This document shows, in pieces, positions 1 through 64,000 of a DNA stretch of 64,000 nt (positions within the stretch are counted from its first letter, which is position 1; every line of letters starts with the position of its first letter). The notes under the pieces were generated by a model. That model ran no database searches. It worked only from the letters and a program-made list of their open reading frames with translations, and was not told the origin of the DNA. Position numbers and translations under genes: made by a program. The stretch comes from a bacterium (lineage in GTDB: Bacteria; Bacillota_I; Bacilli_A; RF39; UBA660), in NCBI GenBank assembly GCA_029007115.1, contig JAQXHG010000009.1, positions 246 through 64,245 of the forward strand. Direction: 5' to 3'.

Positions 1-111
1 GAAGATATGGAAAAATCACCAAAAAGAAATTACTATTTTTATGTAATATCTATTATAATATTAATTGCATTTGGATTAATACTTAATAAGTTTATGAAAA
101 GAAAAAAATAA
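1..111 (+). CDS. 3' end of a gene cut by the window edge. It encodes a C-terminal hydrophobic anchor plus basic tail (..YYFYVISIIILIAFGLILNKFMKRKK*).
   Basis: Frame 1 is open from position 1 to TAA at 109-111. The TM helix followed by KRKK resembles the tail of a membrane or cell-wall anchored surface protein. No LPXTG-type motif is visible in the few residues present. Confidence 0.5.
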   Translation, partial: EDMEKSPKRNYYFYVISIIILIAFGLILNKFMKRKK

Positions 112-115
112 TAAT

Positions 116-144
116 AAAAATGTAGATATAGTCTACATTTTTTT
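116..144 (+). terminator. Intrinsic terminator after the partial upstream gene
   Basis: AAAAATGTAGA (116-126) pairs with TCTACATTTTT (132-142) around loop TATAG. A T-run follows. Confidence 0.6.
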
Positions 145-150
145 GTTATC

Positions 151-188
151 ATAAATAAAAAGTCAAGAAAATTAATTATTTTCTTGAC
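151..188 (-). terminator. Intrinsic terminator of the minus-strand 475-aa gene
   Basis: An 11-bp perfect stem joins GTCAAGAAAAT (162-172) and ATTTTCTTGAC (178-188). It overlaps the stop codon and is followed on the minus strand by TTTTTATTTAT. Confidence 0.6.
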
Positions 189-1603
189 ATATTATCATTG
201 GTTGTAAGATACATATTAGAATATAAATAATCAGCATAATAGTTCATAAGTTCATCTTCTTTCATATTTTCAATATTAATTCCAGAAAAACTAATATAAT
301 TTTTAATAGTATCAATGAAAGTAACTTTATCATATGAACGCAACATATCGCGATAATTAGTTAAATCATTAGGATTATTTGATCTTCTAGTAAATCTATT
401 AGTAATACCAAAATGATAAAAAGAATATAAAGCATTTTTTAATTGTTCTATTCCATATTTTTGAAGTGTAGCCATACATATATTATTTAAATTGTTTACT
501 AAAGTGTTATCAAAACTTATAGATATAAATTTATTTATTAAGACATCTAAACTAATTACATCTGCTACACCAAATTTATTTCTAACCATATCAAAAATAA
601 TATTATGCATTTCCTGAGCGCTAACATTGCTTTTAAGTCTATTTCTTAAATTTTGATTAGCAGAAGTAAAATATCCATAATCATTATTTTTTATAGCTCT
701 TAAAATAGCAAATTTAACTTGTTCAATACCATATTTATTATATGTAGCAGAAACAGCTTTTAAAAATATTTCTTTCTTCTGAGAATAATTTAACTCTTTA
801 GTATTCAAAGAAACTGCTTTTCCATTTTTTTGGAATTGACCTTTATTTAATCCAATTGCTTCACCATAAGCAGTTTTAATACTTTCGTAATATTCATTAT
901 CACTAAACAAGTATTCAAATTCTCTATTAAAGTCATCAATAGTAACACTATTTCTATGCTTATTTCTATTAATAAATGTTGCTATTCCTTTAGCCATTTC
1001 ATAATTATATGAGAATCCTTCTTCATACATTAATCCTATATTATTATAATTAGGAACAAATGGATTAGTTTGATTCAATCCTGATCTAATATATTTGTTA
1101 TTATTACAAAATTCTATAATTTTATATGCATTTTCCACATCATTTATTGGTAATCTTACAACAACATTATCATTTCTTAAATCAAGGCCTACTTTAGATG
1201 CATGTGTCATATTTAAGGAAGACATAAAATTAAATAATTCGCTAACTCCTTTATCTAAATGATCATAATCAATAGGAATATACATTTTGATATCTTTTCC
1301 TTGAACTAAATGAGCTTTGTTAGTAAATTGACAAAAATATCTCCAATGCTCAGCTCTAAAAACATTAATATTATTTCTACCTTTAAATTTATCAATCCAA
1401 CTATAAAATAAATTTTCAATCATATTTCGTTTATTATGATCATTATTCTTTATATTAAATCTACATAATAAATAATATACATCATCTGCTGTTAAAGTTG
1501 TATTATTTTCTTTGGCGATAGAAAGAATCATATTTAAAAAATCATTAATTTGATTTATTCTTGGAGAATCTAAATAAATAGATGTATTAGGTAATTCATT
1601 CAT
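176..1603 (-). CDS. Hypothetical 475-aa cytoplasmic protein of unrecognised family, with an internal C-terminal duplication
   Basis: Long ORF with an ATGAATGA overlap to the upstream small ORF. There is no signal peptide or TM segment. The KYGIEQ-containing segment occurs twice (aa ~283-340 and ~375-435). The N-terminal half carries G102-x9-D112-x-D114 and RND145NVVV strands. Confidence 0.7.
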   Translation of the reverse strand: MNELPNTSIYLDSPRINQINDFLNMILSIAKENNTTLTADDVYYLLCRFNIKNNDHNKRNMIENLFYSWIDKFKGRNNINVFRAEHWRYFCQFTNKAHLVQGKDIKMYIPIDYDHLDKGVSELFNFMSSLNMTHASKVGLDLRNDNVVVRLPINDVENAYKIIEFCNNNKYIRSGLNQTNPFVPNYNNIGLMYEEGFSYNYEMAKGIATFINRNKHRNSVTIDDFNREFEYLFSDNEYYESIKTAYGEAIGLNKGQFQKNGKAVSLNTKELNYSQKKEIFLKAVSATYNKYGIEQVKFAILRAIKNNDYGYFTSANQNLRNRLKSNVSAQEMHNIIFDMVRNKFGVADVISLDVLINKFISISFDNTLVNNLNNICMATLQKYGIEQLKNALYSFYHFGITNRFTRRSNNPNDLTNYRDMLRSYDKVTFIDTIKNYISFSGINIENMKEDELMNYYADYLYSNMYLTTNDNMSRK

Positions 1604-1787
1604 CTTTTTCCTCCAAATCTAATTCTAAATCAGTAATAGTATCTTCTAAAGCATCATTTATTTTATTTGTATCAATAACTTTAGTATCTTCTATATTATC
1701 AATATTGTGAATTGCTATTCCTGTTTTACCTTCTGAATTATCATCTTCAATAACTAATATTTTATCACCATATTTTAAAGTTTTCAT
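1596..1787 (-). CDS. Small acidic protein (63 aa), first gene of the two-gene cassette
   Basis: The internal ATG at 1787 is preceded by AAGGAG 7 nt upstream. The longer 97-aa ORF-track version lacks an SD. The acidic tail is DLELDLEEKDE. The stop overlaps the start of the 475-aa gene. Confidence 0.6.
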   Translation of the reverse strand: MKTLKYGDKILVIEDDNSEGKTGIAIHNIDNIEDTKVIDTNKINDALEDTITDLELDLEEKDE

Positions 1788-1974
1788 ACATACACTCCTT
1801 ATAATAATTATATAATACATGATAATTATTGTAAAATTATAGTGTAAAGATTTACAAATATAATAATAATTTTTATGATTATATAACAAATGATTATGTT
1901 TCTAACATATATTAATAATGAAATATTATTTTATATTATTAATATATTGATATAGTTATAGTTTACAATATACC

Positions 1975-2003
1975 TTGTTCAATTTAGTGCTTTTTGATAT
2001 AAT
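1975..2003 (+). promoter_or_regulatory. Putative sigma-A promoter of the teichoic-acid operon
   Basis: TTGTTC, 17-nt spacer, then TATAAT with an extended TG (TGATATAAT), about 40 nt upstream of the ATG at 2042. Confidence 0.5.
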
Positions 2004-2041
2004 GTAATGGCGAAAAGAAGTGAATATTCAAGGAGGAATTT

Positions 2042-3664
2042 ATGCAGCCAATAATAAAAAGAATATTTTGGAAAAGAACATATTTGTTTATAGAATATGA
2101 AAGTACAAAAGATATTAATCTTTGTTTAAATTTATTTAATAAAGATAAAAAAGGAAAAATAAAGTTATTAGAAAATAAAATATTATTAGAAACAAAAAAA
2201 TTAGATAAAAATTATTATCGTTCTAAGATAAATATAACAATAGCAGAAGGAAGAGAAATATTAAAATCTGGTGGATATATGATTTCTTCAGATGAAAAGT
2301 TATGTATTTCTAATGAAATTCTTTTAAACATTGAAGATTTATCTAGAGTTTTTAGATATGGAGGATGGTTAGAATCATATATAGTTACTTTTCATATTAC
2401 GGAAGAAGAGCCTCATCAATTGTATTTATATACAAGTTATATGATTGATAATAAGCATCCAGAGAAAAAGCATTTGTTTTCATCAATTAGACTGGCTACA
2501 GGATTCTCTCATAAATTAAAAACATTAATTGCGATTTTAGGTAAAAGATGTTTAAACATTTATTATCAAATATTGACTCATATTATTCCTAAAAATGGAA
2601 AAAGAATTTTATTTTTATCTCAAAATATGGATCATATTAGGGACAATATGACAGCAGTGTATGATAGAATCTATGAAAGAAATTTAGATAAGAAATATAA
2701 AATTAGAAAGAATTTTGTTAATATTTTTGATGGAAAAATAAGAGTATTTTATTGGATAAAATTATTGACTCAAATATCATATCAAGATTATATTTTTGTT
2801 GATGATTATGTGCCTGTATTTTCTTTTATTAATTTAAATAAAAAGACTACTTTAACACAATTATGGCATGCTGGATTTGGATTTAAGTTAGTTGGATATG
2901 GAAGATTTGGAATAGCGGGTTCCCCAAGACCTTATGAATCTTGCCATCGTCAATATACATATGGAATTATTGGAAATGATCATTTAAAAGAAATATACTC
3001 AGAAGTTTGGGGAATAGAAAAAGAAGCATTATTGGCAACTGGTATGCCAAGATTAGAGCATTTTTTAGATAAAGAATATATAAAAAAAGTTACTAAATCT
3101 TTTTATGATGAATATCCTCAATTTAAAAATAAAAAGATTATAACTTTTGCACCTACTTATAGAGGAAATAGCCAAAAAGAAGCATATTATGATTATAGTA
3201 AAATAGATTTTGATGCTTTATATAATTTTTGCAAAAAGAATGATTATATAGTTGCATTTGGAAAACACCATTTTATTTTACAAGATATACCAATAAAGAA
3301 AGAACACTCTGATTTAATTTATGATATGTCAAAATACAAACTTAATGATTTACTTTATATAACTGATATTTTAATTACTGATTATTCTTCTTGTTTTTAT
3401 GATTATTTACTATTAGAAAGACCTGTCTTATTTTATGCATATGATAAAGATATTTATTCTGCCACAAGAGGCGTTCACAGACCAATAGACAAAGTAGCAC
3501 CAGGCAAAGTATGTACCACTTTTGATCAAATCATGGAAGCGTTAGAAAATAAAGATTATGGTGAAAAAGAAAAATTTGATTTCTTAGTAGATAAATGTTT
3601 AACAAATAAAAAAATTGCTAGTGATCAAATCATTGATTATATTATTTTAAATCAAAGAGATTAG
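2042..3664 (+). CDS. CDP-glycerol/CDP-alditol glycerophosphotransferase family protein (TagF/TarL-like teichoic acid polymerase or primase) with a ~250-aa N-terminal extension
   Basis: SD AAGGAGGA. Family motifs are LWHAGFGFKLVGYG, ITFAPTYRG and ILITDYSSCFYDYLLLERPVLFYAYD. Confidence 0.85.
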   Translation: MQPIIKRIFWKRTYLFIEYESTKDINLCLNLFNKDKKGKIKLLENKILLETKKLDKNYYRSKINITIAEGREILKSGGYMISSDEKLCISNEILLNIEDLSRVFRYGGWLESYIVTFHITEEEPHQLYLYTSYMIDNKHPEKKHLFSSIRLATGFSHKLKTLIAILGKRCLNIYYQILTHIIPKNGKRILFLSQNMDHIRDNMTAVYDRIYERNLDKKYKIRKNFVNIFDGKIRVFYWIKLLTQISYQDYIFVDDYVPVFSFINLNKKTTLTQLWHAGFGFKLVGYGRFGIAGSPRPYESCHRQYTYGIIGNDHLKEIYSEVWGIEKEALLATGMPRLEHFLDKEYIKKVTKSFYDEYPQFKNKKIITFAPTYRGNSQKEAYYDYSKIDFDALYNFCKKNDYIVAFGKHHFILQDIPIKKEHSDLIYDMSKYKLNDLLYITDILITDYSSCFYDYLLLERPVLFYAYDKDIYSATRGVHRPIDKVAPGKVCTTFDQIMEALENKDYGEKEKFDFLVDKCLTNKKIASDQIIDYIILNQRD

Positions 3665-3672
3665 GAGATATT

Positions 3673-4788
3673 ATGAGTAAAATAAAGTTGTTATTATTGA
3701 AAGTTGCAATATTTGTATTAAAGTTAATTTATTCTGTTATTAAGTTATTTCCCACTAAAAATAAAATAACACTTATTAGTAGGCAATCAAATACGCCATC
3801 TATAGATTTTGATATGATATCTAAAGAGATAAAAAAGAGATATTCCAATTATGAAGTTATCGTGTTAGCTAAAACTTTGGATAATAAAATAAAATACATT
3901 TTTCATATGTTTAGACAAATGTATCATATCGCAACTTCTAAGGTTGTTATTTTAGATTCTTATTGTATTGTAATTAGTGTTTTAAAACATAAAAGTAAAC
4001 TTAAAGTTATTCAAATTTGGCATGCAGTTGGAAGCATGAAAAAGTTTGGTTATGCTATGTTAGATAAAAAAGAAGGTAGCGATTCTAAATTAGCTGAAAT
4101 TATGAGAATGCATAAAAATTATGATTATATTTTGATTTCTTCTATGAATTTTATAAAAGATTATGAAGAAGGTTTTCATTGTAATAAAAATCAAGTACTT
4201 GAAATACCTCTTCCAAGAGTAGATTTATGGTTAGATAAAAAATACATTAATAAGAAAAGAAAGGAAATATTGAAGAAAAATCCTGAATTAAAGCATAAAA
4301 AGAATATTTTATATTGTGGAACATTTAGGAAAAATACTACAAATAGTATAGAGCATATTCGAAAATTAGTAGATTGTATTGATTTTAAAAAATATAATTT
4401 AATGTATAAGCCACATCCTTTAAGTAAATTAAAAGTTGATGATAATAGAATTATTCAGAATTTTTCTAATACATATGAAGCTTTGATGGTTGCAGATTAT
4501 GTAATCTGTGATTATTCAAGTATTATTTATGAGGTAGGACTATTTAAATTACCTATTTATCTTTATGCATATGATTGGGATGAATATAAAACTCAGCGTG
4601 AGTTAAATTTTGATATTGAAAAAGAAGTTCCAACTTTATTTACTAAAGATCCTAAAAAAATTATTGATGCAATCGAAAATAATGATTTTGATTATAAAGC
4701 ATATCAAAAATTTGTTGATAAAAATATTCATGTTCCTAAAGGCGGATGCTTAAATAAGTTAATGGAATTATTAGATGAATTATTATAA
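3673..4788 (+). CDS. CDP-glycerol glycerophosphotransferase family protein (TagB/TagF-like)
   Basis: Motifs are IQIWHAVGSMKKFGY, ILYCGTFR and VICDYSSIIYEVGLFKLPIYLYAYD. There is an N-terminal membrane-association helix. Confidence 0.85.
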   Translation: MSKIKLLLLKVAIFVLKLIYSVIKLFPTKNKITLISRQSNTPSIDFDMISKEIKKRYSNYEVIVLAKTLDNKIKYIFHMFRQMYHIATSKVVILDSYCIVISVLKHKSKLKVIQIWHAVGSMKKFGYAMLDKKEGSDSKLAEIMRMHKNYDYILISSMNFIKDYEEGFHCNKNQVLEIPLPRVDLWLDKKYINKKRKEILKKNPELKHKKNILYCGTFRKNTTNSIEHIRKLVDCIDFKKYNLMYKPHPLSKLKVDDNRIIQNFSNTYEALMVADYVICDYSSIIYEVGLFKLPIYLYAYDWDEYKTQRELNFDIEKEVPTLFTKDPKKIIDAIENNDFDYKAYQKFVDKNIHVPKGGCLNKLMELLDELL

Positions 4789-4818
4789 TTTAAATAAATA
4801 AAAATAGTAATTATAAGC

Positions 4819-4848
4819 AAAAGGATTCATTATGAATTCTTTTTATAT
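4819..4848 (+). terminator. Probable intrinsic terminator or attenuator
   Basis: AAAAGGATTCAT pairs with ATGAATTCTTTT (one G-U pair), followed by TTTTATATT. Confidence 0.45.
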
Positions 4849-4913
4849 TGAAAATATTTGCAAAGATTTGAATAGTTATGTTATTATGTAGGAAAGAGAT
4901 GGTGAAATAAAAT

Positions 4914-6029
4914 ATGTCAAAAAGCAATCGCCTAAATAAAAAATTAGATTTAAATATTGTAAGTAAATATAGACAGCCTATTTATGGTTTTGCAATATTA
5001 TGGATTGTTTTTTTTCATGGAGCAGCTATTAATAATATTAATTATTCATTTGGATGTAATTCATTAAAGATATTAAGATTATTTATGATTTCTGGAAATG
5101 TAGGTGTGGACATTTTTTTGTTTTTATCTGGTATTTGTTTGTATTTTTCTTATCATAAAAATCCAAATTCATATGAATTTATTAAAAAGAGAATATTTAG
5201 AGTAGTATTGCCAGTATGGATTATAAATGGAATATATTGGTTTATAGTTAATGTGCTTATTAATAAGCAAGGAATTTTTTCATTTATTAATAGGATGTTT
5301 CTTTTTCATTTTTGGGAAACTGGTGACCAAGCAATATGGTTTGTTTCATGTATTTTAATTTTATATTTTATGTATCCTTATATTTATCAATTTTTATTTA
5401 ATAAAGAAAATAGTAATAAAGTGATTATAATTCGAGGATTATTACTATTAGTATGTACATATCTTTTTATTATTTCTTTTTCTAAAACTAATATATCTTT
5501 ATATAATACTATAGAAATCGCGCTAACTAGATTTCCAGTATTTATTTTAGGATGTATTATGGGTAAATTTGTATTTGAAGATGTTAAAATACCATCATAT
5601 TGGAAATTAATTAGTATAATTGGTACTTTATTGTTTTTCTATGTTAAATATGAAAATCTACTTAATGGATATTATCTAAGATTCTTTTATTTAATAGGTG
5701 GAGTATCTTTAACTTATTTGTTAGCTATTTTATTTTCGTTTATAGATAAATTATTTAAAAAAAGAAAATCATATTTTTTAAATATATTATCAATAATTGG
5801 AGAATTTTCTTTAGAATTATATTTAAGTCATATTACTATAAACAAAATATATTATATGTTACCATTTTATGAAAAGAGTAATTTATATAAATATTTAATA
5901 GTGGTTATATTATCTATTATATTAGCTAGTTTATCCCATAAAATATGTCAATTAATATCAAAAACTATAAATAAAAATAAAGATAATCATTATGATAAAA
6001 TAAAAAGGAAAAACATTAAAAAAGTTTAA
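4914..6029 (+). CDS. Acyltransferase family 3 integral membrane protein (polysaccharide or teichoic acid O-acyltransferase)
   Basis: About 10 predicted TM helices. The N-terminal motif IYGFAILWIVFFHG is typical of acyltransferase-3 proteins. Confidence 0.8.
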   Translation: MSKSNRLNKKLDLNIVSKYRQPIYGFAILWIVFFHGAAINNINYSFGCNSLKILRLFMISGNVGVDIFLFLSGICLYFSYHKNPNSYEFIKKRIFRVVLPVWIINGIYWFIVNVLINKQGIFSFINRMFLFHFWETGDQAIWFVSCILILYFMYPYIYQFLFNKENSNKVIIIRGLLLLVCTYLFIISFSKTNISLYNTIEIALTRFPVFILGCIMGKFVFEDVKIPSYWKLISIIGTLLFFYVKYENLLNGYYLRFFYLIGGVSLTYLLAILFSFIDKLFKKRKSYFLNILSIIGEFSLELYLSHITINKIYYMLPFYEKSNLYKYLIVVILSIILASLSHKICQLISKTINKNKDNHYDKIKRKNIKKV

Positions 6030-6116
6030 TAAATAGATTAGAATGCAGAATATAAGTCAGATGATATGATTGAAAATAGGTTATCTGTGTGATATAATTT
6101 TTTTAGAGAGGTTAAA

Positions 6117-6848
6117 ATGAAAAATAAGAGAATAGTGTTGTTAATGATGGGAGGAAAAGGGGAAAGGTTTGGTCAACAACTTCCAAAACAATTTTATAGT
6201 ATTAATGGTATGCCACTATATCTTTATATTTTACAAAAATATAATCAAATGGAAGAAATAGACTCTATTGTTATTGTTACAAATCCAAATTATTATAATG
6301 AAACAATAGAATGGAATAAATTAGTTGATAGTGATAAGGTTTCTTATGTTTTAAAGGGTGGAAATGGAAGATCAAAAGATATAAAAGATGCATTAGATGT
6401 TATTAGTACATTTGCTGACTTTGAAGATGTAATTTTAATTCATGATGCGACTCATCCATATGTAGATACAAAGGGAACTAATGAAGTAATTGAGGCAATT
6501 GAGAAATATGGTGGAGCTACTCTTGGAGGAAAACAATATGATACAGTTTACTACACAGAAAATGGTATGTTAAAAGAAGTTATAAGTAGAGATAATGTAG
6601 TATCAGGAGCATCACCAGAAGGATTTAAATTTGGAATTATTTATGATGTTTATAAAAATTCCACATTAGAAGAATTAAATAAAATGACATCAGCAGGTGC
6701 TATTGCACTTGCAAATGGAATAGAAATGGCGATTATTCCATCAAATATTTTAAATTTAAAAATTACACATCCAGATGATATGCTAATTTTAGAAAATCTT
6801 GCTAGTAATTATTATTTTAATGAACAAAAGAAAATGAAAAAACATTAA
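6117..6848 (+). CDS. IspD/TarI-family cytidylyltransferase (alditol-phosphate cytidylyltransferase)
   Basis: N-terminal VLLMMGGKGERFGQQLPKQF nucleotide-binding loop. The ~240-aa size and the teichoic-acid context fit the family. Confidence 0.8.
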   Translation: MKNKRIVLLMMGGKGERFGQQLPKQFYSINGMPLYLYILQKYNQMEEIDSIVIVTNPNYYNETIEWNKLVDSDKVSYVLKGGNGRSKDIKDALDVISTFADFEDVILIHDATHPYVDTKGTNEVIEAIEKYGGATLGGKQYDTVYYTENGMLKEVISRDNVVSGASPEGFKFGIIYDVYKNSTLEELNKMTSAGAIALANGIEMAIIPSNILNLKITHPDDMLILENLASNYYFNEQKKMKKH

Positions 6849-6871
6849 AAATGTATTAAAATAATACATTT
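6849..6871 (+). terminator. AT-rich hairpin after the cytidylyltransferase gene
   Basis: AAATGTATT pairs with AATACATTT (9 bp). The U-tail is weak. Confidence 0.4.
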
Positions 6872-7219
6872 GTTAATTTATAAATAGCGATATAATCATT
6901 CTTATGTTAATAATACTAGTACTATTGAAATAAATATAATCTAATATATAGTGAGAATCACTTAAATGAAAGCAATATGATACAGTATAATTTACATAAG
7001 ATGTGCTAAGAGAGGTGGTTATTAAATTAATATCGTTTATGATATTTATATAAAAATATAGTTTAAAATTTTTTAATTTTATAAAATTCTACTCATAACA
7101 AATAATTAATTATATTAATATTAAAAACATTTTATTTGGAGTATATATTTTTATTTTTTTCATCTAAAAAACATAGTTATTATAATAAAATCTTGTATTA
7201 TTTTTAAGGAGGATGATAT

Positions 7220-8548
7220 ATGAAAAATATTTTAGTTGATATGGTTGAAAAAAGAAAAATGGGTATACATAGTGGAATTCCATCTTTTTGTAGTGCTAAT
7301 AAAATTGTTATTGAAGCAATTATGGAACAATCAAAAAGATTTGATGATTATGTACTTATAGAAGCTACTTCTAATCAAGTAAATCAATTTGGTGGATATA
7401 TGAGTATGACACCAAAAGACTTTAAAGATTATGTATATGAAATAGCAGAAAAAATATCTTTTGATAAAGATAAAATAATATTAGGTGGAGATCATTTAGG
7501 ACCTCAACCATGGCAGGATTTAGATGAAAAAGAAGCAATGGAAAATTCCAAAAAATTAGTTCGTTTATGTGTAGAGTCTGGGTATATGAAAATTCATTTG
7601 GATACTAGTATGAAATTAGGTAGTGACCCAAAAGATGAACCTTTAGATCCAAGTGTAGTTGCTCGTCGTGGTGCGATATTGTATGAAGAATGCGAAAAGG
7701 CTTTTAAAGAATTAAAAAAGAAAAATCCTAATGCTATTCATCCAGTTTTTGTAATTGGTAGTGAAGTTCCAATACCAGGTGGTAGCCAAGAAGAGGAAGA
7801 CTCTTTAAAAGTAACTGATCCAGATGATTTTGAAAATACATTAAAGGCTTATAAAAAAGAATTTTCAAAAAAAGGGTTAGATGATGCTTGGAATTATATT
7901 ATAGCTGTTGTTGTTCAGCCTGGTGTTGAATTTGGAAATGCTGATATTCACCAATATAATCGTTTAGAATCTAAAAAATTATGTGATTGTTTAAAGAAAT
8001 ATCCTGATATTGTATTTGAGGGACATTCTACAGACTATCAGCCACCAGAAAAACTAAGAGAAATGGTTGAGGATGGAATTGCTATTATTAAAGTAGGACC
8101 TGCATTAACTTTTTCACTTCGTGAGGCATTATTTTCTCTTGCTATGATGGAAAAAGAATTAGTAAAGAAAGAAGAATGGTCTAATTTTATTGAAGTTTTA
8201 GATGAAGTAATGCTAGAAAATCCAAAGAATTGGAAAAAGCATTATCATGGTTCTGAAAAACAAATTGCATTAGCTCGTAAATATAGTTTTTCTGATAGAT
8301 GCCGTTATTATTTAACGGATCCGAAGGTAGTAAGCGCTATGCAAAAGTTATTTTCAAATTTTGATGAAGTTAATATTCCGTTACATATGCTTCATCAATA
8401 TATGCCAAATCAGTATATTAAAGTTCGTGATGGAAAACTAGAATTAAAGGCAAGAGAATTAGTTAAAGATCATATTGTTAATTTGGTAGAAGATTATAAT
8501 TATGCAGTTAAGCATAACTATATTGTAAGTGGAATTTTTGTAAGGTAG
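7220..8548 (+). CDS. GatZ/KbaZ/AgaZ-family protein (tagatose-6-phosphate kinase-like fold; tagatose-bisphosphate aldolase accessory subunit or tagatose-6-P 4-epimerase type)
   Basis: SD AAGGAGG. The N-terminus GIPSFCSANKIVIEAIMEQ...LIEATSNQVNQFGGYMSMTP is typical of the family. Confidence 0.85.
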   Translation: MKNILVDMVEKRKMGIHSGIPSFCSANKIVIEAIMEQSKRFDDYVLIEATSNQVNQFGGYMSMTPKDFKDYVYEIAEKISFDKDKIILGGDHLGPQPWQDLDEKEAMENSKKLVRLCVESGYMKIHLDTSMKLGSDPKDEPLDPSVVARRGAILYEECEKAFKELKKKNPNAIHPVFVIGSEVPIPGGSQEEEDSLKVTDPDDFENTLKAYKKEFSKKGLDDAWNYIIAVVVQPGVEFGNADIHQYNRLESKKLCDCLKKYPDIVFEGHSTDYQPPEKLREMVEDGIAIIKVGPALTFSLREALFSLAMMEKELVKKEEWSNFIEVLDEVMLENPKNWKKHYHGSEKQIALARKYSFSDRCRYYLTDPKVVSAMQKLFSNFDEVNIPLHMLHQYMPNQYIKVRDGKLELKARELVKDHIVNLVEDYNYAVKHNYIVSGIFVR

Positions 8549-8554
8549 GTATTT

Positions 8555-9604
8555 ATGAAAGCAAGTATTTTATACGGAAATGAAGATTTACGATATGAAG
8601 AATGTGAAATTCCAAAATTAGAAGATGGTAATGTTAAAATAAAGGTGTGCATGAGTGGTATTTGCGGTTCAGATATTCCTAGAGTATTAAAAAATGGTGC
8701 ACATTTTTATCCACTTATTTTAGGACATGAATTTTCTGGAATTGTAGATGAAGTAGCTAGTGATGTTAAAGATTTAAAAGTAGGAGATCATGTTGTAGGA
8801 ATTCCCCTAATTCCTTGTATGAAATGTGAAGACTGTAATAATGGAAATTATTCCTTATGTAAACATTATGATTTTATTGGTTCTAGGAGAAATGGAAGTA
8901 ATGCCGAGTATGTTGTATTACCAAAAGAAAATGTGTATAAAATTAGTAATAGTATTCCATTTGAGCAAGCAGCTATGTTTGAACCTGCAACAGTAGCAAT
9001 GCATGCTGTAAAATTATTAAATTTTGAAAAAGGAAAGACAGTTGCTATTTTAGGTGCCGGTACAGTTGGTGGTTTTGTTACACAAATTGTTAAAGCTTTA
9101 GGAGCTTCAACAATCGTTTCATTTGGTCGTAATCCTAAAAAATTAAAACTTGCAAGTAAATTAGGAGCAACAAATGTTTTTTCTACTTTAGAAGAAGATT
9201 TTATATTAAAATCTAAAGAATTAACAAATGGTAGAGGATTTGATTATGTATTTGAAACAGCTGGTTCAGTAGATACTATGAAATACGCTTATGAATTAGT
9301 AGGTAATAAAGGAAAGGTCTGTCTTATTGGTACACCTACATCTAATTTAGAATTTACTCCTAAACTATGGGAAAATTTAAATAGAAAAGAATTTATACTA
9401 ACTGGTTCATGGATGTCATACTCTTATCCATTTCCAGGGGATGAATGGAAAGAGATTGAATCCATGTTTGCTGATGGAAGATTAAAATACTATCCAGAAA
9501 TGATATATAAAATTTTTGATTTAAAAGATGCTTATAAAGCCTTTGAAATGTATAAAAATGGTAAAGTTGAAGGAAAAATTTTGTTAAAGTGTAGCAAAGA
9601 CTAA
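8555..9604 (+). CDS. gatD: Zn-dependent medium-chain dehydrogenase resembling galactitol-1-phosphate 5-dehydrogenase
   Basis: GICGSDIPRVLKNGAHFYPLILGHEFSG, YDFIGSRRNGSNAEYV and GSWMSYSYPFPGDEW closely mirror my recollection of E. coli GatD. The Cys cluster CMKCEDC is the structural Zn site. Confidence 0.8.
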   Translation: MKASILYGNEDLRYEECEIPKLEDGNVKIKVCMSGICGSDIPRVLKNGAHFYPLILGHEFSGIVDEVASDVKDLKVGDHVVGIPLIPCMKCEDCNNGNYSLCKHYDFIGSRRNGSNAEYVVLPKENVYKISNSIPFEQAAMFEPATVAMHAVKLLNFEKGKTVAILGAGTVGGFVTQIVKALGASTIVSFGRNPKKLKLASKLGATNVFSTLEEDFILKSKELTNGRGFDYVFETAGSVDTMKYAYELVGNKGKVCLIGTPTSNLEFTPKLWENLNRKEFILTGSWMSYSYPFPGDEWKEIESMFADGRLKYYPEMIYKIFDLKDAYKAFEMYKNGKVEGKILLKCSKD

Positions 9605-9621
9605 AATTATACAAATATAAT

Positions 9622-9656
9622 AAAACCTTGATTTTAAAAATAAGAATCAAGGTTTT
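9622..9656 (+). terminator. Intrinsic terminator
   Basis: A 12-bp perfect stem joins AAAACCTTGATT and AATCAAGGTTTT. Confidence 0.65.
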
Positions 9657-9710
9657 GCTATATATAAATAAAAATTTAGTTGTGACAAAATTCCTTTTAG
9701 AAGTATTAAT

Positions 9711-9751
9711 ATGATATAAAAACATGATTCTTAATCATGTTTTTATATCAT
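9711..9751 (-). terminator. Perfect 19-bp inverted repeat overlapping the 3' end of the small minus-strand gene
   Basis: ATGATATAAAAACATGATT, loop CTT, AATCATGTTTTTATATCAT. Confidence 0.5.
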
Positions 9752-10030
9752 ATAGAAGTTTTCATCAACGGAAGTATTCATATTTTCTAATTTTTGAAGT
9801 CTAGTATCTAAGTTTTTAACTTGTCTTTCTAATTTACTAATTCTATCTTCATAATCATTTTCACTTATAGTATTTGGGTTATAAGTATTGTTTGGCATTA
9901 CACCTGGTGCTAAATTTGGTCCATATGCTTGATATTGTGTATTTACATTATATCCACTTGGAGGAATAACCGCACCTGGAGCCATATAGCCTTGATTAAC
10001 ATTTTGATAAAACATATCTCTTTCTTTCAT
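9743..10030 (-). CDS. Small protein with a P/N/Y/Q-rich N-terminal half and a coiled-coil C-terminal half; function unknown (possibly spore- or envelope-associated)
   Basis: The ATG at 10030 is preceded by AGGTGA. The ORF-track GTG at 10039 lies inside that SD. Confidence 0.6.
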   Translation of the reverse strand: MKERDMFYQNVNQGYMAPGAVIPPSGYNVNTQYQAYGPNLAPGVMPNNTYNPNTISENDYEDRISKLERQVKNLDTRLQKLENMNTSVDENFYMI

Positions 10031-10102
10031 AAAATTCACCTATAATAATATATGACAAAAGTCGTTTCTTAGTGTATAATATATTTTTGGAAGTGATAAT
10101 GT

Positions 10103-10720
10103 ATGAGACTTAAGCATATAAAAAATGCAGATATAATAATAAGTGAATCAGAGTATATTGTAAATAATCCAACTGAGTATAGGGGTAAATGGAATAAATT
10201 ATTTAATAACGATAATAAAATAGAAATTGAAATTGGTACTGGAAAGGGAAAATTTATAATAAATAAAGCACTAGAAAATAAAAATATTAATTATATTGGT
10301 GTAGAAAAGTATGATAGTCCTTTAGTTAGTGCAGTAAAGAAGTTAGATCAACTTGATATCAATAATCTAAAATTAATTTGTTTTGATGCTATTAATATAG
10401 ATGAGATATTTGATCATGAAATAGATAAAATATATTTAAATTTTTCTGACCCATGGCCAAAGAAAAGACATGCTAAAAGAAGATTAACATCTAAAGTATT
10501 TTTAAGTAAATATGAAAATGTATTTAAAAATGAAAAACATATTCAGATGAAAACAGATAATGATGATTTATATACTTATTCTCTTGAGAGTTTTAAAGAA
10601 AATGGTTATGAAATAAAAGAAACAAATACTAATTATTTTGATAGTATTACTACAGAGTATGAGGATAAATTTATTAGTATTGGTAAAAATATCAATTATA
10701 TAGATGTTGTTAAAAAGTAA
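10103..10720 (+). CDS. trmB: tRNA (guanine-N7)-methyltransferase
   Basis: FSDPWPKKRHAKRRL motif and a SAM-binding EIGTGKG loop. Confidence 0.9.
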   Translation: MRLKHIKNADIIISESEYIVNNPTEYRGKWNKLFNNDNKIEIEIGTGKGKFIINKALENKNINYIGVEKYDSPLVSAVKKLDQLDINNLKLICFDAINIDEIFDHEIDKIYLNFSDPWPKKRHAKRRLTSKVFLSKYENVFKNEKHIQMKTDNDDLYTYSLESFKENGYEIKETNTNYFDSITTEYEDKFISIGKNINYIDVVKK

Positions 10721-10753
10721 AAAATTTGCTATACTTTGTAAGTAGGAGTTAAT

Positions 10754-11383
10754 ATGATTAAGAAGATATTAATTATAATTTGTGTGTTTTTCTTATTTGG
10801 ATGTGAAAGTACAAATATAAATAATATGACTTTAGAAGAAATTGTTAATAAACAAATATCTTTAGAACCATCAAATACTACAGTGAATAGAAAAGGATAT
10901 AAATATTATTTACCACAAGAATTTAGTGTAAAAGAAGATGATGATTATGTTCAAAAACTTATATCAAATAATAATATATATTATTTGAATATAGATATTG
11001 TTAGCTATTATTATAAAAATAATATGGATACTATTCATGAACTTGACGATTATGAGTATTATGAATTTGGTGATACTGATAAGTCTGGTTATTTAAGAAT
11101 TACTAAAAATAATGAGAATTTTTTTGTTGAGTTGTGTTATAATTATGCTATAATAGAGGTAGAGGTAGAAGAGAGTAATCTTAGATATGCTATATCTAGG
11201 GCAATAACAATATTAAATTCAATAAAATATAATGATTTAGTTATTGAAAAATACATTACTGATAATGATGTAGATACAAGTGAAACTATATATAAAATAC
11301 CTGAGCCTAAAAATAAAGATAATTCTAAAAATATTCTTGAGTATATTGAAAGTGATTTAGAAGATACAGATGATAATGAATAA
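10754..11383 (+). CDS. Lipoprotein of unknown function
   Basis: Signal peptide with lipobox LFGC (ILIIICVFFLFGCES). Confidence 0.7.
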   Translation: MIKKILIIICVFFLFGCESTNINNMTLEEIVNKQISLEPSNTTVNRKGYKYYLPQEFSVKEDDDYVQKLISNNNIYYLNIDIVSYYYKNNMDTIHELDDYEYYEFGDTDKSGYLRITKNNENFFVELCYNYAIIEVEVEESNLRYAISRAITILNSIKYNDLVIEKYITDNDVDTSETIYKIPEPKNKDNSKNILEYIESDLEDTDDNE

Positions 11384-11398
11384 GAAAGAGGTGTAAAC

Positions 11399-12262
11399 AT
11401 GGGCGTTTTTAGTAAACTTAAAGGAATTTTTTATGATGAGATAGTTATTGAAGATAAAGATGAAGAACTTGAAAAAGTAGATAAAATTGTTAAAAAAGAA
11501 TCTCAGGAAATAAAACCAAAAGTAGAAAAAATAAACTTTACTCCCATTGAAGAAACAAATTTTAAAGAAGAACCGATTAAAGAAAATAAGCAAGAAAATA
11601 CATTTAGTGAAAGAGAATTATTTAGAAGTGAGAGAACATTTAATTTTACTGAATTCGATGATGATGAAGATGAAAAGCTTCCTCCAAGAAAGAACATTTT
11701 AGACATTGAAAATAATAGTAGAAATTCAAGAGTAAATGATATAAAACCTCAAGTAACAGAGCCTAAAGTATTTAAACCAAGTCCTATTATTTCACCAATT
11801 TATGGTATTTTAGATAAAGATTATAAAAGGGAAGAAATAAAAGAAAAAACTATAGTTAGAGAAACTGCTAGTGATACTACAAAATCAAAGATTACAACAT
11901 ATGATACAGTAAGAAGAAAAGCATATGGTACTTTAGAAGATGATTTAGAAGATACACTAAATACAGTAAATTCTATAACTACTAGTCAGATAAAAGAAGA
12001 AGTATATAAAAAAACAAATGAAGAAAACCAAAGTGAAAGTAAAAAAGCAAAAATAAAAGATTTAATTAGTAAAATAGAAGATGTTAGTGATGAAATAGAT
12101 AAAATTGATACATCTCTTTCAATAGGCGATTTAGAAGATAATGTTAAGTTAGATGATTTTAATACAGAGGAAATAGTAACAGATAAGACAATGACAGATA
12201 GTACTTTAGAACATGATTTATTTAATTTAATTGATTCAATGTATGATGATAAGGAGGAATAA
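11399..12262 (+). CDS. Highly acidic, low-complexity protein with an N-terminal amphipathic helix (MGVFSKLKGIF); function unknown
   Basis: SD AGAGGTG. The ORF is long with strong E/D/K bias and no TM segment. Confidence 0.65.
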   Translation: MGVFSKLKGIFYDEIVIEDKDEELEKVDKIVKKESQEIKPKVEKINFTPIEETNFKEEPIKENKQENTFSERELFRSERTFNFTEFDDDEDEKLPPRKNILDIENNSRNSRVNDIKPQVTEPKVFKPSPIISPIYGILDKDYKREEIKEKTIVRETASDTTKSKITTYDTVRRKAYGTLEDDLEDTLNTVNSITTSQIKEEVYKKTNEENQSESKKAKIKDLISKIEDVSDEIDKIDTSLSIGDLEDNVKLDDFNTEEIVTDKTMTDSTLEHDLFNLIDSMYDDKEE

Positions 12263-12264
12263 AA

Positions 12265-12561
12265 ATGGCTGAAGCGTTAATAATAACAATATATTGCTTG
12301 TTAATTGCATTAATTATTGTAGCTATTATTTGTGGAGTTAAATTAATATTTACATTAAATAAAGTTGATGCACTTGTTGATGATGTAACTATTAAAGTTA
12401 AAAGTCTTGATAAAGTATTTGAAATAATTGATTTTACTACAAGTAAGATGTCTATGATTAGTGAAATTGTCATAAGTTTTATTAATGGTGGTTTTAAAAA
12501 ATTATTTGGTAAATCTAAAAAAACAAAAAAATCAAAAAAGGAGGATGAAATTAATGAGTAA
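12265..12561 (+). CDS. DUF948-type small membrane protein
   Basis: A single N-terminal TM segment followed by a coiled region, located directly upstream of a YtxH-like gene as in Bacilli. Confidence 0.7.
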   Translation: MAEALIITIYCLLIALIIVAIICGVKLIFTLNKVDALVDDVTIKVKSLDKVFEIIDFTTSKMSMISEIVISFINGGFKKLFGKSKKTKKSKKEDEINE

Positions 12562-12961
12562 AAAAGGTGGATTTGGAAAATTTTTAGGAGGATTAGCAGT
12601 TGGTGCTGGTCTTGGAGTATTACTTGCTCCAGATAAAGGAGAAAATACAAGAAAGTTATTAGCTAAGAAATTAGAAGAATTATCTAAAAAATTAAAAGAA
12701 GTTGATCTTGATGAAGTTAAAGATGAACTGTTATATAAAGTTGAAACTTTACAAGCACAACTTGCTGATTTAGATAAAGAAAAAGCAAAAGAAATAGTTG
12801 CTGAAAAAAGTGAAGAAATTAGAAAGAAAGCAGAAGAATTATATAAATATGCTATTGAAAAAGGAACACCAGTAGTTGAGAAGGCTGCTGATGAGGTTAG
12901 AGTTCAAGCATTAAAAGTAGTTAAAGAAGCACAAAAAAGATTAGAAGCAAAAGAAAAATAG
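12554..12961 (+). CDS. YtxH-like protein
   Basis: MSKKGGFGKFLGGLAVGAGLGVLLAPDKGENTRK. The start at 12554 has GGAGGA 8 nt upstream; the longer ORF-track start at 12485 is rejected. Confidence 0.8.
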   Translation: MSKKGGFGKFLGGLAVGAGLGVLLAPDKGENTRKLLAKKLEELSKKLKEVDLDEVKDELLYKVETLQAQLADLDKEKAKEIVAEKSEEIRKKAEELYKYAIEKGTPVVEKAADEVRVQALKVVKEAQKRLEAKEK

Positions 12962-12989
12962 ATTTAAAATGTTGAAGAAATATTATTAA

Positions 12990-13165
12990 ATCCCTTATAT
13001 AAGTGATTCTAGGATAGTGTAAACTAGATTATAATATTTAATAATTCCTATCTTCATTTACAGGTGAATTAAAAGTTCACACGGGAAAACCGTTATATAA
13101 TTAAGAAAAAATAAGGATGGTACCGTTGTTTATGCAACTCCTTTAGTGCCGTCCTTTTTATTAGG
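12990..13165 (+). promoter_or_regulatory. T-box leader (proline-specific) controlling proS
   Basis: The T-box core AAGGATGGTACCGTTG lies at ~13113-13128. The terminator arm is AAGGATGG...CCGTCCTTTTTATT. The candidate specifier is CCT followed by A at 13047-13050, and an AGTGA GA-motif lies near 13003. Confidence 0.8.
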
Positions 13166-13174
13166 AGGAGAATT

Positions 13175-14596
13175 ATGAAAAATGAAAAAATTACATCTAG
13201 AAGCGAAGATTTTGCAAAGTGGTATACTGATGTAGTAAAAGCTGCCAAACTTGCTGATTATTCTTCAGTTAAGGGATGTGTAATTTTAGAACCTAATGGT
13301 TATGCTATATGGGAAAGTATGCAAAGAATCTTAGATGATATGTTTAAAAAAACGGGTCATAAAAATGTATCACTTCCTGTTTTTATACCAGAAAATCTAT
13401 TACAAAAAGAAGGTGAATTAGTCGCAGGATTTGCTCCTGAAGTAGCTTGGGTAACTCATGGTGGAAGTAATAAATTAGAAGATAGATTAGCCATTAGACC
13501 AACAAGTGAATCACTATTTTCAGATTATTATTCAAAGAAAGTAAAGTCTTATAAAGATTTACCACTTTTGTATAATCAATGGTGTAATGTTGTTAGATGG
13601 GAAAAAGAAACAAGACCTTTTCTTAGAAGTAGAGAATTTTTATGGCAAGAAGGACATACTGTTCATAGTACTAAAGAAGAGGCTGAAGCAGAAACAAATA
13701 GAATGCTAGATATATACAAAGAGTTTTTTGAAAAATATTTAGCAATACCAGTATTGACAGGAAGGAAGACAGAAAAAGAGAAATTCGCTGGTGCTGAGTA
13801 TACCCTTACGGTTGAAGCGTTAATGCAAAATGGAGTATGTTTACAGTCTGGAACTAGTCATTATTTTGGACAAAAGTTTGCTAAGGCTTATGATGTTAAA
13901 TTTGTTAATAAAAATAATGAATTTGATTATGCGTATCAAACATCTTGGGGAGTTAGTACAAGAATGATAGGTGGATTAATTATGACTCATTCTGATGATA
14001 GAGGACTAGTTTTACCGCCAAAAATCGCACCTATTCAAGTTATAATTATTCCAATTAAGAATGATGATAAATTAATATCAATAGCTAATAAAATTAAAGA
14101 AAGTTTAAATAATAAAGATATAACAGTTTCAATAGATGATAGTGATAAATCAGCTGGATTTAAGTTTGCTGAGGCAGAAGTAAATGGAATACCACTTAGA
14201 ATAGAAATAGGGTATAAAGATTTAGATAATAATGAAGTTACTGTTGTTAGGAGAGATACTCTTGAAAAAATAACAACTAAATTGAATGATGTTACTAATA
14301 CTATAATGCAACAACTAGATGTTATGCAGTTAGAGATGTATAATAAAGCTCTTGAAAATAAAAATAAAAGAACATTTAATGCTAAAACTCTAGATGAGGT
14401 AAGAAATATTCTTGAAAATAACCCAGGATTTATTAATGCTTATTGGTGTGGCAGTGAAGATTGTGAAATTAAAATGAAAGAAATAAAAGGTTGTAAATCA
14501 AGATGCATAAAAGAAACTAAAGAGTATGAAACTGAAACTTGTATAGTTTGTGGTAAAAAAGCTAAACATGAAGTAGTTTGGGGTATTCAGTATTAA
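13175..14596 (+). CDS. proS: Prolyl-tRNA synthetase, archaeal/eukaryote-like type (no INS editing domain; C-terminal Zn-binding domain)
   Basis: 473 aa with class II motifs. The C-terminus is CGSEDCE...CIVCGKKAKHEVVWGIQY. Confidence 0.95.
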   Translation: MKNEKITSRSEDFAKWYTDVVKAAKLADYSSVKGCVILEPNGYAIWESMQRILDDMFKKTGHKNVSLPVFIPENLLQKEGELVAGFAPEVAWVTHGGSNKLEDRLAIRPTSESLFSDYYSKKVKSYKDLPLLYNQWCNVVRWEKETRPFLRSREFLWQEGHTVHSTKEEAEAETNRMLDIYKEFFEKYLAIPVLTGRKTEKEKFAGAEYTLTVEALMQNGVCLQSGTSHYFGQKFAKAYDVKFVNKNNEFDYAYQTSWGVSTRMIGGLIMTHSDDRGLVLPPKIAPIQVIIIPIKNDDKLISIANKIKESLNNKDITVSIDDSDKSAGFKFAEAEVNGIPLRIEIGYKDLDNNEVTVVRRDTLEKITTKLNDVTNTIMQQLDVMQLEMYNKALENKNKRTFNAKTLDEVRNILENNPGFINAYWCGSEDCEIKMKEIKGCKSRCIKETKEYETETCIVCGKKAKHEVVWGIQY

Positions 14597-14661
14597 ATAA
14601 TTTTTAAAATATATTTTATTTAAATATTTTATATGTTACAATTTATATGGAGGTACTTTAT

Positions 14662-14871
14662 ATGTTAATGGATATATTATATATTGTCATTGGATTAATT
14701 ATTGGTGTAGTTGTAGGATTTTTAATAGCAAAAAAACTATTTCAAAAACAACTAAAAGATAATCCCCCTGTAAGTGAGGAAATGATTAAGACTTTAATGA
14801 GAGGAATGGGTAGAAACCCAAGTCAAAAACAAGTTAATCAATTAATGAAACAAATGCAAAAATATCAATAG
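14662..14871 (+). CDS. UPF0154 (YneF-like) small membrane protein
   Basis: A TM helix followed by PPVSEEMIKTLMRGMGRNPSQKQVNQ. The ATG at 14662 has GGAGG 7 nt upstream. Confidence 0.8.
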   Translation: MLMDILYIVIGLIIGVVVGFLIAKKLFQKQLKDNPPVSEEMIKTLMRGMGRNPSQKQVNQLMKQMQKYQ

Positions 14872-14901
14872 AAATATTGATATTTTGTATGTGGAGGAAT
14901 T

Positions 14902-15480
14902 ATGAAGTATTTTTTTAAACATTTATCTACAGTAAATAAACATAAATGGGAAGTATTTAAATTGTGTGTTAAAGTTGGTATACCATTTAGAGGAATAATG
15001 CATGATTTATCAAAATTTTCTTATGAAGAAATAAAAGAATCAGTTAAGTATTATAAAAAATCAAATGGAAAATATAGTCCCCTTGCAGCATGTAAAAGAG
15101 ATATAGGTTATAGTCCTGCTTGGTTACATCATTTTGGTAGAAATAAACATCATTTTGAATATTGGTATGATTATTGTGCTCCAGTTAAAATGCCAATAAT
15201 ACCATTTAAATATATGCTTGAGATGATATGTGATCGAATTGCGGCTTCAAAAACATATAACAAGAAAAATTATAATGATGGTAAAGCATATGAATACTTC
15301 ATGAATAATAAAAAGTATTATAATTTAAATCCACATTTATTAGACTACTTAGAAGAAGTATTTTTAGAATTAAAAAACAAAGGAGAAATTATATTAAATA
15401 AAAAACACTTATATGAATTATATATCAAGTATTCTAGTAGGCAAGAAAAGAAAGATTATAGTAAAATTAAAATAGAATAA
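14902..15480 (+). CDS. Conserved hypothetical protein (resembles the DUF5662 family)
   Basis: HDLSKFS...GYSPAWLHHFGRNKHHFEYW matches my recollection of that family. This was not verified. Confidence 0.55.
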   Translation: MKYFFKHLSTVNKHKWEVFKLCVKVGIPFRGIMHDLSKFSYEEIKESVKYYKKSNGKYSPLAACKRDIGYSPAWLHHFGRNKHHFEYWYDYCAPVKMPIIPFKYMLEMICDRIAASKTYNKKNYNDGKAYEYFMNNKKYYNLNPHLLDYLEEVFLELKNKGEIILNKKHLYELYIKYSSRQEKKDYSKIKIE

Positions 15481-15485
15481 AATAA

Positions 15486-15517
15486 AAATTAGAGGATATC
15501 TCTAATTTTCTTTTTTA
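15486..15517. terminator. Bidirectional terminator between convergent genes
   Basis: AAATTAGAG pairs with CTCTAATTT (9 bp), with T-runs on both sides. Confidence 0.55.
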
Positions 15518-16998
15518 AATTCTATATTATAAATAATACTATTGTAAATATCTTTTTCTTCATTATAATTTATACTTAAGAAATAATAATCTCCAAGATA
15601 TTTATCAATATCCTTAAAAGTACCTATTAGTTCTTGATTTTTATATATTTTTAATTCTCTATTATCATTTAGTGTAAAAGAATATCCATTATTAAAATAT
15701 TCATGTAAAGCATCCATTTCTTTTATTTGTTTTGAGTTAAATAAATCTATATAATATATTTCATTATTTGCTATTGTATATTTAATAGAAGAAATATTAT
15801 CATTTATTAATTCTATCATTACAAAATTATTATTAGTATTTTTATATGGAACTTCAATTGTATATAAGTTATTATAATCTAAATCATAATATGTGATTTT
15901 ACTTTCATTATTTACTTCATCTATTGTATAGAAAAATTTAAGTTCATTATTTTGATTATATAGTGGTTCATAATACTTTTTACTTGTAGTTTGTATTCCA
16001 TTTTTATCAATTATGTAATTATATATTTCATCGTAATTATTAGAAAATAAAGTTAAATATAAATTATCATTATTAACAATATATTTTAAAGCATCAGCAT
16101 TAGTAAAAGAATAGTCTAATTTATAATTAATTATTAACTTATCTTCATAATAAATTCCAATTTTTTTATTTTTTATAAATATAGAATAATTATTTAGATC
16201 TTTATAAAAAATAATATTATCATTATCAAAATCAATAATTACTTCTTGTTTATCATTTATAATTCCATATTTATTATCAATTTTGGCTATAAATTTATTT
16301 TCAGTGATATAAGTTTTTAAATAATCATATTTAAAATTTATAATTATGTTGCCTTGATAATCTATTAGCCCGTATTTATTATCTTGATTTGAAACAATTA
16401 AATAATTATTATTAATATAATCGTTATCAAATTCATTAACATATACAATATTAGTAATGTTACTATCTAATTCTTTTATTTCATCATTATCCAAAGTTAG
16501 AATATAAAATTGTTTATCATTTTCTAATATTAAATGAGTATACTCATTATATCTTTTAATTGGAAATATATTATCATAATGTTCAGATATTATATTGTTT
16601 TTAGTATCTACATAATAGTAATATTCATCATTGTGAATTACTTCATAATCTTTATATTTAGCTCTTTCATTTATAATATATATTGGAAACATTGAACTAA
16701 ATATTGAACCATATTTACCAATAACATAATGAGAAATATTTTCATCATCACTATATAAAATGATTTCATTATTTTCATCTACAGATACTTTATTATCATA
16801 TATTTTATAATTGTTTAGTATAACATAATTATAATCTTCTTTTATTTGTGGTGGTGAAGAGGGCTTACTTTCATTTATATCTTTATTTTTACTTTTAATA
16901 GAAAAAACAAAATATATTCCTAATATTAAAACAGCTAATAAAAGTAGACATGCAAGAATAGTTTTAAATAATAGTTCTTTATTTTCTTCTTTAATCAC
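15502..16998 (-). CDS. Membrane-anchored WG/KWG-repeat protein
   Basis: N-terminal TM segment. Repeats are of the type KYGLIDYQGNIIINFKYDYL and KYGIINDKQEVIIDFDND. The likely GTG start at 16998 follows GAGGTGG; the ORF is open to 17013. Confidence 0.75.
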   Translation of the reverse strand: MIKEENKELLFKTILACLLLLAVLILGIYFVFSIKSKNKDINESKPSSPPQIKEDYNYVILNNYKIYDNKVSVDENNEIILYSDDENISHYVIGKYGSIFSSMFPIYIINERAKYKDYEVIHNDEYYYYVDTKNNIISEHYDNIFPIKRYNEYTHLILENDKQFYILTLDNDEIKELDSNITNIVYVNEFDNDYINNNYLIVSNQDNKYGLIDYQGNIIINFKYDYLKTYITENKFIAKIDNKYGIINDKQEVIIDFDNDNIIFYKDLNNYSIFIKNKKIGIYYEDKLIINYKLDYSFTNADALKYIVNNDNLYLTLFSNNYDEIYNYIIDKNGIQTTSKKYYEPLYNQNNELKFFYTIDEVNNESKITYYDLDYNNLYTIEVPYKNTNNNFVMIELINDNISSIKYTIANNEIYYIDLFNSKQIKEMDALHEYFNNGYSFTLNDNRELKIYKNQELIGTFKDIDKYLGDYYFLSINYNEEKDIYNSIIYNIEFKKEN

Positions 16999-17099
16999 TA
17001 TTAACCACCTCACTATTATATATTAATTATAGCATAATATATTTCATTTTACTTTAAAAAAATATATTTTTAATATATAATTATTTAAGAGAGGTATAC

Positions 17100-17963
17100 A
17101 TGGAAAAAAAAGTACAAGAATATTTAACTTATTTATCACCAGAATTTATTTATATTCCTTTTGATAAAAAAGAAAATTTAGATTTACCTAAAAATGGTCT
17201 TGTTTATTTTAATACACATTTAGGTATAAAAGAAGACAATAAAAATATATTTAGTCCAGTTAGTGGTAAAATTATCGGAATTAAACAAATGATATTTAAT
17301 GATGGAGTAAAAAATTGTTTATTAATAGAAAATGATTTTATGGATAAAAGAGAAAAATTAAATCCAACTTTAAATATTAATAAAATGAAGAAAACTCAAA
17401 TTATCGAATTATTAACTAAATATGGTTTGAATAAAAAAATTAATAGTAAGACAATATTAGTTGTTGATAGTTTCTATGATAAAAAATATGATTTAAAAGA
17501 TATGGTTATAAATTATGAATTTTATGAGGAAATATTAGAAGCCATAGATGAGTTTATGCAAATATTTAATATGAAAAATTGTTACATTCATATTGATGAT
17601 GATGATTTATATTCTCATCATGCATATGAAAAATATATAAATGCTTTTTTTAATATTTGTATTGTTAAATCAAATAAAAAAATAAAAAGTGATTTGTGCG
17701 TGCACTATACAGTTGAAGAGATTCTTGCAATACATAAAGCTATTCATCAAGATTATATGTATGATAATACTATTATTACTATTAATAATGAAAAACCATT
17801 AATAGTTAAAGTAAAACTATATACTTCATTATATGAATTACTAAAAGTTTTAAAAATAAGTATTAAAAATAAAAATGTTTTTATTAATAAAAAACAAATC
17901 GATAATATAGATGAGTTTATAATTGATAGTAGTATTAGAAGTATTGTAATAAAGGATAAATAA
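17100..17963 (+). CDS. Hypothetical protein; the N-terminus weakly resembles an RnfC-type barrel-sandwich domain
   Basis: SD AGAGAGG. FSPVSGKIIGIK resembles the SxSGxV turn of RnfC_N or biotinyl-like domains. No Fe-S cysteine motifs are present. Confidence 0.55.
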   Translation: MEKKVQEYLTYLSPEFIYIPFDKKENLDLPKNGLVYFNTHLGIKEDNKNIFSPVSGKIIGIKQMIFNDGVKNCLLIENDFMDKREKLNPTLNINKMKKTQIIELLTKYGLNKKINSKTILVVDSFYDKKYDLKDMVINYEFYEEILEAIDEFMQIFNMKNCYIHIDDDDLYSHHAYEKYINAFFNICIVKSNKKIKSDLCVHYTVEEILAIHKAIHQDYMYDNTIITINNEKPLIVKVKLYTSLYELLKVLKISIKNKNVFINKKQIDNIDEFIIDSSIRSIVIKDK

Positions 17964-17964
17964 A

Positions 17965-18891
17965 ATGATATATGTTTTTTTAGGTAAAGAAATAAATATA
18001 ATAAAAGAAAAATTAGAACAGTTAGTAAAAGAATTTGATATAACTAGTACAATTAAATATAATTTTACTGATAATGATTTAATGGATGTTATTATAGAGG
18101 CGTGTTATCCTAATATATTTGGTGGCAGAAAACTAATAATTTTAGAAGATTTTTCTTTTAAAAAAATTAAAGATAGTGATGAAGAAAACCTTAAAAAGTT
18201 TATAGATAGTAATAATGAAAATATAATAGTTTTAAAATGTTTAGATGAAAAACTAGATGAAAGAAAAAATTTAACTAAATTAATAAAGCAAAAAGGAAAA
18301 GTAATTAATTGTGGTAAACTTGATTATAAAGACTTAAGTAAATATATTACTGATATGTTTCAAAAAGAAAATATAAAAATATCTTTTAATCAAGTGAAAA
18401 GAATATTAGATTTATGTGAATATAATACTGATATTGCAATTTCAGAAACTAAAAAATTATTACTTTATAAAATTGGAGATAATAGTATTAGTGATGATGA
18501 TATAGATAATGTGGTTAGTAAAAGTAATGAAAAGGAATTATTTGCATTATCAGAATACGTATTAAAAAAAGAAGTAGGAAATTGTATTAATTCGTATAGG
18601 ATATTAGTTGATTCTAATGTTGATGCAACTATAATAATAGATAATATTGCAAAACAATTTAGATTGTTATTTCAAGTTAAGAGTCTTTATGGCACAGTTA
18701 ATGAAGGAGCAATTTCTAATATATTAGATGTAAATCCTTATACAATAAAGAAAATTATACCATATATAAATGCATATAAGAAAGATGAGATATTAGATAA
18801 ATTACTTAAATTAAGTGAAATGGATAGTGATATTAAAATAAAAGGTTATGATAAAAATAAAGTTATTGAAATGTTTTTTCTAACATTATAG
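17965..18891 (+). CDS. holA: DNA polymerase III delta subunit
   Basis: Size, N-terminal YVFLGKE and overall pattern fit HolA of Firmicutes. Confidence 0.8.
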   Translation: MIYVFLGKEINIIKEKLEQLVKEFDITSTIKYNFTDNDLMDVIIEACYPNIFGGRKLIILEDFSFKKIKDSDEENLKKFIDSNNENIIVLKCLDEKLDERKNLTKLIKQKGKVINCGKLDYKDLSKYITDMFQKENIKISFNQVKRILDLCEYNTDIAISETKKLLLYKIGDNSISDDDIDNVVSKSNEKELFALSEYVLKKEVGNCINSYRILVDSNVDATIIIDNIAKQFRLLFQVKSLYGTVNEGAISNILDVNPYTIKKIIPYINAYKKDEILDKLLKLSEMDSDIKIKGYDKNKVIEMFFLTL

Positions 18892-18972
18892 TAAAATTTT
18901 ACATAATTTTAATAAAAAAATATATAGTATTTAAAATAATAAAGTATAATTATATAAAGGGCGTGATAAAAT

Positions 18973-19965
18973 ATGTTGATTTTAGCAAAAAGTATATTAG
19001 GATTAATGCTTGGTTTTTTTGTATCAGTAGTATTTGGATATTTTTTAATACCAATATTAAGAAAATTAAAATGTGGCCAAAGTATAAGTATATTTACTGC
19101 ATTTAGACATTCAAGTAAAGCTGGAACACCAACAATAGGTGGGCTTATATTTATAATACCAACATTATTTACGATGTTATTATTATATTTAAGAGGAAGT
19201 CTTGAAATAACACATAGTTTATTAATAATAATATTTGTATTTATATCTTATGCATTACTTGGTTTTGTAGATGATTTACTAAAAGTGTTATATAAAAATA
19301 ATGATGGTCTTTCAATACCACAAAAGTTATTAGTTCAAGTGCTAATATCTCTTGTATTTTTCTATATATATATGCAAGGTGGAGGAGATGCAAATGTTAC
19401 AATATCTTCCTTAAACATTAGTGTTGATTTAAAATGGTTATATGGTTTATTTATACTATTTTTACTAGTAGGTTCATCGAATGCGGTTAATTTAACTGAT
19501 GGTTTAGATGGTTTAGCTGGTGGTCTTTCTCTAATCGCATTTTTAAGTTTTGGAATTATTACTTGGGGTACTACATGGGTAGAAGGATATCAAGAAATAG
19601 CAATATTTTGTTTTATATTAGTTGGTAGTATAATGGGATTTTTAGTTTATAATACTCATCCTGCTAAGGTATTCATGGGGGATACTGGATCACTTTGTTT
19701 AGGAGCTACTCTTGCGGCTATTGCAATACTTACAAAACATGAACTATCACTTGCTGTGATTGGTGGCGTATTTGTAATAGAGGCTTTATCATCAATTATA
19801 CAATTAATTTCAATAATAAAATTTAAGAAAAAAGTTTTCTTAATGGCGCCTATACATCATCATTTTGAAAAACTAGGATATGAAGAAAATGATATTGTAA
19901 AAGCATTTTTAATAGTTGGATTTTTACTTGGTATGGTTGCTATATATTATGGTGTATGGATGTAA
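18973..19965 (+). CDS. mraY: Phospho-N-acetylmuramoyl-pentapeptide transferase
   Basis: NAVNLTDGLDGLAGG, GDTGSLCLG and PIHHHFE. Confidence 0.95.
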   Translation: MLILAKSILGLMLGFFVSVVFGYFLIPILRKLKCGQSISIFTAFRHSSKAGTPTIGGLIFIIPTLFTMLLLYLRGSLEITHSLLIIIFVFISYALLGFVDDLLKVLYKNNDGLSIPQKLLVQVLISLVFFYIYMQGGGDANVTISSLNISVDLKWLYGLFILFLLVGSSNAVNLTDGLDGLAGGLSLIAFLSFGIITWGTTWVEGYQEIAIFCFILVGSIMGFLVYNTHPAKVFMGDTGSLCLGATLAAIAILTKHELSLAVIGGVFVIEALSSIIQLISIIKFKKKVFLMAPIHHHFEKLGYEENDIVKAFLIVGFLLGMVAIYYGVWM

Positions 19966-19966
19966 G

Positions 19967-19989
19967 AAGAACATAAGTGTTCTTTTTTT
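19967..19989 (+). terminator. Short hairpin plus T-run after mraY
   Basis: AAGAACA, loop TAAG, TGTTCTT, then TTTTT. Confidence 0.45.
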
Positions 19990-20013
19990 CTTTATATAAA
20001 AATAATATTTATT

Positions 20014-21087
20014 ATGAGGAAAAGAATAATAATATATACATTATTACTTTCTATAATTGGATTAATAATGATTTATTCAAGTAGTTATATATATGCGCAA
20101 TACAAATATAATAATCCATATAGATATGTTATATTACAGGGAATTTTCTTTTGTATGGGAATATTTATTATGTATATATTTTCTAAGATAGATTATAATA
20201 TATATAAAAAATATTCTAATTTATTTTTACTAATTAGTGCAATACTTCTTATTCTTGTTTTAATACCAGGAATAGGTAGTATTAGAAATGGTAGTAGAAG
20301 TTGGTTTGGTTTATTTGGACTTGGCTTTCAGCCAAGTGAATTATCTAAATTATCTCTTATTATTTTTACATCAAAATATTTATCAAATAATGATAAAATA
20401 AAAAGAGAAACTAATAAATTTATGTTACCTATACTTTTAATAATAATTTCTTTCTTTGGATTAATATTACTTGAACCTGATTTTGGTACAGGAATGGTTA
20501 TTGTATGTTCTTTAATTGGTCTTATATTTATATCAGGAGTTAATTGCTCTATATTTATTAAACTAGGAATATTGGGAATTTGTGGAATAATTGTTCTTAT
20601 TTTAATCGCTCCATATAGACTTGCAAGAATCACTTCGTTTATTAATCCGTGGAGTGATCCACTTGGAAGTGGATTTCAAATCATACAAAGCTTATATGCA
20701 ATTGGTCCAGGTGGATTATTAGGATTTGGTTTTTTAAATTCAAGGCAAAAACATTTTTATTTACCAGAACCACAAACAGATTTTATATTTTCTATTATTA
20801 CAGAAGAATTTGGATTTATTGGTTCAAGTATAGTTATAATATTATTTATTTTACTTTATGCAAATATTATAAAATCTGCTATTAAGCAAAAAGATTTATT
20901 TGGAAAATACTTAATATTTGGTTTAGTATTCTTATTACTATTTCAAACATTATTAAATTTAAGTGTAGTTGTTGGTCTTGTGCCGGTAACGGGTGTTACA
21001 TTGCCTTTCTTAAGTTATGGTGGTAGTAGTTTACTTATTAGTATGGCAAGTATAGGAATAATACTAAATGTATCAAAACACAAATAA
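20014..21087 (+). CDS. SEDS-family peptidoglycan glycosyltransferase (FtsW/RodA/SpoVE)
   Basis: GFQPSELSKL, PEPQTDFIFS and LPFLSYGGSS. Confidence 0.9.
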   Translation: MRKRIIIYTLLLSIIGLIMIYSSSYIYAQYKYNNPYRYVILQGIFFCMGIFIMYIFSKIDYNIYKKYSNLFLLISAILLILVLIPGIGSIRNGSRSWFGLFGLGFQPSELSKLSLIIFTSKYLSNNDKIKRETNKFMLPILLIIISFFGLILLEPDFGTGMVIVCSLIGLIFISGVNCSIFIKLGILGICGIIVLILIAPYRLARITSFINPWSDPLGSGFQIIQSLYAIGPGGLLGFGFLNSRQKHFYLPEPQTDFIFSIITEEFGFIGSSIVIILFILLYANIIKSAIKQKDLFGKYLIFGLVFLLLFQTLLNLSVVVGLVPVTGVTLPFLSYGGSSLLISMASIGIILNVSKHK

Positions 21088-21214
21088 TGATATTGTAAAT
21101 AATTATTTTATTTAAATATCATTTGTTAATATTAAAATAATTGATATATTAAAATTTAGTAAGTACTAGAAAAATATATGTTTTTTTAGTATAATTAACG
21201 CGAGGTGAAGCGTG

Positions 21215-22531
21215 ATGGCAAAACAAACAATATGTTTAGTTGGAAGACCTAATACTGGAAAGAGTACTTTGTTTAATAGAATAGTTGGTAAAAAAATAGC
21301 TATTATTGAAGACGCACCGGGAGTAACAAGAGATAGAATTTATAGTAAAGCAATTTTTAATGATAAACCATTTTATTTAATAGATACAGGTGGTATTGAT
21401 TTAACTAATGGTGACTTTAATGAAGAAATTAAAATGCAAGTTGAAATTGGTATAGAAGAGGCAGATACTATTATATTTGTTGTAGATGCTAAGGATGGGA
21501 TAACTACTTCTGATGAATTAATTAGAGATATGCTAAAAAAGCAAAATAAAAAAGTTATCGTTGCAATTAATAAAGTAGATAGTAAACAAGGTGAAGAGAA
21601 TATTTATGAATTTTATTCTCTTGGTTTTGATGATTATATACCAATATCTGCAGAACATGGTAGAGGAGTAAATGAATTATTAAAGTGTGCAACTGATAAT
21701 TATGAAGAAGGTTATGAAGAGGATGATAACAATATAAAAATATCTGTTATAGGAAGACCTAATGTAGGTAAAAGTAGTCTAGTTAATGCCTTATTAAATG
21801 AACAAAGAGTAATAGTTAGTAATGTTGCTGGTACTACAAGGGATGCGATTGATACTAAGTTTACTTATAATAAAGAAGAGTACACTTTGATAGATACTGC
21901 TGGACTTCGTAAGAAAGGTAAAATATTTGAAGCTGTTGAAAAATATAGTTTACTTAGAAGTATGAAGGCTATTGATCGAAGTGATGTTTGTTTACTAGTA
22001 CTTGATGCAACAACAGGTATAGTAGAGCATGATAAGCACATAGCAGGCTATGCTCTTGAAGCTGGTAAACCAGTGGTAATAGTTGTTAATAAATGGGATA
22101 CAATAGATGAAAAAGATGATAAGATGAAAGAATGGAAATCATCTATAAAATATAATTTCCAATTTATGGATTTTGCTAAAGTAGTATTTTTAAGTGCACA
22201 AACTAAAAAAAGAATACATACTTTAATGCCTGAAGTATTAGCATCTTATAATAACTCAATAAAGGAAGTTAAAACAAGTATAATAAATGATATAGTAAGA
22301 GATGCATTTATTGAAACACCACCACCATCTTATAAAGGGAAGAAACTAAAAGTGTATTTTACTCATCAATCTGGTACTAAGCCACCAAAATTTGATATTG
22401 AAGTTAATTCTAAGGGATTAGTACATTTTAGTTATTATAGATATTTAGAAAATAAAATAAGACAGAATATTGATTTTAGTGGTACACCAATAATAATTCA
22501 GTTTAAGAATAAAGGAGAAAGAGAATTATAA
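21215..22531 (+). CDS. der: Ribosome-associated GTPase Der/EngA (two tandem G domains plus KH-like domain)
   Basis: GRPNTGKST and GRPNVGKSS P-loops, with DTAG and NKxD motifs present twice. Confidence 0.95.
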   Translation: MAKQTICLVGRPNTGKSTLFNRIVGKKIAIIEDAPGVTRDRIYSKAIFNDKPFYLIDTGGIDLTNGDFNEEIKMQVEIGIEEADTIIFVVDAKDGITTSDELIRDMLKKQNKKVIVAINKVDSKQGEENIYEFYSLGFDDYIPISAEHGRGVNELLKCATDNYEEGYEEDDNNIKISVIGRPNVGKSSLVNALLNEQRVIVSNVAGTTRDAIDTKFTYNKEEYTLIDTAGLRKKGKIFEAVEKYSLLRSMKAIDRSDVCLLVLDATTGIVEHDKHIAGYALEAGKPVVIVVNKWDTIDEKDDKMKEWKSSIKYNFQFMDFAKVVFLSAQTKKRIHTLMPEVLASYNNSIKEVKTSIINDIVRDAFIETPPPSYKGKKLKVYFTHQSGTKPPKFDIEVNSKGLVHFSYYRYLENKIRQNIDFSGTPIIIQFKNKGEREL

Positions 22532-22570
22532 AGTAGAATATAAACTTTAATAAAAAATTGAAATTTTTGA

Positions 22571-22599
22571 TTGACATAGATATAATTTAGTGGTAAAAT
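22571..22599 (+). promoter_or_regulatory. Strong sigma-A promoter of the str operon
   Basis: TTGACA (22571-76), 17-nt spacer, then TGGTAAAAT as an extended -10 (22591-99). A leader hairpin GGTTTTC/GAAAACC lies at 22614-22635. Confidence 0.7.
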
Positions 22600-22693
22600 T
22601 TAATAGATTTTTGGGTTTTCTTGTACTAGAAAACCTTATAAAATAAGAATTATGATACGCCTGGAAATGTGTATTAGGAAGGAGAAAAATTAA

Positions 22694-23110
22694 ATGGCTA
22701 CAATTAATCAATTAGTTAGAAACGGAAGAAAAGATAAAACTAAGAAGAGTAAAAGCCCAGTATTAAATATTGGTTACAATTCTAAAGATAAGTTAAAAAC
22801 TAATAATTGTTCACCACAAAAAAGAGGTGTTTGTACTCGTGTGTCTACAAAGACTCCTAAGAAACCAAACTCAGCTTTAAGAAAAATTGCTAGAGTTAGA
22901 TTAAGTAATGGATATGAAGTTACTTGTTATATTGGTGGAGAAGGACATAACTTACAAGAACATAGTGTTGTTTTAATTCGTGGTGGTCGTGTTAAAGATT
23001 TAATCGGTGTTCGTTATCATATTGTTCGTGGTACTTTAGATACTGCTGGTATTGATAAGAGAAGACAAGGTAGAAGTAAATACGGAACTAAAAAACCTAA
23101 AAATAAATAA
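22694..23110 (+). CDS. rpsL: 30S ribosomal protein S12
   Basis: [22 protein letters not shown] and [14 protein letters not shown]. Note Ile104 where Pro is normally found. Confidence 0.97.
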
Positions 23111-23138
23111 TTAATTTAGAGAAAGGAGATATAAATTC

Positions 23139-23606
23139 ATGCGTAAAAGACAAGCAATTAAAAGAGATGTTTTAGCAGATCCAATATATAATTCTAAAAT
23201 GGTTACTAAGTTAATTAATGGAATTATGTTAGATGGTAAAAAAGGAACTGCTCAAAAAATATTATATAATGCTCTTGATATAGTAAAAGAGAAAACAAAT
23301 AAAGATCCTTTAGAAGTTCTAAATCAAGCTTTTGAAAACATCAAACCAGCTTTAGAAATTAAAAGTAGAAGAATAGGTGGAAGTAACTATTCAGTTCCTA
23401 TGGAAGTTAGAGAAGATAGAGCAAACGCTTTAACTTTAAGATGGTTAATTCAATATGCTAAGAATAGAAATGGCAAAGGAATGGCTGAAAATTTAGCTGC
23501 TGAAATAATTGATGCTTCAAATGGTATAGGTGGAGCAGTTAAGAAACGTGAAGATACTCATAAAATGGCTGAAGCTAATAAGGCTTATGCACATTATAGA
23601 TGGTAA
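23139..23606 (+). CDS. rpsG: 30S ribosomal protein S7
   Basis: Typical S7 sequence ending AHYRW. Confidence 0.97.
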
Positions 23607-23621
23607 GAAGGGAGAACATTT

Positions 23622-25700
23622 ATGGCACGTGATGTATCAATAGATAAAACTCGTAATATAGGAATTATGGCTCATATTGATGCTGGTAAAACAACAACAA
23701 CAGAGAGAATTCTATATTTAGGTGGAAACATTCATAAAATTGGTGAAACTCATGATGGAGCTTCACAAATGGACTGGATGGATCAAGAAAAAGAAAGAGG
23801 TATAACAATTACTAGTGCAGCTACAACTGTACATTGGAATGGTTATAGATTCAATATAATAGATACTCCGGGACACGTAGACTTCACTATTGAAGTTGCT
23901 CGTAGTTTAAGAGTCCTAGATGGTGCAGTTGCATTAATAGATGCTCAAGCAGGAGTAGAAACTCAAACTGAACAAGTTTGGAGACAAGCAAATGATTATA
24001 TGGTTCCAAGAATGATTTGTGCTAATAAAATGGAAAAAATGGGAGCAGACTTCTATTACTCTATAAATTCAATACATAATAGATTATCAGAAAATGCATG
24101 GCCAATTGTTTTACCAATCGGGGCAGAAGATCATTTTACTGGTTATGTAGATTTAGTAACAATGAAAGCATATAATTATGATGGAACTTCAGAACAAAAT
24201 CTAATTGAAACTCAAATTCCTGCTGATATGATAGATAAGGCAGAAGAATATAGAGGTAAATTAATTGATGCAGTTGCGGATTTTTCTGATGAATTAATGG
24301 AAACATATTTAGAAGGAAATGAAATAAGTTCAGACTTATTAAAATCAACTATTAGAAAAGCAACTCTATCTGTTAAGTTTTTCCCAATCTTATGTGCAGA
24401 TGCTTTAGGAAATAAAGGAACTCGTACATTAATGGATGCTGTTGTAGATTATTTACCAGCACCAACTGATATTGAAGCAGTTAAAGGTACTGATTTAAAT
24501 GATAAAGAAGTTGTAAGAAAAGCAAGTGATTCTGAACCATTTAGTGCATTAGCATTTAAAGTAATGAATGATCCATTTGTTGGAAACTTAACATTCTTCC
24601 GTGTATACTCAGGTGTACTTAAATCAGGAAGTTATATTATGAACTCAACAACTGGTGAAAAAGAAAGAATCGGTCGTATTCTTCAAATGCATGCAAATCA
24701 AAGAAAAGAAATCAACGAAGTATATGCAGGAGAAATTGCTGCTGCAGTAGGTCTTAAAGATACTACAACTGGAGACACTTTATGTGATGAAAAAAATCAA
24801 GTTATTTTAGAAAAAATGGTATTCCCAGAACCAGTTATTGAACTTGCTATTGAACCTAAATCAAAAGCAGATCAGGAAAAGATGAGCCTTGCTCTTCAAA
24901 AACTTGCTAAAGAAGATCCTTCGTTTAGAGCAAAAACTGATCATGAGACAGGACAAACTATTATAGCAGGTATGGGTGAGTTACACTTAGATGTACTTGT
25001 TGATAGAATGAGAAGAGAATTTGGTGTTGAAGCAAATGTAGGTAAACCACAAGTTGCTTATAGAGAAACATTAAAATCTACTGCTGAATGTGAAGGTAAA
25101 TATATTAAACAATCTGGTGGTCGTGGACAATATGGACATGTTTGGGTTAAATTTGAACCAAATAAAGACAATGGATATGAATTTGTTGATGAAGTTGTTG
25201 GTGGAGTTGTACCTCGTGAATACATTCCAGTTGTTGATAAAGGACTTCAAGAAGCATTAGCTGGTGGTGTATTAGCCGGATTCCCTATGATAGATGTTAA
25301 GTGTACATTATTTGATGGTTCTTATCATGATGTAGACTCTAACGAAATGGCTTTCAAAATAGCTGCATCTATGGCACTTAAAGAAGCTAAGAATAAATGT
25401 AATCCATGTATTTTAGAACCTATTATGAATGTAGAAGTTAGAGTTCCAGAAGAATTCATGGGTACAGTTATGGGAGATTTAACAAGTAGAAGAGGTAGAC
25501 CTCTTGGAAATGAAAGTATGGGTAAAGATATTGCTATTAAAGCAATGGTACCACTTTCTGAAATGTTTGGATATATGACAGTTCTTAGAAGTAATACTCA
25601 AGGACGTGGAACTTATCAAATGATTTTTGATCATTATGAAGAAGTACCAAAAGGTATATCTGATGAAATTATTAAAAAACATGGTGTACAAAATAATTAG
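23622..25700 (+). CDS. fusA: Elongation factor G
   Basis: [17 protein letters not shown] and DTPGHVDF. Confidence 0.97.
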
Positions 25701-25793
25701 TACATCAAATTGCCAATTTTAATTATTTATACTTGAAATATAATCAAGTATTAGATAAAATATAATTATGTTTAGAAAAAGGAGGAAATAAAA

Positions 25794-26963
25794 ATGGCAA
25801 AACAAAAATTCGATCGTTCTAAAGAACATGTTAATATTGGTACTATTGGTCATGTTGATCATGGTAAAACAACATTAACAGCTGCAATTACTAAATATTT
25901 TGGAGAATTCATGGATTATGATCAAATCGATAAAGCTCCAGAGGAAAGAGAAAGAGGTATTACTATTAATACTGCTCACGTTGAGTATACTACTGACAAA
26001 CGTCACTATGCTCATGTAGACTGCCCAGGACATGCTGATTATGTTAAAAACATGATTACAGGTGCTGCTCAAATGGACGGTGCTATCTTAGTTGTTAGTG
26101 CAACAGATGGACCAATGCCACAAACTCGTGAACACATCTTATTATCTCGTCAAGTTGGAGTTCCAAAAATGGTTGTATTCATTAATAAATGCGATATGGT
26201 TGATGATAGTGAACTTTTAGATTTAGTTGAAATGGAAGTTCGTGAATTATTAACAGAATATGGATTTGATGGTGATAATACTCCAGTGGTTCGTGGATCT
26301 GCATTAAAAGCACTTGAAGGTGATGAAGCTTGGGTTCAACCAATTAAAGATCTTATGGCTAAAGTTGATGAATGGATTGATACTCCAGTAAGAGATAATG
26401 ATAAACCATTCTTAATGAGCATTGAAGATGTATTTACTATCACAGGTCGTGGAACTGTTGTTACAGGACGTGTTGAAAGAGGTAAATTAAATCTTAATGA
26501 TGAAGTTGAAATTGTTGGTATTAAAGATACTAGAAAAACAGTTGTAACTGGTATTGAAATGTTCAGAAAATCATTAGATTATGCTGAAGCTGGAGATAAT
26601 GCTGGTGTATTACTTCGTGGTATTAACAGAGAAGATGTTGAAAGAGGACAAGTTCTTTGTAAACCAGGATCAGTTACTCCACATAAGAAATTTAAAGCAA
26701 GTGTTTATGTTCTTTCTAAAGAAGAAGGTGGAAGACATACTCCATTCTTTAGTAACTATAGACCACAATTTTATTTTAGAACAACTGATGTTACTGGTGT
26801 AATTACATTACCAGAAGGTACTGAAATGGTTATGCCTGGTGATAATGTTGATATGACTGTTGAATTAATTACTCCAATCGCAATTGAAAATGGAACTAAT
26901 TTCTCAATTCGTGAAGGTGGAAGAACAGTTGGTGCTGGTGTAGTTTCTGAAATAATTGAATAA
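25794..26963 (+). CDS. tuf: Elongation factor Tu
   Basis: [23 protein letters not shown] and NKCD. Confidence 0.97.
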
Positions 26964-26972
26964 TTTAAATAT

Positions 26973-26999
26973 AAAAACTTAGAGAAATCTAAGTTTTTT
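26973..26999 (+). terminator. Intrinsic terminator after tuf
   Basis: AAAAACTTAGA, loop GAAA, TCTAAGTTTTT. Confidence 0.75.
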
Positions 27000-27073
27000 A
27001 TTTGTATTTCTATTTTATAATGATATAATTATTATATAAGATAAGAAAGTATATCTAAGTTGGAGGATATAAA

Positions 27074-29857
27074 ATGAAAAATAAAAAAGGCTTTGCATTT
27101 ATGGAAACAGTAATAATATTAATGGTAGTAACTTTATCACTAGCATTATTATTATCAACCTATTCTTTAATATCAAGAAAATCAAAAGAGAAAGAAAATT
27201 ATGATAAAGCATCTGATAAATACCTTTTGTATTCTGTTATGAATCTTGGCACAAATGCAAGATATAATTATAAAAGTATGTTAGATGAAAATTATATTTT
27301 AGGACCTAAAATAACACCCGATAATTGTTCGGAGTACGATGTTCTTAGAAACATATATAATGATTCAGAATTATCATCATCTAGTGAAACAAATTGTAAA
27401 AAAATATATGAAAGCATGGATATAATTGCTCTTTATTTAGTTAAAGATATAAATCAAGCATTATCATCACCACAAGCTACAGAACATTTTGATAATGGAA
27501 CAATAAATTATTTAAAAACATTAAAGAAATGTAATGATGAAGATAATAAATATATAAAAGATGGAATGGTAATAAATACTTCTGAGTATGTTTGCGATAA
27601 ACCAATAAATTATTTGGTTGGAGTATTTTATAAAAATGATGAATATTATTTTGCATCATTAGTTCTAGGAGATGAAAAACTATCTAAAAATAATGGGATA
27701 TATACAGTAAAAATAAATTATTTATATAAAGAAGATAAAAGCGTAGCTTCAGATAGTTATCAAATTGAGTTAAAAGATATAGAAAGATACAATGTTAAGT
27801 CACCAACAATAACAGGATACACCCCAGATAAAGAAGTTGTATCGGGATTTATAAATGGTGGAAATATGACAATAAATGTTGAGTATGAAGCCAATAAATA
27901 TGATTTAACACTAAATCAGCAATTTGAAAGTGGAGAAACAACAAAAGTAACTGCAACATATAATAAAACTCTTCCAAATGTATCTGTACCAAGTAGAGCA
28001 GGATATACATTTAATGGTTATTATACAGAGACTTCGGGTAAAGGAGAGAAGTATTACGATGCGAATGGCAAGAGTTCTATAATATGGGAACAAACTTCTG
28101 GTAAAACATTATATGCATCTTGGACTGTCCATACATACATGGTTAAATATAATGGAAATGGAGCAGTAGGTGGAAGTACAGCAAGCACTAATCATATATA
28201 TGATATATTTGAAAAATTAAGTAATAACGGATTTGAAAGAAACGGATATATTTTCCAAGGCTGGAATTCACAAGCAGATGGAACTGGAGAAAATTTTGCT
28301 GAAGGACAAACTGTTAAAAACTTAACAACTGCAAATAATGAAGTAGTTAACTTATATGCAATTTGGAAGCAAAAAAATGTTACTTGTGCTGAATTATCAA
28401 GTGCCGTACAATGTAATACAAACAAAACTGATAAGATGTTTAATTTTACTGGTTCGTGTGAGTATTCATGCCTTGATAATAATAAAAATATTTGGAGAAT
28501 TAAATTCAAATCTGATGGTGATTTCACTTTAGGCACTGATATGAGTTTAGATATCTTTACTGTCGGTGGTGGCGGTGGAGGTGGAACTAATTGTAGTGCC
28601 GCTCCAGGATTCTATTGCCAAGATGGCGGTGGAGGTGGCGGTGGCTACACTAAAACTTATTTGAAACAGGATATTAAAGCAGGAAAATATGAAATTAAAA
28701 TTGGAGCAGGTGGAGCTGTTACTGGAAATGGTGGTATTTCTTATTTTGGTAGCAGTAGTACTTACTTTTCAAAAGGAGGATATGGTTCTACTAGTAAAAC
28801 TGGTGGAGCAGGTGGCTCTGGTGGTGGAAGTGGATCATGTTCTTATTGTCAAGGATGGGACTGGAGTGGCTGTGTAAATTTTGGTTCTGAACATGGTAGT
28901 GGCGGAAGATTTGGTTCAAATGGTTCAGGATGTAGCAGTGCCTCTGGAGGTGCTGGGCAAAAATATACAACATGTGAATTTGGACTTGGTACAAATTCAG
29001 GCTGTTATGGTGTAACCGAATATTCTCGAGGAGGAATTGGAAGTCCAGTTGTTGCTAATAGTGGAAATGGTGGTGATATTGGAGGCGTTGGTTCATCAGG
29101 AACAGTAGTTATTAGAAATAATCTTATTTATGATATTGTTATCAATGGAAATTTAATTGGAACTTATACAGGATCTTTTGATATTATAAATGAAGACGCT
29201 AATAATTGGAAAATAAAATTCTTATCAAGTGGAGAATTAGTTTTAAAAACCTCACTTAATGTGGATTTATTCCTAGTTGGTGGTGGAGGTGGTGGTGGCA
29301 ACACTTGCACTACTACATCAGCAGGGACATATTGTCAATCAGGAGGTGGAGGTGGAGGCGGTTATACCAAAACTTATAAAAATCAAACGATTACTGCAGG
29401 AACTTATAAAATAGAAATAGGTGATGGAGGATTCCTTGGAGATAATGGAAAAGCCACATACTTTGGTTCTACGAGTACTTATTATGCAGCTGGTGGTTCT
29501 GGCGCTACAAACAATGGAGGAAATGGTGGCTCTGGTGGTGGAAGTGGTTCGTGTGCTGTTTGTCAAGGAACAGACTGGAGTGGATGTGTCAATTTTGGCT
29601 CTCTAAATGGTAGTGGTGGAAAATTTGGTGGCTATGGTACCGGGTGTAGCACTTCTCTAGGTAGTGCCTCTGGAGGTGCTGGCCAAAATTATACGACATG
29701 TGAATTTGGACTTGGTACGACTTTTTCATGTAATACTGGAATTACTGCTTATGCGCAAGGTGGAATGGGTGCTCCATCAATCGCAAACAGTGGAAATGGT
29801 GGTAATGTTGGCGGTTCTGGAAATTCAGGAATTTTAATCATTAGGAATAAGCGTTAA
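27074..29857 (+). CDS. Large modular protein with a type IV prepilin-like N-terminus, a MucBP-like module, two Listeria-Bacteroides repeats and two glycine-rich modules
   Basis: MKNKKG|FAFMETVIILMVV has Gly at -1, Phe at +1 and Glu at +5 followed by a hydrophobic helix. Adhesin-type modules are ITGYTPDKEVVSGFINGGNMTINVEY, GYTFNGYYT..LYASW and GYIFQGWNSQADGTG..LYAIW. The Gly-rich signature VGGGGGGG...GGGGGGGYTKTY...GAGG occurs twice. Confidence 0.85.
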   Translation: MKNKKGFAFMETVIILMVVTLSLALLLSTYSLISRKSKEKENYDKASDKYLLYSVMNLGTNARYNYKSMLDENYILGPKITPDNCSEYDVLRNIYNDSELSSSSETNCKKIYESMDIIALYLVKDINQALSSPQATEHFDNGTINYLKTLKKCNDEDNKYIKDGMVINTSEYVCDKPINYLVGVFYKNDEYYFASLVLGDEKLSKNNGIYTVKINYLYKEDKSVASDSYQIELKDIERYNVKSPTITGYTPDKEVVSGFINGGNMTINVEYEANKYDLTLNQQFESGETTKVTATYNKTLPNVSVPSRAGYTFNGYYTETSGKGEKYYDANGKSSIIWEQTSGKTLYASWTVHTYMVKYNGNGAVGGSTASTNHIYDIFEKLSNNGFERNGYIFQGWNSQADGTGENFAEGQTVKNLTTANNEVVNLYAIWKQKNVTCAELSSAVQCNTNKTDKMFNFTGSCEYSCLDNNKNIWRIKFKSDGDFTLGTDMSLDIFTVGGGGGGGTNCSAAPGFYCQDGGGGGGGYTKTYLKQDIKAGKYEIKIGAGGAVTGNGGISYFGSSSTYFSKGGYGSTSKTGGAGGSGGGSGSCSYCQGWDWSGCVNFGSEHGSGGRFGSNGSGCSSASGGAGQKYTTCEFGLGTNSGCYGVTEYSRGGIGSPVVANSGNGGDIGGVGSSGTVVIRNNLIYDIVINGNLIGTYTGSFDIINEDANNWKIKFLSSGELVLKTSLNVDLFLVGGGGGGGNTCTTTSAGTYCQSGGGGGGGYTKTYKNQTITAGTYKIEIGDGGFLGDNGKATYFGSTSTYYAAGGSGATNNGGNGGSGGGSGSCAVCQGTDWSGCVNFGSLNGSGGKFGGYGTGCSTSLGSASGGAGQNYTTCEFGLGTTFSCNTGITAYAQGGMGAPSIANSGNGGNVGGSGNSGILIIRNKR
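28487..29854 (+). repeat. In-frame tandem duplication (period 714 nt, 238 aa) encoding the Gly-rich, Cys-bearing module
   Basis: Copy 1 spans ~28487-29122 and copy 2 ~29201-29854. A 23-nt identical core GGTGGCTCTGGTGGTGGAAGTGG sits at 28811 and 29525. ACATGTGAATTTGGACTTGGTAC also occurs in both copies. Confidence 0.85.
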
Positions 29858-29864
29858 TAAAATT

Positions 29865-29901
29865 AAAACTATTATATTGATTCATTCAATATAATAGTTT
29901 T
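29865..29901 (+). terminator. Strong intrinsic terminator
   Basis: A 16-bp perfect stem joins AAAACTATTATATTGA and TCAATATAATAGTTTT around loop TTCAT. Confidence 0.8.
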
Positions 29902-30182
29902 TAATATTTATTGTAAATTAAAATTAATAAAAGAATAATATTAGTGATAATTAAAAATATATAAGTGATGAATATATTTTTAAACTAATGGCTTTTAATA
30001 TGAATATGTTGAAACTTAAATTTAAATCAATATTAATAATACTTTAATCTATATTGTTTTTATTTTTTTAAATAGTAAAAGATTTAAAAATAAATTATAG
30101 TTAGTAAATATTTTGTATCTTAGTATTTTATGATAAAATTGATATAAGAAATAAATAATAATTTAAAAGGAGTTATATAAAT

Positions 30183-30713
30183 ATGGATATACTAGAAAAA
30201 ATAATTCCAAGAGGAAGAGAAGATTACAAATGTTATGATTTAATTAAATATATAATATCTACTAATAAAGATTATAAAAAAATAATAGAAAATGGTCTTA
30301 TTTTAGATAAAATTAAACCATTTGATGAAGAATTATTGCAAAAATTTAATATGTTAAATATTAGATGGCCTGTAAAAGATATTGATGAGGTTCTATTTCT
30401 AGGTGGTAATATAGGAGGGTGTACTACTATGGCTCATCAATTAAGTTTTATAATTGATAAAAGTTATAAATGTGCTGGATTTTTGCCAATATTAGCTGGT
30501 ACAAAGAATTGTAATGATGGAACTCATACTTGGGTAGAAAGTCCAGATGGATGGATATATGATACATCATTAATGCTTATAATTCATAAATCATATAAGA
30601 ATGAAATGGGATATAAAGAAAATATAAGAGAGGCGTATGATAAATTAAAATTTTATTCAGAACAAAAGGAATTTGCTTTAGATGATAGTTTAATGAGTCA
30701 TCAAAAAAAATAA
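30183..30713 (+). CDS. Transglutaminase-like or papain-like cysteine peptidase-fold protein (cytoplasmic, 176 aa)
   Basis: A candidate Cys-His-Asp triad lies in GGCTTMAH ... GTHTWVESPDGWIYDTS. There is no signal peptide. Confidence 0.55.
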   Translation: MDILEKIIPRGREDYKCYDLIKYIISTNKDYKKIIENGLILDKIKPFDEELLQKFNMLNIRWPVKDIDEVLFLGGNIGGCTTMAHQLSFIIDKSYKCAGFLPILAGTKNCNDGTHTWVESPDGWIYDTSLMLIIHKSYKNEMGYKENIREAYDKLKFYSEQKEFALDDSLMSHQKK

Positions 30714-30787
30714 TTTAATATTAAGTATATTGAAAATATATATTTTTTATTGTACAATATGCTTAAATTTTCTTGAAGGGGAATATT

Positions 30788-31462
30788 ATGAATAGAAATA
30801 TTAAAAATAAATTAGTAGCATATGGATTAACTCTTGCTAGTGTTATAAGTTTAAATGGGTGTGCAAGAAAAATTAATTGTAATATTGAAGAAAATCATGT
30901 TCATTTATATAAGTCAGACAATGGAATAGTAAAATATGATTCATCAGAATTAGATGTTTTACCTAGTAATTATTATAGAACTGATATTACTTTTAATGTT
31001 ACTCCTTATGAGCGTAGTTATTTTAATTATTTAAGTGATAATGGTTTTATTCATATCGAAACTAATTATGATTTGCTTAAAAAATATTTTCCTAAATTAC
31101 CAGATTATACTGAATATGAATATTCATATGAAGAATTAACAAATAGTAAAGAAATAAGAGATGAAAATGGTGATATTGTTGAAGTTGTTAATAAGTATGG
31201 AATAAAATATGATTGGATAAAAATACCAAAAGATGAAAATTTAACAGGAAAAGAAAGAACTATTACATATGCATATAGGGGATATAAAATATATTTTGAT
31301 GAAAGACAAAAGAAATTTTATTATGAACTTAGTGGATATTATGATACATTAGATGATTTAATTAAAGATGGATATACTCATATTAAAATTAATACATTTG
31401 TAAGACAAGTGGATAAAAATGATGTGATATCTTTAAGTGATGAAATAACTTTAACTAAATAA
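30788..31462 (+). CDS. Lipoprotein of unknown function
   Basis: Lipobox LNGC in LTLASVISLNGCARK. The ATG at 30788 follows GAAGGGGA; the TTG at 30773 is rejected. Confidence 0.7.
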   Translation: MNRNIKNKLVAYGLTLASVISLNGCARKINCNIEENHVHLYKSDNGIVKYDSSELDVLPSNYYRTDITFNVTPYERSYFNYLSDNGFIHIETNYDLLKKYFPKLPDYTEYEYSYEELTNSKEIRDENGDIVEVVNKYGIKYDWIKIPKDENLTGKERTITYAYRGYKIYFDERQKKFYYELSGYYDTLDDLIKDGYTHIKINTFVRQVDKNDVISLSDEITLTK

Positions 31463-31488
31463 AAATTACGATTACTCGTAATTTTTTT
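31461..31488. terminator. Bidirectional terminator between convergent genes
   Basis: AAAAATTACGA, loop TTAC, TCGTAATTTTT. Confidence 0.65.
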
Positions 31489-33520
31489 GATTGTAAATGA
31501 TTAAATGATGTTGGCTTCTAGTACATGTAACATAATATAAATATCTTTCTTCATATGTATATGTATTATTTTTTTCTGTATAGCATATAGTAGCATCAAA
31601 TTCTAAACCTTTAGCCATATAAGATGGTAACACAACTAAGTCTCTTTTAAACGTTTTAGAATTATTACTTATAAGAGTAAGATTAGTTAAATCTTTATTT
31701 AGTAATTTAAATATTTTATTTGCTTCTATATCATTTTTTGTAATTATTGCAATACTTTTATTATTTTCTTTTAATTTATTTATATCACTTATTAATTGTT
31801 CTTTTAAATTATTTTCACTTCTAAATTCAACTGGTATTTTATTTTCTCTTCTAATAGCAGAAACTAAATTTAAACCTAATATTTTATTAGTGTGTTCTAT
31901 TATTTCTGGACTAGATCTATATGTTTTATTAAGTTCTAAGTAATTAGTACCATCTGTGAATACATTTTTTAATTCTTCTAATGACTCATATTGATAATAT
32001 GGATTAATAGTTTGGTTGATATCTCCGAGTATTGTAAATTTACTTTTTTTAAGTATTTTCTTTAAAAGTATATATTGAAGTATATTATAATCTTGTGCTT
32101 CATCAATAATTGTTTGTTCTATTGTATAGTCATTACCTAAAAACATAAGTAAGCTTTTCATATATACAAATAGACATGCATCTTCAAATGATATAGATTT
32201 TTCATCTAGTTTTTTAATATATGATTCAGGTAATTCTTTAGTATATGTGTCTATAAATTCTTTACTTTTGTAAAAGCCTTTATAAATTTCTTTAAAATCT
32301 AATGATATATTTAATATCTCTTTTAGCCATTTTTTTATTTGTCTTGCTTTTGATTTATTGTTATTAAACTGCTGTTCTGATATCTTATCAGCAATCGCAT
32401 CTATTCTTTCTAATAGAGGTAAAGAAGAGTAACGATATTGTAACATTTTGTTTAAATCATCTTTACTCATATATAAATCTCTATTAAAAATGTCATTAGT
32501 AAATATTGCTTTTTTTGTATAATTTTCTATGTATTTTTCTAATATGTTTATTATTTTATTTGATTGTTTAAATTTAATTAAATCAACATAACCTTCTTCA
32601 TATTTATAATATCTTTCTATAAATGATGTAAATGTTTCAATTGATTTATATTCTTTAATATAAGTTTCTAAAAAATCACTAAATGTTGTTTCTTTTGTAT
32701 TTTCTTCCCCAAGTTCAGGAAGAACATTTGATATATATTCACTAAATACTTTATTTGGTGCGAATATTAATACTTTATCACTAGTTAAATTTTTAATTTT
32801 ATAAAGTAGAAATGCTATACGATGTAGAGCAACTGATGTTTTACCAGAACCTGCGATACCTTGTACTATTAAATTTTTATCTTTTACATTTCTTATAATA
32901 GCATTTTGTTCGCTTTGAATAGTATTAACTATATTTTTCATATATTCGTTTGTTTTATTAGCAAGTACTTCTTGTAATAATTCATCTTGAACATTAAGTT
33001 TTGAATCAAATACTCTTTTTATTTTACTATCTTCTATAGTAAATTGTCTTTTATTATGAAGATATCCTTTTATTATTCCACCTGGGGCACTGTATTCGCA
33101 ATTACCCGATTCATAATCGTAAAATATACTAGCTATAGGACTTCTCCAATCATAAATAATATTTTCGTTATTACTTTTAGTTAAATAAGTAAGTCCAATA
33201 TAAATATCATTAATCTCGTTATCACTTTCAAAGACTATTTTGGCAAAGTAGGGTGAATTTTGTATTTTGTATAATTTTTTGTAATATTTTGCTTTCATTT
33301 CAAGATTATCTATTTCTTGATTATTATTAGACATTATAGTTTTCATTTCGGTTGGATCTAATTCACTTTTAGTATCCCAAATATACTTTTTAAATTCTCT
33401 TTGTTTTTCTTCATTATCATATAAGTCTTGTGCTAAATCTGATATGTTTTTTCTTAAAAGTTTAGTAGTTAAATCAAGATGTTTTTTTTCTTTTTGAAAT
33501 TCTTCTTCACTTAAATTCAT
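31472..33520 (-). CDS. helD: UvrD-like superfamily 1 helicase of the HelD (helicase IV) type
   Basis: Walker A GIAGSGKTS, IIDEAQDY and C-terminal YVTCTRSQHHL. The long N-terminal coiled region is typical of HelD. Confidence 0.8.
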   Translation of the reverse strand: MNLSEEEFQKEKKHLDLTTKLLRKNISDLAQDLYDNEEKQREFKKYIWDTKSELDPTEMKTIMSNNNQEIDNLEMKAKYYKKLYKIQNSPYFAKIVFESDNEINDIYIGLTYLTKSNNENIIYDWRSPIASIFYDYESGNCEYSAPGGIIKGYLHNKRQFTIEDSKIKRVFDSKLNVQDELLQEVLANKTNEYMKNIVNTIQSEQNAIIRNVKDKNLIVQGIAGSGKTSVALHRIAFLLYKIKNLTSDKVLIFAPNKVFSEYISNVLPELGEENTKETTFSDFLETYIKEYKSIETFTSFIERYYKYEEGYVDLIKFKQSNKIINILEKYIENYTKKAIFTNDIFNRDLYMSKDDLNKMLQYRYSSLPLLERIDAIADKISEQQFNNNKSKARQIKKWLKEILNISLDFKEIYKGFYKSKEFIDTYTKELPESYIKKLDEKSISFEDACLFVYMKSLLMFLGNDYTIEQTIIDEAQDYNILQYILLKKILKKSKFTILGDINQTINPYYQYESLEELKNVFTDGTNYLELNKTYRSSPEIIEHTNKILGLNLVSAIRRENKIPVEFRSENNLKEQLISDINKLKENNKSIAIITKNDIEANKIFKLLNKDLTNLTLISNNSKTFKRDLVVLPSYMAKGLEFDATICYTEKNNTYTYEERYLYYVTCTRSQHHLIIYNQKNYE

Positions 33521-33636
33521 TATATCCTCCTATAAATTAAGTGTTACATCTTTTAAAATATTAACAGTATGTTAGTAATACTATCAGAAAATTAAATAGT
33601 TGTCAATTAATAATAGGTAAAAATAGAATTTGTATA

Positions 33637-33665
33637 TTGAATTTAAATAAAAAAGATGTTAATAT
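33637..33665 (+). promoter_or_regulatory. Putative sigma-A promoter of the adhesin gene
   Basis: TTGAAT, 17-nt spacer, TAATAT. Confidence 0.5.
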
Positions 33666-33690
33666 TGATATATATGATAGGAGATGAAAT

Positions 33691-35259
33691 ATGAAAAAAA
33701 TAGTAAAAGCTTTATTGGTATTATTTGCTCTAGTTTTCTGTTTTACATTTGTTAATGCGGCTGATTCTAAACCAACAACAGCCAAGGCGCCAGAGACACT
33801 ACCTGCTACTAATGAAACTGTACAAGCAGTATTAGATGAACCATTTGATTATAGTAAAATATCTTTTTCATCAAGTGATGGTCAAACAACAATTACTGGA
33901 CGATCAATTATGAGAAAAATTATGATAACTCTAACACCAAATGCATCTGGAAATACAATAGAGGAAAAATTAGGAGATAGTTGGTTTACTGTATATTGCC
34001 TTGATGGAGAACTTAAATTTCCACTATATAGTTATACTAATTTTGAATTTAGTGAAAGCGCATCAGATGAATTAAAATTACAACAAGTTATGATGTTTGC
34101 ATTATTTAATAATGGAAGTTTTAGAGATGCTTTTCTTAAAGCAAAAGGAATGATAATGGATCCTACAATTAATTATCAATTATCTGCAGATAAGACTTCA
34201 ACTTCAGTTTTAGCGGCAATAGATGCTGGTGAGGAAGTAACAGTAACTTTAAATAGTATTGTATATGTAGATGCAGAAACATTGAATACTATTACAATTA
34301 CACCTGCTGATTTAACTGGTAATGCATCAGATACGACATATTCTTTAGTACTTAAAAAAGAAAATATGATGTTTGATAATTATTATGCAAAATTATTAGA
34401 TAATAAAAATTATACTCATGCATTATGGATTATTGAACATAGCTATCCAACTTTAGATATTAGGACTTCACTAATGATGGCAGATGCTAGTTATACTAAC
34501 TTAATAACTGAAATTAAAGCATTACATCAAGAATTGTCTTTAACTGATGAAGAATGGGAAAAATTAACTGAAAATTATGTATATTCAACTGTTCAATATG
34601 CTATATGGAGAGTTAATAATAGTATTACTGATGGAAATGCCAAACTTGGTAATGAATTAATAGGAAGTAGTGAACTTAATAAGTTATATCAATATTTAAT
34701 TAAAGATAGAAGTGAATATGAAGGATATTATGATAAACAATTTACAAATACTTTGGACTTAAAAAAACCAGATTCAAAGAAAGAAATATTCTCCGAAACT
34801 AAAGATTATTATGTTTATGGTCCATATTCAGTAGAATATAGTCTTATATCTTTAGATAGAGTAGATATAAGTATTGATGGACTTACAAGTGATAAAGCTA
34901 GTTTAGTTGACGAATCAGGAGCTACTCTTACATCAATAACACCAAATCAAAATTTCTATATTAAGGTAGCTAAGAATGCAAAAATTGCTAATCTTAAAGT
35001 TAATTTATCAACACAAAATGCATTAACTTTTTTCCCATCAACTAATAGAGGAAGAATTTATACAGCATATTATCCATTAGTTCAAAATGTTGTATCTGGT
35101 GGTAAAATTGTTAATACTGATATTTCTAAATCTGTTGATATAATATTTAATCCAAAAACAGGTGTTGAAGACATTGCAGTGTTATTTGCAATAACATTAG
35201 TGGCATTTTCAATTGGATATTTAGCGTTAGTATTTAAAAGTAAACCTGTTAAATTTTAA
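33691..35259 (+). CDS. Cell-wall-anchored thioester-domain (TQXA-type) surface adhesin with an NPKTG sorting signal
   Basis: Signal peptide ..FVNA|AD. Cys103 lies in FTVYCLDG and Gln302 in STVQYAIW. NPKTG (35149-35163) is followed by a TM segment and a KSK tail. Confidence 0.8.
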   Translation: MKKIVKALLVLFALVFCFTFVNAADSKPTTAKAPETLPATNETVQAVLDEPFDYSKISFSSSDGQTTITGRSIMRKIMITLTPNASGNTIEEKLGDSWFTVYCLDGELKFPLYSYTNFEFSESASDELKLQQVMMFALFNNGSFRDAFLKAKGMIMDPTINYQLSADKTSTSVLAAIDAGEEVTVTLNSIVYVDAETLNTITITPADLTGNASDTTYSLVLKKENMMFDNYYAKLLDNKNYTHALWIIEHSYPTLDIRTSLMMADASYTNLITEIKALHQELSLTDEEWEKLTENYVYSTVQYAIWRVNNSITDGNAKLGNELIGSSELNKLYQYLIKDRSEYEGYYDKQFTNTLDLKKPDSKKEIFSETKDYYVYGPYSVEYSLISLDRVDISIDGLTSDKASLVDESGATLTSITPNQNFYIKVAKNAKIANLKVNLSTQNALTFFPSTNRGRIYTAYYPLVQNVVSGGKIVNTDISKSVDIIFNPKTGVEDIAVLFAITLVAFSIGYLALVFKSKPVKF

Positions 35260-35284
35260 TTATTTATTATATCTTAAATTATTT

Positions 35285-35313
35285 AAGGCATGTCATATGG
35301 ACATGTCTTTTTA
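35285..35313 (+). terminator. Intrinsic terminator
   Basis: AAGGCATGTC, loop ATATG, GACATGTCTT (one G-U pair), then TTTT. Confidence 0.6.
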
Positions 35314-35345
35314 CATGATTTTTACATAAAAAAAGAAAAAGGGTA

Positions 35346-35374
35346 TTTACAAATCATTTTAAAAATAGTAATAT
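35346..35374 (+). promoter_or_regulatory. Putative dcw (mraZ) promoter
   Basis: TTTACA, 17-nt spacer, TAATAT. Confidence 0.55.
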
Positions 35375-35409
35375 AGTGGTAGGGAGTGAAACGAAGTGGT
35401 AGAAAGTGG
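35373..35409 (+). promoter_or_regulatory. MraZ operator: four direct heptamer boxes at a 10-nt period
   Basis: ATAGTGG-tag-GGAGTGA-aac-GAAGTGG-tag-AAAGTGG lies immediately downstream of the -10 element. Confidence 0.6.
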
Positions 35410-35424
35410 GGTGCATTGTGGTTT

Positions 35425-35862
35425 ATGTTAATGGGTGAGTATCATCATAATATTGACGAGAAAAGCAGATTAATAATCCCATCTAAGTTTAGAAGTGAAC
35501 TAGGGGATAAAATCATAATCACTAAAGGACTTGATAAGTGCTTGTTTATTTATTCTCTTGAAGAATGGAATAAAATAATGCAAAAGGTCAGCAAACTACA
35601 ATTTACTAAAAAGAATGTAAGAGCATTTGAAAGAGCTTTTATAGGTGGAGCTTCCACAATTGAATTCGATAAACAAGGTCGAATTAATATTACCTCACCG
35701 TTAGTTCATTACGCCAATATTACAAAAGAATGCGTAATAATTGGCGTAAATGAACGACTTGAAATTTGGGATGCTAGTGAATTTGAAAAATATATGAAGG
35801 AGAATGAAGAATCTTTAGATTTAATAACTGAGGATATATTCGATAATCCATATGAAGCATAA
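35425..35862 (+). CDS. mraZ: Transcriptional regulator MraZ
   Basis: MLMGEYHHNIDEKSRLIIPSKFR and a second SpoVT/AbrB-like repeat. The ORF-track GTG at 35386 lies inside the operator repeats and is rejected. Confidence 0.9.
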   Translation: MLMGEYHHNIDEKSRLIIPSKFRSELGDKIIITKGLDKCLFIYSLEEWNKIMQKVSKLQFTKKNVRAFERAFIGGASTIEFDKQGRINITSPLVHYANITKECVIIGVNERLEIWDASEFEKYMKENEESLDLITEDIFDNPYEA

Positions 35863-36754
35863 GAGTGTACTTTTAGAAGAGGTAATAAAATATTTAAATG
35901 TGTCAGAGGGTAAAAAATATATAGATGCGACTGTAGGGTATGCAGGGCATAGTGGCGAAATATTAAAGAAATTGAATAAAAAGGGGTTTCTTTTCGCCTT
36001 TGATCAAGATGATGAAGCGATTGCTTTTTCACAAAATAAGTTATCTAATATAGCAGATAATTTTACTATATTTAAAAGTAATTTTGTATATATGAAAGAT
36101 TATGTCAGTGAAAAAGTAGATGGTATATTATTTGATTTAGGAGTTTCTAGTCCACAACTTGATGAAGAGGAGAGGGGATTTAGTTTCCATAAAAATGCAC
36201 CATTAGATATGAGAATGGATAGAACACAAGAACTATCAGCTTATAATGTAGTAAATGATTATTCAAGTGAAAAATTACTTGAAATAATATATAAGTTTGG
36301 AGAAGAAAAGTATGCTAAGGCAATAGTATCAAACATAATTAAAAATAGACCAATTAATACTACCATTGAACTAGCAGAAATTATCAAGAATAGTGTACCA
36401 ATTAGTTATAGAAACAAATCGCATCCAGCAAGAAAGACATTTCAAGCAATAAGAATAGAAGTAAATCATGAACTTGATATATTAGAAAGTTCTATTAGGG
36501 ATGCTTTTGATTTATTAAATATTGGTGGTAGATTAGCTATTATTACCTTTCATTCATTAGAAGATAAAATAGTAGCAAAAGTATTTAAAGATTTGTGTAG
36601 TGATGATGAGAGTGCAAGAAAATTACCAATTACACCTGAACATTTAAAAGCAAAAGCGAAAAAGATTGTAAAAATGACTCCTAGTGAAAAAGAACTAGAA
36701 GATAATAATAGAAGTAGAAGTTCAAAATTAAGAGTAATAGAAAGGGTAAGATGA
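35852..36754 (+). CDS. rsmH: 16S rRNA (cytosine1402-N4)-methyltransferase
   Basis: DATVGYAGHS, DLGVSSPQLD and FHSLEDK. Confidence 0.95.
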   Translation: MKHKSVLLEEVIKYLNVSEGKKYIDATVGYAGHSGEILKKLNKKGFLFAFDQDDEAIAFSQNKLSNIADNFTIFKSNFVYMKDYVSEKVDGILFDLGVSSPQLDEEERGFSFHKNAPLDMRMDRTQELSAYNVVNDYSSEKLLEIIYKFGEEKYAKAIVSNIIKNRPINTTIELAEIIKNSVPISYRNKSHPARKTFQAIRIEVNHELDILESSIRDAFDLLNIGGRLAIITFHSLEDKIVAKVFKDLCSDDESARKLPITPEHLKAKAKKIVKMTPSEKELEDNNRSRSSKLRVIERVR

Positions 36755-37038
36755 AAAAGAAAAAATATGTAAAAATTAAGGGAGAGAAATTTATGATTAT
36801 GATGATCATCTTTTTCATCGTCGGAATTTTTCTAATTAGTTTTATTGGAGAAGCAATGATTCAATCATCAAATTCTGAACTTCAAAGATTAAAGAGTAAA
36901 ATACAAAGTCAAGAGGAATTAAATGCAAGTATTCAAATGAAAATAAATGAGTTAGCTTCACTTGATAATGCATTAGAAGTTGCAGATACATTTGGTTTGG
37001 AGTATAATAATAATAATATACGAGTAGTTGCTGATTAG
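36751..37038 (+). CDS. ftsL: Cell division protein FtsL-like
   Basis: Position after rsmH, a single TM segment and a coiled coil. Confidence 0.75.
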   Translation: MKKKKYVKIKGEKFMIMMIIFFIVGIFLISFIGEAMIQSSNSELQRLKSKIQSQEELNASIQMKINELASLDNALEVADTFGLEYNNNNIRVVAD

Positions 37039-37048
37039 AGGTGTATAC

Positions 37049-39226
37049 ATGAAAAAAATAAAAACAATTAAAATAAATGCTTTTTTTATTTGGGTAGTTG
37101 TTTTTATTTTTTTGTGTTTAATAATAAAACTTATTTATGTAGGCAGTGGTAATATAACTGTTAATGGAAAAGAATTAAGTGAGTTTGCTAGTAATAGAGA
37201 TACTGTAAAAAAAACTATAACTGCCAAAAGAGGCACTATATATGCTAGAAATAGTGAGGTATTAGCAAAAGATGTTAATAGTTATACGGTAATAGCATAT
37301 TTGTCTGAATCTAGGACTAAAGATATAAATAGACCACAACATGTTGTTGATAAAGAAATGACAGCGGAAAAACTAAGTCCTCTTTTGAATATGAGTAAAG
37401 AAGCTATATTAAATATACTAAATAGTAAGATTAGTGATTGTGATAAAAATAATAATTGTACTTTAGTTTCTCCTTATCAAGTTGAACTTGGTCCAGGTGG
37501 TCGTGGAATAACTGAATTATTAAAAGATAAAATTTCAGATTTAGAGTTACCTGGAATTGATTTTATAGCTAGTACCAAAAGATATTATCCAAATGGAGAT
37601 TTCTTATCTTTTTCTCTTGGTTATGCAAGACGAAATAATGAAAATGTTTATCAGGGTGAAATGGGGCTAGAACTATACTATAATGATGAGTTAACCGGAG
37701 AAGATGGATATATAGAATATCAATCTGATACTCAAGGTTATCAAATTACAAGTTTACCAAGTATTGAGAAAAAAGCAATATCAGGTAATGATATTTACTT
37801 AACAATAGATACAAATATTCAAATGTTTACTGAGCAAGCTATGGCAATACTTGAAGAATCTAATCCTGAGTGGTCTTCTATTTCAGTAATGAATGCTAAG
37901 ACAGGTGAAATATTAGGAGTAGCATCTAGTCCTAGTTTTGATAATAATACACTTGAGATTAAACTATATTATGATCCATTTGTAACAAATACTTATGAAC
38001 CAGGTTCAACTATGAAAATATTTAGTTTTATGGCTGCGATGGAAAATGGAATATATGATGGAAATGAAAAATATAAAAGTGGTAAAGTAGTAGTAGATGA
38101 TGCAACTATTAAAGATTGGAATAAAGTTGGATGGGGAGAGATTACTTATGATGAAGGATTTATGGCTTCCTCTAATGTAGCTGCTACTAATCTTGCTTTA
38201 AAACTTGGTAGAGGAAAATTAAAAGATTTTTATACTACATTAGGTTTTGGAGAGAAAACAGGTATTACATTGCCTAATGAAAGTAATGGTATTGTTAATT
38301 TTAAATATAATACAGAATTAGCATCAGTATCTTATGGTCAAGGAATGACAGTTAATGCAGTACAAATGTTACAAGCATTAACAACATTATCAAATGATGG
38401 GATGATGATAAAACCATATTTAGTATCTAAAATTGTAGATAGCGAAACTGGTGATGTAGTTATAGAAAATAAAAGAGAAGAGATAAGAAAAGTATGTAGT
38501 GAAGATACAGCACTTTATTTAAGAAATCTTATGAGAGGAGTAGTAGATGGGAGTTCTAAAATTTCTACTGGTACAGGATATTATATAAAAGGATATGATT
38601 TAATTGGAAAAACTGGAACAGCTGAGATTGCTGGAGGTAGTGGTTATTTAACTGGTTCTACAAATTATGTAAGAAGTTTTGCAGGTTTATTTCCAGGAGA
38701 TGAGCCAGAGATTATTATTTATGTTGCTGCATCTAAGATGTCTAGTTCAACTTATTTAAAAAAAGCAGTTAAAACTCTAGTTAAAGATGTAGGAACATAT
38801 CTTAATATTTATGGTTCAGAAGATAAGAATGAAGAAAATATATTTGAAATAAGTTCATATATTAATAAAGAAACCTTCAGTGTTAATGAAAAATTAACTA
38901 ATGCTAATATGAATCCTATTGTAATAGGAGATGGAACTAAAATAATTAATCAATATCCAAATAAAGGAACTAAAATTAACTTAGGCTCTAAGATATTCTT
39001 ACTTACTAATGCTAGTGAATACAAAATGCCTAATATAAAAGGGTGGTCAAGAAGTGATATTGATACATTTGCAAATTTAATTAATTTAAATGTTAGTTAT
39101 TCTGGAATTGGATATGCTAAAGAATATAATATAAAGAAGAATAGTATTATTGATTTAAATACAACTTTAGAAGTAGAATTAGAAACTAAATTTAAAGATG
39201 AACCACAAGAAGATAGTAAAGAATAA
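37049..39226 (+). CDS. Class B penicillin-binding protein (PBP2B/SpoVD type) with C-terminal PASTA domains
   Basis: STMK (EPGSTMKIFS), SSN and KTGTA motifs. The ATG at 37049 follows AGAGGTG. Confidence 0.9.
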   Translation: MKKIKTIKINAFFIWVVVFIFLCLIIKLIYVGSGNITVNGKELSEFASNRDTVKKTITAKRGTIYARNSEVLAKDVNSYTVIAYLSESRTKDINRPQHVVDKEMTAEKLSPLLNMSKEAILNILNSKISDCDKNNNCTLVSPYQVELGPGGRGITELLKDKISDLELPGIDFIASTKRYYPNGDFLSFSLGYARRNNENVYQGEMGLELYYNDELTGEDGYIEYQSDTQGYQITSLPSIEKKAISGNDIYLTIDTNIQMFTEQAMAILEESNPEWSSISVMNAKTGEILGVASSPSFDNNTLEIKLYYDPFVTNTYEPGSTMKIFSFMAAMENGIYDGNEKYKSGKVVVDDATIKDWNKVGWGEITYDEGFMASSNVAATNLALKLGRGKLKDFYTTLGFGEKTGITLPNESNGIVNFKYNTELASVSYGQGMTVNAVQMLQALTTLSNDGMMIKPYLVSKIVDSETGDVVIENKREEIRKVCSEDTALYLRNLMRGVVDGSSKISTGTGYYIKGYDLIGKTGTAEIAGGSGYLTGSTNYVRSFAGLFPGDEPEIIIYVAASKMSSSTYLKKAVKTLVKDVGTYLNIYGSEDKNEENIFEISSYINKETFSVNEKLTNANMNPIVIGDGTKIINQYPNKGTKINLGSKIFLLTNASEYKMPNIKGWSRSDIDTFANLINLNVSYSGIGYAKEYNIKKNSIIDLNTTLEVELETKFKDEPQEDSKE

Positions 39227-39256
39227 GAAATATTTATAAAAGTATTTCTTATTTTA
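39225..39256 (+). terminator. Hairpin plus T-run after the PBP gene
   Basis: AAGAAATA pairs with TATTTCTT, followed by ATTTTAT. Confidence 0.5.
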
Positions 39257-39331
39257 TATATGTTTTAAAAAATATCATTTAAATATTATTAAATAAATGG
39301 TATAATTTATATAGATTTTTGGAGGTAACTT

Positions 39332-39742
39332 ATGAAATTAACTAGAACAGAGGGAAGAGAAAAAATAATGATTATTCTATACCAAATAGATTTTTATATG
39401 AAAGAAAATATTTCATATGAACTTGAAAATGTTTTTAAAGAGAATTTAGAAATAGATAATAAATATGTAAGAGACATTGTATGTGGTGTTTTAAATAATA
39501 TGGAAAACATTGATAATATAATATCTAAATATTTAGAAAATTGGGATTTAGATAGACTTGGTAAAACAGATAAGGCTATTTTAAGATTAGCAACTTATGA
39601 AATGCTATATTATGATACTCCAAATGTAGTAGTAATTAATGAAGCAGTTGAATTATCTAAAAAATATAGTGATGATAAGGTTGTAAAATTAATAAACGCT
39701 GTTCTTGATAAGGTTAGAGATAATGAGGAAGTAAATGAATAA
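39332..39742 (+). CDS. nusB: Transcription antitermination factor NusB
   Basis: Size, R-rich N-terminus and LDRLGKTDKAILRLATYEM. Confidence 0.9.
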   Translation: MKLTRTEGREKIMIILYQIDFYMKENISYELENVFKENLEIDNKYVRDIVCGVLNNMENIDNIISKYLENWDLDRLGKTDKAILRLATYEMLYYDTPNVVVINEAVELSKKYSDDKVVKLINAVLDKVRDNEEVNE

Positions 39743-41012
39743 TAATGAATATATTACAATAAGTGATATCAATAGAATTATAAAATTTACTATAGAATCA
39801 AATTTTGAACTTAGGAGTGTATATTTAAAAGGTGAAATTAGTAATATAAAGTATCATGGAAGAGGGCATTTATATTTTTCTTTAAAGGATGAAACAAGTA
39901 AAATCAATGCTGTAATGTTTAATTATAAATCTTCTAATATGAATTTTAATCCTAAAGATGGAGACGCTGTTTTAGTTCATGGAAGAATAAGTGTTTATGA
40001 AGCAAGTGGAAGTTATCAAATATATGTTGATAGTATGCAGTTAGATGGTCTTGGAAATTTATATGTTTTGTTTGAACAATTAAAACTTAAACTTCACAAA
40101 GAAGGCTTATTTGATCCTTTTAAGAAAAAAAAGATTGTAAGAGTTCCAAGAAAAATAGGTGTTATAACAGCACCAACAGGAGCGGCTGTTAGAGATATAA
40201 TATCTACTATTAATAAGAGATTTCCAATTACTGAAATTTATTTATTTCCAACTCTTGTTCAAGGTGATAGTGCTGCTTCAAATATAGTTAAAATGATAGA
40301 GCTTGCTAATAGTTATGATGATATTGATACCATTATATTAGGACGTGGTGGTGGATCAATTGAGGACTTGTGGGCGTTTAATGAAGAAATTGTAGCAAGA
40401 GCAATATATAATAGTAGAATTCCAATAATTAGTGGTGTTGGTCATGAAATAGATTTTACTATAAGTGATTTTGTAGCTGACTTAAGAGCACCAACTCCAA
40501 CAGGAGCAGCTATGTTAGCGGTACCTGATATTGAAGAGGTAAGAAGATATTTTAAAAATGCACAAGAAAAAGTTAATAATGCAATTATGAATACTTTAAA
40601 TAAAGCAACACAGCAAGTATTGATATTTAAAACTAATTATATATTAAATAATCCGATTAAATTATATGAGATGCAAGAACAAAAACTAGATTTATTGTGT
40701 GATAGGCTATCTAATGCTCTTAAAAATAAAATAGAAATGTCTTCTCATAAACTGGAAATAATAAAAAGTAATCATATAATCAAAAATCCAGGTATATTAT
40801 TAGAAAATCATAAGAATAATATAAATACACTTAAAATTAAATTAGATTTATTAAATCCAGTAAATGTACTTGATAAAGGTTATTCTATAGTATATAAAGA
40901 TAATAAAGTAGTAAAAGATATAACAAAATTAAATATTGATGATAATATTAATATAATGGCAAAAAATGGAAATGTTATTGCTAATGTAAGAGGAGTGAAT
41001 AAAAATGAGTGA
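39735..41012 (+). CDS. xseA: Exodeoxyribonuclease VII large subunit
   Basis: OB-fold N-terminus, VITAPTGAAVRD, GRGGGSIEDLWAFNEE and SGVGHEIDFT. Confidence 0.95.
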   Translation: MNNNEYITISDINRIIKFTIESNFELRSVYLKGEISNIKYHGRGHLYFSLKDETSKINAVMFNYKSSNMNFNPKDGDAVLVHGRISVYEASGSYQIYVDSMQLDGLGNLYVLFEQLKLKLHKEGLFDPFKKKKIVRVPRKIGVITAPTGAAVRDIISTINKRFPITEIYLFPTLVQGDSAASNIVKMIELANSYDDIDTIILGRGGGSIEDLWAFNEEIVARAIYNSRIPIISGVGHEIDFTISDFVADLRAPTPTGAAMLAVPDIEEVRRYFKNAQEKVNNAIMNTLNKATQQVLIFKTNYILNNPIKLYEMQEQKLDLLCDRLSNALKNKIEMSSHKLEIIKSNHIIKNPGILLENHKNNINTLKIKLDLLNPVNVLDKGYSIVYKDNKVVKDITKLNIDDNINIMAKNGNVIANVRGVNKNE

Positions 41013-41241
41013 AAAAGTAGATAAAAAAGATATGAAATTTGAAGATGCAGTTAGATCTCTAGAAAAGATAATTTCTGAACTTGAAAGTGGTGAATTAGAT
41101 TTAGATAAATCAATTAGTGAATATAGTGAAGCAATGAAATTAATAGAGTTTTGTGAAAAAAAACTAAATTCTGCAACTAAGACTGTAAATAAACTTGTGG
41201 AAGCAAATGGTAAAATAGTTGATTTTGAAGTAGAAGAATAG
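41005..41241 (+). CDS. xseB: Exodeoxyribonuclease VII small subunit
   Basis: FEDAVRSLEKIISELESGELDLD. It overlaps the xseA stop. Confidence 0.9.
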   Translation: MSEKVDKKDMKFEDAVRSLEKIISELESGELDLDKSISEYSEAMKLIEFCEKKLNSATKTVNKLVEANGKIVDFEVEE

Positions 41242-41316
41242 CAAAAATTGGTATAAGAAATATTTGGTTATATAAATTATATATAAATGAAAATAATAAT
41301 AAAGAGGTGAAATATC

Positions 41317-42294
41317 ATGAAAAAGTTGATAATTACTTTCTTTATTATTTTATTTTTACCTATGAATATTTTAGCTTATTCCAAGAATGTTATACCAGGT
41401 GGTGAGAGTATTGGAATAAATATAAATACTGATGGTTTAATAGTTGTAGGTTTTTATAAGGTTAATGATGAATATATCGCTAAAGAAACCATTAAAATTG
41501 GTGATAGAATTATTCAAATTAATAATAATGATGTTAATACTATTGAACAATTAAGTGATGTAATAGATAAGAGTATATTAGAAAATAAAGAAGTGAGTGT
41601 TAAAATAATAAGAAATAATAAACAAATAGATACTTATTTAAGATTAGAAAAAGATAATGATATATATAAAACTGGTCTATATGTAAAAGATTCAGTAATA
41701 GGACTTGGAACACTTACATATATAGATCCAATAAGTAAAATATATGGAGCTTTAGGGCATGAAATATTATTAAGTGAAACTGAAAAAAGAGTTGAAATAA
41801 AAAATGGTAATATATTAATGAGTAATGTTACTAGTATAAATAAAAGTAGAAATGGTTATGTTGGTAGTAAGAATGCAAATATTTTATATAATGATATTAT
41901 TGGTACGATAGAAAAAAATACTAATAAGGGTATATTTGGTATATATACTTCATCTTTACCAAATAAAAATCTTATCCAAATAGGAGAATATTCAAGCATT
42001 GAAAAGGGAGATGCCCATATATTAACAGTTACTAAGAATAATATTGTAAATAAATATAAGATAAAGATACTTGATAAATATAATAATAAAAAAGATACTC
42101 AAAAAGCATTTAGTTTTGAAATTATAGATGAAGAATTAATTAATAAAACAGGTGGTGTAGTACAAGGAATGAGTGGGTCTCCAATTATCCAAAATAATAG
42201 AATAATTGGGGCTGTAACTAATGTACTTGTTGATGATGTTAAGATTGGTTACGGTATTAGTATAATAACAATGCTAGAAGAAGGGGAAAGATAG
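41317..42294 (+). CDS. spoIVB: SpoIVB peptidase (S55) with PDZ domain
   Basis: GVVQGMSGSPIIQNNRIIGAVT serine-protease core, with a PDZ-like GDRIIQINN. Confidence 0.85.
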   Translation: MKKLIITFFIILFLPMNILAYSKNVIPGGESIGININTDGLIVVGFYKVNDEYIAKETIKIGDRIIQINNNDVNTIEQLSDVIDKSILENKEVSVKIIRNNKQIDTYLRLEKDNDIYKTGLYVKDSVIGLGTLTYIDPISKIYGALGHEILLSETEKRVEIKNGNILMSNVTSINKSRNGYVGSKNANILYNDIIGTIEKNTNKGIFGIYTSSLPNKNLIQIGEYSSIEKGDAHILTVTKNNIVNKYKIKILDKYNNKKDTQKAFSFEIIDEELINKTGGVVQGMSGSPIIQNNRIIGAVTNVLVDDVKIGYGISIITMLEEGER

Positions 42295-42304
42295 AATAAT
42301 ATAA

Positions 42305-42331
42305 ATCTTGTTTCTAAGAAACAAGGTTTTT
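42305..42331 (+). terminator. Intrinsic terminator
   Basis: ATCTTGTTTC, loop TAA, GAAACAAGGT, then TTTT. Confidence 0.6.
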
Positions 42332-42436
42332 GATTGTAAAAATATTATATAGAGGAAAATAAGTTAAAACTAAATATTAAAAGTTGATATTAAATAAATT
42401 ATTTGATAAAATTTATATAGTACGGAGGTATTAGTT

Positions 42437-42706
42437 ATGATGGATACATTTAATAATTTATTAGAAGTAACTAGCGAAAGAGGAGACTTAATCCAAATAA
42501 AAGTATATGATATATTAGATGAAAATCAATATAATAAAACATTTGTTATTTATACTTTAGCTGGTGAAGATTCAACTATTTTTGCATCTATATTAAATGA
42601 AACAGATACAGATTATTCATTAGATAGTATTACAAATAGTGATGAGTTACAATATATAAATAATGAAATTGATATGATAGTTAATGAGATAGAGGAGTAT
42701 TCATGA
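42437..42706 (+). CDS. Small acidic DUF1292-like protein
   Basis: The pattern E..G....I.VYDILDE....KTFVIYTL resembles the DUF1292 family. This was not verified. Confidence 0.55.
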   Translation: MMDTFNNLLEVTSERGDLIQIKVYDILDENQYNKTFVIYTLAGEDSTIFASILNETDTDYSLDSITNSDELQYINNEIDMIVNEIEEYS

Positions 42707-43701
42707 GCATTGACGATTTAAAAAATTTAGGGATTATTCCTAAAGATATTCCTGATAATGTATTAATTGATTTATGTAATAGAATAGGAATAAATAATTT
42801 TAGTATGCAGATGTCTTTAAATCAAGAACAAATATCTAGAATAGTTTATTCATCTGATGTAAATAATTATAAAGTAAAATCATCATTATCTAATTCTCAT
42901 CAAAGTGTTATTGCAAAATATGATGAGTTAATAAATGGATATGTAAATATATTAAATGGTATTAAATCAAGAAGTGGTTTTGATGAAGAAAAACAAGCTA
43001 TTAGTGGATTAATAACTAAACTTCAAACAGAAAAATCAAATTATCAAAAACAAATAAATGGTTTTTCGCTAAATAATGTTTCTCAATATTTTGATTATGG
43101 AGTTAATAATAAAATTAGTCAAACAGCTAATGATACACTTAAGAATATTGCTAAAGCTACAGAAGAACAACAAAACCAAATTGATAATAAATTAGATAAA
43201 TTATATAAAAAATTAGATCATGCTAAGAATAGTAGAAATAGAACTATTAGTGGAAAATTAAAGGCATCTATTAGAACAAGAAATTTAGAAGCAAAAATTA
43301 ATAAACTTAGAAGTAAACAAGGAAAATTAAGAAGTAGACAAAGTAGAATTGTTGGTACTAATACTAGAATGTATTTGGATAAAATGAATAAAAGGTTTGA
43401 AAAATATTTTGATGAACTTAATAATATTAATGATATAATTGAAGATAAAAAATATATGATAGATGAAATAGAATCATCTTTAAATGAACAAAACGATATG
43501 GGTATAAATGCACAAAATCTTCAAACTAGTATGTTAAATGCTAATGCATTTGAAAGAGTAGCATTAAATGTAAAAAATAGAAAAAATACAAGAGATATGC
43601 AGAAATTGCAAAAACATATTGAAAGACTACAAAAGAAAGCTGGAAAAGTTGATTTATCTAGACAATATAGTGAAGTATTTGATAGAAGTTATTCAAGATA
43701 A
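42703..43701 (+). CDS. Basic coiled-coil protein of unknown function (332 aa)
   Basis: ATGA overlap with the upstream gene. Long K/R/N/Q-rich heptad-like stretches and no TM segment. Confidence 0.6.
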   Translation: MSIDDLKNLGIIPKDIPDNVLIDLCNRIGINNFSMQMSLNQEQISRIVYSSDVNNYKVKSSLSNSHQSVIAKYDELINGYVNILNGIKSRSGFDEEKQAISGLITKLQTEKSNYQKQINGFSLNNVSQYFDYGVNNKISQTANDTLKNIAKATEEQQNQIDNKLDKLYKKLDHAKNSRNRTISGKLKASIRTRNLEAKINKLRSKQGKLRSRQSRIVGTNTRMYLDKMNKRFEKYFDELNNINDIIEDKKYMIDEIESSLNEQNDMGINAQNLQTSMLNANAFERVALNVKNRKNTRDMQKLQKHIERLQKKAGKVDLSRQYSEVFDRSYSR

Positions 43702-43726
43702 AAGATGTTTTAAGAAAACATCTTTT
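43700..43726. terminator. Bidirectional terminator between convergent genes
   Basis: AAAGATGTTTT, loop AAG, AAAACATCTTT. Confidence 0.7.
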
Positions 43727-45060
43727 TAAATTCCTAAAATTGTACATGCTATATTAAAATATACAAATAATGATATAGCATCAACTAAAGTTGTTATAAA
43801 TGGGCTTGCCATTACAGTTGGATCAAATCCTAATTTTTTAGCAAGTATAGGTAAAAGTGAGCCGATTATTTTTGCCGCACATACAGTTACTATTAAAGAC
43901 ATACTTACTACAAATGCTATAGATATTCCTACTTTATCTAATAATATTAATTTAACAAAATTAGCAATTGCTAAAGTAATACCAACTAAAATTGAAACTC
44001 TAAGTTCTTTAAACACAACTTTTAATGTATCAGAGTAATCTATATCATCTAGTGATAAAGCACGAATTATGGTAGCTGATGATTGTCCTCCTGCATTTCC
44101 TCCAGTGTTCATAAGCATTGGTATAAATGCTGTTAAAATCACATAAGAACTAAGAGCTGTTTCATAATGCTCTATTATTTTGCCTGTAAGAGCGGCTGTT
44201 AACATTAAAACAAGTAACCATGGTATTCTACTTTTATATAAATCAAATATTGATAATTTTAAATATGATTTTTCTGTTGGCGTAATTGCGGCCATTTTTT
44301 CAATATCTTCTGTAGTTTCATCTTCTAAAATATCCATTACATCATCTATTGTTATAATACCAACTAATTTATTTTCAGAATCAACTACTGGAATACTTGT
44401 AAGATCATAATCTTTAATAATTCTTGCTACTTCTTCTTGATCAGTACTTGTATTTACAAAAATTATATCAGTTTGCATTATTTCGTTAATTGGAGTATCT
44501 TCTTCATTAATAACTAAATCTTTTAATTTGACTTCACCAATTAATTTTCTTTTCTTATCAGTAACATAACAAGTATCTATTATTTCTTTTTCATCATATT
44601 CTCTTTTAATCTTTTTAAGAGCATCTTTTATTGTGTTATATTCTTTAAAATCTAAATATTCTACAGTCATAATACTACCAGCAGAGTTTTCATCATATTT
44701 AAGTAATTGATTAATATTACGTCTAGTTTCATTTTCTACCTTACTTAATAATTTATTTACTACATTAGCTGGCATTTCATCTATTAAATCTGTTGCATCA
44801 TCTGAGTCCATATCATTTATAATGCTTACTGCTTCTGCATCAGACAAAGAAGATATAACTAATGTTTCAGTATCTGTTTCTAAATAAGAAAATACATCCG
44901 CAGCCATATCTTTTGGTAATAATCTAAATATTTTTATCATCTCATTATGTGGCAATTCTTCTAATATTTCAGCAATATCAAATTCATTCATATTTATTAG
45001 TAATGATTTAATTTTCGAGTAATTTTTTTCCTCAATTAATTTTTCTATTCTATCTAACAT
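43726..45060 (-). CDS. mgtE: Magnesium transporter MgtE
   Basis: MgtE N-domain, CBS pair and the NTGGNAGGQS motif in the TM domain. The ATG at 45060 follows GGTGGTG. Confidence 0.95.
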   Translation of the reverse strand: MLDRIEKLIEEKNYSKIKSLLINMNEFDIAEILEELPHNEMIKIFRLLPKDMAADVFSYLETDTETLVISSLSDAEAVSIINDMDSDDATDLIDEMPANVVNKLLSKVENETRRNINQLLKYDENSAGSIMTVEYLDFKEYNTIKDALKKIKREYDEKEIIDTCYVTDKKRKLIGEVKLKDLVINEEDTPINEIMQTDIIFVNTSTDQEEVARIIKDYDLTSIPVVDSENKLVGIITIDDVMDILEDETTEDIEKMAAITPTEKSYLKLSIFDLYKSRIPWLLVLMLTAALTGKIIEHYETALSSYVILTAFIPMLMNTGGNAGGQSSATIIRALSLDDIDYSDTLKVVFKELRVSILVGITLAIANFVKLILLDKVGISIAFVVSMSLIVTVCAAKIIGSLLPILAKKLGFDPTVMASPFITTLVDAISLFVYFNIACTILGI

Positions 45061-45208
45061 AATACTCACCACCTTTGACTTATAGATTATACTACAATTA
45101 TCATAAAATGTGTAAAGAAAATGAAAAAATATATAAAAAAAATTTAGTTTTTAGTATAATACTCATGAAGAAAAGAAGGAAAATTTTATTTTTAGATTGG
45201 AGATATTT

Positions 45209-45910
45209 ATGAAAAATGGAATACCTACACATGTTGGAATAATTATGGATGGTAATGGTAGGTGGGCAACAAGACAAGGGCTTAAGAGAACTGATGGCCA
45301 TTATGCTGGATATAAAACACTCAAAAAGACAGCACTTCACATATTAGATAAAGGTGTTAAATACTTAAGTGTATTTGCTTTTTCAACAGAAAACTTTAAA
45401 AGAAGTGATGAAGAAGTGAATTATTTAATGAATTTATTTGTCACTGCTTTTAAAAGTGATGAGAATTTCTTTATTAAAAATGACATTAAAGTTGTTTTTT
45501 CTGGTAGAAAAGAGCCCCTTAGTGACAAAGTTTATAGTGTAATGAAGAGAATAGAAAAAAATACTAAAAATTGTAAAAGAGGAGTATTTAATGTATGTTT
45601 AAATTATGGTGGTCAATCTGAAATAGTAGATGCTACTAAAAAAATAGTATCTTTGGTTCAAGAAGGAAAGCTTAATATAGATGATTTAAACACAGAAAAT
45701 TATTATAAATATTTGTATAATGACTTACCCGCTATTGATTTATTAATTAGAACAAGTGGTGAAGTTAGAATTAGTAATTTTATGCTATATAGTATTAGTT
45801 ATTCTGAGTTATATTTTACAAATACATGTTTTCCTGATTTTAATGAAGAAGAGTTTGATAAAGCATTAGCTGATTATCAAAATAGAAATATTACTAAAGG
45901 AAAAGCTTAA
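45209..45910 (+). CDS. uppS: Undecaprenyl-diphosphate synthase
   Basis: HVGIIMDGNGRWA and LIRTSGEVRISNFMLY. Confidence 0.95.
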   Translation: MKNGIPTHVGIIMDGNGRWATRQGLKRTDGHYAGYKTLKKTALHILDKGVKYLSVFAFSTENFKRSDEEVNYLMNLFVTAFKSDENFFIKNDIKVVFSGRKEPLSDKVYSVMKRIEKNTKNCKRGVFNVCLNYGGQSEIVDATKKIVSLVQEGKLNIDDLNTENYYKYLYNDLPAIDLLIRTSGEVRISNFMLYSISYSELYFTNTCFPDFNEEEFDKALADYQNRNITKGKA

Positions 45911-45911
45911 T

Positions 45912-45941
45912 AAAATAAGAAATCGAATGATTTCTTATTTT
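45912..45941. terminator. Bidirectional terminator (13-bp perfect stem)
   Basis: AAAATAAGAAATC, loop GAAT, GATTTCTTATTTT. It overlaps the stop of the minus-strand gene. Confidence 0.7.
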
Positions 45942-47842
45942 TCTCTTATATTTAAATAAGTTATTAAACCAAGTAATATATTTTTCACTTCTTGATTAAT
46001 TTCTATATTATTTAATTCTAATATTGCTTTAGAAGATAATTCATTTATTTTATCATTTGCATATTTTAAACTTCCAGAATCTATTATAATGTCTTTAATG
46101 ATTTTAAGTTCTTTTTCATTTAAATTTTGTTTGCCATAATACTTTATTAATTCTTTATAATAATCTTTTTTATTAATTTTAATATAAGAATATAATATTG
46201 TTTGCTTAAATTCTTCTATATCAGAACACACTGATTTTCCAAGTGTATCTTTATTACTAAATATACCAAGAATATCATCTTTAATTTGAAAAGAAATGCC
46301 GATATTCATAAGTATATTTTCCATTTTTTCTATATCTTTTTGCTTTGAATTACCTAATATCATACCGAGTATAAATGGACCTATAATTGAATAGTAAGAT
46401 GTTTTTAATTTATAAATCTCAAATATATCTTCTTCTTTAAGATGATTTTTAGTATTATTTTTTTCTATGTAAGGAAGATATACATCAAGTATTTCTCCCT
46501 TTATTGTATTTATAACTATATCATTATAGTAAGCAAATAATTTAGTGAAATTTTTATCATTTTTATATGAATCTAATATTAATTTATTAGTATAATAGAA
46601 ACCAATATCTCCAATACATAAAGCTAAATTATTAGGAGTATTATCTTGGCACTTATATTTTTTAAATTCTTTTGAGTATGTGTTATGTATAGTTTCTTTC
46701 CCTCGTCTAGTATTTGCATTATCTATTATATCATCATGTATTAATATTGATGTTTGAAATGTTTCATATGCGATTGCAAGGGGAAGAGAATAGTTGTCTA
46801 TATTATTACTTAATTTATATCCTAAGTTAATTAAAGTGCCTCTTAAAAATTTACCATCTTTATTTAAATTAATAAATTTATTTATAGCATCTTTTATAAT
46901 TTTATTGTCTTTGTTATTTATTAGGGTATCATTAAATTTATTAATTTCATTACTTAATAGAGATAATTGTTTTTTATAAAAGATCATAAATTCAAGTAAA
47001 TTAGAAAACTCATATACTTCTTCTTTTAAAGTAGATGCACTGCCTGTTATACCAATATTAATATTATCACTAATATTTTCTTTTTTAATAAATTCGTAAA
47101 AATCTTTTATATTTGAAAATAAATATGTGTTTTTTTGGACTTTTAAACATTTATTATATAATTCTTTTGTATTTGAACTATTATTTCCTCCAATAATAAT
47201 CATTAAGTCCATAGTTTTAGCAAGATTAACAGAACTATCATGAATTAATTTTTGATTGTTACATATAGTATTATCAAATATATAGTCATAGTTATTTTCA
47301 TTTAAATAATTATAGAATTTTTGACATTTATCAATATTAGCAGTTGTTTGACTCACAACATAATATTTTTCCTTTTTATCAAGCAATTTATAATCTTCTT
47401 CACTCTCAATAATAATAGCACTATTATTTATATGACCATTAATGCCTATAACCTCTGGATGTTCTTTTTTACCTATAATAATTATTTTATATCCATTGTT
47501 ATATTTATCAATAACTAGATTATGTATTTTTTTAACGTTAATACAAGTTGCATCATAATATGTAATATTGTTGTTTTCTAAATAATCATAAGTACTTTTT
47601 GCTTCTCCATGAGCTCTTATAATTAAAATATCATTTTTATTTATTAAAGATAAATCATCAATACAATAAATATTCCTTTTTTCTAAATAGTCAATTATAT
47701 ATTTATTATGTAATATTTCTTTATAAATATATACATTTTTATTCTTATTTTTTTCTTTTAATTCAATTGCCATATTAATTGCTTTAATAGAGCCACTGCA
47801 ACAGCCAAATACATTTGGATAATGTATCATAGTAATATTCAC
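45935..47842 (-). CDS. ispH: Fusion protein: N-terminal IspH (HMBPP reductase, aa 1 to ~280) plus C-terminal trans-polyprenyl diphosphate synthase (aa ~300-635)
   Basis: The three IspH cluster Cys contexts are GCCSGS, ATCINV and NTICNN, with GITGSAST at the domain end. The prenyl synthase FARM is LIHDDIIDNANTRRG and the SARM-like motif is FQIKDDILG. The ORF is a single uninterrupted 635 codons. Confidence 0.85.
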   Translation of the reverse strand: MNITMIHYPNVFGCCSGSIKAINMAIELKEKNKNKNVYIYKEILHNKYIIDYLEKRNIYCIDDLSLINKNDILIIRAHGEAKSTYDYLENNNITYYDATCINVKKIHNLVIDKYNNGYKIIIIGKKEHPEVIGINGHINNSAIIIESEEDYKLLDKKEKYYVVSQTTANIDKCQKFYNYLNENNYDYIFDNTICNNQKLIHDSSVNLAKTMDLMIIIGGNNSSNTKELYNKCLKVQKNTYLFSNIKDFYEFIKKENISDNINIGITGSASTLKEEVYEFSNLLEFMIFYKKQLSLLSNEINKFNDTLINNKDNKIIKDAINKFINLNKDGKFLRGTLINLGYKLSNNIDNYSLPLAIAYETFQTSILIHDDIIDNANTRRGKETIHNTYSKEFKKYKCQDNTPNNLALCIGDIGFYYTNKLILDSYKNDKNFTKLFAYYNDIVINTIKGEILDVYLPYIEKNNTKNHLKEEDIFEIYKLKTSYYSIIGPFILGMILGNSKQKDIEKMENILMNIGISFQIKDDILGIFSNKDTLGKSVCSDIEEFKQTILYSYIKINKKDYYKELIKYYGKQNLNEKELKIIKDIIIDSGSLKYANDKINELSSKAILELNNIEINQEVKNILLGLITYLNIREK

Positions 47843-47920
47843 CTCTTAATAAAAATTATAACATATTTGTTGTTATATTAACTAAATTTTGATAAAATTA
47901 ATTTAAAGGAAGTGATTCTA

Positions 47921-48169
47921 ATGGAGTATGAAGAAACTACTATAGTAGACTCTCATGAAATTGAAACAGAAAATATTAAAGAGAGTCTTATTGGAATATG
48001 TATGGATTTAGATGAAAGAGGTTATAATTCTATCAAACAAATAGTTGCTTATTTAATTAGTGGTGAGCCAGGATATATATCTAGTTATAAAGAATGTAGG
48101 AATAGATTGCTTAAGTTTAAAAGAGAAGACATTATTGAAACGATGTTAACAGGGTTTATTAAAGAATGA
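47921..48169 (+). CDS. IreB-family (UPF0297) regulatory protein
   Basis: RGYNSIKQIVAYLISGEPGYISSYKECRN. Its position upstream of ruvX matches Bacilli. Confidence 0.8.
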   Translation: MEYEETTIVDSHEIETENIKESLIGICMDLDERGYNSIKQIVAYLISGEPGYISSYKECRNRLLKFKREDIIETMLTGFIKE

Positions 48170-48588
48170 TATATTTAGGTTTAGATTATGGCAGTCGTAC
48201 ACTTGGTCTTTCTATAAGTGATAGAACATCTACAATTGCAACTTCTCTTGAAGTTTTAAGATATAACAATATAGAGGATTTACTTATACAACTAGACTCA
48301 ATAGTATATACTAAGAAAGTAGATGCTTTTGTAATTGGAAATCCTCTTAATTTAGATGGTAGTGCTTCAAAAAGAACAGAAGAAACATTAGAATTAAAAA
48401 AAATTATTGAAGATAGATATAAAAAAGAAGTTTTTATGCAAGATGAGAGATTATCAACTGTGGAAGCGGAAAGAATGCTTATTAGTAATGATACAAAAAG
48501 AAAGAATAGGAAAAAAGTAATAGATAAAATAGCTGCGACTATTATTTTACAGGGGTTTTTAGATAGGAGTAAAAGAAGTGAAAGATAA
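48166..48588 (+). CDS. ruvX: Holliday-junction-resolvase-like nuclease RuvX/YqgF
   Basis: GLDYGSRTLGLSISD and DERLSTVEAE. Confidence 0.9.
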   Translation: MIYLGLDYGSRTLGLSISDRTSTIATSLEVLRYNNIEDLLIQLDSIVYTKKVDAFVIGNPLNLDGSASKRTEETLELKKIIEDRYKKEVFMQDERLSTVEAERMLISNDTKRKNRKKVIDKIAATIILQGFLDRSKRSER

Positions 48589-48841
48589 TTATATTACTTT
48601 AAAAGATAAAAATGGAAAATCAAAAGAATATAGAATTTTACTTAATATATCAGATACAACAAATGAAGTAAACTATCTTGTATATACAAATGATATAAAA
48701 ACAAGTGACGGCGAACTTAAAGTTTTTGCGTCTACTTATATATTAAGTGAAAAAGGTAATATGACTAAATTTAAGCCTGTAGAAATGAAAGAAGAATTTG
48801 ATTTTATAGAAAAGATATTAAAATCTTTAGAAGAAAATTAA
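48578..48841 (+). CDS. DUF1292 protein (YrzB-like)
   Basis: GTG start after AGGAG. ITLKDKNGKSKEYRILL and the conserved position after ruvX support the call. Confidence 0.75.
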   Translation: MKDNYITLKDKNGKSKEYRILLNISDTTNEVNYLVYTNDIKTSDGELKVFASTYILSEKGNMTKFKPVEMKEEFDFIEKILKSLEEN

Positions 48842-48859
48842 TATAAAAGAGAGGTTATC

Positions 48860-49948
48860 ATGACACGAAAAGTTTTTAGTATAAAAAAGTTTTTATTATT
48901 TTTGTTTATTATGCTACTAATAATTATTGGTTCTTTAATTGGAACTTATTTTTATTTAATAACTGCGCCAAGTAAAGAGAGTAAACAAGTGAATATATAT
49001 GTTGAAAAAGGAAGTAATTATAGTACAATTGCTACTACTTTAAAAGAAAAAGGATTAATTAGATCACAACTTGCTTATAAAATATATTTAAAACTAAATA
49101 CGCCTAATAATTCTTTAGAATATGGAGACTATGTTTTAAAAACAAATTATGATTTAGAAGAATTAATTAATACTTTAGGTAAAGGTAGTGTTAGTCTTGC
49201 TGATACTATTAGTGTTACTTTTATAGAAGGTAATAATGTTAGGCATTTTATTAAAACTGTAACAAGTAATTTTAATATAACAGAAGAAGAAATATTAAAT
49301 AAGTTAGATGATGAAAAATATATTAATACTCTAATAAATGATTATTGGTTTTTAACTGATGAAATTAAAAATAAAGAAATTTATTATCCACTTGAAGGAT
49401 ATCTATTTCCAGATACTTATGAGTTTTATACATCTGCCGATATAGATGATATATTTAGAAAATTACTTGATAATATGAGTAAAAAATTAGAACCATATAA
49501 GGAAAGCATTGAAAATAGTGATAAAACTATCCATGAAATGATAACATTATCTTCAATTGTTGAAAAAGAAGGAGCAAACGATTCGGATAGAAAGATGATT
49601 GCTGGAGTATTTTACAATAGATTAAGAGATGGATGGAGTCTTGGAAGTGATCCTACAACTTATTACGCAGAAAAAATAGACGATAATGTTAGAGATTTAA
49701 AAATGAGTGAACTAAATTCATGTAATGCATATAATACTCGTAGTTCTTGTCTTAATGGAAAATTACCAGTAGGACCTATATGTAACCCTGGATTAGCATC
49801 ATTAGTTGCTTCAATCGAGCCTGAAAAACATAATTATTATTATTTTGTTGCTGATAAAAATGGAAAGAACTATTTTAATGAAACACAAGCAGGACATGAT
49901 AGTACAATAAATAAATTGAAAAGAGAAGGATTATGGATAACTTATTAG
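48860..49948 (+). CDS. mltG: Endolytic murein transglycosylase MltG (YceG-like)
   Basis: N-terminal TM segment, LysM-like domain, LASIVEKE-type SSIVEKEGA, and GKLPVGPICNPG. Confidence 0.9.
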   Translation: MTRKVFSIKKFLLFLFIMLLIIIGSLIGTYFYLITAPSKESKQVNIYVEKGSNYSTIATTLKEKGLIRSQLAYKIYLKLNTPNNSLEYGDYVLKTNYDLEELINTLGKGSVSLADTISVTFIEGNNVRHFIKTVTSNFNITEEEILNKLDDEKYINTLINDYWFLTDEIKNKEIYYPLEGYLFPDTYEFYTSADIDDIFRKLLDNMSKKLEPYKESIENSDKTIHEMITLSSIVEKEGANDSDRKMIAGVFYNRLRDGWSLGSDPTTYYAEKIDDNVRDLKMSELNSCNAYNTRSSCLNGKLPVGPICNPGLASLVASIEPEKHNYYYFVADKNGKNYFNETQAGHDSTINKLKREGLWITY

Positions 49949-50520
49949 ATTTAATTGATGATATTAAAAATTATGGTATTAATAATAAAGTTCCAATAAT
50001 GAGTGTTGATACGATTGATGAAATACAAAAAATAATTAATGAAAATAATATTGAATCAATTTTAGAGATAGGTACTGCTATTGGATATTCAACCATTAAT
50101 TTTGCAAGTAACAAGAATATAAAAAAAATAACAAGTATTGAAAGAGATATAGAAAGATATAAAATTGCAGTAGAAAATGTTAATAAAAGTAAACTTCCTA
50201 ATATAGAACTTATTTTTGGAGATGCACTAAATATTAATATTGATGAAAAATATGATTTATTAATTATTGATGCTGCTAAAAGTCAAAATATTAAATTTTT
50301 TAATAAATACAAGAATAATTTAACTAAGAATGGAATAATAATTATAGATAATTTAGAATTTCATGGTTATGTAGGAAAAAGTAATGAAATTAAAAGTAGA
50401 AATTTAAGACAAATGGTTAGGAAAATAGAAAAGTTTTTAGATTTTTTAAATACTAATGAAGAATATAATGTAGAATATATAGAAGTAGGTGATACCTTAG
50501 GAGTATGCAAAAAGAAATAA
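49933..50520 (+). CDS. Class I SAM-dependent O-methyltransferase (YrrM/TrmR-like)
   Basis: ILEIGTAIGYS SAM loop. The synteny with two U32 genes matches B. subtilis yrrMNO. Confidence 0.8.
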   Translation: MDNLLDLIDDIKNYGINNKVPIMSVDTIDEIQKIINENNIESILEIGTAIGYSTINFASNKNIKKITSIERDIERYKIAVENVNKSKLPNIELIFGDALNINIDEKYDLLIIDAAKSQNIKFFNKYKNNLTKNGIIIIDNLEFHGYVGKSNEIKSRNLRQMVRKIEKFLDFLNTNEEYNVEYIEVGDTLGVCKKK

Positions 50521-51311
50521 TAATATTACCAAATAAAAAACAATTAGAATTTTATGAAAAGTATAATATAAATACTTTTTTATTGCCAATGAAAGATTTT
50601 AGTATTGGGTTTAATACATATTTTACTAAAGAAGAAATAAATAAACTATCTAATAAGTATTGTATCTATGTGTTAATTAATAAATTTATGCATAAAAATA
50701 TAGATAAGTTTAAAAATATATATGATGAATTTAATAAAAATATTAAATTTATAGTAGAAGATATAGGACTTAGTAAAATAATAGATAAAGATAGAATAGT
50801 TATATATGAGAATCATATTATATCTAATTATAAAGCAATTAATTATTTAGATAGTTTGGGATATAATAATATAGTTATTAATAATGATTTGACTATTCAT
50901 GAGTTAAAAGAGATACAAGAAAATACTTCATCTAACTTATATTATTTTTATATTTCAAAGAATATGCTTATGTATTCAAGAAGAAATTTAGTGTCAAATT
51001 ATAATGATTATTATAATAATAAAAGTGATGCATTAGAATATGTTTTAAGAGAAAAAGTAAGTAATAAATTATTAGAAATCAAAGAAGAAGATGATGGAAG
51101 TATTGTAAGATATAATAAAATATTTTGTGCATCTAAGTATTTAAAAGATTTAGGTAAATTAAATTTAATTATTGATTTAACTAACATAAACGAAGTAAGT
51201 GAAATGATGATACTTGAAAATATTAATAATGAGAATCTATATAATTTGATAGATAGTGATTACTATTTTTTAGAAAATGATATCAAATATAAAGTAGGTG
51301 ATATAAAATGA
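50505..51311 (+). CDS. U32-family-related protein (YrrN-like)
   Basis: The call rests on position and size in the yrrM-N-O-like block. The start codon is uncertain because of poor SD spacing. Confidence 0.6.
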   Translation: MQKEIIILPNKKQLEFYEKYNINTFLLPMKDFSIGFNTYFTKEEINKLSNKYCIYVLINKFMHKNIDKFKNIYDEFNKNIKFIVEDIGLSKIIDKDRIVIYENHIISNYKAINYLDSLGYNNIVINNDLTIHELKEIQENTSSNLYYFYISKNMLMYSRRNLVSNYNDYYNNKSDALEYVLREKVSNKLLEIKEEDDGSIVRYNKIFCASKYLKDLGKLNLIIDLTNINEVSEMMILENINNENLYNLIDSDYYFLENDIKYKVGDIK

Positions 51312-52483
51312 AATATGAATTATTATTACCTGCTGGAGATTTATCAAGACTTAAATATGCACTTATTTATGGTGCTGATGCAGTATATATAGGAGGAGAT
51401 AAATATAATTTAAGAGCTAATGCTAATAATTTTACTTTAGATGAAATCAAACAAGCAGTAATATTTGCTCATGAATTAAATAAAAAAGTATATGTAACGG
51501 TTAATATGATATTTCATAATGAAGATTTAGAAGGTCTTGATGATTATTTATTAGCTTTAGATAAAATTGGAATAGATTCATATATAGTAAGTGATTTTGC
51601 TGTTATAGAGTCTATAAAAAGACTTAATATTAAAACACCATTTTTTATATCTACTCAAAAGTCTATAAATAATAAATATTCAGCACAATTTTATAAAGAT
51701 TTAGGTGCATATAAAGTAGTTTTAGCACGTGAATGTTCTAAAGAAGATATAATAGATATTAAAGAAAATGTTGATATTGATGTTGAAGTATTTATACATG
51801 GAGCAATGTGTACAAGTTATAGTGGAAGATGTGTTATGTCAAATTATGTAACGCTAAGAGATTCTAATAGAGGAGGTTGTTCTCAAGTTTGTAGATTTAC
51901 CTTTGATAATCAAACAGAAAATGAATATGCATTTTCTTCTAAAGACTTAAACATGATAGATTATATCTCAGATATGATGGATTTGGGAATTGAATCATAT
52001 AAGGTAGAGGGAAGAATGAAGAGTATGTATTATATTGCAACTGTAGCTAATGCATATAGAACAATTATGGATAAAAAAATAAATAATACTCTAACTTCTA
52101 ATGATATTAAATATTATAAAAAAGTATTAAGCAGAGTATCAAATCGAGAAAATATTGCTCAATTTTATAATGGAATACCACATAAAGAAGGACAATATTA
52201 TAATGGTAGACAAGAACTTAGTAATCAAGATTTCTTAGGACTTATATTAGAGTATAATAAAGAGTCTAATATTGCAGTTATTGAACAGAGAAACAAATTT
52301 AGTGTAGGTGATATAGTTGAAATATTTGGACCTAATACTAAAGTAAAAGAATTTAAAATAGAACAAATCATTAATGATAATAATGAAATAGTTACTAGTG
52401 CATCACATGCACAAGAAAAAATAAAAATAAAAATACCATTTGAGGTACATGCAAATGACATAATGAGGGTTAAAATTTCTTGA
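51308..52483 (+). CDS. Peptidase U32 family protein (YrrO/TrhP-like)
   Basis: ELLLPAGDLSRLKYALIYGADAVYIGG and the Cys-rich GAMCTSYSGRCVMSN. Confidence 0.85.
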   Translation: MKYELLLPAGDLSRLKYALIYGADAVYIGGDKYNLRANANNFTLDEIKQAVIFAHELNKKVYVTVNMIFHNEDLEGLDDYLLALDKIGIDSYIVSDFAVIESIKRLNIKTPFFISTQKSINNKYSAQFYKDLGAYKVVLARECSKEDIIDIKENVDIDVEVFIHGAMCTSYSGRCVMSNYVTLRDSNRGGCSQVCRFTFDNQTENEYAFSSKDLNMIDYISDMMDLGIESYKVEGRMKSMYYIATVANAYRTIMDKKINNTLTSNDIKYYKKVLSRVSNRENIAQFYNGIPHKEGQYYNGRQELSNQDFLGLILEYNKESNIAVIEQRNKFSVGDIVEIFGPNTKVKEFKIEQIINDNNEIVTSASHAQEKIKIKIPFEVHANDIMRVKIS

Positions 52484-52538
52484 CAAAATAGTCATTTTAT
52501 TGTATTATCATTTGGTACAAAGAAAGAGGTGACCTAAC

Positions 52539-53009
52539 ATGAAAAAGAAAGAGATTTTTTTAACTAGCGAAGGTTATTTAGATTTGGAAAATGAGTTACA
52601 TTATTTAAAGACAACTAAGAGAAACGAAGTAACTCAAACATTAAAAGATGCTAGAGCACTTGGAGACTTATCAGAAAATTCTGAATATGAGCAAGCTAGA
52701 GAAGATCAAGCAAATTTAGAAAAGAGAATAGTAGAAATTGAGTATGCTCTTGAGCATGCTGTAGTAATAGATAAAAGTGATAATGATGGTAAAGTTGGAA
52801 TTGGATGCGAAGTTGAACTTAAGTATGAAGATGATGATGATACAGAAAGTTATAAAATCGTAGGTAGTCAAGAAGCTGATCCATTTAATAATAAAATCTC
52901 TAACGAAAGTCCAATAGCAGCAGCTATTATGGGTAGAAAAGTTGGTGAAACTGTAGAAGTATCATCACCAGATGGTGTATACAGTGTTAAAATCGTAGCT
53001 ATAGGATAG
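52539..53009 (+). CDS. greA: Transcription elongation factor GreA
   Basis: GDLSENSEYEQAREDQ. Confidence 0.95.
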   Translation: MKKKEIFLTSEGYLDLENELHYLKTTKRNEVTQTLKDARALGDLSENSEYEQAREDQANLEKRIVEIEYALEHAVVIDKSDNDGKVGIGCEVELKYEDDDDTESYKIVGSQEADPFNNKISNESPIAAAIMGRKVGETVEVSSPDGVYSVKIVAIG

Positions 53010-53063
53010 TAAAATATCCTTTTTTGCAATGTAAATAAAATTAATTATAACTAAGGAGGTAAA

Positions 53064-54308
53064 ATGAAAAAAAGTTATACATTAAAATTAGAGGGAAAAG
53101 AATGGAAAGATTGTTTAAATGAATCTTACAAGAAGAAAAAGAAAGATGTAAAAATAGATGGTTTTAGAAAAGGACAAGTACCTTATGACATCTATGTTAA
53201 AAAGATGGGTATTGAAACATTATATATGGATGCTATTGATATGGCAGTAGATGTTTTATACGCAAAATTATTAAGTGATCCAAAAACTATCACTCCAGCC
53301 GCAACACCTAGTATAGATATTAAAGATATTAATGATAAATTAGTTGAAATAGAATTTACTTTAGTAGAAACTCCTGAAGTTAAACTTGGTAAATATAAAA
53401 AACTAGGTATTAAAAAAGAAAAGATTGAAGTAAGTGATGAAGAGATTGAACATGAACTTGGTCATTTAAAAGAACAATTTGCTGAAGTAAGAGCATTAGA
53501 TGATAAAACTAAAATCAAAGAAGGTATGGTTGCAGTAATTGATTTTGAAGGCTTTAAAGATGGAGTAGCATTTAAAGGTGGAAAAGGAGAAAATTATAGT
53601 TTAGAAATAGGTTCTCATACTTTTATTCCAGGATTTGAAGAAGCATTAGTTGGTCTTAAAAAAGGAGATAAAAAAGATGTTAAATTAACATTCCCAGAAA
53701 ATTATCATAGTGATGATTTAAAAGGTCAACCAGTTGTATTTAAAGTTGAAATAAAAGAAGTTAAAGAAAGAGTATTTCCAGAATTTAATAAAGAATTTTT
53801 TGAAGATTTAAATGTTGGTGGTGTTGAATCTTTAGAAGATTTAAAAAAATATATTAAGGAAAATAAAGAAGCAGAAAGAGAAAAGCAATTAGAGGATGAA
53901 TATCTATTTAAATGCTTAGATAAAGTAGTTGAAGATTCTGAATTTGAAATTCCTGAAGAAATGACTGAAGATGAAGTTAATAGATTAGTAAGAGAATTTT
54001 CTGAAAAATTAACATATCAAGGACTAAAATTAGAAGATTATTTAAAATATTGTAATACTAATATTGATGATTTTAAGGCAACATTAAAAGATGAAGCTAA
54101 TAAAAGAATAGGTTATAGACTTATGATGGATGCGATTGTTACTAAGGAAAAACTAGAAGTTAGTGATGAAGAACTTGAAAAAGGATTAAATGAAACTAGT
54201 GAACAATATGGTATGAGTAGAGAAGAATTTGAAAAACAAATAGGTTCTAAAGAATTATTTAAATACGATTTATTAATGAGAAAAGCAATGAAAGTTGTTA
54301 CTGAATAA
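53064..54308 (+). CDS. tig: Trigger factor
   Basis: GFRKGQVP ribosome-binding motif and the FKBP-type core IDFEGFKDGVAFKGGKGENYSLEIGSHTFIPGFEEAL. Confidence 0.9.
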   Translation: MKKSYTLKLEGKEWKDCLNESYKKKKKDVKIDGFRKGQVPYDIYVKKMGIETLYMDAIDMAVDVLYAKLLSDPKTITPAATPSIDIKDINDKLVEIEFTLVETPEVKLGKYKKLGIKKEKIEVSDEEIEHELGHLKEQFAEVRALDDKTKIKEGMVAVIDFEGFKDGVAFKGGKGENYSLEIGSHTFIPGFEEALVGLKKGDKKDVKLTFPENYHSDDLKGQPVVFKVEIKEVKERVFPEFNKEFFEDLNVGGVESLEDLKKYIKENKEAEREKQLEDEYLFKCLDKVVEDSEFEIPEEMTEDEVNRLVREFSEKLTYQGLKLEDYLKYCNTNIDDFKATLKDEANKRIGYRLMMDAIVTKEKLEVSDEELEKGLNETSEQYGMSREEFEKQIGSKELFKYDLLMRKAMKVVTE

Positions 54309-54318
54309 ATAACAAATT

Positions 54319-54346
54319 AAAACATCTATAATTTAGATGTTTTTTA
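54319..54346. terminator. Bidirectional terminator
   Basis: AAAACATCTA, loop TAATT, TAGATGTTTT, then TTT. Confidence 0.7.
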
Positions 54347-54348
54347 TA

Positions 54349-55008
54349 TTACATTTTAAATAATTTTTTAAATTTATTAAACAAATAATCATTTTCTAAT
54401 ACTATTAAAAATACTATTAATGATAAGATACATCCAGAAATAAAATCAATAAATACATGTTGTTTTATTAACATAGTAGATGCCATAATTAATAAAGATA
54501 GAATTGTAATTATTATGTTTATAAATTTATTAGATTTTTTTGTTGTGTATGAGTACAAAATATAAGATAAACTAAATGCACAATGAATAGATGGACAACA
54601 ATTTCTAACTGGTGTATCAATTGCATATATAATTTTAGTAATTGTTTCTAATATACCAGTAGTTGTAATTTCAGCTCTTACTATTGTACTTGGAAAAATA
54701 ATATAAATTATATTAGAAATGATAATTGATAATACAAAGGATGTTTGATATCTAATAAAGTTATCTTTATCATGTATATAAATATAATATGGGACTAGTA
54801 CAAGCATTAAATACCATATTACATATGGAATAATAAAATATACGTTAAAAGGTATTCTCTCATCAATATAACCGCCTATTAAAGTTGGCTGTCCTGATAT
54901 TAATACACTTGCTTTATAACAAATAGTTTGAAATACAATTAAGCATATTGTAATTATTAATGGTTTTTTATCAATTTTTTTCATAAACATCACATATTTA
55001 TTATACAA
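54349..55008 (-). CDS. PAP2-superfamily-like integral membrane phosphatase or phosphotransferase
   Basis: PSIHCA (like PSGH) and QHVFIDFISG (H...D) motifs in a 5-6 TM protein. The start is ambiguous: TTG at 55008, or ATG at 54990 or 54984. Confidence 0.55.
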   Translation of the reverse strand: MYNKYVMFMKKIDKKPLIITICLIVFQTICYKASVLISGQPTLIGGYIDERIPFNVYFIIPYVIWYLMLVLVPYYIYIHDKDNFIRYQTSFVLSIIISNIIYIIFPSTIVRAEITTTGILETITKIIYAIDTPVRNCCPSIHCAFSLSYILYSYTTKKSNKFINIIITILSLLIMASTMLIKQHVFIDFISGCILSLIVFLIVLENDYLFNKFKKLFKM

Positions 55009-55075
55009 GTTTAATCATAAAAATGAAATAATTAATTGTAGATATGATATACTATTTATATATAGAGGAGTAAAT

Positions 55076-55936
55076 ATGAAATTAGAAGTAAAAAATCTTA
55101 CTAAATATTATAAAGATACTCTTGGAATAAAAGATGTATCATTTGGTATTAAAAATGGAGAAGTATTTGGTTTTATTGGACCAAATGGTGCAGGAAAGTC
55201 TACTACTATTAGATCTATTATGAATTTAATAGATAAAAGTGGTGTTGTTTTAATAGATGGGAAAGAATTTAAGAAAGATGATATTAATCTTATGAAAAAG
55301 ATAAGTTATTTACCTAGTGAGATAAATCTTTATGATGATTTAACTGTTAGGGAAATGCTTGATTATAATGAAGAGTTTTATCCAAATTGTCATAGCCTTA
55401 GAAAAAAATTAGTTAATCGCTTCAGATTAGATGAAAATAAAAATATAGAAGATTTATCTTTAGGTAATCTAAAAAAACTAGGTATAGTAATAACATTTAT
55501 GAAAGATGCTGAAATTATTATATTAGATGAGCCTACTAGTGGATTAGATCCAATTATGCAAGATGAGTTTTATAAGCTTATATTAGAAGAAAAAGAAAAA
55601 GGGAAAACAATATTATATTCAAGTCATATATTAAGTGAAGTATCTAAAATATGTGATAGAATAGGTGTTATAAAAGATGGTAGTATTATTCTTATAGATA
55701 AAATATCTAAATTATCAGAAAATAATTTAAACATTATATCAATAGTATCTAAGGATAAAAGTAAAATAATTGATAAATTAAATGCTGAAATAATAGAAGA
55801 AAAAGATGATTATTTTAGATTTAAAACTAAGATTCAATCAGATAAATTAATAAAAGAATTATCTTTATTTACTATAGATAAGATAACTATTGAAGAGGCA
55901 ACACTTGAGGATATAGTTATGGAATATTATAAGTAG
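55076..55936 (+). CDS. ABC transporter ATP-binding protein
   Basis: GPNGAGKST, LSLGNLKKL and ILDEPTSGLD. Confidence 0.9.
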   Translation: MKLEVKNLTKYYKDTLGIKDVSFGIKNGEVFGFIGPNGAGKSTTIRSIMNLIDKSGVVLIDGKEFKKDDINLMKKISYLPSEINLYDDLTVREMLDYNEEFYPNCHSLRKKLVNRFRLDENKNIEDLSLGNLKKLGIVITFMKDAEIIILDEPTSGLDPIMQDEFYKLILEEKEKGKTILYSSHILSEVSKICDRIGVIKDGSIILIDKISKLSENNLNIISIVSKDKSKIIDKLNAEIIEEKDDYFRFKTKIQSDKLIKELSLFTIDKITIEEATLEDIVMEYYK

Positions 55937-55944
55937 GTGACATT

Positions 55945-56736
55945 ATGTTAAAAAGAGAATTAAAAATTAATTTTAAAAGTTTTATTATATGGATTAGTAT
56001 TTTAATAGGTTTATTCTTATTTGTATATTTACTTTATCCTAGTATTATTAGTAATGGTAATTTAGGTCAAATAGATGAAATGATGAGGTTATTTCCAGAA
56101 GAAGTATTAAAGTCATTTAATTTAGATATAGCAATTATGGATAGTGCATTTGGTTGGATTAAAAGTGAAGGATGGATATTTGTATTACTTTTAATGGGAG
56201 TTTATTCTAGTTTGCTTGGTGGTACAATATTATTAAAAGAAGAAAGTGATAAGACAATTGAATATTTAGGATGTTTACCTGTTAGTAGAAAACAAATAGT
56301 ATTAAGTAAAACTTTATGTGGTTATATCTATATAATTATTATGAATATAATATTCTTTATATTTAATTTAATAGCGCTTAAATTAAGTGGGGATTTTGAT
56401 ATAAAAGTCTTTATATTACTTAGTATAACACCATTATTATCATCGACTGTTTTATATTCTTTAAGTTTATTTATATCAACATTTATGAGAAAAACTAAAA
56501 AAATAACTGCGATATGTTTAGGAATTACATTTGCTAGTTATTTACTAAATATTTTTTCTACTATAAGTACACAGGTGGATTTTCTTAAATACTTATCAGT
56601 ATTTACTTTATGTGATATTAGAAATGTTATATTAAATGAGAAAATTAATATTTTGATGTTAATAATAACTATAATTTTAAATCTAGTGTTTGTTAAACTT
56701 AGTGAATATAAATATCAAAGGAAAGAGTTTGTATAG
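55945..56736 (+). CDS. ABC-2 type permease
   Basis: Six TM segments, immediately downstream of the ATPase gene. Confidence 0.75.
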   Translation: MLKRELKINFKSFIIWISILIGLFLFVYLLYPSIISNGNLGQIDEMMRLFPEEVLKSFNLDIAIMDSAFGWIKSEGWIFVLLLMGVYSSLLGGTILLKEESDKTIEYLGCLPVSRKQIVLSKTLCGYIYIIIMNIIFFIFNLIALKLSGDFDIKVFILLSITPLLSSTVLYSLSLFISTFMRKTKKITAICLGITFASYLLNIFSTISTQVDFLKYLSVFTLCDIRNVILNEKINILMLIITIILNLVFVKLSEYKYQRKEFV

Positions 56737-56828
56737 AAACAATTAAGATAAGTATTTTAAAGTATTAAATAATATGTTACTATAATCTTGGATTATGATG
56801 TGGAGTATTATATTATAAGGGAGTTTGT

Positions 56829-57626
56829 ATGAAAAAAAGTAAAAATAAAAGAATTAAAGCATTAAGATATGCAGATAAGAAAACATTAACAGTTTATATT
56901 ATTTTGAGAATTCTTGTTATATTATGTTTAATAAGAGAATTAATGTTGGGTGAATATCAAAATGCATTATTATGTATATTATCTTTGACATTGTTTCTTC
57001 TTCCTGCGTTTATTGAAAAAACATTTAAGGTTGAATTGCCAACGGTTTTAGAAATAAATATATTGATATTTATATTTGCGGCTGAAATTCTTGGGGAGAT
57101 AAATAACTTCTATGGAACATTTAATAATTTTGATGCAATATTACATACAGTGACAGGATTTTTATCAGCAAGCGTAGGATTCTCACTAATATATTTATTA
57201 AATAATAATATTGAAAGTTTTAATATATCTGGAATATTTGTAGCATTAGTGGCATTTTGTTTTTCTATGACAATCGGAGTAATTTGGGAATTTTTTGAAT
57301 TTAAAATGGATTGTTATTTTAATTTAGACATGCAAAAAGATACATATGTAAGTAAAATAAATACTGTGATGTTAGATGAGACAAATTCAAATAAGGTGGT
57401 TACTATAAATAATATAGATAGAGTTATATTATATGATGAAAATAATAAAGAACTTGCTAAATTAAATGGATATCTTGATATTGGTATTATTGATACTATG
57501 GGAGATTTAACGGTTAATTTTATTGGTGCTTTTATATATAGTGTTTTTGGTTACTTGTATATAAAAAATAGAGATAAGAATAAAATTGCTACTAAGTTTA
57601 TGATAACTAAGAAGGCTCAAATGTAG
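56829..57626 (+). CDS. Polytopic membrane protein of unknown function
   Basis: SD AAGGGAG and about 6 hydrophobic helices. I cannot assign a family with confidence. Confidence 0.6.
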   Translation: MKKSKNKRIKALRYADKKTLTVYIILRILVILCLIRELMLGEYQNALLCILSLTLFLLPAFIEKTFKVELPTVLEINILIFIFAAEILGEINNFYGTFNNFDAILHTVTGFLSASVGFSLIYLLNNNIESFNISGIFVALVAFCFSMTIGVIWEFFEFKMDCYFNLDMQKDTYVSKINTVMLDETNSNKVVTINNIDRVILYDENNKELAKLNGYLDIGIIDTMGDLTVNFIGAFIYSVFGYLYIKNRDKNKIATKFMITKKAQM

Positions 57627-57734
57627 CCTTTTTATAATGGAATAAATTTTTCGTTTACGAAAATAATATATAGAAATATTGAATTTAATCAGTAAAAATG
57701 ATATATTTGATAATAGAGAGGTTAGGTGAACCAC

Positions 57735-60392
57735 ATGCTTGATAGTATATTTGGAAATTATATGGATAGTGAAAGAAAAGATAATAAAAAAGATCTAAAA
57801 AGAATATCTGAACTTGAAAGTAAATTAAATATAACTAATTCACAAAAAATTATTAAAGTTAGAATTGATGGCAATGTGGTTGAAATGACAGAGGAAGCCT
57901 ATGCCTTTTATAAAAAGACAAATGAATTTAGAAAAAGATTAAGAGAAGGACAATCAATAGATAGTATTATGCCTGAGGCTTTAGCTGTTTGTAGAGAAGC
58001 AGTAAAAAGGAAACTTAATATGAGACCATATGATGTTCAAGTTGAAGCAGCAATGGCTATGCAGGGTAAGAATATAATTGAGATGAAAACGGGTGAAGGT
58101 AAAAGTCTTGTTCAAATATTAAGTGCTTATTTAAAAGCACTTGATGCGACTAAATCAGAAAATAAAAAAGAATGGGGAAGTATACATATTCTTACATCAA
58201 ATGATTATTTGGCTCAAAGAGATCAAGAGACTAATAAAGAAGTTTTTTCTTTACTTGGATTTACTAGTTCATATGTATTGTCAAAAGATAAGTTAAGAGG
58301 AAAGAAAGAAAATCTAAAAAGTTATAAAGATAGAAAAAAAGAAGCCTATAAATGCGATATAGTATATTCTACTGCAAGAACAGTAGCATTTGATTATTTG
58401 CAAGATAATACAAGATTTGAAAAAGAAGATGTATATATAACTAGACCTTTACATAGTGCTATAGTAGATGAGGCTGATGATATATTATTAGATGATGCAA
58501 CTAAACCATTGATATTAAATGGTAATCCTAGTAAAGGTAATGAAATATTTGATAGAAAACAAAAAGAATTAGAAAATAAACCTATAACTGTGCAAGAGGA
58601 AAACATTTATTTATGGGCAACTAAATATATAAATGGCGTATATAGGAAAAATAATGAGGCTATACCAACTACTTATTATGAACAAAAACCTTTAGGTAAT
58701 AGCGCTACTTATAGGGGCTCTGCTGTGTTTGCAAATAGACAAGAAGTATTATTATCTCCAATGATAGAAGATGAATTATATAATATGACTGAAAAAGAAG
58801 TTAAAAGTAAGGGAACAAATGAAGATATAAATGCATTATATGCGATGAGATTAAGTGCGGTAGAACTTTGCATATTAGCAAGAGAAGTTTATCATGCGGA
58901 TAAACAATATTTAGTAAGAGATAATAAAATTGTGCTTGTTGACTCAAATGGTAGACCACAGCATAAATCAAAATATAGAGATGGTTTACATGAAGCTCTT
59001 GAATATAAAGAAGATTTTAGATTAAAAAAAGAAGGAAAAAAAGGTATAGAGCTAAGTAAACCTAGAAATTTTGTTGCTAAGTGTACTTTTCCTGATTTTT
59101 TTAGCATTTATTCAAATGGTTATAGTGGAATGACTGGAACTAGTGATAAAGAAGAATTTGAAGAAATTTATGATCATTCTACATATAAAGTTGAAAGTAG
59201 AATTCCTAATATAAGAAAAGATGAAGAAGATGAAATATATACTACTATGGAAGCAAAACATCAAGCAATAATTAAAGAGGTTTTAAAGTGTCAAAAGACA
59301 GGACAACCTGTATTAATAGGTACTTTAAATATTATTGAAAGTAAAGCAATTTGTGATAAATTAGAAGCACTTGGTATAAGATTTCAAAGATTAGATGCAT
59401 TAAGTGCTGATAGTATGGAAAAAGAGTCTGCAATAGTATCTACCGCGGGACTTCTAGGTAGTGTAACAGTTGCAACAAATATGGCTGGTCGTGGAACTGA
59501 TATAAAACTTGGACCTGGAGTAAAAGAAGTTGGTGGCTTGTATGTTATTGGTGCTTCTAAAAATAATAATGTAAGAATAGATAACCAATTAAGAGGTAGA
59601 GCAGGAAGACAAGGGGACCCTGGTAAAAGCAAATATTTTATTTCTCTTGATGATGAAATGATACAAAAAAGAGGAAGAAAGCAAATATTTAGATTTCAAA
59701 GAAATGCTAAAGATGGTAGAATTACTAATAAAAGAATTATCAAATTAGTAGAATATTGTCAAAAGATTGAAACTGGAATACAAAAATTAGAAAGAAAAAT
59801 AAAAGAAAAAAGGGCGATGGAAACTTTTACACCATATAAAAATGAAATATATGCAGAAAGAAAAAAAGTTTTTGATGCTAACCCTGATGAATTTGAAAAA
59901 TATATTCTAAGAAAAGTAGATGGTTTTGTAGATACAACATTTTTAATATCAAAAGATTATGATGATTTATCAGCTAGATTTAAAAATATTGCCTACATAG
60001 ACCCTGGAATTTATCAATCAAGTTTACATAATGGAACAATAGATGTTTATAAAAAAGAATTAGCTAATAGTATAAAAGAAAAAATTAAAGCAAAAATGAC
60101 TACTAAAGAAGATAAGATGAATTTTTATGTAGAAAATAGATATAATGCCTTAGAAAGTTTTAATGGATATTGGGCAGATTATTCTTTGTGGCTTGAAGAT
60201 TTTGAAGCAAAACAATCACTTCTTCGTTTCGGAGCTAATTATAATCAAGATACGTTTAAAAATGAAGCAAATAAAAGATATGTTGAAACATTAAGTTCTT
60301 TATTTAATGATATTATAAGTTTTGCAATCAATGGTGAAAAAATACTAGATAATCAAATGACTAATGAAGAAAGTATAGGGGTAGTAAGATGA
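57735..60392 (+). CDS. secA2: Divergent SecA-family ATPase (accessory SecA2-like; no C-terminal Zn-finger tail)
   Basis: MKTGEGKSL Walker A, VDEADDILLDDATKPLIL, GMTGTS, VATNMAGRGTDIKLG and GRAGRQGDPGKSKYFISLDDEM. The ATG at 57735 follows AGGTGA. Confidence 0.85.
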   Translation: MLDSIFGNYMDSERKDNKKDLKRISELESKLNITNSQKIIKVRIDGNVVEMTEEAYAFYKKTNEFRKRLREGQSIDSIMPEALAVCREAVKRKLNMRPYDVQVEAAMAMQGKNIIEMKTGEGKSLVQILSAYLKALDATKSENKKEWGSIHILTSNDYLAQRDQETNKEVFSLLGFTSSYVLSKDKLRGKKENLKSYKDRKKEAYKCDIVYSTARTVAFDYLQDNTRFEKEDVYITRPLHSAIVDEADDILLDDATKPLILNGNPSKGNEIFDRKQKELENKPITVQEENIYLWATKYINGVYRKNNEAIPTTYYEQKPLGNSATYRGSAVFANRQEVLLSPMIEDELYNMTEKEVKSKGTNEDINALYAMRLSAVELCILAREVYHADKQYLVRDNKIVLVDSNGRPQHKSKYRDGLHEALEYKEDFRLKKEGKKGIELSKPRNFVAKCTFPDFFSIYSNGYSGMTGTSDKEEFEEIYDHSTYKVESRIPNIRKDEEDEIYTTMEAKHQAIIKEVLKCQKTGQPVLIGTLNIIESKAICDKLEALGIRFQRLDALSADSMEKESAIVSTAGLLGSVTVATNMAGRGTDIKLGPGVKEVGGLYVIGASKNNNVRIDNQLRGRAGRQGDPGKSKYFISLDDEMIQKRGRKQIFRFQRNAKDGRITNKRIIKLVEYCQKIETGIQKLERKIKEKRAMETFTPYKNEIYAERKKVFDANPDEFEKYILRKVDGFVDTTFLISKDYDDLSARFKNIAYIDPGIYQSSLHNGTIDVYKKELANSIKEKIKAKMTTKEDKMNFYVENRYNALESFNGYWADYSLWLEDFEAKQSLLRFGANYNQDTFKNEANKRYVETLSSLFNDIISFAINGEKILDNQMTNEESIGVVR

Positions 60393-60898
60393 GATTTATT
60401 CTTAAAATAATTAGAATTATTATATGCTTATTCTTATATATATTTTTACTTATAAAAGTATTCTTTATATCACAAGAGTACATATATGAAAATGAATATC
60501 CTGGAGTATATGGTTATTCAATCTTAAAAATAAAAAATGATTATTTAAGCCCTGATATAGAAAAAAATTCATATGTTATTTTACAAAGTAAAAAAGAATA
60601 TGAAGTAGGAGATATAGTTTATTATAGTGGAAAAAATATAAGCAAGATAATAGAAATAAGAGAAGATGAAATATCAGTAGAAGATGAGAGTAATCCAATT
60701 ATAAAAGAGGTTATTGAATTAAAAGACAATAGGGAAGAAGTATTTATTACTAGTAAAAATGATATCTATGGGAAAGTCGTATATAATAATAAAAAAATAA
60801 GTACTACTATTAATATATTAACTCATCCAATTGTTATATTATTATTAATAATATTTTCTATTTCTATATCATCTCTTACATATAAAAGATATAGTTAA
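60389..60898 (+). CDS. SipW-like (archaeal/ER-type S26 signal-peptidase-like) bitopic protein with a non-canonical active-site region
   Basis: ATGA overlap with secA2. N- and C-terminal TM segments. YGYSILKIKNDYLSPDIEKNSYVIL..VGDIVYY aligns by eye to the FGY..SGSMEPT..GD.V.V..GDVI core of SipW. Confidence 0.5.
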   Translation: MRFILKIIRIIICLFLYIFLLIKVFFISQEYIYENEYPGVYGYSILKIKNDYLSPDIEKNSYVILQSKKEYEVGDIVYYSGKNISKIIEIREDEISVEDESNPIIKEVIELKDNREEVFITSKNDIYGKVVYNNKKISTTINILTHPIVILLLIIFSISISSLTYKRYS

Positions 60899-60925
60899 GA
60901 ATGCTTATATTAAGCATTCTTTTAT
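60897..60925 (+). terminator. Intrinsic terminator
   Basis: AAGAATGCTTA, loop TAT, TAAGCATTCTT, then TTATT. Confidence 0.7.
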
Positions 60926-60943
60926 TAAAAAGGACGTGATATT

Positions 60944-62059
60944 ATGATATATTTAGATTATAGTGCTACTACACCAGTTGATCAAGATATATTTAAAGAA
61001 TACATAAAAAATACATTATTATTTAGTGGTAATCCCAATTCTCAGCATCAATTAGGAAAATTTTGTAAAAGTAAAATAGATTATGCTATTGCAAGTGTGT
61101 GTAGGGTATTTAATTGTGATAGTGATGAATTAATATTTACTAGTTGTGCTAGTGAAAGTAATGCAACTGCAATTAGAGGAATAGCTAATTCTTTTAATAC
61201 AGCTGGTAAACATATTATAACTAGTAAATTAGAACATAGAAGTATATTAAAAGAAGTAGAAAGACTTACAACACTTGGATATGAAGTAGAATATGTAAAT
61301 ATACTTAAAAATGGTCAAGTTGACTTAATTGATTTAGAAAATAAAATTAGGGAAGATACTATATTAATTAGTATATGTGGTGTTAATAGTGAAGTTGGTT
61401 ATAAACAAGATTTATATAAAATAAGAGAAGTTATTAATAAAAAAAATAATAAAGTAATATTTCATAGTGACTTAACACAAGCCTTAGGTAAAATAAATAT
61501 TGATTTAACGCCATTAGATATGGCCTCATTTTCAAGTCATAAAGTTTATGCTCCAATAGGTTGTGGACTTTTATATAAAAGAAAGAATATTGAAATAGAT
61601 CCTCTTATTTGTTCTACTAATGATAATTCTCTTTTTAGAGGTGGTACAAGAGCACTTCCATTAATAGTTGCATTTTGTGAATCAATAAAAAAATATAATA
61701 ATAATATTGAAAATCAAAATAAATGTATTTCATTAAATAAACTTATAATAGATAGACTATCAAAATACGATATTCAAATTAATTCAAATGAATACTGTAT
61801 TCCACATATTATAAATTTTAGTTTATTAAGAATGAAAAGTTTAGATTTTGTAAGATATTTAGATAAAGAAAAAATACTAGTATCATCTACTACTGCATGT
61901 TGCTCTAAAAAAGAAAGTATTATTTTAAAAGAATTATATAAGGATGAAAATATATATAAAACTTCAATTAGATTAAGTATTTCTCATTTAACTACAATAG
62001 AACAAATAGATAAGTTCTTTAAGGTATTTGATGAAATATATCAAAAACATTTAAAATAA
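60944..62059 (+). CDS. Class V aminotransferase / cysteine desulfurase (NifS/IscS-like)
   Basis: PLP-lysine context FSSHKVYAP and a C-terminal Cys loop SSTTACCS. Confidence 0.85.
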   Translation: MIYLDYSATTPVDQDIFKEYIKNTLLFSGNPNSQHQLGKFCKSKIDYAIASVCRVFNCDSDELIFTSCASESNATAIRGIANSFNTAGKHIITSKLEHRSILKEVERLTTLGYEVEYVNILKNGQVDLIDLENKIREDTILISICGVNSEVGYKQDLYKIREVINKKNNKVIFHSDLTQALGKINIDLTPLDMASFSSHKVYAPIGCGLLYKRKNIEIDPLICSTNDNSLFRGGTRALPLIVAFCESIKKYNNNIENQNKCISLNKLIIDRLSKYDIQINSNEYCIPHIINFSLLRMKSLDFVRYLDKEKILVSSTTACCSKKESIILKELYKDENIYKTSIRLSISHLTTIEQIDKFFKVFDEIYQKHLK

Positions 62060-62064
62060 ATATG

Positions 62065-62089
62065 CTGATAGTAAAATATCAGTTTTTTT
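62065..62089 (+). terminator. Intrinsic terminator
   Basis: CTGATA, loop GTAAAA, TATCAG, then TTTTTTT. Confidence 0.65.
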
Positions 62090-62146
62090 ATCATAATTAA
62101 TAATTATATCTCATACATTTTATTAAATGAATGAAAGAGGGTTATT

Positions 62147-63622
62147 ATGGATAAAACACAAATATTACAAAGTCTTGGTAAAAAATCTAATGGTGAGATA
62201 TATTTAGGTGTAGTTGGTGCTGTTAGGACTGGAAAAAGTACATTTATTAAAAAGTGTATTGAACTTTTAGTACTTCCTAATATGGAAGATGAGATGGAAA
62301 AGAAAAGATGTTTAGATGAAATACCTCAAAGTGCTAGTGGTAAAACTATTATGACTATTGAACCTAAATTTGTGCCAAGTGCTGGAGCGAATATTAATAT
62401 TAATGGGTTAAATACGAATATTAAATTAGTTGATTGTGTAGGATTTGTTACACCAGATAGTCTTGGTTACGAAGATAATTTAGGAAATCCTAGAATGGTT
62501 AAAACACCATGGTTCACTGAAGAATTACCATTTATTGAAGCAGCTGAAATTGGAACGCAAAAAGTAATAAAAGATCATGCTACAATTGGAATAGTTATAA
62601 CAACTGATGGTTCGATTGGAGAATTATCAAGAAGTAACTATGTAGCAGCAGAAGAAAAAGTAATTAATGAACTTAAAAATATTAATAAGCCATTTATAGT
62701 AGTGTTAAATTCTATTCATCCAGATGGAATAGAAGCTAAAACATTAAAAAAAGGATTAGAGGATAAATATAATATTCCTGTAATACCTATGAATGTTGAA
62801 AAAATGAAAGAAGAAGACATTACTACTATACTAAAAGAAGCTTTGTATGAATTTCCAATTGATCATATTGAATTTAATATACCAGACTGGGTAGGAATTT
62901 TAAAAAACACTCATCCGCTAAAAGAAAAGTTTATTAATAAGATGAAGGAATCAATAGTTGATGTAGATAAATTAAGAGATGCAGAAAATATTAATTTAAC
63001 TCTTGAAGATAATGATGAAATAAGTAAAGCATATATATCATCATTAGATACTGATAATAGTGAAGTTACGATTACTCTAGAAGCAAGAGAAGAATTATTT
63101 GATGAAATATTAAAAAATATAGTTGGAGAAAATATTACATCAAAGGGTGATTTATTAAAATTATTTCAAGATTTTAGTGAAGGTAGAAATGAATATGATA
63201 GTCTTAAAGGAGCATTAAAACAAGTATATCAAACTGGATATGGAATAGTACTACCAAAGGTTAGTGATATGAAATTAGATAAACCTGAGATAATTAAACA
63301 GGGTGGTAGATTTGGTATTAAATTAAAAGCAAAAGCTACAAGTATCCATATGATAAAAGTAGATGTTGAAAGTAGTTTTGAGCCAATTATTGGAAGTGAG
63401 AGTCAAAGTAAAGAATTAATAGAACATATTATGTCATATGAAAATGATCCTGAAAAAATATGGCAAAGTGAATTATTTGGTAGAAGTTTAAATGATATTG
63501 TTAGTGAAGGTATTCAAGCAAAATTATCATTACTTCCAGATAATTCAAAATATAAACTTTCTCAAACTATTACAAAAATGGTTAATAAAGGAAGTAATAA
63601 TCTAATAGCAATAGTCTTATAA
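62147..63622 (+). CDS. spoIVA: Stage IV sporulation protein A (spore coat morphogenetic ATPase)
   Basis: IYLGVVGAVRTGKSTFIKK Walker A and full-length similarity in layout, with the conserved C-terminus ..NLIAIVL. Confidence 0.95.
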   Translation: MDKTQILQSLGKKSNGEIYLGVVGAVRTGKSTFIKKCIELLVLPNMEDEMEKKRCLDEIPQSASGKTIMTIEPKFVPSAGANININGLNTNIKLVDCVGFVTPDSLGYEDNLGNPRMVKTPWFTEELPFIEAAEIGTQKVIKDHATIGIVITTDGSIGELSRSNYVAAEEKVINELKNINKPFIVVLNSIHPDGIEAKTLKKGLEDKYNIPVIPMNVEKMKEEDITTILKEALYEFPIDHIEFNIPDWVGILKNTHPLKEKFINKMKESIVDVDKLRDAENINLTLEDNDEISKAYISSLDTDNSEVTITLEAREELFDEILKNIVGENITSKGDLLKLFQDFSEGRNEYDSLKGALKQVYQTGYGIVLPKVSDMKLDKPEIIKQGGRFGIKLKAKATSIHMIKVDVESSFEPIIGSESQSKELIEHIMSYENDPEKIWQSELFGRSLNDIVSEGIQAKLSLLPDNSKYKLSQTITKMVNKGSNNLIAIVL

Positions 63623-63700
63623 AAAGACTATTTTTATTTTTTAATAAAAAAGAAAAGTGTTTTTATTAATTATAGATAATTATATTATTAGGAGGTAGAT

Positions 63701-63910
63701 ATGTATAAATATTTAAAAATATTTAATAAAGGATTTGAAGAAGGAATAATACAAGCACTTGAAGATTTAAAAAATGATAGAATAAAGAATTTTAAATTAA
63801 TAGATGATCTTGAAATTAAATCTAAAATGTATGATATTGGTTTTATAAAAGGATATAAAAAGTTTATTTATAAAAATAAAAATAATCTTTTATTTAATAG
63901 AAAATTATAG
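63701..63910 (+). CDS. Small hypothetical protein (69 aa)
   Basis: Good SD (AGGAGG, 5 nt spacing). No recognisable family. Confidence 0.4.
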   Translation: MYKYLKIFNKGFEEGIIQALEDLKNDRIKNFKLIDDLEIKSKMYDIGFIKGYKKFIYKNKNNLLFNRKL

Positions 63911-63940
63911 TATACTATTCATAGTAGAGGAAAGTGTAAT

Positions 63941-64000
63941 ATGAATAAAAAAGGTTTTACATTAATAGAATTACTATTGGTTATTGTTATAATGTCTATA
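63941..64000 (+). CDS. 5' end of a type IV pilin/pseudopilin gene, truncated by the window edge
   Basis: MNKKG|FTLIELLLVIVIMSI is the canonical prepilin N-methylation motif (GFTLIE). SD AGAGGAAAG. Confidence 0.75.
   Translation, partial: MNKKGFTLIELLLVIVIMSI

Follow-up and report, generated by a model that had tools for sequence, protein, structure and literature searches.

The window (the whole 64-kb stretch of DNA that was analysed) comes from an uncultured spore-forming gut bacterium. At 27074..29857 it carries a gene for a modular type IV pilin-like protein of 927 aa, assigned by ORF translation and Pfam; all coordinates given here are on the + strand. The initial annotation of this DNA had quoted the ORF together with its N-terminus, and both matched the translation exactly. 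It had also described the gene as standing alone 3' of tuf, with its own Shine-Dalgarno sequence and a 16-bp terminator, and this description was borne out. The tuf terminator hairpin at 26973..27003 (fold of 26964-27010: -12.6 kcal/mol, z = -4.5, then a U-tract) separates the gene from the upstream rpsL-rpsG-fusA-tuf unit. A Shine-Dalgarno sequence (GGAGGA, 27062..27067) was read 6 nt before the ATG. Downstream, an intrinsic terminator at 29865..29901 includes a perfect 16-bp AT-rich stem and a 5-nt loop, followed by the U-rich UUUUUAAUAUUU; its folding energy was -16 kcal/mol (z = -5.4), and 0 of 200 shuffled sequences were equally stable. Both AT-rich hairpins escaped the consensus terminator scan, which demands at least three G-C pairs, and were recovered by direct folding. 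The gene is thus an isolated monocistronic unit, and it is flanked by tuf, genes of unknown function, a UvrD-like helicase gene and mraZ/mraW. A 99%-identical protein was found (P0001), and the MAG GCA_051872765.1 encodes a 927-aa orthologue, likewise 3' of tuf. The 50 remaining substantial ORFs of the window were all annotated with Pfam as well, and none of them proved to be a pilus-assembly or peptidase A24 gene, in agreement with the earlier statement that no pilus-assembly gene adjoins this one; no PilB/ComGA- or CpaF-type ATPase was found within the 64 kb either.

The protein starts with a putative class III leader, MKNKKG (residues 1-6, 27074..27091), for which a prepilin-peptidase cut is predicted after G6. 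The pilin module follows at residues 7-198 (27092..27667) and consists of the hydrophobic alpha1 helix and a four-Cys alpha/beta globular head. The hydrophobic tract is FAFMETVIILMVVTLSLALLL, with Phe at +1 and Glu at +5. The class III signal features annotated before (basic leader, Gly at -1, Phe at +1, Glu at +5) are present and, furthermore, conserved across the family. G6, F7, E11 and the four head Cys are invariant in 26 aligned homologues. Among 144 intact representatives with a mutual identity below 50%, G(-1) and E(+5) occur in 144 and F(+1) in 140, the cut site being Gly followed by Phe or Tyr overall. The leader varies from 4 to 10 aa across the head family, and its Gly is invariant. 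The Cys-containing region that had been noticed after the helix is this pilin-sized head with its four family-invariant Cys. In the AF2 model of the head (pLDDT 79), a 54-residue helix (residues 5-58) is followed by an alpha/beta globule, and beta-strands were placed at residues 117-123, 160-167, 179-187 and 190-198.

The N-terminal methylation models did not recognise this N-terminus. There was no match of the 927-aa protein to PF07963 (N_methyl) or TIGR02532 even at E <= 1, and the NCBIfam models gave only sub-threshold scores for ComGE (13.3 bits vs 49) and ComGF (12.7 vs 80), both confined to the N-terminal 40 residues. A Com-pilus minor pilin of the ComGE/ComGF type was ruled out, as these equivalog scores are far below the cut-offs. 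Foldseek found no solved pilin in the PDB that significantly resembles the head model (best E 1.7), and when the head alignment was used for a profile search of the PDB, it returned the geopilin N-terminus alone (35 residues, E 0.6); because of these two results, the pilin fold of the head is tentative. The missing motif match, the missing structural match, the isolated monocistronic gene and the lack of peptidase or assembly genes nearby would all suit a signal-anchored surface adhesin outside any filament. Such a protein would keep an uncleaved type II anchor and pass its arm through the wall, and G/F/E5 would be a relic of pilin ancestry. However, we consider this fairly unlikely. The complete conservation of Gly(-1) and Glu(+5) among the 144 divergent representatives is hard to reconcile with a plain anchor, and a charged Glu within a membrane helix is normally selected against. 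In addition, paralogues accompany prepilin-motif-positive proteins, in one lineage a Tad locus too, and a canonical pilin gene is present elsewhere in this genome (see below). A sortase-anchored (LPXTG) surface adhesin was ruled out by the C-terminal sequence: a sorting signal (LPXTG, hydrophobic stretch, basic tail) is absent, and the C-terminus ...GNSGILIIRNKR lies inside a Gly-rich module. With no C-terminal sortase or cell-wall anchor in the sequence, the N-terminus is the sole attachment point.

When residues 1-208 were used as a query, 32 proteins were found, most of them 174-260 aa long and without a Pfam domain. An exhaustive profile search gave 359 head representatives (58 with E <= 1e-30), and the head occupied the N-terminus throughout. 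Among the 150 that were listed out of these 359, 27 exceed 280 aa. The stand-alone homologues (165-260 aa) stop with '...YYFASIEI', which aligns with residue 198. N_methyl was matched by more head members than any other Pfam family, though weakly (7/26, best E 0.0019). An hhalign comparison between the head family and the adjacent N_methyl-positive family gave 95% and E 3.8e-8 for the leader and alpha1N profile. All head members come from uncultured gut Bacilli/"Tenericutes" lineages. The cargo behind the head differs: Flg_new occurs with Laminin_G_3, Gly_rich_2, GLUG or Flg_new_2, and further cargo on head relatives includes DUF285 and choline-binding repeats; the relative with the lectin domain Laminin_G_3 (PF13385) is P0274. 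Judged by sequence comparison, the head is a self-contained, pilin-sized carrier family.

Next to the head, residues 210-271 (27701..27886) form a MucBP-like beta module that is sub-threshold. Such a module had been proposed in the initial annotation. The resemblance stood (Muc_B2, PF17966, E 3.6e-4, 21.4 bits, last third of the model only; PDB 2kvz, an 85-aa chain, E 0.026), but the curated cut-off of 23.5 bits was not reached, and PF06458 (MucBP) had no Pfam match in the protein. The term 'MucBP-like' should thus be read as resemblance only, below the curated cut-off. The two Listeria-Bacteroides (InlB B-repeat/Flg_new) repeats that had been recognised by eye were clearly recovered by the profile models. 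Repeat 1 covers residues 276-350 (27899..28123), with boundaries taken from the GYTFxGYY...LYASW motif, and repeat 2 covers residues 355-431 (28136..28366; best Pfam stretch 355-418). Flg_new (PF09479) matched in two stretches (E 1.9e-11, 44.3 bits vs a cut-off of 27), and TIGR02543 scored 30.4 bits against a cut-off of 20.95.

The remaining part includes two Gly_rich_2 modules, each with a beta-sandwich and a Gly-rich region. Module 1 (residues 458-682, 28445..29119) was assigned by self-alignment, PF21722 and PHROG tail-fibre families, and module 2 (residues 698-925, 29165..29848; best Pfam stretch 728-924) forms the distal end of the protein. Gly_rich_2 (PF21722) matched in two stretches (E 3.6e-8, 34.1 bits vs a cut-off of 24.3). 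The modules are 60% identical over 231 columns, contain 27% Gly and have 8 aligned Cys each. The AF2 model of module 2 reached pLDDT 92.1 and pTM 0.90 and had the beta-sandwich plus Gly-rich region. A BFVD search with this model gave 133 matches at E <= 1e-3, and phage glycine-rich-domain proteins were matched at E 2e-15 with a top TM of 0.71. The top PDB matches were the ALK/LTK TG/GRD, and these were weak (E 8e-3, TM about 0.25). One stand-alone homologue is encoded in the structural block of a podophage, with large tail genes on one side and the lysin on the other; for comparison, P0163 lies between a portal gene and lysis genes. By profile matches and predicted structure, the Gly-rich modules belong with phage tail-fibre-type proteins, as had been suspected for them at the start. 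[quoted passage not shown] Our literature search found no paper on PF21722. To our knowledge, Gly_rich_2 domains of this type have no reported ligand. The phage versions are usually trimeric, whereas the two copies here stand in tandem on one chain.

The relatives of Gly_rich_2 are mostly small phage proteins, and the GC content of the 28-30 kb stretch is 36% vs about 24%. One could thus read the gene as a prophage or phage-remnant tail-fibre gene, or as a recent phage-to-host transfer that still serves as phage equipment. However, modules with 27% Gly should raise the GC content by themselves, since the Gly codons are GGN. The closest stand-alone Gly_rich_2 proteins are just 35-42% identical, and the N-terminal two-thirds of the protein are bacterial pilin and adhesin modules. 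Furthermore, the gene has tuf, the UvrD-like helicase gene, mraZ and further housekeeping genes as neighbours but no gene of a phage, and the position is syntenic in a related MAG. A prophage origin or a phage structural gene block was ruled out by this gene context and synteny, and phage equipment in any form appears extremely improbable.

The paralogues of the head gave information on the genes that accompany it. They lie in a conserved three-gene set, in which a GFI..S gene without E5 (220-490 aa) is followed by the head family and then by a GFTL.E gene. The third gene is above the cut-offs of both prepilin models (PF07963, 29.7 > 21.2; TIGR02532, 21.1 > 16.3), and the middle gene is itself long in several lineages (about 410-620 aa). 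In two loci, L073 and L146, the set is directly 3' of Flp, TadE-like, CpaE, CpaF, TadB and TadC genes. The CpaF matched the CpaF in the PDB at E 5e-101, and the head-type gene of L073 is a distant relative, homologous over 154 columns (96%, E 2.2e-9). A metagenome scan with the L073 CpaF found about 26 low-GC relatives. Adjacency to a head gene was repeated only in L146, which does not allow the Tad link to be extended to the lineage of the window. Apart from the CpaF-like gene of L073, T2SSE-type Walker A and A24 motifs were absent from 92 sequences around head-family genes (91 loci plus the window, 1.3 Mb), and the A24 motif was absent from 80 further loci.

Within the window, a canonical type IV pilin gene that the initial annotation had overlooked begins in the last 60 nt (63941..64000), with MNKKG followed by FTLIELLLVIVIMSI..., and is cut by the window's end. 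In 99.2%-identical contigs this gene encodes 176 aa, with a match to PF07963 and 29.4 bits vs 16.3 for TIGR02532. It is separate from the 927-aa gene, and the same genome thus encodes a protein with the standard prepilin motif. Exact-protein look-ups reached about 600 bp past the window and showed the canonical pilin gene and then a Sec-signal protein, with no pilus machinery in that stretch. A literature search on RF39 and type IV pili found nothing specific to the lineage.

The surroundings of these pilin genes also bring sporulation into consideration. The three-gene set occurs between SpoVID-like/YsxE-like genes and ylbJ / radC / spoIVFA / spoIVFB, the canonical 176-aa pilin gene is directly 3' of spoIVA, a 152-aa pilin in locus L053 comes after a YlbD coat-protein gene, and the homologue P0004 is located in a secA...spoIVA block. 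The protein might then be a subunit of a sporulation-associated type IV-like filament that acts in spore formation or on the spore surface, and not of a vegetative adhesion pilus. However, sporulation genes are densely packed in these small genomes, and for this reason the adjacency may be due to chance or inherited synteny; in B. subtilis, spoVID, ysxE, comC and radC lie in one region. The 927-aa gene itself comes after tuf and beside genes of unknown function, and adhesin-type cargo suits a vegetative surface role equally well. We regard a sporulation filament as very unlikely.

Taken together, a pilin N-terminus with grafted adhesin-type modules and phage-like Gly-rich cargo is a supported reading, and we propose, with a probability of roughly 0.7, that the 927-aa protein is a modular minor pilin of a type IV filament. 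The protein would be inserted into the membrane through the hydrophobic alpha1 helix, and a prepilin peptidase would cut off the 6-residue leader after Gly6. The pilin module (about 190 residues) would then enter the filament. Since the 730-residue cargo cannot pack in the filament body, the protein would most probably sit at the tip, where the two further pilin-like proteins encoded beside its stand-alone paralogues would be located too. The remainder is an extracellular arm with the MucBP-like domain, two InlB-type B-repeats and two tandem beta-sandwich plus glycine-rich modules. We infer an adhesive function, in which the Gly-rich modules would be the ligand-binding heads and would fix the cell to mucus, host cells, food particles or other microbes by way of a glycan or protein there. 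As for its origin, the gene probably arose as an 'orphan' paralogue of the middle gene in the conserved three-pilin set.

A more specific version of this modular minor pilin can be imagined, although we think it unlikely. Tad-type (type IVc) machinery in these spore-forming reduced-genome gut Bacilli would polymerise a filament with a tip complex of large GFxxxE-type minor pilins, and two phage receptor-binding heads would have been exapted onto one pilin. If so, the pilus would recognise its target in a phage-like way, possibly a surface glycan of another bacterium, and the case would represent an undescribed combination of pilin class and machinery as well as a phage-to-pilus domain transfer.

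Modular pilins account for the way in which simple type IV filaments acquire further functions. Our results add a pilin carrier family that is largely missed by the standard motif models and in which adhesin cargo was swapped repeatedly. In addition, no pilin seems to have been noted before with glycine-rich receptor-binding modules of the phage type fused to it. If the modular minor pilin is confirmed, it would offer an entry point to the question of how these reduced-genome, uncultivated gut bacteria adhere to a host or partner, and it would illustrate the exchange of domains between bacterial adhesins and the receptor-binding proteins of phages.

Among known systems, Tad (type IVc) systems are similar in that the head-family set of L073 and L146 adjoins Tad genes. 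However, this adjacency is seen in one sub-lineage only and not in the window, and the Flp and TadE-type proteins of these two loci have QALVE(Y/F) after the Gly and 63-125 aa, whereas the head family has F(V/A)F.E after the Gly and is much larger. With ETEC CofB, V. cholerae TcpB, T2SS GspK and the non-pilin PilY1/PilC, the proposed minor pilin would share the concept of bulky ligand-binding domains that are displayed at the filament tip by a minor-pilin complex. The accompanying gene without Glu5 in the three-gene set is reminiscent of GspK and ComGG, which are not known to have this residue. However, CofB, TcpB, GspK and PilY1/PilC have no sequence or detectable fold relationship to the protein described here, which comes from a monoderm organism and whose machinery may be Tad-type.

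For the distal modules, Pam3 gp24 and Salmonella phage S16 gp38 are tail-fibre tips with a TNF-like and a glycine-rich (polyglycine-II lattice) domain, and gp24 resembles the ALK/LTK GRDs (PMC9608196), which were also the top-ranked PDB matches of the Gly_rich_2 module. In contrast to their trimeric fibre shaft, it is a pilin-like carrier of bacterial type that bears the tandem modules here, no chaperone gene adjoins the 927-aa gene, and the PDB similarity is weak.

A further comparison is with the modular minor pilins of Streptococcus sanguinis, PilB with a vWA module and PilC with a ConA-like lectin module (Raynaud et al. 2021, PMC8179133; Shahin et al. 2023, PMC9934059). They share the small N-terminal pilin carrier, the class III-type leader, the C-terminal grafted modules and a presumed tip-exposed adhesion, and the lectin superfamily of PilC is also found in the head relative P0274. 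However, PilB and PilC have one module and about 50 kDa, compared with five extra modules and 927 aa here; their pilin module is of a different family from ours, which escapes IPR012902/PF07963; and they are encoded in a complete pil locus, whereas our protein is the product of an isolated gene and is known from sequence alone.

A modular pilin has been defined as a complete N-terminal pilin module followed by at least one extra domain that is not T4P-specific (PMC8179133), and the 927-aa protein, which continues past residue 198 with Flg_new and Gly_rich_2, fits this definition. Raynaud et al. (2021) found more than 1,200 modular pilins with 264 architectures, multi-domain cases included, in a census based on the IPR012902 motif that the authors expected to be an underestimate (PMC8179133). 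The identifiers of Gly_rich_2 (PF21722) and MucBP (IPR009459, PF06458) are absent from their Dataset S1. One catalogued architecture in it, IPR012902-IPR013378-IPR013378, is N_methyl plus two Listeria-Bacteroides repeats (PMC8179133). It also occurs in P0066, P0086 and P0113, and like our protein it has a pilin leader and then Flg_new/InlB B-repeats; however, these proteins have canonical N_methyl motifs, and their head regions are unrelated to that of the 927-aa protein. The novelty first claimed for a multi-module pilin was thus overstated, since that survey already lists Flg_new x2 and multi-domain cases. Within the known modular pilin design the 927-aa protein stands out as unusually elaborate, but it does not represent a new kind of system.

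The 927-aa gene (27074..29857, + strand), whose product begins with MKNKKGFAFMETVIILMVVTLSLALLL, carries its own expression signals. An SD sequence (GGAGGA) lies 5′ of the ATG with a spacer of 6 nt, folding recovered a terminator hairpin for tuf itself (z = −4.5), and the ORF is followed by a perfect 16-bp stem and a U-rich tract (−16 kcal/mol, z = −5.4). Thus, the gene is independent and probably monocistronic, in agreement with the lone unit described in the initial annotation. The G+C content is about 24% in the window and reaches 36% over 28-30 kb. This rise is expected, because glycine, encoded by GGN codons, accounts for 27% of the C-terminal third of the protein.

The module assignments were then compared with Pfam and NCBIfam. 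The two Listeria-Bacteroides repeats and the two glycine-rich modules claimed earlier were both recovered, as two copies of Flg_new (E 1.9e-11, together with a TIGR02543 match) and two stretches of Gly_rich_2 (E 3.6e-8), all Pfam matches above the curated cut-offs. Self-alignment placed the glycine-rich modules at residues 458-682 and 698-925, with 60% identity and eight aligned Cys apiece. The proposed MucBP-like module does resemble Muc_B2, but its score is slightly under the Pfam cut-off, and this segment should be taken as a borderline assignment. The search for an N-terminal methylation model, proposed as a check of the prepilin claim, was negative: neither PF07963 (N_methyl) nor TIGR02532 matched the protein even at E ≤ 1, and NCBIfam gave very weak ComGE/ComGF matches at the N-terminus.

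Matches to Flg_new dominated the search with the full-length protein. It also revealed P0003 (695 aa) and P0004 (699 aa) as close relatives, which share the N-terminus and head and have only one glycine-rich module each. When residues 1-208 alone were used as a query, 32 proteins were found, most of them 174-260 aa long without a Pfam domain. In the alignment, these stand-alone homologues terminate at '...YYFASIEI', the very point at which the linker and modules of the window protein begin, and G6, F7, E11, and four Cys are invariant. Residues 1-198 are thus read from the alignment as a complete carrier module. With the head alignment as query, HMMER was run exhaustively against 1.84 billion representatives and yielded 359 members (58 at E ≤ 1e-30), and the head is N-terminal in every one. 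AlphaFold2 modelled the head from the alignment (pLDDT 79) as an unbroken helix spanning residues 5-58 and then an alpha/beta globule. Foldseek found no similar solved structure for this model, and the profile search against PDB gave only a weak match to the geopilin N-terminus. N_methyl matched weakly in 7 of 26 family members, and no other Pfam family was common to more.

The prepilin signature was counted in 150 listed representatives of the 359 (<50% mutual identity), 144 of which have an intact N-terminus. Gly(-1) and Glu(+5) are present in 144/144 and Phe(+1) in 140/144, with a leader of 4-10 residues. In addition, hhalign aligned the head family with the N_methyl-positive family encoded by adjacent genes over the leader and alpha1N (95% probability, E 3.8e-8). 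The earlier claim of a type IV prepilin N-terminus is therefore supported, with cleavage itself presumed. The best-supported interpretation is that the 927-aa protein is a modular minor pilin for adhesion at the filament tip. The class III-type leader would be cleaved off, the carrier module (residues 1-198) would polymerise into a filament, and a beta-rich stalk would hold two phage-type ligand-binding heads at the tip for adhesion. The chief alternative, a signal-anchored adhesin that keeps its leader, is less probable in view of the invariance of Gly(-1) and Glu(+5).

The stand-alone homologues share one conserved locus, which starts with engB, lon, a LysM (SpoVID-like) gene, and a YsxE-like gene and continues with a three-gene set: a pilin-like gene of GFI..S type without Glu5 (220-490 aa), the head-family gene, and a GFTL.E gene. 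Downstream are ylbJ (opposite strand), radC, spoIVFA/spoIVFB, and rplU. The third gene of the set passes PF07963 in locus L053 (29.7 bits vs 21.2) and TIGR02532 in locus L004 (21.1 vs 16.3). In several lineages the middle gene is long (about 410-620 aa) at the same position; thus, modular and stand-alone versions occupy one slot. In one case (P0146, L010 9986-10996), a member at the normal three-gene locus lacks Flg_new modules and instead has choline-binding/cell-wall-binding repeats at its C-terminus (Choline_bind_3, E 1.7e-4). The GFTL.E-type third gene is apparently missing in L010 and L011. A scan of reference genomes traced the head family to MAGs of uncultured 'Bacilli', 'Tenericutes', or 'Erysipelotrichaceae' recovered from the rumen and from the gut of rabbit, human, and mouse.

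Within this family, the 927-aa gene is an orphan paralogue. In the MAG GCA_051872765.1 (L001 1531-6522, compared with window 27074-30183), a 95%-identical orthologue also lies 3′ of tuf. A duplicated gene, P0003, comes after it in tandem; its product has a single Gly module, divergent and rich in Cys, and a copy of the promoter/SD region lies in front of it. The window lacks this duplicate. The window strain has a single copy, and its post-stop sequence, including the terminator, differs from that MAG. In another relative, the P0004 gene is upstream of secA.

The 50 other substantial ORFs of the window were all run against Pfam. They serve housekeeping and sporulation and point to a low-GC, spore-forming Firmicute with a cell wall: teichoic-acid genes, proS, holA, a rodA-type gene, der, rpsL-rpsG-fusA-tuf, a UvrD-like helicase gene, a thioester-domain protein gene, mraZ/mraW, a PBP gene, nusB, xseA, spoIVB, mgtE, uppS, ruvX, mltG, greA, tig, secA, and spoIVA. 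A prophage origin of the 927-aa gene was rejected on this genomic context. None of the 50 encodes a pilus-assembly ATPase, platform protein, or A24 peptidase, consistent with the earlier remark on the lack of assembly genes nearby. Several other features were seen in the window. Immediately 3′ of the 927-aa gene, at positions conserved in the related MAG, are genes for 176-aa (30183-30713, +) and 229-aa (30773-31462, +) products without a Pfam or NCBIfam match, the latter probably a lipoprotein ('LNGCARK'). Another probable covalent-binding surface adhesin, a 522-aa protein (33691-35259, +) with a thioester domain (TED, E 4.5e-10) and a weak TQXA match, is encoded 4 kb 3′ of the 927-aa gene; it, too, is conserved in the related MAG. 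A 635-aa ORF (45935-47842, −) joins a LytB/IspH domain (10-281) to a polyprenyl synthetase domain (325-582), so that two enzymes of the isoprenoid pathway are apparently fused. In secA (57726-60392, +), the 290-position SecA_DEAD model spans residues 57-479, which implies an insertion of ~170 residues in the motor domain.

The window end cuts a canonical type IV pilin gene that was overlooked at first: the last 60 nt (63941-64000, +), directly 3′ of spoIVA and a 69-aa gene, encode MNKKG followed by FTLIELLLVIVIMSI. In contigs 99.2% identical over a 1854-nt overlap, this pilin is 176 aa long, matches PF07963, and passes TIGR02532 (29.4 bits vs 16.3); the product of the next gene carries an ordinary Sec signal peptide. 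Thus, the genome encodes at least one standard prepilin-motif protein.

Pilin genes of this lineage recur beside sporulation genes. The lon-radC region (L004 7017-12867; L005; L007; L008; L010) has three pilin-like genes amid SpoVID-like LysM, YsxE-like, ylbJ, and spoIVFA/spoIVFB genes, and further pilin genes follow spoIVA in the window and the YlbD coat-protein gene in L053. A sporulation-linked role is suggested, on the one basis of this recurrent adjacency (spoIVA, ylbD, spoVID/ysxE-like, ylbJ), which may reflect inherited synteny or a functional tie.

Machinery motifs were scanned in 92 sequences around head-family genes (91 loci and the window, 1.3 Mb), and none contained the canonical PilB/ComGA Walker A or A24 motifs. 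With a looser P-loop scan, a single ORF stood out, in L073; its product is an ATPase of CpaF/TadA type (E 5e-101 to PDB CpaF). This gene belongs to a run on one strand (3685-10963). Ahead of CpaF are two genes of TadE/G-like type and one for a CpaE/TadZ-like ParA ATPase, and after it come two for TadB/TadC-like polytopic proteins. The large pilin-like gene, one of head type, and a GFTL.E gene are next, and then valS; CpaF was named by search and the others by reading their sequences. The head-type gene is homologous to the window head over 154 columns (96%, E 2.2e-9). When metagenomes were scanned with this CpaF, about 26 low-GC loci matched at ≥ 61% identity. L146 (732-8312; CpaF 89% identical) repeats the whole arrangement, including a Flp-type pilin, and its last pilin-like gene, with that of L073, was noted as GFTL.E/GITL.E type. 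In four others (L110, L118, L123, L113), GFTL.E-type genes lie a few kb 3′ of tadC, and the remaining low-GC CpaF loci of the scan have none. L073 and L146 thus hold a complete-looking Tad-type locus, with the A24 peptidase motif in neither. As judged from these sequences, physical linkage of the head family to an assembly system is confined to Tad-type machinery in one sub-lineage, which suggests that such machinery may serve GFxxxE-type pilins in some gut Bacilli.

The long family members (>280 aa in 27 of the 150 listed representatives, the window protein being the longest listed) carry Flg_new alone, Flg_new with Laminin_G_3, Gly_rich_2, GLUG, or Flg_new_2, or DUF285, and one member carries choline-binding repeats. 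Such varied cargo on one head fits the carrier-plus-effector pattern of modular pilins. The relatives of Gly_rich_2 are chiefly small stand-alone proteins matching PHROG tail-fibre families, and one is encoded among the structural genes of a podophage, where the order is portal ... large tail proteins - Gly_rich_2 - GH25 lysin - holin. The second glycine-rich module was modelled very confidently by AlphaFold2 on a 37-sequence alignment (pLDDT 92.1, pTM 0.90). This model had 133 matches in BFVD at E ≤ 1e-3. Phage 'glycine-rich domain-containing' proteins head the list (TM up to 0.71), which also includes proteins of algal giant viruses, so the suspected kinship with phage tail fibres is borne out. 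[quoted passage not shown] The same kind of domains form the receptor-recognising tail-fibre tip of Pam3 gp24, which resembles S16 gp38 and the ALK GRD (PMC9608196).

Modular pilins were defined by Raynaud et al. [quoted passage not shown] Their dataset contains IPR012902-IPR013378-IPR013378 in 9 proteins (PMC8179133), and our homologue search found giant proteins that combine a canonical N_methyl motif with Flg_new (P0066, P0086, P0113). Thus, a pilin with Listeria-Bacteroides repeats was already known. Neither that dataset (PMC8179133) nor the literature searched contains the identifier PF21722. Compared with the known modular pilins, what is new is a carrier family largely undetected by standard motif models, a tandem Gly_rich_2 cargo of phage receptor-binding type on a pilin carrier, the number of modules in the 927-aa protein, and possibly the Tad connection of the head family.
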